Source: Xylographa opegraphella | Taxonomy: Eukaryota | DNA length: 64,000 nt | Reading direction: 5' to 3' | NCBI GenBank assembly: GCA_022813865.1 | Contig: JALDZX010000044.1 | Location: forward strand, 1 to 64,000 | Program-made: the position numbers and the translations under genes | The notes under the pieces: model-generated | The model's database searches: none | Seen by the model: the letters and a program-made list of their open reading frames with translations, nothing else | What the model was told of the DNA's origin: nothing | Shown here: positions 1-64,000 of the stretch, piece after piece | Layout: every line of letters begins with the position of its first letter | How positions within the stretch are numbered: position 1 is the first letter of the stretch

Positions 1-387
1 CACCGAATATACGATTACTGTTGCCCCCGCCCTGATCCAAATACACGTGCCTTTTAATAAATACTATATAAAGGTTTACGATTATATAAAATATTTATTC
101 GAACGGGCGAAAGCCCTTTTTCGATACTCGAACCTTCATAATACTTCGTATCGAATTGGGTAGGTCGTTTATTAGTGCGATTAGGCGAGCCGTTAGCGGC
201 TTCACCTGCGACAGTTAAAGACGAATACGAACTGGGTGTCCCGATTGGGGAGCCGATTGTCAATCATTGAAGTTGAGTAGTTTAATAGATTTAATATTCA
301 CTCTTAATGCAGTCCTCATGATGTTTACGGGGAATGGAAGTGGAGAGCACATCTCGATATATGATTTATACACACGGTTGCAAAGTG

Positions 388-2112
388 TCAAGTGCTGCCC
401 GGCCCTCCTAATAATGCAAACCTCCTAAAAATATGGATTAGCATTTGTCATGTATTCAAATGGTCAAGTAGCCATACCGTACAATACTCGGCCCCATTTC
501 GTCGTATTCTGCGACATTCAATTCGAGGTTAGTCATGCCATTTGTTTGAACTCCTGAGGTCATGATCCCATACCTGCTTTTGTGTGGCAGTAACTTCTAA
601 ACTCCGGGGTCTGGCCAAGCAGACTGCCTCCAAACCATGGGCCATGTCTCTGCCTTTTATGCGTTATAACCTGCACCTCTAGGCCCCCGCTTTTGGCTCC
701 ACCGCTTCGAGCTTCGGATGCCTTGATTCGAGCATCGACAAGGTGGCGTATATCCCGCTGTAGCCTCCGTCCGAAGTCCTTATAGAGTGTGGAACCTCCG
801 GAAAGCACGATATTCTTATAAAGACCCCTCCGCACATCTATTGGCGATGATTGGATCACACCGTCAACGACAGTAGGTAGAGGTGTCAGAAAATCCGAAG
901 AGGCGATTTCAGGATTGAAGAAGATCTCAGGCGCTAGGAATCGCTCATAACCAACGTCGACCGTGACACTGCGTCCATTCGGTGAGGTTACAGTATGCTT
1001 CAGGAATCGATCTGGCTCTTTATCGAATCTCGCAAACTCTTTGACCATATCTGGACAAACGTAGCAATACTCTTCCTTGACTTTTTCGGCTGTTTTCAAG
1101 CTGGAATCGGGTTCGCCTCGATCTCGCAATAGTGATTGCACGAAATAAGTAATATCCCGTCCTGCAATCGGTATACTTTTGATGGAGCTACCAATAACGT
1201 ACCCTTCAGCCACAGGGATAACGTGTGTAACCCCGTCTCCAGAGTCAATGACGGTGCCTGTCAGCGAGCGATCCGAGACCTTGGAAGATGTCCAAGATGC
1301 GGCCAAAGCCAATACAGCTTGAACCGCAATATATAAACCAGCACAATTGAAAGATTCAAACATTATCTCTGCTGTATTCTCCCGGTTTTCTGGCGGGTTA
1401 AGAGGCTGTATGCACAATTAGTATAACTGTGCTTGATAGAAAACCACAACTTAACGTATATGTACCGGTTCTGTAAGGAGAAAGTAGTGGTCTTCCGGCT
1501 CAACTCGCAAGTATTTAAAAATCGAGTTTGACCAGAAACGTTCCATGTGATCCTGCCATAGTCAGTGCCATTGTTCTCTGTATTATTTTGATCAGATGAC
1601 CGACCCAATTCTCTACTTGTCCGTGCCGTACTGGATAATGTATTCCATAGCCTATGGCCTCACTTGGTAAATGTTTTTCTGGCTTGAAGCAGCCCATGTC
1701 CTTCGGCGAACCTTACCTGGTCCACTGGCAGCGACGAGTGCCTCGTCGCCGATAAAAAAGTCCAGGTCCTCAGTCCCTCGTTTGCCTGACAACGAACCAC
1801 CAGCTCCGGCCCCACCAGTAAGATAAGAGGGCTTGTTTGCAACCGCCGGTCGGCCAGAACCAGAACCGCCTGCCCCTCCCACGCCACCCTTGGTCGCAAT
1901 TGCGGTGGGGAAGACGAATGACGGAGCGTCGTTACCAGCGAAGCCTAGGAATAACGATCAAAGGTGTGTCTTTATTGTCTGCATCATCACTTCATCGTAC
2001 CTAGCTTCGAGAACCCCGTACCGCTATATAGTCGTGAGTCGGAGTATCGAGGGGCAAGGTGGTACAGATTGACTTACTTGTCCATGACAACGGCGGGGGT
2101 CTGGGAGGCCAT
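388..2112 (-). CDS. ARP3: Actin-related protein 3 (Arp2/3 complex), multi-exon
   Basis: Hand splicing gives [25 protein letters not shown]...[26 protein letters not shown]...[25 protein letters not shown] at 2112, TGA at 388-390, several short GT-AG introns. Confidence 0.97.
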
Positions 2113-3057
2113 ACTGGAAACTCTGTTAGGCTCAATCACAGCGTGAGAAAGCTAACCATCCAAAGTATGAGAAGAAGTCATGACCAGGTAATGCATGATC
2201 CGCGACCCGTGTACCTCCTGGCGTATTTGTGGGGTGAAGCCTGAAATGGCGGCTAAACAACCGCGCGGCAGTTGCCGAGACTTGTGCATAGGATAGGGTA
2301 CTTATGTCGAGAGAACAATAACTATAATATGACGGGTAGGCCCTTCCTCATACGGCCATCTACGTATGGAGTCACATTGGCCACCGAGGTTGTTGAGTAG
2401 CGGGGATCTCGTAGTGTCTGAAGTGTATCCGAGAATGACTTTGCTTCAATTTCATTCAGTTTGTTCGTCCTCGTTCGTTTATTCCTACTTCCGCTGTGAC
2501 AGGCCGCACTCTGTTTATGAGCATCTTTCCTAGGGACTTACCTTTCCATTAATCCTCATTTCTAGTACTGGTTACTACTATTCTATCCTTTTCTGACCCA
2601 CTGAATCACTGTTACTATCCTTTTTGCCAAGCGCTGCGGCCTGGAAACCGTACTCCTCGACCAGTCCCTTGTCGAAAATAGTCCAAAGTCGCTGGGACTC
2701 TTAGCTGTTAACAGCATGCACAGGTCTGGACTCTTGCAATTGAACCCATAGTTAATGGATGACACGTTAGCCAACTGCATAATATCAAGCGACCGAGAGC
2801 TCACTCGATCATCATATGTATCACAGGCCAAACATCAAGATTCCAATCTTCCTGCGAGGATCTAAGCGAATCTACTAATTCCGCTAAGCTGTCTGTCCCT
2901 CATCTCAGACACTCTTCGTTCGGAGTCGACTTACTTACGCCAGTCCTAACACTCTTTTCAGTCGACGAACAGCAGGTTCCAGCGTATCGAGCGAGAATAG
3001 CAAACCGCTAGACCTGACGGATTCGCTGAGCAAGTATCTCCAAGGCCAGCATTAAGC

Positions 3058-5097
3058 ATGCCCTTTCATCGCAAGCGCCTCGGCGGAGACATTTCTGCTA
3101 TCTTCGTTCATGCTGGTGCCGGCTATCATAGCGTCCAGAATGAAAAGGTTCACTTGCAAGCCTGTGCAGAGTATGTGAACGTTACCCCAACTCGCAATCT
3201 ATGATATCGAGTGTCGAGCTGAATCCGTGCATGACAAACACTAACTTGAATCAGTGCTTCTAAAGCTGCAATGGCATTCCTAAAGAATGGAGGCTCTGCG
3301 GTCGACGCTGTTGAAGTGGCTATCAAGGTCTTGGAGGACAAGGAAATCACCAATGCTGGATACGGAAGCAATCTTGCAATTGATGGAACCGTCGAATGTG
3401 ATGCTACACTGGTTGATCATCATGGGCGAAGTGGTGCCGTGGGCGCTGTAAGCCGTACGTTACATCAATTTTGCCGTGCTACTTCTTTGTTTTCCTAATT
3501 TAACCAAGAGATCGCGAATCCAATACACCTTGCTCGACTCGTGCTAGAACATAGCAATCAACCTCTATCATTACGCCGCGTACCACCGAATCTTCTCGTT
3601 GGTCAAGGGGCCACTGATTTTGCTTTCGAATGTGGTATTCCTGTGCTACCTCATGACTTTCTCATCTCACCTGCGGCAAAAGAACGCTGGTTGAGATGGA
3701 ACCAGGACTTGAAAACGGCTAGACGACATGAAAGCGGTACTAGGTCCGATAACCATGACGCACTTGAGTACAGAGGTCATCCCGGTCTGGAACGCATGCA
3801 CAGCCGTCAGCTGCAAGGGCTCAGAAATGAGAGCCAGCCTTACTCTCCAGTGCTCACACCAACGGAGTCATCGGAAAATGGCAACCTCGAAGATTTCTTT
3901 CCACGGACCCAGCTGTCCCCTGGGCGCCCTACAGTACCCATGCACCCGCAGCTTTACGACTCGTCTCCTACGCCGCATCCTCTTTCTATTGACTCGACAC
4001 CCTTAGCACGGAGATGGGCTCCTTCCTCTTTGGAATATCAAGGCAATGACGGACACTCGTCTCATCGCCTTTACAGTTCGTCTGATGGTGAGGTGGCGGA
4101 ATATTCTGATGACGAGAGCTTCATTGATCCCGACCCCATATGGGCCACTTCCATGCCGCTAGCAGCAGTCGCTGAGGATGATTTTTCCGAGAATGAATGG
4201 GAAGCCTCAACATCACACAGCTCGATATCTACAAACTCGGTCGCATCCACTCTTCCACTTGATAGTCAGCTTGATGGTAATGCGGGTACCAATAGCAGTG
4301 AACTCTCATCCTTCGAGGACAATATCACTGATACAGTCGGGGCTATTGCAGTGGACTGTTTTGGTCACATTGCGGCTGGCTCATCCTCTGGGGGTATCGG
4401 CATGAAGCACAAGGGTCGTACAGGCCCAGCGGCATTGGTGAATATTGGCACAAGCGTAATTCCTGTTGACCCACAAGACAAGTCTCGTACATGTCTTGCA
4501 ACAGTGACTAGCGGCACCGGTGAACACATGGCCACGACCTCCGCGGCAGGTCTTTGTGCTACTCGTCTCTATTATAACCAAAAGAAAGGGAAGGCCGGAC
4601 AAATCGAGGAGACTGACGAGGAGGGAGCCATACGAGGTTTCGTGGAGAAAGACTTTATGGGTGTGTGATGATACTCGAAATTGCATATCAGAGCTTGTCA
4701 CTGACCTGCATTATTCAGGACATCCATCGGTGAAGAATAGTCACTCAGCTGGAGCTATCGGAATTATGGCAGTCAAGAAAGAAGCATGCGGAATCTGGCT
4801 TCATTTTGCGCACAACACCGATTCTTTTGTAGGTTTCCCAAAATTCACCGGAGTTCTTTCTCCTAGAGAAGAAGCTAACACTACCACTTGCAGGCTCTGG
4901 CCTCATTCCATTCCGAAGAAGTCGAACCGACTTGCGTTATGTCCCGCGGTAGGGGCAACGGTGCGATCACTTCTGGTGCTCGTTCTATAAGACATTACGA
5001 TGCACGAACCAGTGCCTCCGCCCGCAGTTCCATGGCTGATGAGCCCAAATCGAAAAAGCAAAAGATCAGTCGAGGATCCTCGTCACGACTCACGTAA
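3058..5097 (+). CDS. Taspase-1-like (threonine aspartase / asparaginase-2 family) Ntn-hydrolase
   Basis: N-terminal AIFVHAGAG, then LEDKEITNAGYGSNL...VECDA, autocleavage site D|TVGAIAVD, SSSGGIGMKHKGRTGPAA and TSGTGE motifs. Intron-containing. Confidence 0.88.
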
Positions 5098-5329
5098 TCA
5101 CATTGCGGTGGCGCTACAACTGCTTCGTTTGGTCTTGGCCTTTGATCTCTTCTACATGCGGATAGCGCTGGCATTGGAGGCAGCGACAGCGCCTTTCGTC
5201 CACCAGTTTACAAGCTCGCTGTGGGTCTTTCTGGGTTCGAGCACTATAGCTCCTCTGGTAATGTAGATATGTCACTCAGCCCAAAGATCATTTCGCACAA
5301 GATGAACAGGCTATGAAATCAAAACTTTC

Positions 5330-5421
5330 GTTCATTCATTGTGATCTAGTTTTGTTCATTCATTGTGATCTAGTTTTGTTCATTCATTGTGATCTAGTTT
5401 TGTTCATTCATTGTGATCTAG
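5330..5421. repeat. Tandem repeat, 24-bp unit GTTCATTCATTGTGATCTAGTTTT, ~3.8 perfect copies
   Basis: Units start at 5330, 5354, 5378 and 5402, in the convergent intergenic region. Confidence 0.95.
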
Positions 5422-5559
5422 GTTCATGCACGCTCGTAGCAATTCCCGGAATTTTCTCGAGATGCGTGTAGCCTATCCACTCCGTGCTCGTTCATCCTGA
5501 TCGTCATTCGCCAATGCCTTGCCCAGGTTTCCTTCCGTAACGCAGTCGATCCATCCACT

Positions 5560-6850
5560 TCAGCCCGTGGCCGGTGTTTCTGCGCCTTCCTTCCTCCCCT
5601 TGTCCTTCTTCTTACTCTTCTTCCTCATCACCACCGCCGGCTTCGCGCCATAATTCCCCAAACGCAAGTGCGTGCCGCAAGTCAAGCACACGGCCCCCTC
5701 GGGCGGCTCGCAGAAAATGCTCAGGCAGATGCTGCACACGAACCCGATGTCGACCACCTTCCGGTGGCAGAAGCACGCGGCGCGGAAGTCGACACTCGCC
5801 TGCGTGGAGCTGATCAGGTGGGCGCGGGCGGTCACGTCGGGGAGGAAGGCGTGCAGAAGGGTGGGCAGGATGCCGTGTGCGGGAGGGGCGCCGCCGGTCC
5901 CGGGTGCGTGTTGGCGGCTGTCGAGGGAGATGTACGTCCCGTTCGTGGCGTCGGCGGCTTGCTGGAGGAAGGAGGACGAGCCGGAGAGGGAGAGCACGTC
6001 GATGGGGATTTGGAGGCGTTGCGCGGCGAAGATGCAGTTCATGAACGGGATGTATTGCGCGGGCGAGGCGGCGGAGACGGACAGCACGAGGATGCGGGCT
6101 GTGAGAGTCGCGGGGGTGTTCAGGGACGAGGTTGTGGCGCCAGAGGTGGAGCTCGTGGGCGCGAGGAGCACGTTCTGCTTGTTGATATAGGAGAGTGCGA
6201 GGGTCAGAGCGCCGGCTAAGGCGGTGGTGTGCGTGGAGGAGACGGAAGCCGGGGTGGTGGTCGCGAGGAGACGCTCGAGCGAGGCGAAGATCGTGGTGGA
6301 GACCTGGTGGAATGGGCGGTAGATGTTCGCGTCGTCGGTGGGGTGTGCGGTGTTGGAGTGGGGGAGAGATGGGGTGCTGCCGATGGTGGGGGGTGGACCT
6401 CGGGGCCCGTTCAGAGTGAGTTTCGGCTTTGGGGCGGAGGGAGGGTCGTCGGCCATTTCGGTGTCGGGGTCATCAGAGTCGGGTGGGACATCGTTCGAAG
6501 GTGCTGCGGGGGTGGTGTGCGGAGCAGGGTACAGGTAGTCTGCGCGCTGGAGGTGGCTGGCGATGACGGCGACCTTGTTGGCATTGTTGAAGGCGAGGTG
6601 AGCGTTGATGAAGACGATGAGGTTGGCTACGACCTGCGAGAGGGTGAGAATGGGCTCAAGAAGGGCCCAGGCGTGGGGATTGGTGTCGAGGACGATGGTC
6701 AGCAGCGAGGTGGGTGGTTCTGTTGGGTTACGATCAGTATGGAGCTTGAGATATTGGCTGTATCTCTGTGCAAGAGTGTCTGTATTTCTCAGCTTGAGAC
6801 TTACCAGAAGATGTCCTTTCGTAGTGCTCGGTGCCGTCCACTGCGTCCAT
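5560..6850 (-). CDS. TFB4: TFIIH subunit Tfb4/p34
   Basis: SLLTIVLDTNPHAW vWA-like start, QYIPFMNCIFAAQR, C-terminal VDFRAACFCHRKVVDIGFVCSICLSIFC zinc finger. Probable start MDAVDGTEHYE at 6850, followed by an intron of ~85 nt. Confidence 0.93.
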
Positions 6851-6998
6851 GTTGACTGTGTCGGGAGACTCAACATCCTGAGGTTGGGGGGGTTTGGGTC
6901 GAAATGGGGGCTCATATGTACGCGGTTCAGTCTGCGGGATCGTGACTGCGACTGTTTGGTGTGAGTTGCTCATCGTGATATTTCTACACAGAGCTTAT

Positions 6999-7147
6999 GG
7001 TCCGTGCGAGCGTGATAGTAACAAACTTGTGGTCCGTGCAGACGTAGATTTAAGTACTCTTTGGTAAAGTGCAAGCGTAGATGTACCACAGTAAGAAGCT
7101 TGAGGTCCGTGCAGACGTAGATATAAGATTCCAGACGTGCAGATAAG
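6999..7147. repeat. Degenerate ~32-41 bp-period array of GGTCCGTGCAGACGTAGAT-like motifs in the TFB4/DAD3 divergent promoter
   Basis: Near-identical copies at 7031 and 7104; degenerate copies at 6999, 7063 and ~7135. Confidence 0.7.
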
Positions 7148-7281
7148 CACTAACAGTGGACCGACGACACTTCTGCATCTACTCCGATCGCTTCGCTTCC
7201 AGGAGTCACTCCTCGTCACTTCCGAAACATTCACTACGCTTCGTCTACTTGTGAGGTCAACTCTCTAATTCCAGTCACTTC

Positions 7282-7629
7282 ATGGCTTCCAACACTGGGT
7301 CTGACCCCACCACCACTCCGCCCAGCCATACTGCCCCGCCGCACCAATCATCGGACTCTCTGTCCCCGCTCGAGCAAGAAGTCTTGGAGGAATACGCCCT
7401 CTTGCTCGAGAACCTGAACAAAGTACGTAACGAAAGCTGCCTTTGCTAGCCTTTCAACTAATTTTATCAGCTCTCGCCCATCCTTGAGTCTCTCTCGACC
7501 AATCCCACGGCGCAAGTCCTCGACGGGTTACGCATGCTGGAACGGAAGACCAGCTTGGTCAGCACCTTGTTGAAAGCCAGTGTCTATAGTATTGTCCTGC
7601 AGCAGGAAATGCTGGAGGGGGAGGAGTGA
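7282..7629 (+). CDS. DAD3: DASH/Dam1 complex subunit Dad3 (2 exons, intron 7423-7470)
   Basis: Spliced translation ...LSPLEQEVLEEYALLLENLNK|LSPILESLSTNPTAQVLDGLRMLERKTSLVSTLLKASVYSIVLQQEMLEGEE* matches the Dad3 signature. Absent from the ORF track. Confidence 0.93.
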
Positions 7630-8207
7630 TTGGTGACTGGGATTATGAGCAGAAAGATTCTCACGTTCGAATGCGAATGATTGTATAACAGACTTTCATG
7701 TGGTGGATGGACGGTAGAAGATGACCCAATTAAGTGTATGGATGGTCTTCATGGATATTCAGCTGGAAGATCTACCAAACCCGCAATGGGGCACGCACGT
7801 AGGTACGCTGCACCTCTGCAAGAGATTCTGCCATGCCTCTAGTACTGTCAGTATACTGAGCGACTGAAGAAAGCCTTAGCATGCGACGTGGCACAAGATC
7901 AGGAACAGAAAGAAAAGAGAAGCAGTGAGCGGACGATATCAGAACATTGGGCTCAATGTACTCTATCGGTGTGCTTCTGCTGGAGGTGTGAGCTTTGTGG
8001 GACGATTGTCGACGCACTACATAGCTGAAATTGAGGCGACGTAGTGTCTCAATAGTTCACATTTTGCAGGCTTTATGAACGAGTTTTGATCAGAACGTTT
8101 GATAATTGAATCAACGGAACTCTTCCGTTTTACAACGATATTCCACGAATTCCTAGGTAGATGAAACTATATATTTCTCAGTATGTACACTAAGCTGTGT
8201 AGCACAA

Positions 8208-9560
8208 TTATACAAGCCCTCCATAATACACTTTCCGTACATCCACCAGCTTCTTTCCCCTTGCCCGTGCCACTTCTTCCGGCAATCTTTGGCTGAGTAA
8301 TGCTTGCATTGTCGCCTTCACGGTATTCATCGGATTCCGAGCTCTAGTGACACGGGCTCCAAGGTCCGATATACCGGCACATTTACAGATCTCGTAAATC
8401 AAATGCTGGCATCGTATTCCAAAGCCTAATTCTCGTTAGCCAAAATTCCAGTGATCAAGAGCCGATGTAGCTCCATGAATTGACATACCTGGCGGTCTCG
8501 TCATCAACTGCAGCTCGGTTGCGCCTACCTTCCCCTTTACATCCCCGAAGATCGTCCGCTCTTCATAACGCACCACTGGCACCATGTTCCGTATCGCATT
8601 TGCGGCGCTCTGTCGCTGCGCATCCTCCGGCTCTGTGCTTTTCCCCTCTCCAATCCCCACCATCCCATTCCCGTTCCCTGCCACGGTCAAGTAATACATA
8701 CTCTGCACTTTCCCCATTCTTGTCTGGTTGACCACTCGATGCACATTCAGGATCTTCAACCTCAGTCTCCTGATTTGTTCCAGGCTCAACCCAGTCTGCT
8801 TCATTAGCCGCTGCATATTCGGATCACTGGCAGCATCATCGCCACCCTGCCCCGCCGCTGCATTTTTCACTGCCGAGCGTGTCATGGCGTCAGTCAGCTC
8901 CGGAATCTCTGGCGCCTCGTAGCTCCGAGCATTCAACTCCGCTTCAGGCTTGCCGACCGTTAGTCGGTTACGTTTCTCGAACTCGACAAAAGATTTTGCG
9001 GGATCCGTGTCGGGTTCAAGGGAGTCGACCCACCGCGCAAGGTCGTCGGCAAACTCGTCTTCATCTTTGAAGCGGAGTTTGGGGTCGTAATTAGATTCGG
9101 ACTCACGCACGGGTTCGTCGATAACGGCGCGGATCTCAGTGAAGTCGTCGAGGTACTTGATGGCCATTGGGTCGGCGCGGATGGCACCTTGTTCGAGGAG
9201 ATCCTCAGGCGAGATGGCGGCCTCGCCAGCTTCGAGTGCGGCAAATTGGGTAGGGTCCATTGTTTGCTTCATGGTTTGTAGTTCTTTGGGCGTGTACCGT
9301 GGTAATACGTCGGCGGCGGATTTGGAGGCAGCCGTGGTCGGAGTAGTGGTGGCATCGTCGGACGTAGTGAGACCAAGGGTAGAGGCTTTGATATTCGGAA
9401 ACTTTGGAGAAGGGCGTGAGCGGTGGCTAGGTGAGGAGTGAAGGTGCTGCCGTTTTGGGAGGTTAGGGAGGATCGAGTAGGAGAGGTGTGACGGCGGTGA
9501 CGGGCGCAGAGATCTGGAGGATTTTGCGAAGACGCATCTTAGACAGTATGGGCGGCTCAT
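8208..9560 (-). CDS. MRPS5: Mitochondrial small-subunit ribosomal protein uS5m
   Basis: Arg/Ser-rich presequence, HRVVNQTRMGK...VAGNGNGMVGIGEGK, RYEERTIFG, then after an intron EICKCAGISDL...RNPMNTVKA. Confidence 0.93.
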
Positions 9561-9846
9561 TGAAGGCCGCAACCGAAGCACACACTCTACTGTTTGGTGC
9601 GTGTCTTGGTCGAATATAGTACTGATGGCCTGTTGCGAAGAATACCTAGATGTTCGATATTTGTGCACGCTTCATAAATTCTCTCAGTGCACAAATATCT
9701 TGGCGTTCGTGCTTCGACGTCAAAACTCCGGCTGTAATTTATCAGGAGTTCACAGATGTAACCTGCATGACTGCTTGGTTGACAGTACCAGTAGCTTTGT
9801 ACCCAGTATCAAAAAGAATGTTAATAACACACATTGATACTACCTC

Positions 9847-12434
9847 ATGGCTAGTAGCACAGGAAACAGTGATAGAGCAACCTGGCTGACCCAGCAAGCA
9901 CTGAAACTCGTAGCTGCTGGCAATCTTGAGGTTTCTGACCGTTCATCCAACATGTTTGCATTTACTGACTGACAGAAGACCAGGAAGGATCTCGAAAGCT
10001 ACGAGAGGCTATTTCTCTTGCACCAGACAACCAGCAAGTGAAGGCTGCTTTTGTTAAAATACAGGCAGATAGTACAATTGATGTTGTCCTCAAGCTTTGT
10101 GAGCGCTTTACCGAGAACAATGATTCAGAAGCGGGAAACGAAGCTGTATCGTACATTACTGCCCGTGGTTCCCAGATCTCCAAACCAATTGCTGTCCAAT
10201 GCCTTCAGCTCCTGATTAAGCAAAAACATGTGCAGGATAAAAAGGCCCGGGATTCGCTCGTCGCAGGCCTGCTTTTGTACTGTTCAGGTGCAAGAGAGCA
10301 TCTTGCTAAGCAACTCCAAGACTCGTTGAAAAGCTCGTTCGATGAGTATTATGAGATTGGGGATGGCTCTGCTACTGGTTTGGCTGTAGCAGTCTTGGAT
10401 CCTGCAGCTTGGGCCACAGAGGCCGTACGTGAACTTTGGGAGAAAGATGTTTTCAGACTCTTCATGGCCAAGCTATTAGAGTCAGGTAATGATCACAATG
10501 GGAGAGCTATGAGGGGTGTAGCTCGGCTCCTCACTACCGACGCAGCGAAGCTTCACGCTATCATAGACGAGGACTCTTTCGACGTAATCCTGGCATCGCT
10601 AGACAACAGATTATCATTAGAAACCCGAAGTCAAGCAACACTGGCTACCGCTAAGTACTTAGAGGTATTGGACGCAACCGGCCAAGAGCAGCTGTCCAAA
10701 TTTATCACAACCAGAATTGGAAATCATACCAGCGATGATCTTATCATTGCATTCTCTGCCGCTGCCGCAGTCTTTCCTTTGGTGCCAACAATGGCCTCCT
10801 CGCTATTCCTATCCGAAGGCTTTGTCCCGTCTTTAGCCGCCCTACTAGAGAAGGAAACAAAATCTCAAAAGGTCGAACAAGCTGCCTTGGACATGCTGAG
10901 CGCAGCTTGTGTTGATAGTGGATGCCGTGAAGCCATTCGCGAGCATTGCTTGAGATGGCTCCATATGATTATCAAAATCGGTCAAATACAGAGACAAGGA
11001 CAAGCAGCCGTTATTCTTGCTAAGGTAAAGAGTACCAATGCTTTAGATAAAGTATCTCCGCTGGGCAAAGATGCCGAAAATGATATCGGAGATGTCGTTC
11101 CAATGCTTCAGGGTATGTTACTTGATGGTGATGACACTAATAGAAAGATCTCAATTGAGGGCCTGGCATATGCATCTATGCAGGCAAAAGTCAAGGAAGA
11201 AATTGCTACTAACAAAGCTCTTCTTGAAAGGCTTACTCACGTTCAAGACGTTTCACCTTTGGCGGGATCACTGTCAATGAACGTGAGAGCACTTCCAAGC
11301 GGGCAAGATCCAATAAACATGTCTGTGGTCTTTGGTACACTTACTATCCTCGAAAATCTCACACGTTATCTCCCTCGATTATCTGAAGAACAGAAACGTA
11401 TGTCGCAGCTTAAATCATATGCGAATGCTGCACCAGCGACAATGCAGTCAGATCCCCTGGATGATGATGATCATGTTAGCGATCGCTGCAAATCCGTACT
11501 AGAAGCCAACGTGGTTCCTTACATGATTAATGTCGAACAAGTTCTCAAACCAAAAGGGCTTTCACCTTCAAATTTGGCGATGATGGCAAGAATATTGTTA
11601 TCGTTGTCAAGAACGACTCGAGCCCGGGGAAAGCTTGTACAGCAAGGAGCCATTCTCCTGCTTCGCTCAATATACGAAACCAAATCTCTGGAGAACCATG
11701 AAAAGAGACTTGCTGCTCATGCTCTCGCTCGGATTCTCATATCCGTTGATCCACAGCTGCTTATCAAGGATCGAACGGCATCCATTGTCGAGATGGTGTT
11801 ATCGCTGTTGAGAAATTCTGATGCAGACAACTCTGATGGGCCCAGAGATCTGCTTCCCGAATTTGAAGGTCTACTTGCCCTCACAAACCTTGCCCCGGAC
11901 CCTGAACTCAATGCAGGTACTCAGATTGTCAAGTCCATTTTTGATAAAATAGAGGAGCTATTGCTAAGTAGTACTCCCCTGCTACAACGGGCTGCTACTG
12001 AACTTCTCTGTAATCTCATGACCTGCCCTTTGGGTCTGCAGAAGCTCGCCGACGGTTCGAAAGTGGCGAGCCGGAGACTACACATTGTCCTTGCGCTAGC
12101 AGATGCAGAAGATATTGCTACGAGACAGGCTGCTGCTGGTGCTCTAGCTATGTTGACTGAGTGGTTCGAAGTTGTGGTGAAGGCCATATTGGAGCGGGAA
12201 CGCGGTTTGAAGATCCTGCTTACCCTTTGCGAAGACGACGAGAAAGGCTGCGTGCATAGGGGGGTTGCATGTATTCAGAATATGGTTATGACTAAAGGTG
12301 ATGTTGGTAAGAGAGCTTGTGAAGATGTCAGGGCACTGGATGGTGTTGCTGTTTTGAGGCGGGTTCTGGTGACCTGTAAGAGCAACGAGGTCATTGTTGA
12401 GAGCTGCATAAATGCTTTAGAGGCATTGACATGA
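9847..12434 (+). CDS. SHE4: UCS-domain myosin chaperone She4/CRO1/UNC-45 family
   Basis: IEGLAYAS, RGKLVQQGA, AAHALARILISVDP, FEGLLALTNLA and QRAATELLCNL UCS/ARM motifs. Probable first exon 9847-9930. Confidence 0.9.
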
Positions 12435-13439
12435 TCTACGATCGAAGGTTTATTTAATTCACATCCACGCGAATTCGAGCTATGCAAGGTCTGGTGTATT
12501 AACGATTTAACCGACGATCGTGAACTCATCGATAATGTCGTTCAGCGAACTTCTGAGCATCTAGATAATCTGGTCTTTCTGTACCGAAATCCTCCACTTT
12601 CAGGGATCATGGCACTATCTCCTGCTCTCTGATCAGATGGGGATGTTTTCCATCTTGACTCTGCTTGTCCACCGTGTTCTTATCTCTTGGTTGCCAGACA
12701 TATTTGATGTCAATGCACTGTGCCCGTCTGCCATATGGTCCCCAATTCTTTCAGTACATTGCATCAACTGATTACTACGATTGTAAACCATCAATGCTGA
12801 AGTCCCCAATAAAAACCCCATTCATGCAGTCATACGGAACAGGGCACCCTTATTCGGAACTTAGGCTACTTAGCCTGATGGATTCCAAAATACAACTGGA
12901 CCCTAGGACGCGCTTTTCAGCTATGGACAATGGATAGTATAAGTTACATGTCTAAAGCATCTTTGGAAATGACGGCCCGATTCGCATGCGTGTGGTTTTC
13001 TCAAGCCTCTGAGAACGAAGCAAAGGTTGAGACTGTGATCGGTACGACAACAGCTTGGAGATAGTGAGCGAAGGTATTATTTAAAGTCCGAAACAAATGA
13101 CTAGGGCATCAGGAGCGAACCGGAAGGTAATATTTGACAAGGTAGCAACCATGATTTACTCGGACAGTAAGAAGTCGGTAATTTCTCCCTTGCCACAATG
13201 CAGAGAATACAGACTAGAAATAACCCAAAATGTTATCGAATGCTTGATGCGCCTGAGCACGACTGTTTTCAGTTATGGAAACTTTTACTTTCCGATACTG
13301 ATTTCATTAGTGGGAGGACGAAATTATCAATGATGAAGCCATGCTAAGACAATCCACATCTCCTTACCCATGACGAGAACTTCCAGAATTTATCGAAATT
13401 TTCAACCTCGTGTCATACCCCACGTCCACCGCAAGACCC

Positions 13440-16224
13440 TCACATCATGCACCCATTCTTGACACTACTCCCCACCTCCCCACCCCCCAACCTCACCAGC
13501 CTCGTCTCCCCGCTAAGCAGCAAGTTGTACCCGAACACCTCCACCATCCACTCATACCACACCTTGCGCCCATCCGTCTGCCGCCAGATATTGACCACCA
13601 GGAGCGAGTGATCGGGCAAATACAACGGCGTCTACTCACGATCCGCAAGTATCAGCACTCCACTCCCATTCTTGGACTTTTAGCCCCTTTGGAAAAGATA
13701 TGAAGTAAAGGAAAGCATACGTACCCGCAGCGGGAAGAATATTGGGAACCAACTGATCATGCCTTCGCTCTTACGCTCCATCGTCTCCGGGTTCGTGCTC
13801 AGCTCGATGCCGGGGTACAGTACGGCTTCGAAGTACCCGCCTAGCCCGTGGCACACACCCCGGTGGCGCGTGCGGAAGCTGAGGCGCGCGTGTCGGACGT
13901 TGTGAGTGTTGAAGGAGGGGACGCTGGGCAAGGGTCCGTGGTGGAAGGACCATATGGGTAGAATGAGGGGCGAAGCGGGGAGCGGTGGCGTGGGCGTGCT
14001 GGAGTTGGCTGGCGGATCGGCGGAGGCTTTGTTCTTGCCCTTGGCGTTGGTGCTGTCGTGGTCTGGGTTGTCGGTGAACGGCTTGGTGGCCAGGCTGAGA
14101 TAGTCGATGGCGTGCAGCCAGACGACGGCGGGGGTGTCGGCCGCGGTGGGATCCCAGCTGCTGCGGGAGGAGATGTCGGCGTGCAGTTTGGGGGCGGCGA
14201 TGGGGGTCAAGAAGGCGGTGTAGGAGCGGGGGATGGAGATGCCGTAGGTTGGTGCGAGGAGGTGCAGGATGCCGTCGAGGCATTCGGGGGAAAGCTCGTT
14301 GTCGGCGAAGGAGCCGAGGAGCTCAGAGATGAGGATGTCGATCGGGTAGTGTGTAGTTTCTTCAGCGGCGCTTGAGGACTGATGAGCGGTGCTGTTCGGG
14401 AAAGGGGGAACGCTGGCAAAGGTCGAAGACGAGGGGTCACGGTGGCAGGGGCCTTTCCAGGATCGCATGTCGGACTGCACGATGGTGATAGTCCGGTCCC
14501 AGTCTTCCTTGTTGTGGCGTTGCAGGAGGACGTACGCGTTAGGGTTCTTCTCGACCGCCCACAGGTCAATTTCCACATTCTCGGCTTTGCTGGCTCGCAA
14601 CGCTCGTGTGACCAGGGGGCCCCGACCGGCTCCAGCAACAGCTACGACGACCCTTCCATCAGGGTTTGAGGTAGGTTTCCCTTCGGCTCTCCAGTCACGG
14701 AGTGCTTGACGGACGGCCTGCTCGTAGAGATCATATTTGACGGGGTCCTTCTCAAAGACTTCGTATGTCATGCTTTCCAGATTGTCTGTCAGGGGTTGTA
14801 GTGGAACTTGGAGATAGTCTTGATAGCCAGAGCCATACTTCTCCACTACTGTTCGGGGTGGTTGGCGTCTTTGTAGCCATCTGATATAGCTCAGATGAGG
14901 TGTCAAGTCGTCGGTGTGTCTGTTGGTGTTTTGAAAGCGGTCTGCGGCTTCGGCTGGAGTAGGCGAGCTTGTAGCGTCAGCGATCGTATCCGGGCTTAGG
15001 AAACCGTCGGAAACAGGTATCTTTGCTTCTGGATCGTCCAATCCAGGGATTGGTCCAACGTCACATAGAAGGATCCATGGAGTGACTTTGACACGCATAA
15101 GTTTAGTGATGAATGATTTTAGAGAATCAGATAGAACGGGTTTGTTGTGTTTGTTGTAGTTGAATGTATCGGGATTCATTGTAAGAAGCTTCACCGGCTC
15201 CGAGTACCATCTTGACCGAACGGCCAAGGGAGGAATTTCCTTCGGGAGTGATAGAGCTGTAACGATTATAGTCAGTAAACCATGCTAAAAATACCTCAAC
15301 CCTGAGCCTGCCACGGGGATGATAGGGAAAGTACCTCGACATGCTCAAGTCATCCTTCCTATGTCCAAATATTGGATCGATCATTTATCATAAGGAATCA
15401 CAGGAAAGCGACCATCAAGAGTGTTCTGGGTAATTGAGATGATATTTGATTCTTACCTACGAAAAGCCTATTGCTATATTTACATACAGTCCGTATTGTA
15501 TTCCAAGCATCCCAAGTGCCAAACATCTCTGGCTTCTGTGGCCTAAGTTCATCGACCTCATCAATGTACTCTGATCTCGTTTGCGACGCTAAATGGCCCA
15601 TTTCAGCACTCGGTTCGTCGATCGGGTCCGCAATCATTGGAAAAATGACATGAATCGAAAGATGACTGCCGATGGAAAGGGCTTCCTGCACAGCCCGTGC
15701 ATACTGTGGCGTTCCATGTGTAGCTGCATCACCATGGTATAATTTAGGACCTGGTATAAAGACATACTCAATACCACAAAAAGCTGCATATGCTACTTCC
15801 AAGTACAATACCTGCCGTGAAACATTTGAGATCAGAGGATCTGGAGAACATAAATCAATCCATGGACTAACGAACGCGAGCAACTGCGAGGTAATGTCTC
15901 CGGGTGTTAAAGGAGTATCTGGAAGGGACAAAGGAGGTATAGTGGGTATCGATGCTTGGTCGTCTCTCCCGATATTATTCTGCAGAGTTCGGGTCACCAA
16001 TTCCTGAACGCGATGACGGAAGAAAGGTGTTGTTATTGGTGTAGTAAGCATATCATACTGCAATCCTCATTAGCATGTCCCCTGTTCCACTGAGACCAGT
16101 TCCTCACATTGCAATCGTGAGCCTGATAGAGCACGCTGCTCGTTACGGGTAATGCTCGGTCAGTCTCGTGCTGGCCCACATAAAACGTGGGCATCCAATT
16201 GTCATCTTGCATAGGCGTGTCCAT
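13440..16224 (-). CDS. PRMT5: Protein arginine N-methyltransferase 5 (Hsl7/Skb1), 4 exons
   Basis: SPWIDLCS TIM-barrel region, YQDYLQVPLQPLTDNLESMTYEVFEKDPVKY, GAGRGPL, ISELLGSFADNELSPECLDG, SWFPIFFPL. Confidence 0.96.
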
Positions 16225-16570
16225 TGCGTTTGGGTAAAGAACGTAAATCGTTCCAGCACACCTAGAAGGTTATGTGGAACTAACAATAGTCATAGGATAG
16301 TCAGTGAGTAACTCGACGATTGCTATGCGCCATAGTATGTGCTCTCCGTGTAAAGACGAGGGTGGAAGACGTCTGACTTTGATGGTAGGACCCTTGCTTC
16401 GCCGTTACAGTACAAGTGCTTGACCCTTGCAAGCGTTGTCGTAAAGACCGCTCTAGAACGTATCGAGACTAGCTTGATCTACAATTTCAGATCCTATCGA
16501 TTACAGTTTCACGAGTAAGAATCATCTCCAAATCAAGAAGGAGTGGTACACATCCGTCTCCACAAATCAA

Positions 16571-19016
<2,446 letters not shown>

Positions 19017-20632
19017 ACGATAGATTCAGCTCGATGTATGTACATGCATATAGAGCGGTCTTAGACATGACACCATTCAGCCTTCGTGGCATGATGAAAA
19101 AATAGATCTGAACGATTCAGCTTAGTTCAAATGGCTTTAATGGGTTAGGTACGCTAATCAGCGATTAATATTCTATTGCCGCTCCCGGATTCAAATTCGG
19201 CGTGACACATTCTTGTAGCCACTGCAATGATCATGCCAGCTTGCATGGCTGAACTGGCAGGTTTCAGAGGTGCCAATTGTTCTCAGAAGACTCTGTAGTC
19301 CATAGACTTCTTTCATACCTTGTGGGAGACAGATTCAAGTACCGTAGACTTCGAATTACCAAAGGCAGCAACAGGATGACAGAATTGCTGAGTCATGTAG
19401 GGTTAGGGCAAAATCTTGGCACTCAACGACCACAACAACACCACAAGGTGATGTTTTAAACTTTGATTTGTCGGATTGCATCGAAATGCGCATGAGTCAT
19501 GATTCGCCTGTCAGATTGCGATAAATTATTCACTTTCAAAGTACTGCCTGATCTCGGTAGTGTGGATCAATGACGTTCATGGTCGTTTTGTCTGACCTTC
19601 ACAGCTGTAGAGTTTAAGAGGTTGGTTTGGTTAACACCTCAGTATTTCTCCAACACTTTTTGCTGAAATTACCCTAATATAAATAGAGTTCGTGTGTGGT
19701 GCTGTGAATTGACGATAGAGTTTATAGAGTGCAGCCGAAAGGTTGCAGCTAACCTGAGGGAATGCTGATGTTTGAGTCATGCTGTAAGTGTCCTGGAGAC
19801 AAAGAAATGAAGTATCTAAATAGCAGGATGCTTGAGGGTGGTTGTGTCGACTAGATTGCAGCACATTGTGATTTGGGGTTCTACTCGGTAGACACTAGGA
19901 GCAGGATTTTAGGACTGCTCATCGTAGGATCTGGTGGTATATAGCTCGTGCTAGGGTGTACATTCTGATATCTTGTGGATATGAACATGACAACAGTACA
20001 TCTGTCATTTGCAGTGCTGAAATCGTGCTATTGCTGCAACATGATGCCGAAACCTCAAGCTTTATAAGAGAGCCTATCACCCGTCACAGCACCCTATAAC
20101 CAAGAGCTTATAAAAGCTTCACGAAGGCTGACAGAGCGAATCTGCACTACTGCTCAGTAAGGCGTCTTTCTAGCCACCAACAGATAGAGCAAGCATGAGG
20201 TACCTTAGGTAGACACAGCAGATCGCAAGCGATTGGTAGTCTGTAGCCGAGAGAAGGCGCGAATGCGCGTGCTTTCCGCGTGTGATCTGGACTGTAGCTT
20301 TCGCGTCATCTCCTAACTAGCGTGGGTGTAAGGGTCTCGGCTAGTGTGGTTCGGTCCCCTGTTCTCAAAACCGCTGCTTTGTTTTGAAATCCGCCACCCA
20401 TCTTGAGATATCCGCCACCCGTTTTTTTGCTTCCCCCCCCGTAGGCCACCAGGCTGCCTGTGTCGAAGTCCGGGCGTGCTAATTGCTTCACTTGCTAGCA
20501 TAACACTTTCGGTGAGTCTGTCCTCAACCCATATTCCTTCCTTCCTTCTTCTTCCTCTTCCTCCTCCTCCATCACCGACCAAGACGGTCACTCTGTTCCA
20601 TCATCATCATCAATCGGAGCTTTCTTTTGATT

Positions 20633-23600
20633 ATGGATGAATCTTCCGTGGTCAATGTCTCTGAAGGAGACACTCCTGCTGCAACAGCTCCAGCTGCGAA
20701 CGTAGCTGCTGAAGTCGTGATCGACGGTCCCACTAACCTTGAGTCAGATTCTGACAGTATTAATTTCGAAGCACTCTACGACGCCAATCGTGGTGCATCA
20801 GAGCTACCAGGTTTGAGAGGCCTTAGCATAGTTGGATCTTCTTCAGTTATTGATCTGAACAATCGATCAACCTCTGAGCCTGACCAAGAGTCCATCAACG
20901 GTAGGCGCGTCCTAGGAGATAGATGACCTGATTCCCCCTCACTGACACAAACTTTATCAGAAGCTCCGGCCCCTGACAATCAGCTTCTGATAACTTCTTC
21001 AAGACCCCGGCGTCGGCCAACACATCTGACCATAGTGCCAATTGGGTTTCAAAATCGATCCATCGTCCTAGTTTCGACAAGGACGACTTCAATCCTTAGA
21101 CAATCCATAGGGCCACCACCGAATAGACCCCTTCCAGCATTGCCTACCACAGCAGTGGCTAGAGAACCACTCCTTGTCTGGCCTATTGCTGAACGTAATA
21201 CAGACAACTCTTCGATTTTGGTAGTGTCTGAAGAACGCGCATTGGATCCCGGAGCTCTAGAACGCAATCACGGAGTATCGGAGATCCAGGATCAATCACA
21301 ACAAGCGCAATTCGAAGCAGAACATCAACGTCGTCTAGCAGAACCTGATCAAGATATCTCTGACGTTGTAGAAGCTTCCTTTGGAGATAATTCAGACGTC
21401 TCAGGAACACCATCTTTGACCGACTCTTCTTTAATGAGTATAAAGTCAAGCGAGCTTGAGCGCGAGCTCCTGTCTGCAGCCAGTTTACCCCAGCACCGAG
21501 GCTCATACAACAGCCAGCAAAACATGGAAGATACAGGTATGTAAGCTTCTGCAGTTCCAGTAGCAATGTTAACAGCGATACAGGGGTCGTGGGTAACAAC
21601 AACGATACCGATGTTGGTGACCGTACACAACAAGAGGCAGTCCCCGAGATGACGGAGGCACGTCTCGATGGCCCGCGCCGATACAGCATGGAGGAGTTGC
21701 TGCAGCTTCGACATGTGGGAAATCGTCCTTTACATCAGCTCAATTTTCGTAGTAATGCCCCCGTTGGTAAGTCGTTCGTGTTGCCAGAATCTCCTTATGC
21801 TTCTGCAATGCACCCAGACCGACTTTGCTTCGATTGTTGTATTCTGTGTCAAGCTTGCGACCATATTATCCATTCTCCGATCGCGACTTATTGTATAGCC
21901 CTGAACGATCATCATCCCAACATTCCATATTTTGTATTGAACAAAAGACAACTTTCTTTCTTCTGTGCTTCAGAGGACTCCACTTCTGTATTGATGCTGA
22001 TATAATAACAGATCTTATTGCTCGTCACCTTATCTTGCCGGATCATACTGCAGCAAATATGCTTGTTCAAGCTCAATATTTGGAAGCCAAGGCTCGTGAA
22101 CCTTGGATGAGTGACGACGACGAAGAAGTATTTCAAGGGGGAGCGGCAGTGACCAGTACAAAGCGCTCATCTAGCGTGCCTGAAGTGCCTGAAGTCCGTG
22201 AAATAATTTGGCCCATACGTCAACCTGTCAATCCTCCAGAAAGCTTAGCTCGTCAAATATTGGAAGGCTTTGCTCGATTTCTTAAAGACCACACCTCACC
22301 GAATCACAGCAGAGTCACTGCTGGGGGTCGTGTTGTCCCAGCTGGTCCAAATTCACCACCTCCTACATTCAATATAGGATATATTGATGGCGTACTGCAA
22401 CGATTCGATCGGATCCATGAAGTTCGTAAAGCTCTTGATAAGCAGGCTCGCGACGCTGAGGGACAAGAACGTCAAAAGGCCATTGATAAGGCGGGTGCAT
22501 CTGGTGGCGATGCAGGCCCTACCCCAACCCCAACCCATAGCGCTGGCGATACTAATCCGACAAACAACGTCACTGCCAACGGAGTCGCTCTGAACGATCA
22601 ATTGAATCAAAAGCAGGTCGCTCCAAGTGGTACGCTAACACTCCCACCGCGTTCGCAGCCTTTGTTTATGGCAGAAGATGGCACAACCATTTTCCATATG
22701 GGAGGAAGCATGTTTCGGGCGGTGCTTCGAGACTCTCAGACGGTTTATGAGTTGCTCATTCCAGTACAGCCAGTTGGAAATATGTCAAATGGTGAAGAAA
22801 TATCTCAACCTATGTCGCAATCAACGATCATGGCAATGCCACCAATGGCTCCAATTTCTGTTGCACAACCATCCATGCAACCATCGTTCACCACGCAGAC
22901 GACCAACCCGGTGCATGGAATGGATTTCGTGCAAGCAACGCCGCAGATGACAGCGATGCCACAATTCGTAAATGCGCCCACACCAACGGCGATAGGACCA
23001 ATATTTCCCTCAGAAATGGTTGCAATGACTCAGTCTGTCGCATCAGGCCGTGGTTACGGGGAAAATATTCATCGCGGCGCTTATTTCCCAGTTGGAAATT
23101 CTTCTGTGCAAGACAGCCGTCGCCATGCAGGACACGAGGCGGCTCCAATGGCTGTCCAATTATACAACCCAGATGCCGCTGAGTATTCTAACCCGCAGCC
23201 TTCTCGTTACGTTCAGCTCCAGAACGTAGAGAGTCGTATGAAAAGCTTGCTTAAAACTAAGTCTGAGTTAGAGCAGCAGTGGGCTTTACAGGAACTGCAG
23301 ATGAGCCCTGAGGAAAAGATCTGGAACCGTGACCAGCTTCGAGAATGTACCGTCCAGTGCGACGAACTTCGTAGGATGAAGAAATCTTTCGAATCTTCAA
23401 TCAACACTAATTCCAACGGTCGTTCAGATCTTACCTCTTCTGGGAACAGTATGTCGACTATGTCTCGCCCGGCATTGCAAGCATATGAATATAACGGTCT
23501 TGACGGTACACGAGCATCGTTTGCCTCGATGATCCCAAATGATACTTATAATGGTGGATCTCGTAATATACAGCAGAGTACTGAAGGCCATAAGCGTTTG

Positions 23601-25542
23601 GAACATTCAGTCCTATCTCAGAGCTTTTCTGGAAATCCGGAAAATGGGATCGCATATTCCACTAATGCAGGGACCAATTCGAAGACTCTGTCGCCCAGTG
23701 CTCCATCATTTGTACCAGGTAGTATGGACGTCTCTACTCCACAAAAGCCACGGCGCGGTCACCAGAGTTCCGTAGCTAATAGGGACAAGTCATGTGAAGT
23801 CTCTTCATTCAAATCACATGGTACGACCCAAGCCGCCATGTCTGGAAGGGACTGGGCAGCTGTGATTAATCTCAACCATCCAGCGGGAGAGATCGACGAC
23901 GCTGACATGTGGTACTGCGAGGAGGCAGGGTTTAACGACCCAACAAAGCCAAAGAAATATTGTACGACCGCTCTGGAGGTTGCTTGGGTGGTGAAAAATG
24001 TCCGCCAGCAAGCCAAGCTATTGGGTTGTAAGAACGGTTCCAGTAAGGACCCCGAGTGGGACGCTGAACAAGACATCCGTCACGCTATTTTTGTTCTGAG
24101 ACGTCCGATTCCACTGGCCCCAATGCTCCCCGAGTTTGTGCGCCGAATGTGCCCATGGAGCTGGGAGGATTCTATCTTCAACATCGGTCAAGGAATGAGT
24201 CCATACTGGGTTGCCGAGCAGCACCATCGTGCTATGGGTGCTGGCCAACGCGAAGCGCAGGTCGATCTTTGGAGCCATGAACGTCTGCTTCTTCTGCAGG
24301 AGAAGCTTGCCCGTGATCAAGAGATTGCCAACGCGAATAAGTTTTTTCTGAAGGATCTTGCTCGTCGGGAATTGTCCTTTACCGCTTCATCTCGTAAGCG
24401 CAGCGAGTCCATAGTAAGCTGGGACTCCGATATGGCAAGAGCAGCCGACAAGGCTCTTGCTTCTGCCAAAAAAATAACACTGCAGAATCTTAAGCCGTTG
24501 AGTGAGTTGAAGGCAACCCCAAGCCAGAATTTCGAGGACTCTGTATTCGACAACCAGTCATATAGACGCCATGGGCAGAGGTAACTATTTCAGGAATCCT
24601 GACAAGGTTCTCGCTGACGTCGCGCAGTAATACTGTACAGCTCACTTCTGGCTACTCCGTTGACAACAATCTTCAAGAGGCAGCATCTGGTAGCTCCTAT
24701 CGACGAAGACAGGCGAATCATAGCGGTGAGAACTCGAGTTTCAACGACTCATTTTGCAATAATCAAGTGATGACTGTTCCAGTTGATAGGTGAGTGACGG
24801 CTGAAGTGAATAAACGGCGAGGTTGATTCGGGCTAACTTAATGTCGTCTAGTCCCACGAGTGACAAAAAGTCCAAGACTTTTCTGCGCAATATGCTAGAT
24901 CTGAAGGTCACAGACTGGGAGCCTCTGCCAGGTGAAACCCAGGAAGAGTTCAACGAGGCTTACTCTGCTGGCAAACGTATTTCTGGAATGGCAAATTCCG
25001 GTTCGGGCCAGAAGTCAAGTCTTGAGTTCCAGCCTACAAGACACACGACAACCAAGGAGAATCGTCCATTTCAGGACCGGCAATTCCGTAGCAAACCGAA
25101 TGAAGTTTCGTCCAGCCCCAGCGAGAGCGTACCGCATCTGCGACGAATGGGCCATAAAGCTCGTTCTTCGATGGCTTCACCAATCTTTAATGCTCAGGGC
25201 ATTGTACCTCCTGTTACCGGTATTTCATCTGTGTCTCCATGTCTGTCTTCTTCGAATCCAGGTCTTCAACGTCAGCAGGAGCATGCAACAAGCTTTCGTA
25301 ACAATCACTCGCGCCGGTTTGCTGAATCTTCTAATACGCATCAGCCAGCATTCACAGAATCTTCAGGCCCACGCAACTGGCAGACTCCCTCGCTTACTGG
25401 CCGTCATACTCGCACGCGTCCTGGCGACTATTCTTCTCAGTATCGTTCTACTGAAGATACTCTGGTATCGCCCCGCAGCCAGAATGCCTTTGGTTATGGG
25501 AATTCTTATTACCATCAGCCACCGCATTCACGACGTGGGTGA
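20633..25542 (+). CDS. Large, mostly low-complexity hypothetical protein (~1482 aa, 6 exons) with a putative eIF4E-binding motif and a PAM2 motif
   Basis: Phase-compatible introns 20901-20960, 21537-21583, 21767-22011, 24581-24627 and 24790-24851 join the ORF-track fragments into one frame. Motifs RRYSMEELLQLR and TLSPSAPSFVP; a coiled-coil-like stretch lies mid-protein. Confidence 0.8.
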
Positions 25543-26881
25543 TCGTGGAGGCCAACTCTTACGCAAATATGGCCAACTGTTGAAGAGTACGTACTTTGTT
25601 AACGCGTACTCAGTTCTGTTGCGCTTTTTGCACACTCGACTTACGACTTTCACTTCTCTTTTTCATGTTGCACTTACTCGCAGGATAGCAACCGGGCGAA
25701 GCCCATATTTGACATGCGTTTTCATTTCTGATTTTCTGAATGCGAGCATTACATAGATTACCATGTATCTTAAACCCGAAAAATTCAAAGAGCTTAGGCC
25801 ACCAAAATCGTTGCATGACCATCTAGAAAGTGAGCGGATGATCGTAGGATAAGGCGAGAGCACGAGAAGGGAAATGAGCGGCGAGAAATAGACACTGAGT
25901 GACTCCCTCCAAGACCGACAATAGCAAATGATTCACACTTCCCCAATCTGGTGGCACAAATGGATACCCTCCAGGCTCCGATTCACTGCTCGGTCCGTGC
26001 CACATTGCAATTGTTCCTACCATCCTGACATTATTCAATAGCGTGATAGATAGTTGATTGTGATCACAAGAATAGGAGCAGATCATTGTGACAATAGGTT
26101 CAAACGCGTCGCATTCTATTGTCGAAGCGATAAAATCCATAGATCATTTAAAATTGGCTTCGTCGAGTTCTGAATGCATGTGAAACCAGCTTTGCGGGAG
26201 AGACGTCCCCACCACTCGTCACACTCGTCACCACCCCAGCTTCGGCCAGGATCAAGTTTCGACTGCCACACCCTCATGAACAAGAATGAATTTCTGTCAA
26301 GAGTAATCGGTCGACCATGATTTGCTCCGCTTCTGATCGATGTACTTCTCACACCTACCACTATAGCTGTCGGCCGCCTTAGGTATTCCACGTCTCAATG
26401 GCAACGGACTACGACGGGACCACATACGTACAACCCCAGATAAGCCCCATATCCTACAGTCCCAGCTTCCATCTTCCCATCCTTTCTCGGATTCTCCCAA
26501 CTGATCGCCTTGCTGTAGATCTCCTCTAATTCTTGAGCGCATCGACGTCAGGATAAGCTCCCATACTTCGGAAGCTTGAATAATTTAGAGCCTCTGGACC
26601 TTGCAGACCGTTGCCAGCCAACGAAAATTCTGCATTCGAGCACGCCTACCTTACAACACATGCTCACGATTACACTACTCAAAGTGGGGGTTGCTTTCTT
26701 CTAGCAGAGCAAGCACCACCGACCAACAATCGTTATGGCGGAGACCCCGCTGTCGCGACAACTGTGCCCCCCCGCGCTGAGTGATTTGCACCGGGGTCCT
26801 GGACGGCTGATATAGCAGTCTATCATTCTTTCATTGCATGATAGAGTATCTCGAATATACCGTAAGAGGTAGTCTGTAAGC

Positions 26882-29800
26882 ATGAAGTTCGGTCGCAACC
26901 TCCCACGCAATCAGGTGCCAGAATGGGCATCTTCGTACATCAATTACAAAGCCCTCAAGAAGCTCATCAAGAATGCAGTGGAAACATCGAGAGCTACTGG
27001 TTCCGCGGATACGGCTGGTAAGCTTCTCGCGATTGGAACCAGTCAATCACCAAACTGATATCTATAGTGTTCTTCTACTCGCTGGACAGGAACCTCGAAG
27101 ATGTTGACTCCTTTTACAAAAAGAAATACAGTGATGTTGCAAGAAGACTGAAGTTGCTCCAAGATCAGTATGGAGGGTCAAGTGATATCCTTGGTGGGCT
27201 GGACAGAGATGAAGTTGAAGATGTGATGGGAGCTCTGTTGGAGCTACGGGGGAGCTTAAGGAAGTTACAATGGTACGGAGAGGTCAATCGAAGAGGCTTC
27301 ATTAAAATCACGAAAAAGTTGGATAAGAAAGTACCCGGTGTCACAGCTCAGAGAAGATACTTAGAATCCAAGGTTGATCTCAGATCCTTCGCAACGAACT
27401 CGAGCCTTCTCGTAACCATGAAGACCGTGAACGATTGGCTTTCCATTTTAGGGGACGTCAAAGTGCTCGATGATAACAGCTCTTCCCATTCGACTCACTC
27501 CTTACCACGGGTCTCCTCCAAAGTGAATCTAAGGCTTCCTCAGGGCCTTCTAGACAGCGTTGACCAAGCCATTCGCACCGACGATTTGCCCGTCCTCATC
27601 AAGCTCATACAGGATGCATGCCTCGAGGAAAAACATGCCGAAGATGGTGCATATCAGAGGCTGCTGCTGAATCTTCTTCAACGCTCAATCTCGTGTAGAT
27701 CAAAGGTCTGCATTGCCCAGCTACTGGACATGGTCACTTCGCTTGAAGAGAAAGATGATATAAACCAGCGGAACTGTATCCACCGCCTCGTCATTTCATT
27801 AGGGCGAACGACGTGGGCAGGTGATGCTGAGAAATCAGCTCAGGTTATTGAAGAGGAGCTGGACAATGGCAAAAGCTTTATTACGCCAGCTGCAGCCCCT
27901 GTCCTTGCCCCTCCAGCTCGTGCTGCGAAGGAATCGAACGGAATCTACAGTCTCGGCAGAAATGACAAGTCCGTAATTATCCTCGAATACCTCCTTGACC
28001 GCCTCCAGCCGGACCAGAGGTCTGCGCTCCAAGCAAGAGATATCTATGGGCGAATGCCTCTTCACTATGCTGCTCAGTATGGCTTTGTCGTCATCTGCCA
28101 GATAATCATATCACACATGCAAGCTTGGGGTCAATTCGAGGTTTCCGAGGGCATTGACGCACCATTTTGGCAAGACGCAGAAGGTTGGGCGCCTCTTCAC
28201 CTCAGTGTGATCGGTGGCCATCCATTGACCACGAAGACACTGCTTGAAGCTGAGGGCTGGCGGGGAGTGCAAGATCGCAAGGCCGCTGTTCGCAAGCACA
28301 TGTCTAAGTCAAGTCAAGTCCTTGCTCTGGCTACGAAATCCAAATTCACGATCATCGTGCAACTCCTTGTTGATGCTGGGGTAGATCTGAATTATCAAGA
28401 CGATCAAGGTGAATCAGCTCTGCATATAGCAGCACGATTTGGACATTCAGAATGTGCTGGAATTCTTCTCAAAGGCTCTGATGGTCGCAAGATTGATCTT
28501 GAATTGACAGAGAATACGTATGGTTGGACGGCACTTTTCGTGGCATGTGTCGACGGCCATCTCCAGGTGGCCGAAATGCTCATTGAAGCTGGGGCTAATT
28601 TGACACGGTGTGATACATCGGGATGGACCTGCACAGAGCATGCGGCATTAAGAGGTCATTTGGAGATTGCACGTAAATTAGTGCTAACGATACCACCGAA
28701 GCTGTCCAATTCGGAATTGCTCACAAAGAACCCGTCGCCTCCGACCTCTTCCCTTGCTGAACGAAAGTCGAATAGTCTTGTGGGTGGCAATGGAGCTTCT
28801 CGTACCCCCGAACCCGTGAAGTCGTTTGGTCATCGATACCTTACCAAGGAGAGTATGATTCTTGTTAGTCTAGGTACGATGGATATGAGGAAAGCCATCG
28901 AAGCTGTCAAGTTGGATCGTATTCCATTCGCCGATGCTCATCATACTCAATTGGATACTGCTTTATCGGTAGTAGTATCGGCCACTGGAGCTAATGGCGA
29001 ACCGTCCATCGTGGACTTACCGGTACAAGATAATATTAGTACCGATCCAATCGTTTTCACTGCGATTGATGCAACAAAGGTTAAGCTTCTATTCGACATT
29101 GTTCCGACGTATGCTGGTTCGAAAGACAAGATTGTTGCACGAGGTGTAGCACTTCTCTCCAGTATCAAACCATTTATCGGCTCCAAGCGTATAACACTTC
29201 AAGGAGATGTTACCGTACCAATAGTTGCGGCTCACAATCTTGATGTCATCGGTTCGGTCAATTTCAATTTCCTCATCATCACTCCTTTCAAGCATCCAAA
29301 TATGTCCATTACGGAGAATCAGACATATTGGAAGAGCATGACGTCGACAATGGTAATCGGACATCGAGGTAATGGCAACGTTGTTTGGGTCTGAATATTG
29401 GTTTCCTAATTCTCTTAAAGGGTTGGGCAAGAACATGGCATCGAGAACATCGTTACAGCTTGGCGAGAATACTATTCAGGTGATTGTGTCACAATTCTCA
29501 CAGAGATTTGTTCTGACTTTGGTTATAGTCCTTCATTGCTGCTGCAAATCTTGGAGCATCATATGTTGAGGTAGTACATACCCCTTCGTCATGTAGGGCT
29601 TTGTTGCTGACATGATCTAGTTTGGTACGATTCTCTAGGCTATCATTTCTCGTATATACGATTGACACAACCTAGATGTCCAACTGACAAAGGACCATGT
29701 ACCTGTAATCTATCACGATTTTCTTGTCAGTGAAACGGGCATTGACGCGCCAGTACACACACTTACACTTGAGCAAGTGTGTATTCATAGCTTGATAAGA

Positions 29801-30811
29801 GATTATAGCATGTACTGATAGATCCTGCACCAGTTCTTACATGTTAGCGATCGCCGGACACCTCGTCCCTCTCGAACATCCTCACCTACACGACTTCCTT
29901 ATACAGCTGTCAATGGGCTGAGAGCTGATTTTCGAAAACAACGGTCTATGTCCGTTGACGTTTCCAACAAAGACAACGATGTAGAAATGAGCGATCGCAT
30001 GAAACACACCAAAGACTTCAAAATGAAGGGATTCAAAGCCAACAGCAGGGGCAATTTCATTCAGGCCCCGTTCACGACGTTGGAAGAAATGTTTAAGAAA
30101 TTGCCACAGACCATTGGCTTCAATATCGAGATGAGTAGGTCAAAGGCACGAGAACCTCCGCATCGTTATCGACTAACGTACACACCCTACAGAATACCCG
30201 ATGCTCCACGAAAGCGAAGAGCAAGAAATGGACACCTACGCCGTCGAGCTCAACTCCTTCGTCGACACCGTCCTCACCAAAGTGTACGACCTCGGCAAAA
30301 AGCGCAACGTCATCTTCTCCTCCTTCAACCCGGACATCTGCCTGCTCCTGTCCTTCAAGCAGCCCTCCATCCCCATCCTCTTCCTCACCGACGCCGGCAC
30401 ATCCCCCGTCGGCGACATCCGCGCCAGCAGTCTGCAGGAGGCGATCCGCTTCGCCAGCCGCTGGAACTTGCTCGGTGTCGTCAGTGCCGCGGAGCCGCTG
30501 GTCATCAGCCCGCGCCTCGTGAAGGTGGTCAAGGAGAGTGGGCTGGTGTGCGTGAGTTATGGGAGCATCAATAATGAGCCGGATAAGGTGAAGGTAATGG
30601 CCCAGTCTCTGCAACCTCCCCCTTTCAAAGCTCGTGTCTAATAGAGACGCAGCTACAAGTCCAAGAAGGCATCGACGCCGTCATCGTTGACAGCGTCCTC
30701 GCCATCCGGAAGGGGCTCACCGAGTCGGAGCACACTTCCGATGCCAACGCAAGCGGCAGCGTGGATGGCTCGGCGGCGAATGGGAATGCTGTCACTACTG
30801 TTGCCGAATAA
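26882..30811 (+). CDS. GDE1: Glycerophosphodiester phosphodiesterase Gde1 (SPX-ankyrin-GDPD)
   Basis: MKFGRNLPRNQVPEWASSYINYKALKKLIK (SPX), ankyrin repeats, VIGHRG...LGENTIQSF...YVEFDVQLTKDH (GDPD), GIDAVIVDSV. Many introns, including a 4-nt exon. Confidence 0.96.
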
Positions 30812-31880
30812 TCTTCTAACCTGTGGGGGATATCCTGGCTGCGACGGATGTCGCTTCATGTACACTAGCGCGCGTGGGAAAGAAGCTGCTTTATCGGGCT
30901 TCGGGTAAGGTAGGTATCATAGAGTTTAGATGCTGGTATTCTATCACTACCAAGCAAGCAAGTACACCTTGGATTCGTTTTGCTCATTGTAGAATGCGCA
31001 AGGTAGAGAATTTTACCCAGCGTCTCGCCTCCCTGCTGGAGTGCTCACGATCCCTTTACTTCCGTTACGGATGGGTGTATCGTAGACCACCGGATCTTAG
31101 TATCGTGCCCCTACTTCCCTAGCGGACGACTGCGGTTCTTGGGCTGGGAGCGGACTGGGGTGGCTGCATGAGGGCTAGGACGTACAGGAGCCGAGAGAGC
31201 AAGGGATTTTCAATGGCTGAAGCAAAGTAAACCATTCAAAAAAAAAGGGCCAGCAGAAACCCAAGCGCCAACGATTCACATCGCCTCACTCACTCATCCA
31301 CAACACGCAAGCATGGCCATGGGATCTAAACTTTTTCGCGTGCATATGCGCACCACTACATGTATGTACAAGCTCGCTTGAAAAGGACGGTCTCTACGGG
31401 AGGTAGACAGGTCCAGGATAGCAAGAATGCAGATGAGTGAATCGCGCGCACACATATGGGTGGGCAAGGCAGGTAATGGTGTAAGGTAGGTAGGTGTGTA
31501 TCCGATAAGAGGGGTCTTCGCTGAGAGGGACGATAGCGTGCGACTGGTGAATGCCCCGGGGGATGTTGGCTACCTACCATGCAAAGCTGCAGGAAACGAC
31601 TAGCTATCGAAAAGCAGTGGGTTATTAGGGAGTGGGATTATTAATGCTGATTGGGGAGACTTGGTTGCTGGTATCCCATGATACTGCTTTGCGAGCCGGA
31701 TATGCAATGTCTGCGTAGGGAGTACAGCTGGAGGAAGACGCCCGTGCAGGAAGCCGTGAAGAGGTTGAAAAGTGCTGTCGTTCAGAGTTGTGTTGTTACA
31801 TCGGTAGTAGTCATGCGTGATGATTACGCAGTTGAAGAGCCAGGACGGTATGGCCGTCAAGATAACTCGAGCCCAGGTGT

Positions 31881-34800
31881 TTATCTCTGACCCATGAGAG
31901 CAATGGCTCTGGCTGCTTCGGCGGCGGCTTCGGCCACGGCGTTCATCCCTGCATTAGGGTACCGTGTGTCTCGCCCGTAGCTGTGTAGACTGTTGACTTG
32001 AGGTTTTGTTTCATCCGGAGCATCGTCGGCAGAGATGGTCGAGTCACGGCGCATCCTTGCTGCTTCGCTGGTTGCATCTTCGGTATGGTGGGCAATGCCA
32101 GAAGGGTTGGCGGCACGTTCTCCAATGGAAGGAATTGGGGTTTGGTCCTCAGCAACTGAGTCCACGGTGACATTCATCCCAATACCATTGACGCCGTTAG
32201 CAAAAGTGGTTGGGCCATTCGAGGTAGCGTTAGCAGCAGCCCCACTCTGTGCCATACCACCGAGTGCCAGCACCGCTTCGATGTGCTCTCGATCCTCGTT
32301 CCCGCCAGGAAGAGCTGGTCGTCCACCCTCATCACTCTTGGCAGCTTGCGCAGGAGCCCTTGTCTTGAGTTCCCCAGTAACGAATTGGAGATAGTATGGA
32401 ACCTCGATTCCGGACTTCAAGAAGAAGAGCTTCAAGTTTCGAGCTTTATCTTTGAGCTGAACCTGATTTCTATCTTTGAGACTCTCATTGATAGTACCAC
32501 CAGCTCCAAACATGGCGAGGATTTGACTCCAGTGAGGTCCTTTGACACGATCCAAACCTGCCATCAGGGCATTCTCCTCTTCAGTTGTCCATGGACGACG
32601 CTGCGATGGCGTGCCGGCACGTCGGTTGTTGGGCGTAGACTTTGCAGTTGCGGCTTGACGAGCACGCTCGTACAGAATCTGAGTTGGAGCTGTCTGTGTA
32701 GGATATGGAATGCCATGAACATCCGGGTACAACTGCTGGTGTTGATTTGCATCGCCGCCTACATGAACATTCATCTGATGATGTTGTTGAAGATAGTACC
32801 CAGGAGGAGGTTGGGGAAGCATTTGGGATTGATGATGCTGGAATTGATATTGGAAAGAATGATGTTGACCAGGATGCTGGGGCGGTCCAGGAGCCAACTG
32901 ATATCCCGGCGGAGGTATGATTACAGGGTGCTGAGCATGCCCAGGATGCGGTGGGTGCCCAGGGTGCTGCGGAAGCCTCGGCTGTTGTAAGACCCCGTTA
33001 TGTTGAGCATGGACCAGATACTGAGGATGAGGGGAGTATTGTGGTTGTGACGGCATCTGTTGATTCATAGGATGGCCATTTGGAACACCAAAACCTTGCA
33101 GGGCAAATTGAGCTGCACGTGCTGCTTTTCCTGCGATATCATCCGTATCCACTTGTGGATGAGCTCCAGTACCGTTTTGAACGGATGGCTGGAGTGGGTT
33201 CTGCCTTTGGTGATGATGCTGTAGACATTGCTGTTGCTGTTGTTGTGTTTGTAGCTCTTGCTGCGGAGACTGGTGAGTTACCTGCTGCTGTGTTTGAGCT
33301 TGTGTTTGCAATTGCTTTTGCTCATACTCGTTCTGCTGTTGTTGATGTGAGTCTGAACTGATTTCGTTCGTTGCCTTGGTACGGTTGATCTTTCTAGCGG
33401 CCTGCACCGGGGTCAGTCCATTGTATGGACAAAGATGTATCGGATTTCTTACAGGTAACCCAACAAGCATCTCAAAGTTCTTACTCACATAGCCGCTGAT
33501 GTCGTGCAAGAAGTCTTCCCATACGTACTTGTCTGGGAGTGCTTCGATCGCAGCTTCTGTTTCGGGCTCATCTAGAAGAGCTTTACATCGATTTTGGGCA
33601 CGTTGGATAAATTCAGCTTCACTAGGCGCCAGCTGCTTTGCCCCCGGCCGTCGGCTAAGAAGACGAGCCTCTAGGTCTGGTGGAAAAAGTTCCAAGAGGA
33701 TTTGTTTTCTTGAGTGTGCACCGCGGGACACTGCCGAAATGTATGCTTGAGTCTTGAGATCAAGGAATAACTGAGCTTGTGATTTGAGTAGCCGGTTGCC
33801 GTCAGCGACAAACGTGTCGAGAAAGTACTCGTTGAGATGATAGAACCCGACGCCGTGACTTCCAAACACAGCGGATACAAACGTGGCTAGATTCGCCTTG
33901 CGAACAGCTTCAATCGCTCCCGGTCCTTCAGAGTTGAGCGTTGGGATGGTCAAAAACACATCTTCGACCGAGTAAACCTTCTTTGTATGATTAAAAAGCG
34001 AAGTAAGCATATTGTAATTGTGGCCAATCTCCGAATCAGGATCGGTAACCATGGTAAGGATCTCCGAGTAAGATGAGTTTCCGAGCCTGTGCAAGATTTG
34101 CGTAGCCTGACAATTGTTAGTGAATGGGATAGGATGAACGCGCTGTACAAACCAAGTTGTCCAGGATCGGAATGGTTTGGGCTTTGAGATAGGCCGAAGA
34201 TTCCCAAGTAGGGAGACCGTACGCGTCCATTACACTACGGTCACTATCAAGACCTCGAGCACTATCAATTCGTTCCCCACGATCCACAATACTCATCATG
34301 AGTGCTACCATCTCAGATGTACTTGAGACATCTGTATTCTGCTCATTCTGAGTTTCTAATAGAGTAGCTTCGTGATCTGATGACAGGAGTTGTGAACCAG
34401 GTGAAGGAATCGGCAGCAAAGGCGGAGTGATGTGTTTCGGAGCGGCATTCTGGCGACTTAGTACGCGTTGTAGTCTAGATGCCGCTATATCCGCAACCTT
34501 ATCTTTTGTCTCCTCTGGACTCGCTGACACTGTATCCTGACTAGAAGTCTCGGTGATGCAATGCCTGGTTTTAGGAGATGCACGCCCACTGACTGGAGAA
34601 GCTGTTTTCCGCAGACCGGAGCGCCTGTTGGCCACATGTTGAGAAGTTCCAAGCACTTCATCTGCTGGTAAGGAATCGGTTCGACGCCTTTTGCGCAATC
34701 TTGAGCCGATGGTGTCAACTGGCTCTTCAATCAAGCTATACGAATTCGAAAGCTCTAAGGTTACGCGACATCATATATTAGCACGGTCACAAAAAGAATA

Positions 34801-35020
34801 CGGAGACGGCAGCAATAAAGGGCTGAACAGTACGACCTCAGTTGCTCCGACTCGGGTCTTAGCCCTATACTAGACGTCGCGAACAACCACGAAGGGGCAG
34901 AGTGAATGTACCTAGACTTGGAGTAATATTGTCTGCAGCGGATCTTAGAGCAGAGGCGGTCTTGTGTACAGAGACAGCCTGAGCAGCGACTCCTGGCTGT
35001 TTGGCGCGTGTGGTCACCAT
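31881..35020 (-). CDS. TBF1: Telomere-repeat-binding Myb/telobox protein Tbf1
   Basis: RKANLATFV...FLDLKTQAYIS (TRFH-like region) and telobox RRPWTTEEENALMAGLDRVKGPHWSQIL...RNQVQLKDKARNLK. Start MVTTRAK at 35020 inferred through two short phase-compatible exons. Confidence 0.9.
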
Positions 35021-36072
35021 GTCGATGGATTTGGAGAGGTTGGTGCAGATGTGGTGAAAAGTGACACGTCGTAGTTCCTCCCTGTCACGGGCCCAGGCCC
35101 TAGAAATTCAAACCTACCCTAACCCGTAGCGTAAGCTTTAGCGCTGAGCTTAAACGGCCTGTGAAGCATCTACAAGCATGAATCTACGCATCGTCTTTGA
35201 CAATATCTATCAAATATGGTTGCTTAGCAAGGAGACAAGCCTTTGTGATGAGCTACCATCCTCGGACGGGGATTGGCATTTCTCGAGTGAAAGAGAAAGG
35301 CTCTCGTCTTTGTGTTGATATGAAGCACTAGCGATGCACAAGAAGATACAAGTGATGGCTGACCTTCACACTCCAGGTGAAGGGCTTGATTCACGTCTGC
35401 TATTTAGACAAAGACAGAAGCTTCTACCAAGCGACCGTGATGTTGACGAAGGCAGTCGCACTCAACGTGGTGGCAATAGTTGACTTCCCGAAGGATGTGA
35501 TTCGCCTTTACATTTTGAAGTGGACAGGTACATCCACTTCCGCCAAAAGAAGGTTCTGATAAGGAGAAGATACTTACATAACTATGGTTATGGTCTAGGA
35601 ATACGATTGTGGGCGCGTCGAGGGCGAGAGATGCTTCAAATAACAACTATATTCATTCTTTGGTTAATGCTGTGGCGGCGCATGTGAATCACCGAACCGA
35701 CCATGAGCGGGCTAACCCGAAAAAGTCAAGGCCATTTCCAGATCCAAAGCGAGCAATCAATGACCTCATCATGCTTCGGGCCGGGAGTGACCGCCAAGTA
35801 TGCAGCAGGCTTGATGCGGCATAGCTCGGATACAGCTGCATGCTAGCTTATCGAGGCAGGGGGAGCTTCGATTGGACTAACCTGATCCAAGAAACCCCGC
35901 CTCCGCCCACCACCAAATCCCGCCCCTACTCTAGCCTGGCCTGGCTATCTCATGGCGGACATGCAGAGAGCCTCGAGAGGCTGGGAGCTGCCTTCTCCTC
36001 CTCCTACTCCGCCGAATATCATTCGTTCTTGTCGTATACCGACCTGCTTCAGCTCGTGTTGTCTGCAGCACG

Positions 36073-37909
36073 ATGGCTCAACTTCTTTGGACTGCTCTGC
36101 TTCTGACGGCCTGGTTCCAGGGCGCCGTCACCGCGTCCAACGGCAGTGAGACGATCTGGAGCTCCGTGGTCATAACCAGGAACGGGGACAGCATACCACT
36201 GATCGCCAATGAGCCTACCGTTCTCACCCCTCTTGGAGCTCAGCAGCTTTATTCCGCCGGCGCCCTGTTTCGAAACCGGTACATTGCTCCGTCTGATGCG
36301 GTGACCTACGCACAATACATCATCAACGACATCTCGACATATGAGATTGACAATAGTCAAACCTTCGCTCTTTCTTTACTGGACGAGTATGTCGCAGCCT
36401 CGGCCCAGGCTTTCATCCAAGGCCTGTACCCTCCACTGACCGAGTCATTCCCATCTGGGAATCCTATCATTACCGCCGTATCACTATTAGCCAATGGCTC
36501 GAATATTGCATTTCCACTTGGTAGGTGCCTGTTACGATGTATTCGTGGCTCAGACTGATCTTTGTCTAGGTGGATATCAATATTCGAATATTTATGCTAC
36601 CTCATCACTCGATCCGTACTCCATATGGCTTGCAGGCCAGACCAATTGCAATGGCTTCCTCGTCTCTGGATCCGAGTACTTTGACACGCCGGAATATCTC
36701 TCCGTCGCGGCTGCCACCCAAGACTTTTACCAAAGCATCGCTACCTCCATTTTTGGCGGCGAGCTTCCTGAAAGCGATATAAATTGTAAATTCGTCTCCA
36801 GTTTTTGTATCATGAGCGCCTTGCTAACAAAATCTTCAGACCACAATGCATACTACATTTTCGACTACGTAAACTATGGATATCTGCACAACGCGACCAT
36901 CCATGACCGGATCACCGACGATCAATTGGCACAACTGCGGACTCTGGCTGATCAATGGGAGTTCGCAATCAATGGGAATCTTTCTGCAAGCGGATACTAT
37001 AGCGGCGATCGTATCCGCACGATTGCAGGACAAACACTCGCAGCGGAGGTCCTTGGGCTGTTTCTGAACGGTATCGAGACTGGAGGATCGACTTCTAAGC
37101 TCAACCTTCTCTTTACCACTTTCGACCCAATGATCTCACTTGCTTCTTTGATCGGGCTTCCCGATATGTACGAAGCCTTCTTCGGCCTCCCAGAGCTCGG
37201 TTCCAGCATGGTCTTCGAGATGTTTACCGACGCCAACGTTACCTCCGACAACTACCCCTCCGTTGCGGACCTCCAGGTCCGCTTCCTCTTCCGCAACGGT
37301 ACCAACAGCACTATGAATCTTGACATGTACCCGATCTTCGGCAATCCCGAGACAATGATGACTATGAGCTTGGACGACTTCACCACCGCCATCGAAGGCA
37401 TCATGACCGCTACCGTCAGCGACTGGTGCAACATCTGCCAGGCCGAAACACTCTTCTGCGCCGCCTACAACAACATCACCAACTCCTCTTCCCCCGGCGC
37501 CTCCGATTCCTCGAGCCCCGCCTCCCACCCCGCCGTCGCCGGCGTCATCGGCGCCATCATCGCCCTCATCCTCGCCGGCCTCGCCCTCGCCCTCGCCATG
37601 CTCCTCTTCGGCGTCCGCTTCCATCGCCGCCCTAACCCGAAGCGCCGCAGCCACCTCGGCGGCTTCAAGGGCGCAGAGAAAATGGCCAGCGACCCGGACC
37701 TCACGGTCCTCAAAGGCGGGGCGGGCGCGACGGTCGTGCGGGACGGGCAGGCACCGGGGCACGAGCGGGTCGGTAGCTGGGAGCTGGGCGAGGGCAGCAA
37801 GGGCAAGGACTTCGGCGGGCTGCCGAGCGCGATGGGGGAGCGCAGGCCGAGTTTCGAGGCTGATGAGGAGATGCATCGCGAGCCGGTCAAGGTGGATGAG
37901 AGGGTGTGA
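36073..37909 (+). CDS. Secreted/type-I membrane histidine acid phosphatase-like protein, catalytic motifs degenerate
   Basis: Signal peptide, RNGDSIP...LTPLGAQQLYSAG (RHGxRxP position), SMVFEMF, VRFLFRNGT, WCNIC, C-terminal transmembrane helix. Introns ~36521-36569 and 36786-36839. Confidence 0.82.
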
Positions 37910-38705
37910 GGTGAATGGGATGGGACGGGATTGTGAGGTGGGGGAATAAGGGGGGGGTGTGAGATGATGTGATGATTCTATGGGGGTTTCTGGAAATGAC
38001 TGGCTGGTGGGATTCTACGCGATGACTTGGAATGGCATGGAATGGAATGAACCTGGATGGCTGTTATAAGTACGCGGCTCGATGAGCACGAGTACGTATG
38101 TCTAGATAGTGGTAATTTCTATGTTGATTCACGATAAACGTTTACCTCCCCCCCCCTTTTATCTCCTTTATTTCTTTGGTTTGATAGATCAGTCCCAAGC
38201 CCCTGACTGATATAAATCTTCATTCTACCTCAACAAGATTAGGCAAGGTAAGGTAAGCTAAGATACTACAATAGACAGACCCCATCCCCTCCCCATCCCC
38301 ATCCCCATCCCCGCCAGCGCCCGTCAAGGGGGGGGGGGGGGGAGGGTGGGGCTTGTCATGTCTACAGCGCACGAAGTAGATATCGCGACGGACATCGGTT
38401 TGTTGCTTGTGCGTGGTACTGACAGCCACTAGAGGACCTTGGTCTAGGTAGGGGCGGGTAGGGCGGGTAGGAGAGATGGTTGGCAGTGGCTGGCGATGCG
38501 GTGGGGTGGGCTGTCGCTTTTGGATGAGGTAGGGAGGCTGGGGGATTGTGTTGGAAGGGTGGTATGGCGCTTTATAGCCGGAGCGGAGGGACAGGTTGAT
38601 TGGGAGCGGAGCGCATGGCGGTGCAAAGATTGCGGGGTGCCAGGTGTTGGAGATATAGCTGGTAGGTTTACGGTATGTTAATGCTAATTCTAATGCTGAT
38701 ACACA

Positions 38706-38752
38706 GAAGAAGAAATAAGAAGAAGAAGAAGAAGATGAAGTTGAAGATGAAG
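38706..38752. repeat. (GAA)n-like microsatellite
   Basis: gaagaagaaataagaagaagaagaagaagatgaagttgaagatgaag. Confidence 0.75.
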
Positions 38753-38965
38753 CAGAAACGCTCATAAGACGGAACGATCCGCAGCAAGAGGCCATCCGCT
38801 TCCGAGGCCCACTCCCATGATGAGGGTACCCCAAACAGCATCCACCTCAGCCACAAGAAGATCAAGATTCCCAACTCCCAGCGCTCATGCAGTTCCAGTC
38901 CACGCTCGACTTTTTGGCAAAGCAGGCAACGGGGGAAAGCCATTCCTTCGCGACATTCCCACCTC

Positions 38966-41900
38966 TCACGCGGCCCCCATCCCCCGCATGATATGCCGCG
39001 CGATCGTCTCCGGCGCCTCCCCACCCCCGCCATCTTCCTGCAGAGCCTGATGCCTCGGCGGCCCCTTCGCGGCAACCCCCCCGCGTCCTCCGAATCTGTA
39101 AGCCGGCAAGCTAATCGGCAAAGTACTAACCTTCCCCCCCGCCGTCTTCGTGAGCGCACAGTTCGCCGCGTTGGGCGTCTTCTGGGGCTTGCAGAACTGG
39201 CAGACGCCCGACCGGTTGAGGCGGCAGGCGCCCTGGCCCGCGAGGCCGGTCTTGCAGGCCGGCGAGCCGAAGGCGAGCTGGCAGGAAGCGGCGTTCTGCA
39301 TGAATTTGCCGGTGATCGGGTTGCAGAAGGGGGCTTCGACGCAGACGAGGCCGGAACTGCAGCCGCCGCCGCCGTTGAGGATCATCGGGTTGCAGAGGTC
39401 GTTGAGGGCTTTGCCTATGCCGTCGTCGTCCGGGGTGTCGGTGCCGATGATGAGGGCGAGGTCGATGAATGTTTCGAGGTTTGTGGCCGGGAGCGGCGTG
39501 GAGGATCCGGCGGCGGCCCAGGCGGCCTTTTGGGCGGCGGAGGGCCCGATGGTGTCGGTGGCGCTGCCGGTGGAGGAAGGGTGGTTCGTGGAGTCTTGCA
39601 CGCACAGGCCGGGGTTCTTCCAAGTTGCGTCGGCGGCGTATTGCCAGAGGGCGCCGAAATCGAAAAAGGTGAGGTTGGTGAGGAAAATGCGGCAGTTGGC
39701 GGCCTCGTACGCGAACTGCAGGGGGAAGTTCTGGTCGCGCCGGATCTGGTCCTGCAGGTTGAAGCTGGCGACCTCGACGACGAATTCGAGGGTGCGGTTG
39801 GGGAGGATGGTCGCGGCGGTATCGTTGACGTACGAGACGTAGTATATGTCCGTGTCGAGGTAGTCGGCTTCGTATTCGCGCGCGCCACGGGCGCCGGCGA
39901 CGGCCTGCATGGGACCAAAGGATGGGCGGCCACCCACGACGACCGTGCGGACGCCAGCTTCGTAGTGCATCATTTCGGTGAAAAGAGTACACGTCGAGGA
40001 GCAGAGACCGTCAGTAAGCTGGAGATGGTAAGTACAGCTGACGACGGAGAGTGAATCATTGAAGGCGTACCAAAATGATATCCTCTGCTGCAAATGGTGG
40101 TGTTGTGTTTGCTACCGTGCGGTTGCCATAACCGAAGATGACTTCGTATGCATTCTGCTCGTCAAAATCGATGTTTGAGAGGTTGTCACGTTGCTGATGA
40201 TGCGTCGTTAGTATAACAACACATTCGGGCAACGGTACTTACAATGGTCGTGAAGAAGTCGAGACGATCTTGAGTAGGTCCGAAGTACTCTGGCCAGGTA
40301 GCAAAGTTCTCGCCGTTAGCAGCGTCGAGATACACCGGAGCAGCCCAAGGATTTCCCAAAAGATAATCAAGAATGGTCGTGTTGAAGGAGTCAACGTTGG
40401 CATTGAAGAAGTCGGTATAACTATTCCCTATTATGTCTGCCGTCGGATGGGCTCGTGCACGGCTGCCAGCGAAGGGATCAATTGAGGGGAAGAACTTGAG
40501 GGTCGTGTAAGATACCGCACTTCGAAGAGTCCAAGAGACTTACTTGTTTGAATGTATCTGTCGCGAGGAGGCGGATCCCTCCGTAGTTTTGCTGCAGATC
40601 AATGACAATCTTCTTCACTCCAGCAGCTTGGCACATCTGGATGAAACTACCAACCGTAGCTGAGAACGATGTGGAATTATTGGGATCAAAACTCGGAATA
40701 CTCAAAACACCTGTCACCCCATCATCGAGTATATAACCTGTAAGCACACCTCCTGCACCAAGATCCACTTCCGAAATCAGAGGATACTCCGGATACGCAA
40801 TGTTTGGCCAAGCAGATGGTGTAGCGGGAGACCCCAAGTCTTGGGTAGCTGTGGCCGCAGCTATCGTCGTAGCCGCTGTAGCCGTTGCAGCTTGTCTCTT
40901 CCACTTGGGAGCCGAGTTGAAGTCCACGCCTCGTTTCACCTTTGTCTCCTGGCTAGCAATGTCAGGGCTGTCGTTGATGATGAAGGTGTTGTAGAAGTCC
41001 TCAGCACTTGCAATCGGAATCTGGTCGTCGACATTGTTGAAGACTGCCAGCCACGGGATATTTCCAATCCCGGTGCCATTTTCAAAGGTGATGCTGAATA
41101 CTTCACCAGGATAGAAAGGCGTTATCCCCGTGAACGCGTTCACTAAGCCTTGGACATCCCCAGCCGCATTATAGACCAGATTGTTCCAATCGGCATTAGG
41201 GTCGGTATACCCTTGAGAATTGATGGCAGCAAACTGCGTGAAGAAGGTGGTAGCATCTTGCCCATTGACCTTCACGATCGGTGAAGCAGTATATGGTTGA
41301 GATATCGAAGCAAGCAAGTCACCTTCGCCGCATTTGAGTCTAAGTCCAACAGAATTCTCGGGGCTACTTTACGCACCAGTAATGTAAATCTGCGGAGGTG
41401 CGTGGCCGTCAAGCGACACAGAAGAAATGTAGAATGGGCTTCCGAAACTGAAGATACTGGTTGCACCGGCTAACAGATACAGGTGGCTGTCGTGAGCAGA
41501 GAAAACGAGATTTTGCAGTTCAAGCTCGAAGTCGTATTGATTATCGAAAACGCCCGTATCCACATTTCTCTGTATACGGTCCAGACCTCCCAGGATATCG
41601 ACGCCGGGCTGCTGGTAGCTCGGGGGAGGATTCTTCAAATATGTCAAGGTACTCTGGAACTCGAGGGAGTCCTTGTAGTACTTGAGAAACTGAGTAGCGA
41701 CTGTCTGATTGAAGGGTACTGTTATTAGGCAATTATATACATCCAAAGCGGTAAAAATATCACCTGTGTCTACGAGTCAGACCAAGAGCGTATGTGAGCC
41801 CGAATATCGTGACTTACTTCCAGAGTTAAAGATTGTATAACAAGCATCTCCAGTGCCGTCGGTTGACTGTCGCCGCGCTATGCTCGAAAGATCATGCACA

Positions 41901-41998
41901 GACGCTAGCGAAGCGATGGATTTCGCGCGCGAGTGTGGACGCGAAGCGAGAGCTGATGTAAGCCAAAGAAGCGTGAAGAAAACGAATGGCAGCAACAT
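38966..41998 (-). CDS. Secreted peptidase S41-family protein with Cys-rich C-terminal extension (6 exons)
   Basis: Signal peptide, FQSTLTYLKNPP, AHDSHL, VLSIPSF, KKIVIDLQQNYGG, DIILLTDGLCSSTC (catalytic Ser region), VGGRP..GPMQAV, PLQFAYEAANCRIF. All introns are phase-compatible. Confidence 0.87.
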
Positions 41999-42626
41999 CG
42001 CTCAGGAAAAACGAGCAACAAAAGAGCAGAAAGTCAACGAAGAGGGAAGGCAGAGAGAAGACATTAAAAGGACAGGCTTCTTTCACCCCTCTAGAACGTG
42101 AGGTATTATTTGCACTAACTGCAGAATTAGAAAGATGCATCTCCCAGTCAGAGGCCCCGACTCTTTCAGTTTCATCCGCCCGCGTATTGGGGGCGAAAAC
42201 GGAGGCCTTCCTCGATCGGGCAGAAGCTGCCGAGTAGCGTCGTAGGGCTTGGTGGCTATGCCAGCCGCAGAATGCGCGGCAGCCGTTTTGATTGGCTCGT
42301 GCACGGGAATGTCATTTGCTAAGTGCCCACGCGCCCGATCTAGCACCACTAGCGTCAGCCGTTCCAAGGCACCGATCGGGTCATCCTGTCGCTAGCGTCC
42401 GAGTGTTAGTCTCGTCTCATCCTGCTGGATTCGTCATCAAGCCGCAAATGAATGCTACCTGAGGACGAGACGGACGTTAACGGCCTCGACTCATAAACGG
42501 CTCAGCGGCGAGCACTACCACCTACGTAGTATAGTATATATGATGTCGCGAGTCTCGATATGAGACATGGGTGTGTTGCCATGATATACTATTCATTCTG
42601 GTTTCTTCAACAGCCCCGTAGAGAGT

Positions 42627-45600
42627 ATGGATCCTATCAGTGCTCTAGCTATCACTACAGCAGCGATCGGTTTTATTGACAATATCAGAACTATAGTCAA
42701 TTGGATTCAGGATACGCGAAATGCTAGAAACGACCACCAGCAATGGCTGGGCGATCTGAAAGGTTTGATCCTGCTGTTTGAGACGCTACAGCGCCAAGCG
42801 CAGGCAGCGGAGGGTTCCGAGATATCGCCTTGGTTCTTCGGCTTTTTTGAAGCCTTGAGGGATAAGGATGGAGAGAACGCCATCACAAAAGCGGACGATG
42901 ATACCATCAAGCTCGGCGGGCTTTTCGGCCGCCTGCAGGACAGAGTGGAAGCTCTGGAAGAGAAACTGGAAATCAAACACGGCTGGCGCGGCATCAAGCA
43001 GCGCATCAGTCACAGCAGTGATAAAGACGACATCAGAAATGATTTCGCCGACATACGTGCTCTCAAGGCAGATCTTGACAGTATAATGCAATATGATCAA
43101 TTCACGCTCTCCTTGAATATGAAACGACAACTCGATGCGCTCTTAGCCACGCAGGAAGTGCAAGAAAGTCGAGCGAGAAATCAGGAGGAACTGAAAATCC
43201 TCAGTTGGTTGTCACCACTCGAATTTCTTGAGAGGCAAAGAAAAATATTCAGCGAGTGCTTCTACAGCACAACTGTGCCACCTGGTCAGTGGCTCCTGGA
43301 ATCGGAGGAGTTTGTTGCTTGGACCACTGGCGCCCCGGGCCGTGAGTGGCCTCTGTACTATCATGGTAATCCAGGTGCTGGCAAGGTTGGTAGAGCTTAA
43401 AGGTGCTTACGTTTGTAGATATCTAATCTGTGGCAAGACTGTGCTTTCGTCCATTGTGATAAACCACCTTCAAAATCACTGCAAGGAGGCATACAAGAAA
43501 CAGCTGTTGAATCTTTCCAGCCAGCATAGAAAAGAACTTGGGCTTGATGGTCAGCGTGGAGTTCAAAGGATGACGGTGCTGTATCTCTATCTCAATTACA
43601 AGGAAACCAAGACACAGACGTTTCCACATCTGCTTGGGAGTCTGCTCAAACAATTGATCCAGGGTCAAGAGTTGGGTCCACTTCCAGATTCTGTAAAGGA
43701 TCTTTATGCGAGTAGCAGAGGTGAACTTCGTCCCGGGAATGGGGATCTCATTGGAATTCTCAAATCAGAGGTCGAAGCTAAATTCAAAAGAGTGTACCTT
43801 GTAGTTGATGCTTTGGACGAATTTCCGGAGAATGACCGCCAAGATTTGCTCGACAATCTGCGCGACATTGGCTCAGAAAGAATCCGCCTATTGGTCACTT
43901 CCCGAGCCTTCGACGATATCACGCATGAAGGAACCATGTCGTGTAACAACTGCTGGAGAAAAGACCTCTATCTCTTCTTCGTATGCCAAGCTTGCAAAGA
44001 CTTCACTCTCTGCAAGAGCTGCATGGATAAGGGTGTATGGTGCGACCGTTGCGAACCTGGAAATCTATTTGCAGAACCAGCGGTTGTCATACGAGAGATA
44101 ATAGTACCAGATGCAGAGATTGAACGATTCGTGGATTGGGACCTGGGCAAGCTGCGTGGTCTGGGGAGTGACTGGAACGGTGTCAAGCAGCTTGGGTTGA
44201 GATCCATTGCGCAGCCTAGGCTTGCGCTTCACCTTCAAAGCAATCCAGAGCTCTTAACGGAGATTCCAAAGGCTATCGTTAGCAAGGCAAGCGGAATGTT
44301 TCTACTCGCTAAACTGCATCTAGAGTCGCTAAAGTTCCAGGGAAGCCCAGCGAAAGTAAAGAAAGCCCTGAAAAAACTATCTACCGATGTGACAAAAATA
44401 TACAAGGACCTTTTGGATCGTATCGAAGACAAAGGAAAGAGTGACGCGGAGTTGGCGAAGAGAACGCTGTACTGGCTTGTGCTAGTGCACAGGCCTCTGA
44501 GTGTATCCGAGCTTCGCCAGGCCCTAGCTGTAGAGCCCTTGGAGACCGAATATGATCCAGAGAATGAGCCGCAGCTTTCCATACTCTTCAGAGTGACTTC
44601 GGGCTTGATTACTGCGGATGGAGATCAAGGAGCTGTGCGAGTCGTACATCGCACTGCTCAAGAATTCTTCGAAGATAATTGGAAAGAACTATTCCCCAAA
44701 GCACAGATAGATATTGCGATTACTATCCTGACCTATTTGAATTTCGATGATTTGGCAAAACCGGTTGAAGGCGACAACGAGGACCTTGAGGTTGACAATA
44801 GACTGAAGAAATTTTCATTTCTTGCCTACGCTTCAACTTATTGGGGCGAGCATGTTCAAGCCGTGCTTGATGCGGCGGAAATTCAAACTGCAGTTGTGAA
44901 CTTTCTAAGTGATCCTACAAGACTGGCGTCTATAATACAAGCTGCGTGGCAGATTGGTTCAAAGAGCCAGACAGCGGCCAGCTGGGATGTACGTATCGGA
45001 ATCAACGGTCTGCATGTCTGTGCCTGGTATGGTTTGGATTTTGCGTTGACTCCTTTGGCCAAGACTTTGGATATCAATTCCCAAGAACCAGAACTTGGGC
45101 AGACACCCTTAATGTATGCTTGCCAACAGGGGCATACGACGACCGTGTCAAGACTACTGGCACTTGGTGCGGACTTGAACGTTAGAAGCAATCGCGGGAG
45201 TAGCGCTGTGTTCGAAGCAATTCTGCACAAGCACTCAGATGTCCTACATACTATCTTAACCACAGAAACGCCGGCTAGAAGCCTGGATATCAATACGACA
45301 CACGCGGGAGAAGGAAATAGTACAGCACTCATACTCGCGGCTGGGGCAGGTCTCGAGGATACTGTCACCCTGCTCCTCAAACGACCGCAGATCGCAGTGA
45401 ATGCTCAGGATGACCAAGGATGGACGGCCCTAGCTGTCGCTGCATATATGAATCATTACAATATTGTCAAGCGGCTTCTGAACATGGAAGGGGTTGGAGT
45501 TGATATCCCGAATGACAACTGTGTTACGGCTCTGATCGTTGCTGCCCGGCAGGGGAATGATGATGTCGTGACTGAATTACTCCGAAGGCACGCCGATCCA

Positions 45601-46947
45601 GAACATATGCAGTTAGATGGCACCACTGCCATACTGTACGCTATCAATAGAGGACACGTTCTTGTAGTGAGGGCCATTTTGGAGCACGGTATCAATATTC
45701 ACGCTAGAGACAATTCAGGCCGAACTCTGTTGCACAGAGCATGTGAGAGCGAGGATCCGCAGATAGAGATCGTGCATCTGCTGATAGAAAGAGGCCTGGA
45801 TATCAATGCTCGTGGCAATCGTGGAGAAACACCACTTCACAATGCTAGCCGATGCGGTTACCTCGAAATTGTTCGGCTGCTTCTTGAATTACGTGCAGAT
45901 CCATCTATCAAAGACGCATCATCCCAGCAACGAACACCTCTAATCGTTGCCTGGCAAAATGGTGAAGCTGAGATTGTCACTCTCCTCCAAGCGAGTCACG
46001 ACCCTACAGAAAAAGAGACTATTCCAAGCGATACCTCCCTTCCGCTCTGGTCTCTCGCCAAGCTCGGCATGACGGACCTTATCCGCAGTCTGATTCGAGA
46101 TCACGAGCAAACAGACCCAGTTTTCTCCATTCGTGACCCGGACACCAACAACACCGCACTACACTGGGCAATCCAAAACGGAGATTCGGACGTGGACGAG
46201 TCTTCATCCATCATAGAGATCCTTCTCGACGCAGGCATGAGCCCCAACGACACCAACAATGAGAATCGGACGCCCCTCCACCTCGCAGCCTATCTCAACA
46301 ACTATTATGCCGCACGGCTGCTCCTCGCGAGTAAGACCAAAGTTGACCTTGCCGCAAAAGACATATGGGGCAAAACCCCACTGCGCACCGCCCAAGCAGA
46401 ACGAGGTTATGACGTTGCAGTTTTGCTCATCGGCGCGGCACTGTCCAACATCACTAATGGCGCGGAAGATGCCAACGATGCGAATACCGCCACAGACGCC
46501 ATCGATATCGGAGCCACTTCCGCCCTCCTCCCCACATTTTTCGCCGCCGTCCAGCTCTCAAACGTCCCTGTCGTCTCTCTCCTCATCGCCCGTGGTGCAA
46601 ACGTGCGTGCCCGCAACGATGACAACCAGACTGCGCTGCAGATCGCCAAAGGGCTGAGCAGCGACGAGTTACTGCGGGTGCTGAGGGAAAGCATCTATGG
46701 CCCGTCGAAGAAATCCGAGTTAAGCAAGAAATCGGAGCTTGGGAAGAAATCGGAGCTTGGGAAGAAATCGGAGCTTGGGAAGAAATCGGAGGGTATAGCA
46801 GATCCGACAAACGGAGCGCTCGTGCAAGCGCTCGTGCCTGCGACTACGAATCTGACTTCTGCACTGGATCTGCCGTCGGCGCCGCGGACAGGCCTGATGG
46901 GCTCCGAGGGCAGTAAGGTGGCGATGGAGGTGGGGCTGAATACTTGA
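42627..46947 (+). CDS. NLR-like STAND protein: N-terminal helical (SesA/HeLo-like) domain, NACHT with inserted ZZ-like zinc finger, winged helix, ankyrin repeats
   Basis: MDPISALAIT... N-terminus, Walker A GNPGAGK|TVLSS split by intron 43386-43437, Walker B YLVVDALDE, LLVTSR, GMFLLAKLHL, RPLSVSELRQALAV, more than 10 ankyrin repeats. Confidence 0.92.
46708..46791 (+). repeat. 18-bp coding minisatellite (KKSELG) x ~4.7
   Basis: Units aagaaatcggagcttggg; the first copy is slightly divergent. Confidence 0.92.
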
Positions 46948-47391
46948 TGTGTGGGTTTCATTGGGGTCGGAGTGGGCGATAAGGTTGGGAGAAGTAAGAT
47001 AGATAGCAACGCCGGTCTTGTTTGGATCGAGTAGGTAGTATATGTGCTTTCATGATTCGAGAATGGTTAGAAAAGCATAGAGAGCATGATTATACATGAG
47101 GAATCCCATTGGTTTATCGTCCACCACTCCCATCAATACCTGTATCGTGGAACAATAACTCGCACCAACGCACGCACGCTCGCTTGTAGATGCAGAGGAG
47201 GGCTAAAGCCCGCAACCCAACCGAGTTGCCGAACACGCACGCCTGTAGATAGCAAGAAGGGTCTCTAAGATACCCAACGCCCAACAAACCCAAAAACGCA
47301 CACACACAGAAGAGAGGGAGGACAACTCGAACCCCCCCACCTCAGCTACCCCCTCCCCTCCCCCATCCTCCCCCGCGCCCAGCCCAACGCA

Positions 47392-47967
47392 TCACTCAAT
47401 CGCCGCCCACAGCATCTTCTTCTTCTGCTTCTCCGCCCGCTTCCTCTCCTCCGCCTCCTCCTTCTCCCGCTGCACGATCCGCTTCCGCTCCTCCGCCTCC
47501 TCCTTCTCGCGCTGCGCGATCCGCTTCCGCTCCTCCTCCTGCTGCTCCCGCGTGCGCCAGTCATACCTGAGCCCCTGGCCGTAGCCCTGCCCCGCATGCT
47601 GGCGCACATATTCCACGAGTGCCTCGATGCACGCTCGCCCGGCTTCGTCAGGTGCGTGCGCGTCCTGCTCTTTCCGCTCCGCGTTGCGCGCTCGTTGCTC
47701 GGCTTCTTGCTCCAGGGGCCCCCAGCTGTAGGTGCGGCCGGTGCCGTAGCCTTGTCCGGCGTGCTGGCGCAGGTTGGTCGCGACTTGCTCATAAGCTGTG
47801 GGGGGGAGGGCTTGTGGGGGGGAAGGGTCTGGGGGAGGGGGGAAGGGGATTTGGGCGGGGGGTGGGGGGTTAGCGGGCCGGATTGGGAGGTCGGTTGACA
47901 GTGGGTGGTTGGGGGTGGTTGTTTCATTGGTGGTGGTGGATAGGATTCTCTGGTTTGGGTTGCCCAT
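47392..47967 (-). CDS. Hypothetical protein: Pro-rich region, two RQHAGQGYG repeats, charged coiled-coil tail
   Basis: 191-aa ORF with amino-acid-level duplications (RQHAGQGYGTGRTYSW / RQHAGQGYGQGLRYDW, and 14-aa EERKRIxQREKEEA units). The start is uncertain. Confidence 0.55.
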   Translation of the reverse strand: MGNPNQRILSTTTNETTTPNHPLSTDLPIRPANPPPPAQIPFPPPPDPSPPQALPPTAYEQVATNLRQHAGQGYGTGRTYSWGPLEQEAEQRARNAERKEQDAHAPDEAGRACIEALVEYVRQHAGQGYGQGLRYDWRTREQQEEERKRIAQREKEEAEERKRIVQREKEEAEERKRAEKQKKKMLWAAIE

Positions 47968-48401
47968 GGTCTTGGGGGAGGGTGTGGAGTTTGGTGGATA
48001 TCTTGTTGAGGAGTAGGTGGTTTGGTTGGGTTTTTATTGAAGATGTGGATGCTGTTGTTGTTTGGTGGTGGAAGTTGTCTTAGGAAAGTGTATGGAAATC
48101 TTGGATGTGTGGGTATTTGGGGAGGATATATGGCTTGGAGGGCGAGGCCAGATTTATACACAGTGTGAGTCGCACAAGCGGTTGGTGAAGGATGTCGAAA
48201 AAAATAATGAAGCGTACGATGCAACAGAGAAACGAACGTGATTAGGAACAGGAAATCCTGTGAATTGCTTATATGTACAGCATTCGATGTGAAATCCTGG
48301 CTGAACCCTGCCAGAAATGCTCACCACTGGAGACAGCCACCGTATAAGAACGCCACACAATAAACGAACTGCGTATACAATACTCTTGTGACTTCGCACT
48401 T

Positions 48402-48880
48402 CTATCTGTTCTTGCTCAGTTTGTACACAAACCTTTTCCTCGTGCTTCGATGGATCAGCACTGGCATACCGGTTCACTCTCAGGTGAGGAACGAAGTGAC
48501 TTACGGCGAGAACTCCCCCAATTTATGCCCCACCATATCTTCCGTGATGGTCACATCGTGATACACCTTCCCATTATGGACCTGGAACTTCAGGCCTACG
48601 AAATTGGGCAGTATGGTTGCTGAACGCGCCTGCGTCTTGATAGGGACGACTTTTTGGCCTGGTGCGGGGCGGACAATGGGTAGGCTATGGAAGAGTGCGA
48701 TCAGTGAACTGTAGTGAATGCACGAATAGCGATGCTGTTTCTCAGGGTAAGGATAGTCGTGGAGTAGGCTCACGGGACAATATGGGGACCTGTGGAAATG
48801 TTAGTATGGTGCAACATGAAAATGTGAATATGCTTGCCTTTCCACACTGAGCGCGTCAATAGCGCTCTTGTAGGTAGCAT
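48402..48880 (-). CDS. RSM19: Mitochondrial ribosomal protein uS19m (4 exons)
   Basis: Spliced: [26 protein letters not shown]...[25 protein letters not shown]...[24 protein letters not shown]. Confidence 0.94.
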
Positions 48881-49213
48881 TGCTGCGAAGCCCGCAAAGT
48901 CGGAATGAACGTCTAGTTGTTGATGAAGTTAAAAAGGCTTTCATAACTAGCTTAGAAGTATATTCAGTGTTTTATGCAATTATGCAACTACACAAAAGCC
49001 CTAAGTTAGCGCGATATCTGTCGCGTATCCCTAAAGCGTGTCAAGCCTGCTAGATGCGGCATAGCTCGTCATTGTTGCCTGAATAGGTTCCAGAATGCTG
49101 TATTCATACTGGCGATGAAAATCCTTATGAAGAACGTGAAGTCCGTTCACTAGACCTCTTGCTCTCCTTTTGCCCCGGTGTCAGGAGTGACGGCAGTACT
49201 TCATTCAATCAAG

Positions 49214-51603
49214 ATGCCAGGCTTCACAGGCATGTTTTCGTTCACGGTGGAAGCAACCAACCATTGGACTTTCACTTTGTATCTGCTCGCTGACATATGT
49301 CGCAGCGGCGGATACGATCCGAATCCTGATCGCCACCGATAGCCATGTTGGGTACAACGAGCGAGACGCCATCCGTGGCAACGACAGCTCCAACAGTTTC
49401 CACGAAGTCATGTGTCTGGCAAAGACTCGGGATGTGGATATGGTTCTGCTCGCGGGCGACCTCTTCCATGACAACAAACCGTCGAGAAAGTCGATGTTCG
49501 AGGTCATGCGTTCACTGCGCATGAACTGCTACGGGGAGAAGCCTTGCGAGCTTGAGATGCTCAGTGATCCAAGCGAATGCTTTCAAGGGTATATTCTATC
49601 GACTATCTTCTTCGGTATATGAAGCTTACTGGGGGCAAGAACTTTCAATCATGTCAACTACGAGGACCCCGATATCAATGTGGCTATTCCTGTCTTCTCG
49701 ATTCATGGAAACCACGATGATCCATCAGGGGTGCGTAACAGTCTCTTTCAGTCTTCCCAGCAAGCCACTTACAATTGCTAGGAAGGCCATCTAGCTGCTT
49801 TAGATTTGTTGCAGATATCAGGACTAGTGAATTACTATGGACGAACACCAGAGTCCGACAATATTCTCATCAAGCCTGTGCTGCTCCAGAAAGGGGGAAC
49901 CAAGCTCGCTCTTTATGGAATGAGCAATGTCAGAGACGAGAGACTGTTCCGTACATTTCGCGATGGCAAGGTCAAGTTTTTCCAGCCTGGTACACAAAAA
50001 GGGGACTGGTTTAATATAATGAGTGTACATCAAAATCAGTAGGCTCACCTAGACGTATGTCTGCCACGCAAATACGCTAACAAACCAAAGTCACGCCTAC
50101 ACGGAGACTGGCTACCTGCCTGAAAACTTCCTGCCGGAGTTTCTTGATCTCGTGGTTTGGGGTCACGAACACGAGTGTCTTATCAATCCTAGATATAATC
50201 CGGAAATGAACTTCCACGTCATGCAGCCTGGATCTTCTGTCGCAACGTCGCTTATGCCGGGCGAAGCTGTCCCCAAACATGTCGCAATCCTCAGTATTAC
50301 AGGTCGGGATTTCAAGGTGGAAACCATCAGATTGAAAACTGTGCGACCATTTGTCATGAAGGAGATTGTACTGTCCGAGGACAAGGAAGCCAAGAGATGG
50401 GCGAAAACGGAAAACCACAGGCCGAAGCTCACGGCGCATCTTGTAGGCATTGTGGATAAACTGATTGAGCAGGCGAAGGAAGAGTGGATGGAGACTCAAG
50501 AAGACACAGATCTGGACGAGGAGCTAGAGGTCCCTTTACCTCTAATCAGGCTCAGAGTTGAGTATTCCGCGCCAGACGGAGGCAACTTCGACTGCGAAAA
50601 TCCTCAAAGATTCTCCAACCGCTTCGTTGGCAAGGTCGCAAACGTCAACGATGTAGTACAGTTCTACCGGAAAAAATCCGGGGCCACTAGGATCGCGCAG
50701 GGTGGAGCCGACTTACCTGAGGAATCAATCATGGCACAGCTGTCCATTGACTCCGTCAAAGTGGAAAAGCTGGTACGGGAATTTCTCACGGCGCAGTCAC
50801 TCACGATCCTGCCGCAGAACTCCTTCGGGGACGCAGTGAGCCAATTCGTGGACAAGGATGACAAGCATGCGATGGAGATGTTTGTGAACGAAAGTCTCAC
50901 CAATCAAATCAAAAACCTCCTTGACATCGATCAGTACGACGACGATGACATCCTCACTGCGATGGATGCGCACAAGTCGAAGCTGGAAGAGCTCTTCGCG
51001 AAAGGACACCTGCGAAAGTCGAAAAAGGCGAAGCTGAAGCCGAGGCCGGACAATTGGGACTCTGACATTGATGGCGACTGGGGCGATCAGCCGGGAGCTC
51101 TCATCCATTCGGACATTGAAGACGCAGCCGATGATGTTGACGATAACCCATCGTTGGCTTCGACGGTGACCGCCGCCAAGGGTCGTGGCAGGGGTGCCCC
51201 CAAGAAGGCTGTTGCAACGACTAGAAAGGCAGCCGCAGCAGTACCGAAAACAACTCGAGGGAACAAGCAGATCGTGGAGGACGACAGCGACGAAGAAGAA
51301 AACGACGTTGTCATGGTCGATGCTGACGAGGACGACAACGAGATCTTCGTCAAGCCTGCCGCCACAGCACGTGGGCCCAGGAAGCCAGCGGCACCCAAGG
51401 CCGTGGCGGCACGCAAACGGGCGCCCGCTCGGGCAGCAGCGACCCAATCCAAACTGAACTTCTCCCAACCGGCGAGTCAAGTCAGCGGCAAGGGGAAAGG
51501 GAAAGCAGTCCAACCGATCCGGGATGATATCTCCGACGACGACGACGATGAAGCGTTTGCACCTCCGCCCCCTACCCAACGGTCGACGCGAGCTCAACGC
51601 TGA
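49214..51603 (+). CDS. MRE11: Double-strand break repair nuclease Mre11
   Basis: [76 protein letters not shown]. Confidence 0.97.
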
Positions 51604-52724
51604 GAGGTCCTGTGGCACGAGCATTGCTGGAACTGCTTATCAGCGGGCGCACATGGGCACCCGCTCGCTCGCCGCATCCACCACGTGCCTGCAGCACTCT
51701 AGCTTCGACGTCTTGCTTCGTCGAACTGACTACCTACCGGCTATCGGGATGCAGCTTGGCTTCCGAGACCGTAGCTTGGATGGCGGGGTAGGGGTTCTGA
51801 CCCCTGCACGACGAGCTGTACCATACTACATGAGTTGATTAGAGGGTCGCATTTGCGGGCTAGATCCGGAGTAAGTCGGGAGCTGTCTCCTGTTGAGTGC
51901 TCCTGAGATGGCACAACGTTCCTCCGGTGGGAGCAGAAGACGGGCTGGGCAGTCGTTTGGTCTTCCGGGACCGGCATTCGAGGAAGTGACCGGGGTGGAT
52001 ATCGAAATGGACTGTGGCTGTTGGAGACGGGATATACGGGTCAGTGAGTGCATGTACGGAGTCGCTGTGGGTGAAACAATAGAACAATAAGGCAGGTAGC
52101 ACTCCAGAATGATGCATTTAGAGAATTCACTTGCATTTCATGTAATGCAGGTTGATCTACGTACGCAGTCACCAGAGTAGAAATCTCTGCAGGCATCTTG
52201 CGGCAGCATGCAACGTCGTGCTTCAAAAGAACATTGTGCCACAGACGGCGTTGCGTGTCTTTGACCGAGGCCTTTTCGGGCTTTCTGCATGCATTATCAC
52301 TAAGATGCTGTACGGTAGTCACTCACTGTACCGTAGCTATGTGGGTGGAGGCGGTCCATCCAGCCGGGGTGAGGGGTAAAGAGATGAACATCAACCCCTC
52401 CTCTTTTTCGCCTTCGAACAACAAAAGCCACGTCTCCTACTGGATCACGACGACCACAGTTGTGACACACCCTTCATTCGCCTCTGGGCCCACAGAATCT
52501 GTAGCAAATGGGTATCGCTGTGCCGCCTTGGCCTGCTCGTCGGACATCCGATGCCTTTTCCGGCATGTAGGGCATGGCAGAGCGTTTCTCAAGATGGACT
52601 ACCCTTTACCCCACACCTGCATCCACTGCTCCCACATTAAGACCTTCCTAGCTCCCCATCTGCCCTCTTCACCACACTTGAGAACATTGCCGCTGCCCAT
52701 TAATTCTCACTGCAAACTATCATC

Positions 52725-54478
52725 ATGTCTCTCACCACCAAGGTCAAGACGCCTGAGGGCGAATTCGAGATCCCAACCGGACTGTGGGTGGCTTCTTCCC
52801 CGCATGCACTATTCTCTACACTCCCTTTAGTTGTCCTCGATGATAGCCGGACAACATGACTGACCTCGTCCATCCAGTTTCATCAACAATGAATGGGTCA
52901 AAGGTGTCGACGGCAAGACCTTCGAGACCATCAATCCCTCCACCGAAGAAGTCATCTGCTCCGTGCACGAGGCGACCGAGAAGGACGTCGACATTGCCGT
53001 CGCCGCCGCACGAAAAGCTTTCGAGGGCGAATGGCGACACAAGATCATCCCGCAGCAGCGATCCAAGCTCATGACGAAGCTGGCCGAGCTGATCGAGAGG
53101 GACGCGAAGACACTCGCCGCTCTCGAATCGTTAGACAACGGGAAATCACTCTTCATGGCCGGCCTTGATGTACAGATGGTGGCCGACTGCATCCGATACT
53201 ACGGCGGGTGGGCGGATAAGATCGAAGGCAAGGTCATCGATACCATGCCCGATCATTTCAACTACACCCGATCCGAGCCCGTGAGTCCTTTGTCAATAGC
53301 CGGCTGCTTCATGATGGTTTGCTAAAGCCAGACTAGATCGGTGTGTGCGGTCAAATCATTCCCTGGAACTTCCCGCTCCTCATGTTCTCGTGGAAGATCG
53401 GCCCCGCCCTGGCCTGCGGGAACACGATCGTCATGAAGACGGCCGAACAGACACCTCTCAGTGCCCTTTACACCGCGAACCTCGTCAAAGAGGCCGGTTT
53501 CCCGCCGGGAGTCTTGAACATCATCTCTGGCTTCGGCAAAATCGCCGGTGCTGCTATTGCGTCTCACATGGATATCGACAAAGTCGCCTTCACGGGCAGC
53601 GGTGTCGTGGGTCGCCAGATCATGAAAGCTGCGGCCGGTTCCAACCTGAAGAAGGTCACCTTGGAGCTCGGCGGAAAGAGTCCCAACATTGTGTTCAATG
53701 ACGCCGATATTGAGAACGCGATCTCGTGGTGCAACTTTGGGGTCTTCTACAACCACGGCCAATGCTGCTGCGCCGGAACAAGGATCTACGTCCAGGAAGG
53801 CATCTATGACAAATTCGTGGAACGATTCAAGGCCAGAGCCGCGGCGAATGTTGTCGGCGACCCATTCGCCAAGGACACCTTCCAGGGACCCCAGGTTTCG
53901 AAAATCCAATTCGACCGTATCATGGAGTAAGTCATGTGTCTCGCCGTCTGAGGAACAAGGGGACTAACGCGGGTCAAAGGTACATTGAACATGGGAAGAA
54001 GGCCGGTGCCAAGCTCGAGATGGGAGGAGAACGGCACGGTGAGAAGGGTTTCTTCATCAAGCCCACCGTCTTCTCCAACGTCACGTCGGATATGAAGATC
54101 ATGCAAGAGGAGATCTTCGGTCCGGTGTGTTCGATCGCTAAATTCAAGGATGAGGAGGACGCGGTCCGCCTCGGGAACACGTCCACCTTCGGATTGGCAT
54201 CGGCGGTCCACACCACCAACCTCAACACCGCCATCAGAGTCGCCAACAGCCTCAAGGCGGGCACAGTCTGGGTGTATGTCTTGCTCGAACCCTGAACCAC
54301 GCGTGATGTATGATACTGACCTAATGACAGGAACGCCTACAACCTGCTGCACCACCAGCTTCCGTTTGGTGGGTTCAAGGAGTCCGGTATCGGCCGAGAA
54401 TTGGGTGAAGCTGCCTTGGCGAACTACACGCAGAACAAGACTGTGATCATTCGTCTGGGTGATGCCTTGTTCGGTTGA
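52725..54478 (+). CDS. NAD(P)-dependent aldehyde dehydrogenase (AldA-like)
   Basis: [30 protein letters not shown], catalytic [29 protein letters not shown]. Four introns. Confidence 0.95.
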
Positions 54479-55189
54479 AGCGGTGTATAACAATTTGGAG
54501 CAGCAATACGTGATCGAGACTGGAATGTTTGTAGCTCGACATCAGATATACATATGTTCAAAATGATATGAATGAAGCCGGAAGTCGAGGTTTTACGTGT
54601 ACAATCCTCGTATATTCTGGGACCTGTAACCACGATGATCCGTGGACGTTGCTTGCGAGATACGTTTTCGTAGCACTTTAAAACTCGGGTTGTATGGCTG
54701 GTAACTTTTTGTTCAAGACATTCTCGACGCCTTGGAAATTGTACCTCAGGTAGGGAGGTACCTTTAGGATAGGGCTGCCCTAGCTTTAACTCCGACGTAA
54801 TCCTAAACTCCGCGCCATCGACTTCATCCCTCGGACTGCTGCTTTGATTTTCACACAAACGCGACAGCTCCCTCGACGACGCTTCTCGCTCCTACCTTTC
54901 GGAGATTCGGAGCAGGGTTAGCTGATCGATTCGGCCAGCACCTTCGCTCTGACGCCTAGGAGCAAACCGACAATACCATCTAATCCTCCATGCACATGCG
55001 CGATTCGGGCATCTCTCGGCGATAAACAGCAGGCCGCCTCGTCCCTTGCGCTGAATCTTCCCCGGAAGGCTGCTGCGTATCTGCCTGACAACCTCTCCGA
55101 CACCACCGTGTCCTTGCCCGACACCTCACCGCCAATCCACCGCGACCACGCTCCCCCCATCGATCTCTACCACCTCAACCACGCACGCC

Positions 55190-55966
55190 ATGGCCTCCCG
55201 CGACCCNNNNNNNNNNNNNNNNNNNNNNNNNNNNNNNNNNNNNNNNNNNNNNNNNNNNNNNNNNNNNNNNNNNNNNNNNNNNNNNNNNNNNNNNNNNNNN
55301 NNNNNNNNNNNNNNNNNNNNNNNNNNNNNNNNNNNNGCCCCCCCCTCCGACTTTGACACCACAGCACGCGCCACACCACTAGCAAAGGACATCAGCCTGC
55401 GGGACTTCCTCAGCCGAATGGACGAGTACGCTCCGATCGTAAGCCCCTCCCTGCCTCCCCCCTTTGTCCGCCACGACTAACGCACCACGCACCAGATCCC
55501 CGACGCCGTCACCGCGCACGCGCTCACGCTCGCCGGCCTCCCGCCACCCGCCCCAGGCGCTGCGCCGCCCGCCGCCGGCGCGGCCGCCACCACGCCGCTA
55601 CCTCTGGCGCGCCTGCTCGCGCTCGCGACGCAGAAGTTCATCGCCGACATCGCCGCCGACGCGTACCAGTACTCGCGCATGCGCTCCGGCACCGTGACGT
55701 CCAATAGCCTCGGCGGCGGGGGCGTAGGTGCCGCAGGCGCCGCGGGTGGAGGAGCAGCGGCAGCGCCTGCGGCTGCGGCTGGGGGGCCGGCTAAGGCGGC
55801 TGAGAAGGGCGGGACGGGGCAGCATGTGCTTGGGGTGCAGAGGCCGGGGTTTGGGGGCGGGGGGCAGGGGGGAGGGCAGGGGCGGACGGTGTTGACGATG
55901 GAGGATTTGGGGATGGCGGTTGGGGAGTATGGGGTTAGTGTAAGGAGGGGGGAGTTTTATCGGTAG
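55190..55966 (+). CDS. TAF10: TFIID/SAGA subunit Taf10, interrupted by an assembly gap
   Basis: [24 protein letters not shown]...[25 protein letters not shown]...[26 protein letters not shown]. The start is tentative because of the Ns. Confidence 0.92.
55207..55336. other. Assembly gap (130 N)
   Basis: Run of N flanked by C-rich sequence. Confidence 1.
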
Positions 55967-56725
55967 GGATTTTGGGGAGGGGGGGCGGAGGGGGAGGGGA
56001 GGGGTGGATAGGTGGCTATCGATTTGTTGATTCGGCGGTTTTCGCGCTGATTGAGCGGGTGTGTGCTTATGAGTGTTGTGTGCTGCGTGCTAAGTGCTGC
56101 ATGCTATTCACTACCTTATATTCTCCATATCTCCCTCCTGCAACCCATCTCCTTCAACCCATCTCCCCTCCCTCCACCAAGCCAGCAAATTCGCCTGCCC
56201 GGGCACCGCACCGCAGCGCACCTCCCACAGCGCAGCGCGGCTCACTGCTCACCGTAGCGGGACATCGGGCTCTGGGTCGCGGTAGCTGTAGGTGGAGGGG
56301 TGGGTTCTAGGAGTGGAGCGAGGAGGAAATGTTTGAGGGAGGTATGGGAGATATTGATTTGAGGTTGGGGAAGAAGGGAGGGAGGGGGGGAGATGGAAAA
56401 GTGGAGCCGGGAGCTATGTGATGGGAGACATAGATATAGAGCTGGTAGTGTGTGAAAGTGATGGTTCTCAATACGCAGGGTCCAATTCTTCAATGGCGTT
56501 TAGGGTACAAGTTACACGCCACGCGTGAATTTCCCAGCGGCCGTGCTCGTGGGCGGCGTTCGGGAACTCGGCGTTGGTGGGCTGGATCTAGCTGATCGGA
56601 TCGACCGTTCGTGGTGTTGGGACGTTGGAGCTGCCTGCGAGTAATGTTTTAATATCTATACCTGCGATTCTAAGAGCGACGTATTAGAACCGGGTGCATC
56701 CGACGGCGCCTCCCCCGCCTCCAGA

Positions 56726-58241
<1,516 letters not shown>

Positions 58242-59508
58242 CTTTCCAATACCCAGATCGGATCCAAGGACTCACAAGAAACTCACGAACAACGAACAAC
58301 ACGAAAAATCAACCTCCACCACCTCCATCACCAAACAAAACCAAAGATATCTTCCCGCTCAAACCACATCCATCGCACAGCGAAAGGGATTCTCACTCTT
58401 ATCATAGCAGTGTACAGTCGAAGGTCCACAAGGAAAAGATACCGTTCTACACTTGTGGGAACACAGCCGCTCGAAGCGAAACATATCTTAACCCTGGCTA
58501 CCTTACCTACCTATCTATGTAGGATAACGATACGCCAGATTCGACGAAATCGTATTGGCGATCCAGAACCCACCTACCTACGTTAGTCAAGTATGAATCC
58601 CGGCTTTAACCACCGCCTAAAAACAAATGCAAAAGCACATCCAGACCAAAAGCCCACAACACCCTATTAATAAAAACTACCCACGCGAGTGAACACTAAA
58701 CGTATAGTCTAGTACCTATTCCACGCCGGATTTCAAGAATACTGCCAAATTACCTACTTTACTTATCTACTTCCGTGAGGAAACATAAAAACTCCGAAAA
58801 CTAATCCGAACCACGTGATAATTTAAGGGTTTCCATACCCTAAGCGTAATCCCTCCAGACAGGTATACCGTATACCATATTTAAAACTATTCTATCCTCA
58901 TCCACTTAAAAGAACCCCTCCCCCTCCCCCCTCTTAAACTACAAAGCATCAACCCCCCCCCCCACAACCTCACACCTTGTATTCAATCACAATCACCCTG
59001 TAGCAAAAACCACACAGCACACCCCATCAACCAGCACAACCACATCGCCAAGTCCCCCACCCAAGAAAAATAAATCCTTATCATTGAAAACCACCCCTAC
59101 AAAGAACACCAAAGAGTGAAAGTGAGGGACCCAAAAAGAAACCAGTTCCTTAAGGTATATTATATATCCAACAAAAAGAGCGACGGAAACACTAGTATCC
59201 CCCCTCCAAAAAGGCAAGCAGACAGACCACAAAGGGGAGAAAAGGTACCAATATACGACCCCAGAACGTCATGCCACCCCCCCCCCCCCCCTCTCTTCCC
59301 CCCAGCAACATTCTACGTCTCCAACAAGAAACAACAACCATGCAGTGATTATATCACGAGTCCTCGCGCCCAAACGGAGAGATCCCCCCCCCATCCATCC
59401 ACCTCGTCGCTCCTTTACCCTTTCCCCCTCCCCCCCCTCCACCCCCCCCTCCACCCCCCCGGCCCTTCCCCACCGTCCCACCCACCCCCCCCAGACCCAG
59501 CACCCCCC

Positions 59509-62500
59509 TCACGCCAACGGAATCGCCTCGCTCAGTAACCTAAGCCCCATACGATCCGTCGCAACCGGCCACGTGTACGCCTTACGCGCCATGCCCAGCG
59601 GCGCGAGCTTCGCCTTCCGCGGCAGCGATTTCCGGCCCGGCTCCCGCGTCGCCTTGCCCGCCAGGTAGCAGGCCAGGAGCGATTCACCGTGGGCCGCGAG
59701 GTGATGCGCCGGCTCGTCCGCGACCGGCTGCTGCACGAGCGACACCAGCCGATCGAGCTGGTCGAGTGCGCGCCCGTACCAGCCGCCGTCGCGCTCGAGC
59801 CGGATCCTGACGGGCCCGGCTTCGGGCGTGGGTTTGAGGTCAGAGTGGAGGAGGGGCTCGAGGCCCGCTTTCGAGGCCGGGCACGGCGAGGAGGTGGGTG
59901 TCGGGGGCCCGAATTCGTGGTCCGAGGCATAGGATGGCGAGAAGGTGAGTTTCGGAGTCGGGCATGTGGTCCTTTCGGTAGAGGGCTGGAGAGGAGGCGG
60001 CGAGTCGTTTAGTTCGAGGATGGATGATATACTGGGGCGGATAGGCGCTTTGCTTGGTCCACCGGTGATGAGCGGGATCGTGCCAAGTTTGTAGCCTCTG
60101 GACTTTCGCGGCATCTTGGTCTTTTCTTTGACCTCGCAGATCTGTATCGTGTTGGTGGAGCTGGCGACGCTGTTCACGGGAATGGGCTGCGCGACGCCGA
60201 AGCCCGGATGGAGTCTGACATCGGTGGCTAGCAGCGTCTCCTTGATATCGGCAAAGACCACATGGATGGGGGTGAAGAGAAGCAAATCTTCGTGCAAACC
60301 CCATAACTGGCCCACCAGCTTGTCGTTGTCTTCTCGGTATATCCACGCGCCTGAATCACCAGGCAGCCATTCCTCCTGCGGACGATCTCGTTGCACGATG
60401 ATGGACCACTCTTCCGTGACAACTCCGTCCATGCAAACGGTGCTTAGCAGAGGGTGAATGACTCCTTGTTGCCGGCCGCTTCGCTGGCCTACAAAGTATA
60501 CGCGCTTATTTGGCTCAGGATCGCAGGTCGCTTGGCAAAGTGGCCCGTCACCCCTTGGTTGATCTGAAGTAAGAGCCATTGAGCCATTCTCGTAACGATA
60601 GCGGTGTCGGTTCTCGCCTTGACGCTGGTTAACACTGAACAAGGCCCAGTCCATTCGATGATTGACTCGTTTGATGGGTCCTGACGACGAGGAGTTTAGT
60701 ACAGTGGCGCTCCTGTACGTTCTTTGAAAGCGATGGGCCAGCTTTCCCAATTCGAATGCGTCCTCACTTTTTACTAATTCGCCCCGAAGTTCTAGTAATG
60801 ACTCCTCCGTACGCTCTAAGACCATCATTGACTCCGGTAAATTGCTCCTGGAAAGCTCAGGCAGTCCGTGACAGAGACTCAAAATATGAGCTCTCACGCC
60901 TTGGATGCTTTGCTCCAACTGTTCCGACATATCCTCAACATCGAACAAAGATGGAGAAGTAAGCACGAGTTGATCTGCCAGTGGACCGGAGCAATTTTCC
61001 TTCGACTTGTCGATGAAATGGTCCACTGCAAGCAGATACGATTGCCCGTCGACGGAAATATAACCACCCAAAGTCGCCGAGACAGATCGGGTGCATTGCA
61101 ATCCAATCGATGCTCCTGATCCTGGATACTCCCAGTATCTCTTGTGATATGGGAACTCCGGTACATCGTCGTCACTCTCACTTGCGCTATAGGCGTCCTC
61201 TTCTTCGGCTTCTTGTTGCTTCTGACCACGTAAGGGCGGTCGATCACGGCTAGTCGCCAGTAGTCGCACACTCCCTGTCGAAAACCGCAGGTCAATATGA
61301 ATCAAACCACTTTTATCACACAAATCACATATGGCCTTGCGAATCTCTTTCTTCACATGAGACGACTGCAAGCGAGGGCTCTGGATCCGGATATACGGGT
61401 GGGCTGAAAGTTCCGATAAACCAAGCCGCACCAAGTTGACCGAGTAACTCCGTCCAATGCGAGGACCGAGGATATTCGGCAAATTGGGGGAGATGACGTT
61501 GTTCCACGCATGAATCAAGACTTTATCCTCCGCTCTTACTGCAAACGTGTGAAACTGCTTCCCAGCAGTCCGGCCATTGTATACCCGCTTGGTCGATTCC
61601 GAACGCATCTCATCTGCAAAAGCATTTGACCATCTGGTCGAAGAGCGCTTTACGACCTGCAGTCCAGCTCTGCGAAGTAGCGTTTCCAAAATTCCCTGTA
61701 ATTTCAGTCTCGCTTGGTGAGCTGCCCGGGCAGGGCCACGCAGTTGAATGACTCCTTTGGTCGTATTGTAGGTGATGAACGTGATTCCTGCTGTTCGTAA
61801 TGCCGTCACCGCGGTTTGCAAGAAATTCTCCAATTTTTTCAACCCTAATAAGAACTTAGCTAGCTAGCACAAGGTTGATGGGAACAGTCTTACAGTCAGT
61901 TGGCTGAAGGGCAAGGGCAACGAAATCGGCTGGATGAACGTTTGATATCTCTTCCATACTCGAATGGTCATCAAATCTCCAAAGCGGAGCGTCCAGAAGC
62001 GGATCAGTATAACGCATTGTCCCAAACGGCCAAGAAGTGGCGGGAGGGATAAATCCAGTCGTTGGATCATCATGAGAACCATATATGGACGAAAACGTAG
62101 TGCATTCAAAATTTTCAAAATCATATTTATTTTGATATGCGACCGGGTTCGAAACTTGAGCACTGTTCGCCAAGGATAAAGATCGTATACTAGTATCACC
62201 TGCAGCGACAATGAGCGAGTTATTTAGGTCATTGTCGTCACGATTAGGCGTATTTGCACTAGAGCTCGTTGTAGAATCTCGGTATCGACCTCTTTTCAGG
62301 TGAGGCTGGGGTTCGTGCCGCAGTTCTTGTGTAGTGATGGATAGTGGTCTTTTCCTCCGAGGGGCTACCACACCCCTGGTTTTCCGACAATCATGCTGGA
62401 AAGGCTGACCCAGGTTCAAGGAGTTCAGGCCGCCGTGAGCTGATAGCAAAAGTTAGTATAACAGTGACACCAAAGGTACTGACAGGTACAAACACTCATT

Positions 62501-63281
62501 GTTTGTGGAGGAGAGTTCGATGATACGCGGGCCGTCGCTACAACCATTATCGTAAGCTAGTCCATGATCCCGGACCAGGTGTTCGTTGAGACAGAATGTC
62601 GAGCTAAATAGCAGTGTCCCGCCTACATGACAGCATTTCTCCGGGCAAGGATAACCTGGATTGTACAACTCGAGGGAGTGCTGCCCACGGAGATGTTGCG
62701 ATATGTGATCCTTTCGCCCAGACTTGTGCGATTTCTCTTCCAATTTGCAACATCCACAATACCATGATCCTTTTTCTGGAGAATGATGGCAATTTTGATG
62801 TCTCTCTAAATCGTACTTGCGCTTGTAGCTCCTGGTATTTGCACAGCTTGGATGGTCGCAATAGAAAAGTGGCGCAAGCTTTGTGGTATCGGGTTTCTTG
62901 CCCGAAGAGTTCGCCGATTGAACGTTCGAAACGGGAGACAATTGCGGAGGCTCGTTATCTGCAGTATGCTTCTACGACGTTAGCAACAGCTTCACGACGA
63001 TAAGCAGGAAATCCTACCTCTTCGAGACTCCAATGACTGCTTGATCGAGAAGATAGCAAGGATCCCTCGGAACAAACTGGCGGCCACGCCGTATCACTGT
63101 CTGGATTTTTGGACACGAGGGTGATACCGAAAGGTTCATCCCGAGGAAGCGAATCAGTATAGCTACGGTGATCATCGGTGAACCAGAGCGTTCTGTGGTT
63201 TGGAAAAGTCTTCTCATACTCCGCTATTCTCCAATCTAGAGGGACGTTGAAGGCGGTACTGGATTCAGCAAAGCTACCCAT
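59509..63281 (-). CDS. Putative C2H2 zinc-finger + trypsin-like serine protease fusion protein (~1207 aa, 4 exons)
   Basis: Introns 63017-62972, 62493-62440 and 61893-61845 are phase-compatible and give a 3624-nt spliced CDS. Exon 2 carries C2H2-like fingers; exon 4 carries SATLGG, AVDH, DWAL and PGDSGAW motifs. Confidence 0.72.
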
Positions 63282-64000
63282 GTCTGTTCTCTGTGGTAGA
63301 AGGTTGTGCGTTCTTCCGTGTGGTGGTTCTCAAATTGCTGAAATCAATGGTTACTGGTCCGAAAGAGCCGTACTGTAAGGAAACAAAATAGAAGAATAGA
63401 ACGGCCTTGGATGCTCTCTTGGATGATCTGCTATCTCAATCCAATTCCCGTGTTCGAATTGAGATCTTCTGTTAAAACAGCGCTGGGTCTTTCTTGGATA
63501 ACAGGAAAAAGGACGTGGAACGCTTTTGTACAACGGGACAGCTACCAGGCAGCAACAAGGCTCGAGCCCTTTCAAAAGTCTCTAATGAAACGTAATGCCT
63601 ATGAATTGAACAGATAGAACATTACAACAGAGCCCAGACAACAAGAGATGAAAACCCCCGATCACACAGCTGACCATCGTAAAAGGGCGTAAAGAGCCCG
63701 TAACATAGCCCAGCATGGCTCGGCATCCACACCTACACAGCAGTAGCACTGCGGCTACGCAGGTCATCAGGGATACGCCCATAGTCAACAAATCTCATCC
63801 AATCACAAACGCAACCATCACACCAAAATCGCTCATCTCAGCCTTCGCGCCTCCAGATCACGACCTACGCTCATTGGGGGCCAATTCTCGGCAGCTTGCC
63901 CTCCTCGCCCTAATTGCCTTTTTTGCCCTTTCCTCACTTTGGCGCCGGTGATCCTAACTAAGGTCTTCCCCCCACCCAAAACGCCATCTCGCCGAAACTG

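Follow-up and report, generated by a model that had tools for sequence, protein, structure and literature searches.

What does the gene at 20633–25542 of this 64,000-nt stretch of DNA (the whole of which we call the window) from the lichen fungus Xylographa opegraphella encode, and could its product act on mRNA? The earlier note, made from the letters alone, had proposed an uncharacterised protein of ~1480 aa with both an eIF4E-binding motif and a PAM2 motif. The gene model derived from the sequence agrees with that size: a coding sequence of 4449 nt specifies 1482 aa ending in ...PPHSRRG, and all five introns (60, 47, 245, 47 and 62 nt) have GT..AG borders and a CTRAY-like branch site (Table 1). 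The database protein for the locus, P0001 (1401 aa), is labelled 'hypothetical protein'. Its exon 4 is 100% identical to that of our model, its exon 3 has the same splice sites, and all junctions are equal except at intron 1, which is longer in P0001 and removes aa 90–170, the sole difference between the two. Because the segment matching aa 90–170 is present in all three full-length congeneric orthologues (P0003, P0004 and P0006), we favour the 1482-aa model. Splicing of exon 3 into the mRNA is predicted from the gene models and from conservation; its mean identity to the three congeners (0.55) falls inside the range of the remaining exons (0.38–0.66). The window contains no eIF4E gene.

Table 1. 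Features of the locus, in positions of the window and of the 1482-aa protein
Feature	Position (nt)	Strand	Position (aa)	Remarks
Coding region, ATG to TGA	20633..25542	+	1-1482	six exons; spliced translation with one terminal stop
Exon 1	20633..20900	+	1-89	plus first base of codon 90; mean identity 0.56 vs three congeners
Exon 2	20961..21536	+	90-281	mean identity 0.38 vs congeners
Exon 3	21584..21766	+	282-342	bears YxxxxL-Phi motif; mean identity 0.55 vs congeners
Candidate canonical eIF4E-binding motif RRYSMEELLQLR	21676..21711	+		exon 3; Y315, L320, L321; Y..L-Phi at 21682-21702
Candidate non-canonical (lateral-surface) eIF4E-binding stretch LHQLNFRSNAPV/DLIARHL	21730..22034	+	331-350	split by intron 3
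Intron 3	21767..22011	+		between exons 3 and 4
Exon 4	22012..24580	+	343-1198	
Invariant island P.RQP..PP...GFARFLKDHTSPNHSRVTAGGRVVPAGPNSPPP	22209..22352	+	409-456	
Small four-stranded beta-meander	22656..22757	+	558-591	AF2 strands at model residues 164-197, pLDDT ~94
Conserved helix-prone region (earlier 'coiled coil')	23217..23384	+	745-800	conserved island
PAM2-like motif KTLSPSAPSFVPG	23682..23720	+	900-912	exon 4
Folded domain	23847..24314	+	955-1110	core aa 975-1066, YCTT...GC.NGSSKDPEWDAEQD...PIPL...PW.W.DS.FN
Basic/Ser/acidic Trp motif RKRSESIVSWDSD	24393..24431	+	1137-1149	
Exon 5	24628..24789	+	1199-1252	
Exon 6	24852..25542	+	1253-1482	plus stop
C-terminal motif SPIFNAQGIVPPVTG	25177..25221	+	1362-1376	N-[AV]-x-[AG]-..-[LV]-P-..-[DT]-G, common to Eurotiomycete members

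Judging by similarity searches, the gene belongs to a large, unnamed and undescribed family, for which we found 531 cluster representatives at E<=1e-3. All named members found, including proteins of A. niger, A. oryzae, A. terreus and P. rubens, are uncharacterised and belong to Lecanoromycetes or Eurotiomycetes, so that the earlier description of the protein as 'filamentous-fungal' is too broad. When 45 members and the protein's exon 4 were scanned with Pfam, PAM2 was the only recurring family. Conserved linear motifs besides the Tyr motif and the PAM2-like motif also occur in the family, and given these several motifs the protein is clearly a multi-partner scaffold.

The first of the two motifs, YSMEELL, lies exactly where it had been placed, at 21682–21702 in exon 3, and Y315-SMEE-L320-L321 fits the canonical Y-X4-L-Phi. 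By estimate, a bare YxxxxL-Phi is expected about once by chance in a protein of such length. About 15% of yeast proteins also contain one, according to a review (PMC7139794), and its presence alone therefore means little, all weight being on its conservation. In 29 of the 33 members with an N-terminus of at least 135 aa, a YxxxxL-Phi was found 60–180 aa upstream of the invariant core, where 500 shuffles gave 1.3 on average and never more than 5, and in 46 sequences it lies 94–147 aa upstream of the family core. Conservation of the motif spans two fungal classes, and its distance from this core is fixed. Within the genus its identity is 0.72, with flanks at 0.53 and 0.50, and it is distinct from its flanks family-wide too.

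The residues around the motif also resemble those of known eIF4E ligands. A logo of 49 sequences, picked for having the motif, which makes Y, L and Phi invariant by design, gave the consensus [RK]-Y-[DS]-I-x-T-L-L-x-[LI], with R or K at -1 in 32/49, L, I or M at +8 in 45/49, and G, R or S at +9. The residue preceding the Tyr makes contact with eIF4E's dorsal surface, and the family has the extended features of eIF4E ligands, namely this contact residue and hydrophobic or basic residues after L-Phi (PMC6061780). Where the metazoan extended consensus has Arg/Lys, at +2, the family has Ile; a fungal eIF4G is reported to be without Arg/Lys there too (PMC6061780). Further along the same logo, hydrophobic residues at +19 (L or F in 37/49) and +21 after the Tyr are conserved, and another conserved stretch spans the exon 3/4 junction. 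Fungal 4E-BPs bind in a bipartite mode, canonical and non-canonical (PMC6061780), and by analogy it is possible that aa 331–350 form the non-canonical element. In Eurotiales members the Tyr motif directly follows the initiator Met, at the very N-terminus as in p20 (PMC6061780), which we count in favour of eIF4E as the partner.

Other properties of the logo hint that the motif is constrained by something besides, or instead of, eIF4E. Ile at +2 (41/49) and Thr at +4 (38/49) are strongly conserved at positions that the eIF4E consensus leaves free, and Pro occurs at +3 in 12/49 motifs. Together with the frequency of the YxxxxL-Phi pattern in proteomes (PMC7139794) and the further conserved linear motifs of the family, this would suit an mRNP scaffold with a real PAM2 whose N-terminal helix binds a different partner, which might be a DEAD-box helicase, an LSm-type domain, a surface of the NOT module or another decay or repression factor, the likeness to YxxxxL-Phi then being incidental. 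We consider this unlikely: none of our results points to any alternative partner, and the basic residue before the Tyr, the hydrophobic +8, the downstream hydrophobic stretch and the N-terminal placement in Eurotiales all fit eIF4E ligands (PMC6061780).

The second motif had been announced for exon 4 at about 23680–23720, and we recovered it there as SKTLSPSAPSFVPG (aa 899–912, encoded at 23679–23720). The Pfam PAM2 profile (PF07145) scores 14.2 bits on the protein (E=0.036), below the 20-bit gathering cut-off, and matches at the same site in 10/45 members at E<=0.1, the best of them, at 19.7 bits, still being under 20. The family logo K-x-L-S-P-x-A-P-[PA]-F-[VI]-P is present in 112/162 members, compared with a shuffle mean of 0.37 of 162; the pattern is rare by chance. 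The MLLE-contacting positions of PAM2 are Leu3, Pro/Val5, Ala7, Phe10 and Pro12 (PMC2854688), and L902, P904, A906, F909 and P911 occupy them here at the canonical spacing. Among the motif-bearing members the L is found in 106/112, the P in 104/112 and the F in 107/112, the Ala and the last Pro having been required by the search pattern itself. The PAM2 consensus xxLNxxAxEFxP has Asn at position 4 and prefers Glu at position 9 (PMC4466420), but in the family position 4 is Ser in 107/112 and position 9 is Pro or Ala (Ser in the X. opegraphella protein). Members from Chaetothyriales and Verrucariales have a more canonical L/F-N-V-x-A-x-x-[YW]-V-P, with Asn4. The site is a sharp conserved island family-wide, and within the genus its identity is 0.79, with flanks at 0.36 and 0.41. 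The expectation that both motifs would be selectively conserved in orthologues is thus clearly borne out, family-wide as well as within the genus.

The PAM2 score below the Pfam cut-off would also be in keeping with neither motif working as proposed. The protein would then have a role outside mRNA metabolism, and the PAM2-like peptide would bind a partner other than Pab1, or be a structural or phospho-regulated segment. Indeed, Pfam, PDB sequence, Foldseek and VIA-align searches gave no significant match to RNA-related families or structures, and the neighbouring genes in the window gave no hint of function. This explanation is nevertheless highly unlikely in our view, because more than 100 divergent sequences keep the five MLLE-contacting positions almost unchanged and canonically spaced between unconserved flanks, and without an MLLE-type pocket such a pattern has no easy explanation.

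The Tyr motif and the PAM2-like motif occur together in 21 of the 33 members with a long N-terminus. Both PAM2 and the C-terminal folded domain are absent from Aspergillus, Penicillium and Onygenales members, and dual contact therefore cannot be the core function of the family. Of the two-motif scaffold proposed in the earlier note, the presence and conservation of both motifs stand, but with PAM2 missing in the Eurotiales/Onygenales branch their combination does not define the family.

The conserved islands that had been pointed out elsewhere in the protein are all present, with FARFLKDHTSPNHSRVTAGGRVVP at aa 429–452 and DMWYC...KKYCTT...DPEWDAEQDI at aa 974–1031. The strongest conserved element of the family is GFARFLKxHxSPxHxRVTAGGRIVP, in which G, F, F, S, P, R, V, T, A, G, G, R and V are fixed in 60 sequences. 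AF2 predicts a helix at aa 421–436 followed by an extended segment of low confidence, as expected for a linear motif that would fold on a partner. The beta-meander is likewise a conserved island in the family, and matches of aa ~745–800 to coiled-coil chains were non-significant (E 3.6–9.7). The folded domain was modelled by AF2 with a mean pLDDT of 91.6 and a pTM of 0.88, and no solved relative was found either by Foldseek against the PDB (best E 2.4) or by VIA-align against 48,161 chains (best Z 3.0, rmsd 7.2, 68 aligned). Its signature is present in 100/169 proteins, and all 100 of these have the PAM2-like motif.

With a conserved N-terminal island, a helical region in the middle, PAM2 and, towards the C-terminus, a short conserved motif (found in 24/162 members, shuffle mean 0.33), the layout of the protein is similar to that of Upa2 from Ustilago maydis. 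In Upa2 and Upa1, two large disordered proteins that act in endosomal mRNA transport in fungi, PAM2 goes together with a coiled coil, a short motif at the C-terminus and an N-terminal effector region that is unmapped (10.1101/455378, PMC4466420); in the long Upa2, the coiled coil is dimerising and the C-terminal motif serves anchoring (10.1101/455378). By analogy, our protein could be a scaffold for transport or localisation, in the way that Upa2 links mRNAs bound by Pab1 to a carrier. We judge this quite improbable. The protein has a single PAM2-like site and ends in ...HSRRG without a C-terminal GWW, whereas Upa2 carries four PAM2 motifs and ends in GWW, and a FYVE domain is present in Upa1; no eIF4E-type motif is reported for either. 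Both are basidiomycete-specific, Upa2 orthologues being described in 10.1101/455378 for basidiomycetes only, and the likeness is one judged by description. Moreover, the PAM2 motifs are dispensable in Upa2 (10.1101/455378), so the analogy says little on mechanism.

The reading that we prefer, with a probability of roughly 0.5, is that the protein is a new kind of eIF4E-binding scaffold that carries PAM2 and would act, as a long and mostly disordered protein, in cytoplasmic mRNPs. Its N-proximal helix, [RK]-Y-x4-L-L-x-[LI], would compete with eIF4G for docking on eIF4E's dorsal surface, the conserved hydrophobic stretch 15–35 residues downstream of the Tyr helix may reach the lateral surface, and the mid-protein L-S-P-x-A-P-x-F-V-P would dock in the MLLE domain of Pab1. 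A single molecule could in this way hold the cap-bound and tail-bound factors of one mRNA without eIF4G, and we infer that the resulting closed loop would be unable to recruit the ribosome, leaving such mRNAs repressed or stored. Recruitment of further effectors would fall to the GFARFLK...RVTAGGRIVP island, to the Trp motifs and to the folded domain in the C-terminal part. Conservation of the motifs and a motif-studded architecture without known domains fit an mRNP scaffold, as had been suggested, but the best-conserved parts, namely this island and the ~150-aa domain, are unexplained by the cap and poly(A) idea. A bolder version, which we hold to be less likely than not, is that these proteins would be the first eIF4E-binding family of Pezizomycotina and the first protein class in any organism with a 4E-binding motif and PAM2, a 'false closed loop' clamp to which the island, the Trp motifs and a ~150-aa domain whose fold has no counterpart in solved structures would add effector delivery.

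Among known systems, p20 (Caf20) and Eap1 of yeast use for eIF4E a YX4L-Phi helix whose Tyr is preceded by a basic residue, as in the family, and then a linker and a non-canonical element of hydrophobic character (PMC6061780), to which aa 331–350 may correspond, and Eap1 is a larger multi-partner protein, like that of X. opegraphella (PMC7139794). Pfam and PDB searches showed no homology between them and the family outside the motif, and they are not described with PAM2 in the available part of PMC7139794; the family, in contrast, adds an invariant island of its own and, among Lecanoromycetes, a folded domain without solved relative. According to this 2020 review, p20 and Eap1, the 4E-BPs known from fungi, do not occur outside Saccharomycotina, so the role would be unfilled in the Lecanoromycetes/Eurotiomycetes clade. 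No PDB chain of p20/Caf20, Eap1 or 4E-T matched the motif exon or the family profile. Metazoan 4E-T scaffolds are long and disordered, with an N-terminal bipartite eIF4E-binding region followed by short motifs that recruit repression and decay factors. Their layout resembles that proposed for the family, with no Pfam or PDB sequence match found, and to our knowledge 4E-T is without PAM2. Like the bridge that we propose, eIF4G contacts both mRNA-end factors, and its contact with PABP uses a different site and is not known to involve PAM2–MLLE. It is the only factor established to close the mRNA loop in this way, contacting eIF4E through YX4L-Phi as well as poly(A)-binding protein (PMC7139794). 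Pfam detected no MIF4G or other eIF4G domain in the protein or in 45 family members, and the X. opegraphella protein, unlike eIF4G, would imitate the bridge and recruit neither eIF4A nor eIF3.

The available part of the 2020 review leaves moulds unanalysed (PMC7139794), and for the modulation of eIF4E in Aspergillus, Penicillium, black yeasts and lichen fungi the family provides a concrete, testable candidate with orthologues in tractable species. With its predicted eIF4E- and PABP-docking motifs, the protein may be a translational regulator. No protein with both an eIF4E-type motif and PAM2 came up in our literature search, and the proposed scaffold, if true, would be a new way of coupling the two mRNA ends for repression. 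The invariant 25-residue peptide and the confidently predicted domain without structural relative are of interest whatever the Tyr motif binds.

Lastly, the Trp motif recalls the silencing domain of GW182/TNRC6, in which PAM2 (PMC4466420) likewise lies in disordered sequence with dispersed Trp motifs flanked by Ser/Asp. GW motifs recruit CCR4-NOT (10.1101/455378), and that the Trp motifs of the family might recruit a deadenylase is pure speculation. Unlike GW182, the X. opegraphella protein is without an Argonaute-binding GW-rich region and an RRM, and GW182 in turn has no eIF4E-binding motif. The related [KR][RK]xDSW occurs in 49/162 members, sometimes two or three times per protein, against a shuffle mean of 8.1 and a maximum of 16, a strict count outside which the X. 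opegraphella copy, with its VSW, falls.

The gene was read as six exons from nucleotides 20500-22300 and 24400-25700 together with stop-to-stop open reading frames. Scripted splicing and translation gave a coding sequence of 4449 nt, or 1482 codons, with one stop, at its end. Every intron has GT..AG ends and contains a CTRAY-type branch site; intron 3 measures 245 nt, the other four 47-62 nt. The earlier note had described a YxxxxL-Phi motif (here the Tyr motif), a PAM2-like motif and several further islands in this protein, and the spliced translation confirms that observation: both motifs lie at the nucleotides that it named, and all the remaining islands were found.

Features of the locus, of the 1482-aa protein and of the flanking genes
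Feature	Residues	Window position	Strand	Content
Exon 1		20633-20900	+	
Exon 2		20961-21536	+	
Exon 3		21584-21766	+	carries YSMEELL
Exon 4		22012-24580	+	carries SKTLSPSAPSFVPG
Exon 5		24628-24789	+	
Exon 6		24852-25542	+	
Tyr motif		21682-21702	+	YSMEELL, exon 3
PAM2-like motif		23679-23720	+	SKTLSPSAPSFVPG, exon 4
Island	409-456			P.RQP..PP...GFARFLK.H.SP.H.RVTAGGR.VP.GP.SPPP; strongest of five
Island	553-590			
Island	750-800			helical region
Island	902-911			LSP.AP.FVP
Island	975-1066			
Trp motif	1137-1149	24393-24431	+	RKRSESIVSWDSD
C-terminal motif	1362-1376	25177-25221	+	NAQGIVPPVTG at aa 1366-1376
Upstream genes				actin-family, asparaginase, Tfb4, mitochondrial ribosomal S5, UNC45-like
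Upstream gene			-	PRMT5, two exons
Upstream gene		16932-18890	+	DEAH/HA2 helicase
Downstream gene		27022-29391	+	SPX-ankyrin-GDE1 protein
Downstream genes				TRF telomere-repeat factor; CPAF-like PDZ protein
Downstream gene		43195-46944		NPHP3_N/ankyrin protein
Downstream genes				Mre11; protein kinase

Exon 4 is 100% identical to P0001, the database protein of the locus, a 1401-aa 'hypothetical protein' from Xylographa opegraphella (lichen-forming, Lecanoromycetes, by taxonomy look-up), and the junctions around exon 3 are the same in both models. Intron 1 of P0001 is longer (20901-21202), which removes 81 residues (aa 90-170 of the 1482-aa model). The reading frame is open across the part of 20901-21202 missing from P0001, and since a comparable segment is present in the orthologues of three further Xylographa species (P0003, P0004, P0006), we prefer the 1482-aa model; a 60-nt intron 1 (20901-20960) looks more likely than the longer one. 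Exon 3 matches the three congeners at a mean identity of 0.55, within the 0.38-0.66 spanned by the other exons; it thus behaves like coding sequence, and its splicing into the mRNA is predicted from the gene model and from conservation. Intron 3 (21767-22011) has four to five times the length of the others. The exon 4 frame is open through most of it (ORF 21771-24584), so that ORF-based gene callers start within the intron; such starts probably explain many family models that have a truncated or junk N-terminus and no Tyr motif. Family models from ORF-type gene callers, P0002 and P0005 among them, cover just exon 4. The Tyr motif is preceded by an extension of ~280 aa (20633-21536, exons 1-2) that, of the members examined, only Xylographa has at such length, with a conserved block of its own (SDSDSINFEALYDA...ELPGLRGLSIVGS, aa 37-69) that is near-identical in four species.

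Anchoring the relatives of the protein on the core R[VI][TS]AGG[RK], we sought YxxxxL-Phi 85-150 aa upstream. The Tyr motif was present in 27 of the 33 models with at least 135 residues upstream of the core, in 19 of 39 with 95-134 residues and in 0 of 71 with fewer than 95; the core pattern was missing in 19 more models. With a search window of 60-180 aa, the motif was found in 29 of the 33 long models, whereas 500 shuffles of the upstream region averaged 1.3 and never exceeded 5. The other four carry unrelated N-terminal sequence up to a conserved ...ENIFK-type stretch after an intron, and these N-termini look like intron read-through. The consensus of the 49 motif-bearing sequences is [RK]-Y-[DS]-I-x-T-L-L-x-[LI]-[GRS], in which Y, L and Phi are fixed by selection for the motif; an extra hydrophobic position at +19 is L or F in 37 of the 49, and the flanks are far less conserved (~0.7-1.5 bits). 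Within Xylographa, identity is 0.72 over aa 313-324 and 0.53 and 0.50 in the flanks. The motif directly follows the initiator Met in Eurotiales and lies further from the N-terminus in Chaetothyriales, Onygenales and Lecanoromycetes.

According to the available excerpts of PMC6061780, the canonical eIF4E-binding helix is YX4L-Phi, the residue preceding Tyr (Lys in p20) touches an acidic patch of eIF4E, the p20 motif sits at the extreme N-terminus, and a non-canonical hydrophobic element in fungal eIF4G, p20 and Eap1 binds the lateral surface. The family's features are compatible with known eIF4E ligands in each of these respects, and we lean slightly towards the Tyr motif being an eIF4E-binding motif. 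Counting against this, Ile(+2) and Thr(+4) are strongly conserved and Pro occupies +3 in 12 of the 49 sequences; binding to eIF4E does not require these preferences, and they may point to another or additional partner. The excerpts of PMC7139794 caution that ~15% of yeast proteins contain the bare YxxxxL-Phi motif. That the N-terminal helix binds a partner other than eIF4E instead is rather unlikely in our judgement, given the compatible features just listed. A search of the exon 3 peptide (60 aa) against PDB sequences returned 0 matches at E<=10.

Of 162 family sequences, 112 contain the pattern [LFM][SNH][PVA].A..[FWY].P (shuffles: mean 0.37, maximum 3 in 200). The logo of the PAM2-like motif reads K-x-L-S-P-x-A-P-[PA]-F-[VI]-P-[SG], and its flanks carry 0.5-1 bit. 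In the excerpts of PMC2854688, MLLE is contacted by Leu3, position 5 (often Pro or Val), invariant Ala7, invariant Phe10 and Pro12, and positions 6 and 8 are exposed. The family retains exactly the MLLE-contacting residues, with unchanged spacing. It departs from the consensus xxLNxxAxEFxP (PMC4466420) at Asn4 (Ser) and Glu9 (Pro, Ala or Ser); members from Chaetothyriales (L-N-V-x-A-A-x-Y-[VI]-P) and from Endocarpon (Verrucariales) and its relatives ([LF]-N-V-x-A-x-A-W-V-P) are nearer to it. Pfam PAM2 scores 14.2 bits at the site in the 1482-aa protein, below the 20-bit cut-off, and appears at the same site in 10 of 45 members at E<=0.1, with a best score of 19.7 bits; no other Pfam family recurs in the 45 members scanned. 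The 46-aa PAM2 region gave 0 matches to PDB sequences at E<=10. Within Xylographa, the motif reaches an identity of 0.79 and its flanks 0.36 and 0.41. Taken together, the retained contacts make it probable that the PAM2-like motif binds MLLE. It is absent from members in Aspergillus, Penicillium and Onygenales. Among the 33 members with a long N-terminus, 21 have both motifs and 8 the Tyr motif only; the simplest account would be that the family began with both motifs and that PAM2 was lost in Eurotiomycetidae.

The protein is built like a scaffold: five or more short motifs, each conserved on its own, lie in a long disordered chain together with a helical region and a single small domain. The earlier note had proposed contact with both the cap and the poly(A) machinery, and the selective conservation on which that proposal turned does hold: it extends across two fungal classes, and the key positions match ligands of eIF4E and of the Pab1 MLLE domain. 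We therefore favour a candidate mRNP scaffold that would bind eIF4E and, in most lineages, Pab1, and would repress or store mRNAs, with a probability of about 0.5. The sub-threshold Pfam scores would suit a reading in which neither motif works as proposed; in view of the selective conservation we consider it improbable. A Upa2-like transport scaffold would share the general architecture, and we think it similarly improbable. Binding eIF4E and PABP through short motifs would be a mechanism of known type; what is new here is that the two motifs are combined, the clade in which they occur and the unexplained modules that come with them. Searches of open-access papers found none on the family, on a Pezizomycotina 4E-BP or on a protein joining a 4E-binding motif to PAM2; in the excerpts of PMC7139794, p20 and Eap1 occur only in Saccharomycotina, and Pezizomycotina are left unanalysed.

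The family profile (A1), built from the 17 first matches and searched against 1.84 billion cluster representatives, gave 531 matches at E<=1e-3, 333 at E<=1e-10 and 218 at E<=1e-30; organism names and range come from the best 150 of the 531 and from other named records. The organisms named among the matches listed belong to two classes only, Lecanoromycetes (Xylographa, Lambiella, Caloplaca, Wetmoreana, Fulgogasparrea, Psora, Bacidia, Agyrium, Puttea) and Eurotiomycetes (many Aspergillus species, Penicillium, Paecilomyces, Talaromyces, Thermoascus, Penicilliopsis, Arthroderma, Ascosphaera, Fonsecaea, Capronia, Endocarpon), where the class was looked up for three of these. Records among these matches are called 'hypothetical', 'uncharacterized', 'predicted' or 'unnamed', except for a few that are named, or carry precomputed Pfam domains, after a fused neighbour enzyme (PF00328, PF01794). 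In the Eurotiales relatives P0013, P0174, P0212 and P0216, the family protein is fused to a histidine acid phosphatase (PF00328) or a ferric-reductase-type domain (PF01794); these fusions probably reflect models merged across adjacent genes and lead to misannotation. Pfam has no model for the family, no record that we met gives it a name, and in the ESM Atlas the A. niger orthologue matched only 'hypothetical protein' clusters. Pfam on long ORFs in the window (563-19000 and 27000-63000) found no translation factor among the flanking genes, and neither eIF4E nor Pab1 encoded in the 64 kb.

A MAFFT alignment of 160 family sequences, projected onto the 1482-aa protein, shows five conserved islands amid variable sequence; the Tyr motif is absent from this map because under half of the gene models extend that far N-terminally. 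The island at aa 409-456 has 13 invariant residues in a 60-sequence alignment. In a model of aa 395-600 (pLDDT 73, pTM 0.33), an amphipathic helix covering LARQILEGFARFLKDH is followed by a low-confidence stretch at RVTAGGRVVP, a long helix (aa 464-505) and a confident four-stranded beta-meander (aa 558-591). Given the modelled helix and low-confidence stretch, the island looks like a linear motif that would need a partner to fold. We rejected it as a non-canonical 4E motif, being too far (~100 aa) downstream, and as an RVxF phosphatase site, there being no aromatic residue at the required place.

Residues 955-1110 were predicted by AlphaFold2 (58-row alignment) to form a compact, mainly helical domain (mean pLDDT 91.6, pTM 0.88). 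Foldseek found 0 matches to this model in the PDB at E<=0.001 (best E=2.4), and VIA-align against 48,161 representative chains gave 17 at Z>=2 and none at Z>=5. The best match has Z 3.0 (rmsd 7.2, 68 aligned), compared with the Z of 7-8 typical of unmatched models in the tool's note, and the model is thus unusually isolated; the lack of a structural match falls short of proving a new fold. The ESM Atlas held no usable match for the domain, and a word-limited search for it in other protein contexts turned up only 8 family members. The family profile found chance-level matches only among PDB sequences (influenza hemagglutinin, E 0.09-1.4; coiled-coil chains, E 3.6-9.7). The domain's signature KDP.[YWF][DN]AE[QE]D occurs in 100 of 169 stored proteins, all 100 of which have the PAM2-like motif.

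Two further short motifs recur. The Trp motif, of the type [KR][RK]xDSW[DA][ST], is present in 49 of 162 sequences (shuffles: mean 8.1, maximum 16), in both family branches and often in two or three copies per protein. Its combination with PAM2 recalls the GW182 silencing domain, where Trp motifs lie beside PAM2, and may serve as a lead. The C-terminal motif, N-[AV]-x-[AG]-..-[LV]-P-..-[DT]-G, occurs in 24 of 162 sequences (shuffles 0.33) and is common to the 1482-aa protein, one Caloplaca member and many members from Aspergillus and Onygenales. In its form N-[AV]-x-[AG]-..-[LV]-P-P-x-[DT]-G, the first half is similar to LNVxA, with which the Chaetothyriales PAM2 variants begin.

Follow-up and report, generated by a model that had tools for sequence, protein, structure and literature searches.

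Intracellular chymotrypsin-fold proteases cut transcription factors in three unrelated systems: amino-acid sensing in yeast, cation and alkaline stress in Aspergillus, and leaf and panicle development in rice. The yeast protease Ssy5 (MEROPS S64, PF08192) acts within the SPS (Ssy1-Ptr3-Ssy5) sensor; it is described as processing itself and activating Stp1/2 by endoproteolysis (PMC4985261, PMC5567314; activation of Stp1/2 also in PMC4557415), and as a single-domain protein (PMC5567314). SltB of Aspergillus nidulans is specific to Pezizomycotina and is described as a long protein that ends in an Ssy5-like serine protease domain; it cuts itself between the two domains and activates the three-finger C2H2 factor SltA by cleaving it (PMC4985261, PMC4557415). 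Rice NARROW LEAF 1 (NAL1) is intracellular and hydrolyses the transcription factor FZP; the available part of its description has it acting on other proteins and does not mention self-cleavage (PMC12012508). NAL1 forms a hexameric cage, a trimer of dimers required for activity, and binds ATP, and the NAL1 paper names the region N-terminal to the protease the ATP-binding domain. Literature searches found no publication combining Ssy5 and NAL1 and none on a zinc-finger/protease fusion; among the matches listed for NARROW LEAF 1, fungi and Ssy5, none paired NARROW LEAF 1 with Ssy5.

Here we describe a locus of Xylographa opegraphella that is predicted to encode both functions in one chain. The window, i.e., the whole stretch of DNA analysed, comprises 64,000 nucleotides (assembly GCA_022813865.1, contig JALDZX010000044.1, positions 1 to 64,000 of the forward strand). 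Judging from the sequence and its relatives, positions 63281-59509 of the minus strand very probably constitute a single four-exon gene for a predicted protein of 1207 amino acids.

Gene structure and the deposited model

The locus contains four minus-strand stop-to-stop open reading frames (62955-63329, 62453-62971, 61856-62452, and 59509-61863). An earlier note on this DNA had proposed that they are spliced into one frame through GT..AG introns of 46, 54, and 49 nt, and the arithmetic holds: the segments 63281-63018, 62971-62494, 62439-61894, and 61844-59509 total 3624 nt, that is, 1207 codons and a stop.

63018..63281, minus strand: exon 1, residues 1-88, from the first ATG in the ORF; Ser-rich
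62972..63017, minus strand: intron 1, 46 nt, GTAGGA..GCTAAC..TAG
62494..62971, minus strand: exon 2, residues 89-248 (last codon split), zinc-finger array
62440..62493, minus strand: intron 2, 54 nt, in frame, GTTTGT..TACTAAC..CAG
61894..62439, minus strand: exon 3, residues 248-430, largely unconserved linker; part of the GenBank protein P0001
61845..61893, minus strand: intron 3, 49 nt, GTAAGA..GCTAAG..TAG
59509..61844, minus strand: exon 4, residues 430-1207 and the stop codon

Two of the junctions are read identically in deposited proteins: that of intron 1 in the Xylographa soralifera model P0006 (...SLEEK... is kept), and that of the 49-nt intron 3 (...QPTDWLKKL...) in the GenBank protein of this locus, P0001. 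When frame-keeping GT..AG pairs were crudely enumerated, (i) the donor of intron 1 was common to 49- and 67-nt alternatives (17 candidates), (ii) intron 2 as proposed ranked first of 19, and (iii) among 13 candidates for intron 3, a 100-nt alternative that would remove a conserved motif came out above the 49-nt one. Exons 2 and 3 share a frame, and the sole stop between them, TAA at 62455-62453, lies within the TACTAAC branch site of intron 2. The donor of this intron, GTTTGT, is non-consensus at +3, and we agree with the earlier note that it is the weakest link. Canonical frame-keeping introns were found at the same position, after the finger exon, in three of the five homologous loci checked (L010, L005, and L004); in the other two, L009 and L015, a script found no frame-keeping GT..AG intron of 40-130 nt after the finger ORF.

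The deposited GenBank model P0001 (965 aa) does not include the finger exons. It starts in the intron 2 region, at an ATG (62498) located 3 nt upstream of the proposed intron 2 donor and within the open frame of the finger exon, and uses a GTCAGT donor at 62483. Four models from close Xylographa relatives (P0002-P0005) are also without fingers. Comparative evidence favours the predicted 1207-aa model over P0001. Exon 2 matches the N-termini of ten protease-bearing proteins (E 2.9e-14 to 4.4e-4) as well as P0006, which links exons 1 and 2 to the protease; the fused proteins of other fungi are themselves gene predictions. Conservation of exon 1 is limited to Xylographa: its sole phmmer match among 218 proteins was P0006 (residues 1-94, E 1.9e-22). 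The deposited model at the X. opegraphella locus is thus truncated under the longer model, and the same probably holds for the many "short" database entries of the family.

Zinc fingers, linker, and the fused family

The regions upstream of the protease exon include the following features:

62564..62860, minus strand: three C2H2-type fingers, residues 126-224
62285..62362, minus strand: basic NLS-like patches PRRKRP and HLKRGR, residues 274-299
61913..61948, minus strand: conserved motif I-S-N-V-H-P-A-D-F-V-A-L at the linker end, residues 412-423

All three finger strings that had been pointed out in exon 2 are present in the translation. The classical spacing C-x(1-5)-C-x(8-22)-H-x(3-6)-H occurs three times in tandem, at residues 126, 160, and 197, with the ligands C126/C131/H146/H151, C160/C163/H181/H186, and C197/C201-202/H219/H224. 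Eight residues of the finger region are invariant in 21 sequences, and six of them are zinc ligands (C38, H58, C72, C75, H93, and H98 in exon-2 numbering); C43, H63, C109, H131, and H136 are at least 90% conserved. The ligands were also invariant or at least 90% conserved in a set of six sequences. In the AF2 model of exon 2, most of exon residues 31-140 have pLDDT 86-96 (75 in block 61-70), and three times a helix bearing both His residues comes after short strands (strand-strand-helix). The Foldseek matches listed for this model were tandem C2H2 proteins, the best at E 0.01 and none reaching 0.001. No Pfam zf-C2H2 match was found in exon 2 at E <= 1, and the finger matches of relatives were sub-threshold only (zf-H2C2_2 in P0042 and P0082, zf-C2H2 in P0090).

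Both NLS-like patches reported previously are present in the translation; of 18 finger-bearing relatives, at least 80% share residues K296 and R297. Between residues 300 and 411 of the linker, the conservation track shows no conserved cleavage site; strings resembling the motif at the linker end occur in P0039, P0041, and P0042. With a hydrophilic N-terminus and Kyte-Doolittle means over 19 residues that peak at 1.41 in the whole protein, the chain has neither a membrane segment nor, as the earlier note had held, a signal peptide. The predicted protein would be cytosolic or nuclear.

The search for homologues with the same architecture found it repeatedly, in 18 database proteins and seven independent metagenome loci. 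Among 1.84 billion representative proteins, 315 relatives were detected at E <= 0.001, and 18 of the 150 representatives listed have 372-527 residues N-terminal to the match. All 18 contain at least one C2H2 pattern and 17 contain at least two; these long relatives show the same second finger (CGCC..KD..HL), and in all fused relatives the fingers are followed by an NLS-like motif, which in the window gene is encoded by exon 3. Nine metagenome loci were taken (E <= 1e-48, at least 800 nt of upstream sequence), seven of which are independent, L010-L012 being near-copies. In every one of the nine, same-strand coding sequence for fingers or linker lies just upstream of the protease; fingers are present in eight, and L006 shows the linker only because the contig ends. 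In L010, L005, and L004, the ORFs for fingers, linker, and protease are directly adjacent, overlap, or are at most ~35 nt apart, and in L015 ~50 nt separate the end of the finger ORF from the protease ORF; distances this short cannot accommodate a promoter between separate genes. The corresponding gap in L009 is ~310 nt.

The family is uncharacterised and occurs in at least three classes of Pezizomycotina, with fused members in lichen-forming Lecanoromycetes, Pleosporales, and Geoglossomycetes. As called, 97 of the 115 database relatives in the tree are without fingers. Most of these (84) have 240 or fewer residues before the protease core, as expected of calls beginning in the last exon; some may genuinely be without fingers. 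In a sister clade, fingers are replaced by other domains ahead of the protease unit: HeLo in P0113 and seven other proteins (by precomputed Pfam assignments, confirmed for P0113 by a scan) and DUF7580 in P0112 (26.7 bits, just under the 27-bit cut-off). The HeLo proteins group in a clade of their own (outgroup branch support 100), and P0079 has a HET domain behind the unit. Because HeLo or DUF7580 takes the place of the fingers there, the protease unit may be a cassette acting on whatever is N-terminal to it.

The protease unit compared with described proteases

Exon 4 encodes the following features:

61663..61842, minus strand: small helix-strand-strand-helix domain, residues 431-490; AF2 pLDDT 71-82
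61243..61551, minus strand: alpha/beta domain, residues 528-630; pLDDT 95-98
61165..61227, minus strand: acidic disordered linker directly before the protease core, residues 636-656; pLDDT <50 (model 206-226)
60202..61131, minus strand: chymotrypsin-fold serine protease domain, residues 668-977
61018..61020, minus strand: predicted catalytic His705 (LLAVDHF)
60754..60948, minus strand: helical insert between His and Asp (model helices 299-324, 337-356, 360-363)
60649..60651, minus strand: predicted catalytic Asp828 (HRMDWAL)
60352..60354, minus strand: predicted catalytic Ser927 (PGDSGAW)
59512..60201, minus strand: Pro/Ser-rich C-terminal tail, residues 978-1207
59566..59583, minus strand: conserved motif K-A-Y-T-W-P, 18 residues from the C-terminus

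By sequence and structural model, this exon encodes a chymotrypsin-fold protease whose predicted triad is intact and conserved. The codon positions given earlier for His, Asp, and Ser, in chymotrypsin order, are exact. All 116 aligned sequences share the three residues (H275, D398, and S497 in exon-4 numbering) and also G495 and G498 of the GDSG, D496 being at least 90% conserved; the family profile pairs this GDSG with that of NAL1 (E 0.015). We take the sequence contexts of His, Asp, and Ser to resemble classical PA-clan motifs. The AF2 model of the last exon (pLDDT 85.8, pTM 0.80) is confidently of the proposed trypsin fold: a double beta-barrel with pLDDT mostly at least 90 over model residues 240-545, interrupted by the predicted insert between His and Asp, a long two-helix one.

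The closest solved structure is that of NAL1 (PDB 8pmi, 7y77, 8hau, and others; VIA-align Z 22.0, rmsd 4.8 A over 306 residues, model 106-552 against chain 90-452; Foldseek E 3.5e-9). The alignment spans both domains of NAL1, the protease and the domain N-terminal to it, and the alpha/beta domain of the window protein (residues 528-630) falls in the latter part. However, identity is just 13-14%, NAL1 has no zinc fingers, and the two-helix insert distinguishes the window protein. Bacterial S1E proteases, such as alpha-lytic protease and Streptomyces griseus protease B, align by the barrels (rmsd 2.5-2.7 A over 176-184 residues, Z ~18). The best of them, 2sfa, gave Z 18.8 and rmsd 2.5 A over 182 of 191 residues (model 240-545), ~25 further S1E entries scored Z 16-18, and Foldseek E-values against the S. 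griseus, S. fradiae, alpha-lytic, and Lysobacter proteases were 5e-7 to 2e-5. In contrast to the window protein, S1E proteases are secreted, small, and devoid of accessory domains, and identity is 13-19%. Their precursors carry an N-terminal pro-region (PDB 1boq), which is removed at the start of the core. The acidic disordered segment of the window protein (residues 641-660 are 50% Asp and Glu) is placed exactly where the pro-regions of S1E proteases and Ssy5 are cut, and by analogy with Ssy5 and alpha-lytic protease, residues 636-656 are a candidate self-cleavage region. Upstream of the unit, residues 431-490 gave weak and mutually inconsistent matches (LSDAT_prok at E 0.0013, KH_SLS1_1 in P0006, and vigilin KH at E 0.87).

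The kinship to Ssy5 and NAL1 that the earlier note pointed to is borne out by this comparison and by the Pfam matches of relatives. With Ssy5, the window protein shares its fungal origin, a predicted intracellular location, the chymotrypsin fold, and a large non-catalytic part N-terminal to the protease. Peptidase_S64 matches at E <= 0.01 were found in 24 of 60 relatives in one set and 4 of 16 in another, and the PF08192 gathering score (23.6 bits) is exceeded by 6 of 76 relatives (P0064, P0067, P0073, P0125, P0141, and P0176), including the finger-bearing P0176. These matches are confined to profile positions ~580-690 of 692, the last ~100, i.e., just the Ser-bearing C-terminal barrel. The window protein itself has no match to PF08192 at E <= 1, none to Nal1_C (PF25819; the relative P0103 scores 18.8 bits, under the 26.1 cut-off), and none to any Pfam protease or zinc-finger family. 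The substrates of Ssy5, Stp1 and Stp2, are separate zinc-finger transcription factors, and SltA is a gene product separate from SltB, whereas in the window protein fingers and protease form one chain. SltB, whose likeness is judged from its descriptions, further differs by an N-terminal pseudokinase; no kinase family matched the four exon translations at E <= 1.

The tail, only the first residues of which are included in the AF2 model, is poorly conserved in the A1 and A2 consensus. The family pattern [KR]-x-x-[ST]-[FWY]-P after GDSG was found in 55 of 112 family proteins versus 42 of 2220 shuffled tails; presumably, it resembles a basophilic-kinase or 14-3-3 site.

Candidate functions of the fusion

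From N- to C-terminus, the predicted chain would carry three C2H2 fingers and a basic NLS-like patch, then ~110 residues of disordered linker and a small alpha/beta domain, and finally a NAL1-like two-domain protease unit with a disordered tail that ends in the conserved K-x-x-T-[FW]-P motif. The earlier note had suggested that it may be a self-processing or proteolytically gated nucleic-acid-binding regulator, or an immune effector. By analogy with the Ssy5-Stp1/2, SltB-SltA, and NAL1-FZP pairs, we see an even chance that it is a self-cleaving latent transcription factor carrying its own activating protease. The protease would act on its own polypeptide, whether in cis or across subunits, with the cut at the acidic junction ahead of the core or else in the linker past the NLS. 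The cut would release the finger and NLS module from the bulky protease and tail to act in the nucleus, and the tail motif would be the point where the signal acts; such a protein would be Ssy5-Stp1/2 and SltB-SltA merged into one polypeptide. The layout fits release because the NLS-like KR adjoins the fingers, the acidic segment lies at the pro-junction, and the tail motif is at the far end. It counts against release that a cut at the pro/protease junction alone leaves the fingers on ~350 residues of non-finger protein.

The main rival to self-cleavage, which we rate as rather unlikely, is a protease tethered to DNA: the chain would stay whole, and the fingers would bring a NAL1-like, possibly oligomeric protease to promoters or to a partner, where it would cleave other regulators in trans. 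This reading gains from NAL1 being the closest solved structure, matched in both domains, from its degrading a transcription factor with self-cleavage unmentioned in the available text (PMC12012508), from the linker having no visible conserved cleavage site, and from the NLS-like patch, which would take the whole protein to the nucleus. However, both fungal precedents, Ssy5 and SltB, self-process (PMC4985261), the acidic disordered segment occupies the position at which pro-regions are removed, and the same unit follows HeLo in the sister clade, where DNA targeting cannot be the logic.

Much less probable is an arrangement of two genes or isoforms, in which a finger-only protein of ~263 aa ends at the intron 2 TAA and the protease is translated separately, or retention of the 54-nt intron yields both forms. 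The start and donor chosen by P0001, the finger-less P0002-P0005, and the weak intron 2 donor would agree with it, and retention of an in-frame intron with a single stop would simply truncate the protein. Yet the ATG of P0001 lies within the open frame of the finger exon, so no intergenic space exists; exon 3, beyond the intron, encodes the NLS-like motif found after the fingers of every fused relative; and the recurrence of the fused layout, the same-position introns of three loci, and the X. soralifera model all join what this arrangement would separate. Finally, a cell-death or immune effector, with the protease unit as the trigger or sensor of a fungal defence protein, is the most improbable reading. 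More distant relatives with HeLo, DUF7580, or HET domains would agree with it, but the window protein has a finger array and NLS-like patch instead of a death domain, the HeLo set is a clade apart, and a Pfam scan of the window protein found no NACHT/NB-ARC or repeat domain.

The self-cleaving reading can be extended, tentatively, to a one-component switch: self-cleavage would be licensed by a signal received either at the tail motif, which would serve for phospho-regulated retention, or at the NAL1-like nucleotide-binding domain, and the half that binds DNA would then be released to the nucleus. If this is true, the fusion would be a "Rosetta stone" indicating that proteases of the Ssy5/SltB/NAL1 type and zinc-finger factors are ancestral partners, and in the HeLo sister clade the shared cassette would serve to free a pore-forming death domain. 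In the three systems known, the protease and the factor are separate proteins; the conserved family described here fuses both. It ties fungal S64 proteases structurally to plant NAL1, and it offers a compact, genetically simple system for protease latency, licensing, and substrate recognition.

Gene structure and genomic surroundings

The gene under study is assembled from four stop-to-stop open reading frames (ORFs) that lie head to tail:

62955-63329, minus strand, first stop-to-stop ORF
62453-62971, minus strand, second stop-to-stop ORF
61856-62452, minus strand, third stop-to-stop ORF
59509-61863, minus strand, fourth stop-to-stop ORF

Joining the segments 63281-63018, 62971-62494, 62439-61894, and 61844-59509 gives 3624 nt, that is, 1207 codons and a stop. 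The introns removed are the following:

intron 1, minus strand, 46 nt, GTAGGA..GCTAAC..TAG
intron 2, minus strand, 54 nt, GTTTGT..TACTAAC..CAG
intron 3, minus strand, 49 nt, GTAAGA..GCTAAG..TAG

Exons 2 and 3 share one frame and are separated by a lone TAA (62455-62453) inside the perfect TACTAAC branch site of intron 2. When every frame-keeping GT..AG pair of 40-130 nt was ranked by a crude score, intron 2 as drawn in the earlier note came first among 19 candidates; the intron 1 donor was common to 49- and 67-nt alternatives (17 candidates), and the 49-nt intron 3 was outscored by a 100-nt alternative (13 candidates). The 100-nt intron would cut out a conserved motif and conflicts with the deposited protein P0001, which reads the 49-nt junction.

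Translation of the spliced gene agrees with the earlier note in the three finger strings, the basic patches, and the protease segment, and the proposed triad codons were placed correctly, His (61018-61020), Asp (60649-60651), and Ser (60352-60354) being H705, D828, and S927 of the protein. The reported lack of a signal peptide was borne out as well: the N-terminus is not hydrophobic, and the top 19-residue hydropathy mean is only 1.41, reached within the protease barrel. Thus, nothing suggests that the 1207-aa protein is secreted or inserted into a membrane. The MGSFAES start was rejected as an N-myristoylation site, since the Glu at position 5 after the Gly misfits the PROSITE pattern.

The neighboring genes are ordinary:

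50053-51603, plus strand, Mre11
from about 52864, plus strand, aldehyde dehydrogenase
about 57222-58271, minus strand, protein kinase, some 1.2 kb beyond the stop of the gene

The protein kinase was dropped as a candidate part of the system, having no counterpart in 38 related loci. Just past the stop codon lies a GC-rich, strongly strand-skewed low-complexity tract (59270-59540) that yields poly-Gly and poly-Pro ORFs on its two strands; the GC skew is -0.264 over 58001-60000.

Xylographa opegraphella is a lichen-forming ascomycete, and its deposited hypothetical protein P0001 (965 aa) was matched at 100% identity when a portion of the last exon served as the query. The P0001 model (beginning MSVCT..SHGG) starts at an ATG at 62498, within the finger exon and in a different frame, is spliced from a GTCAGT donor at 62483 to the acceptor of intron 2, and leaves out exons 1 and 2; its intron 3 junction (..QPTDWLKKL..) is identical to the splice of the earlier note. 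This annotation of the locus is probably wrong, and the fingers are absent from four close Xylographa models (P0002-P0005) as well. The X. soralifera orthologue P0006 (1098 aa) opens with a homologue of exon 1 (E 1.9e-22), has a matching intron 1 junction (..SLEEK..), and continues into the protease; it omits most of the finger region, jumping from the Cys pair of the first finger to the linker. This gap reflects either a faulty model or decay of the fingers in X. soralifera. Both P0001 and P0006 are predicted gene models.

Finger and protease exons in related sequences

Comparison with database proteins and metagenome DNA revealed several features of the finger-protease arrangement: (i) among 218 fetched proteins, exon 2 alone matches the N-termini of 10 protease-bearing proteins (E 2.9e-14 to 4.4e-4) and also P0006, (ii) in an exhaustive representative search, which returned 315 proteins at E <= 0.001 (147 at <= 1e-30), 18 of the best 150 relatives have 372-527 residues ahead of the match, and (iii) C2H2 patterns occur at similar places in all 18, and 17 have two or more. 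Several of these finger-bearing relatives, which come from the genera Glutinoglossum, Zopfia, Lojkania, Lentithecium, Melanomma, and Amniculicola, are labelled 'C2H2-type domain-containing protein' by their sources.

A scan of metagenome contigs with a 16-sequence alignment as the query gave 38 loci. Nine of them combine E <= 1e-48 with at least 800 nt upstream, and in every one of these, sequence coding for fingers or linker directly precedes the protease on its strand; fingers are present in eight, and locus L006, at a contig end, has the linker only. The nine count as seven independent loci, L010-L012 being near-copies. The other 29 loci, 25 of which are distant (E 4e-25 to 4e-4), gave no upstream finger or linker match; L001-L003 and L007 have no space upstream. 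Three loci, L010, L005, and L004, resemble the window in that their ORFs for fingers, linker, and protease adjoin, overlap, or are separated by no more than about 35 nt. In these three, the finger ORF is followed by a canonical frame-keeping intron with a branch site (53 nt with donor GTGAGT in L010, 59 nt with GTAAGT in L005, and 52 nt with GTTAGT in L004). The distance from the finger ORF to the protease ORF is about 50 nt in L015 and about 310 nt in L009, and no frame-keeping GT..AG intron of 40-130 nt was found after the finger ORF in these two loci.

Exon 3, which belongs to the protease gene in the deposited model, holds two landmarks conserved in the 18 finger-bearing relatives: a KR(G/R)R patch after the fingers, whose K296 and R297 recur in 80% or more of these proteins, and, farther on, an I..V...DF..L motif (residues 412-423). 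The combination of zinc fingers and protease that the earlier note proposed to seek in homologues thus recurs in 18 proteins and seven independent loci. Taken together, the database proteins, the DNA loci, and the exon-3 landmarks make a single gene much the likelier reading, and a highly probable one as judged from these comparisons. Two genes, or two isoforms, seem improbable: the fused layout, the tight loci, and the exon-3 landmarks point instead to one gene.

In a FastTree phylogeny of 120 protease domains, the finger-bearing rows are scattered among finger-less ones, and some of them, such as P0176 and P0178, have very close finger-less sisters, at 0.16 in both cases. A single origin of the fusion was not retained from the tree (15 changes versus 17.0 in shuffled labels; 38 of 500 shuffles were as low). 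As many as 84 of the 97 finger-less rows have at most 240 residues ahead of the protease core and look like calls that start in the last exon, as P0001 nearly does; therefore the finger labels cannot be relied on, and the tree gives no date for the fusion. The number of fused members is regarded as a lower bound. The family proteins stand in the databases as uncharacterised entries. In the open literature searched, we found neither a zinc-finger fusion of an S64- or NAL1-type protease nor a link between Ssy5 and NAL1, broader matches being judged by title or abstract among those listed.

Domains of the predicted protein

An alignment of 116 protease sequences has eight invariant columns (exon-4 numbering): G247, H275, D398, N411, G452, G495, S497, and G498, which by this alignment are the putative catalytic triad and its glycines. 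For exon-4 residues 1-560, AlphaFold2 gave a model with a mean pLDDT of 85.8 and a pTM of 0.80, in which residues 62-92 and 206-226 are disordered. The top Foldseek matches of this model are rice NAL1 (E 3.5e-9), then Streptomyces, alpha-lytic, and Lysobacter proteases, and the trypsin fold proposed from the sequence is in this way matched by chymotrypsin-fold structures; the helical insert noticed between His and Asp appears in the model as two long helices (299-324 and 337-356). VIA-align superposes model residues 106-552 on NAL1 chain residues 90-452 (Z 22.0, rmsd 4.8 A, 306 residues), taking in both the protease and the alpha/beta domain ahead of it, and residues 240-545 on the S. fradiae protease (Z 18.8, rmsd 2.5 A, 182 of 191 residues). 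The exon-4 domain is, as modelled, a chymotrypsin-fold protease with a conserved triad.

At the sequence level, the family profile reached NAL1 in the PDB at E 0.015 with the GDSG motifs aligned, and a PDB search with the single protein gave no match at E <= 1. The Pfam Peptidase_S64 (Ssy5) profile was matched in relatives over positions of about 580-690 of 692 only; E <= 0.01 was reached by 4 of 16 relatives in one set and 24 of 60 in a second, and 6 of the 76 exceeded its gathering score. The window protein itself had no Peptidase_S64 score in the Pfam scan, and one relative reached Nal1_C, under its threshold. The relationship to Ssy5 and NAL1 that the earlier note had raised is thus seen as a structural match to NAL1 and as Peptidase_S64 hits in relatives, and the modelled domain appears nearest to NAL1 by structure and remotely tied to S64 by sequence. 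A two-copy complex prediction for exon-4 residues 95-555, made without alignment or controls, gave a score of 0.00 and a mark of 0.32 and is neutral on assembly.

The finger region was aligned in 21 sequences (exon-2 numbering; add 88 for the spliced protein). C38, R57, H58, C72, G73, C75, H93, and H98 are invariant, and C43, H63, C109, H131, and H136 are kept in at least 90%. With this alignment, AlphaFold2 gave a pLDDT of 86-96 in most ten-residue blocks of 31-140 (75 for 61-70), and the model shows, three times, short strands followed by a helix bearing both histidines. Among the PDB matches listed by Foldseek for the finger model, only tandem C2H2 proteins occur (KLF5, TFIIIA, WT1, CTCF, etc.); these matches are formally weak, with a best E of 0.01 and none at 0.001, as expected of fingers joined by flexible linkers. 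Exon 2 has no Pfam match, and the fungal C2H2 clusters listed at 0.93 in the ESM Atlas serve as a lead only. A stand-alone finger module was sought in longer proteins: exon 2 matched none of 142 candidates at E <= 0.001, and a profile of six finger sequences had a single weak match, P0219 (865 aa, E 5.1e-4), a protein with no protease similarity. Pleosporales-type loci have a fourth C2H2 finger, placed between fingers 1 and 2 as numbered in Xylographa:

L005, 2903-3547, stretch with the extra finger
L009, 5762-6418, stretch with the extra finger
L015, 1539-2231, stretch with the extra finger

Two further elements of the chain were located in the window:

61663-61842, minus strand, small helix-strand-strand-helix unit in the AlphaFold2 model, residues 431-490
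59566-59583, minus strand, K-A-Y-T-W-P, 18 residues from the C-terminus, a conserved exception in the tail

For residues 431-490, the hints are weak and inconsistent (LSDAT_prok, E 0.0013; a KH-type match in P0006; vigilin KH, E 0.87). Residues 636-656 are acidic and disordered and directly precede the position at which bacterial S1E proteases start (about residue 238-240 of the model). The last 230 residues are Pro/Ser-rich and little conserved; the tail pattern [KR]xx[ST][FWY]P is shared by 55 of 112 family proteins versus 42 of 2220 shuffled tails, and it resembles mode-1 14-3-3 motifs and the sites of basophilic kinases.

Parallels with known proteases and possible mode of action

As described in two reports (PMC4985261, PMC4557415), SltB of Aspergillus nidulans is a Pezizomycotina-specific protein with an Ssy5-like serine protease domain; its self-cleavage falls between its two domains, and it cuts the three-finger C2H2 factor SltA to an active 32-kDa form. 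The same reports describe activation of yeast Stp1 and Stp2 by Ssy5, which is controlled by a 381-residue prodomain. NAL1 hydrolyses the transcription factor FZP in a hexameric cage, according to another report (PMC12012508), and a fungal serine protease survey lists Ssy5 peptidases as single-domain proteins (PMC5567314). In the SltB/SltA, Ssy5/Stp1/Stp2, and NAL1/FZP systems, the protease cuts a separate factor, whereas the window protein holds the finger module and the protease in one chain.

In the window protein, an NLS-like patch adjoins the fingers, and the far end of the chain bears a conserved motif. By analogy with the known systems, the simplest reading would be a latent transcription factor that liberates its own DNA-binding half through self-cleavage, to which we give about an even chance. 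The main alternative, tentative and clearly less probable, is that the chain stays intact and the fingers bring the protease to chromatin or partner proteins. An immune or cell-death role seems very unlikely.

Some relatives carry other domains. P0112-P0120, more distant family members of about 1200 aa from Xylariales and one Chaetothyriales species, have an N-terminal HeLo or DUF7580 domain and the C-terminal protease unit. P0079 (928 aa) has a HET domain (residues 564-734) after the family protease, which may be a true fusion or adjacent genes merged by the gene caller.

In the sister clade, HeLo or DUF7580 stands ahead of the alpha/beta-plus-protease unit, and these relatives look like an equivalent of the finger fusion with a death domain in front. 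Since other domains thus precede the same two-domain unit, the arrangement fits a protease cassette that would act on whatever stands N-terminal to it.
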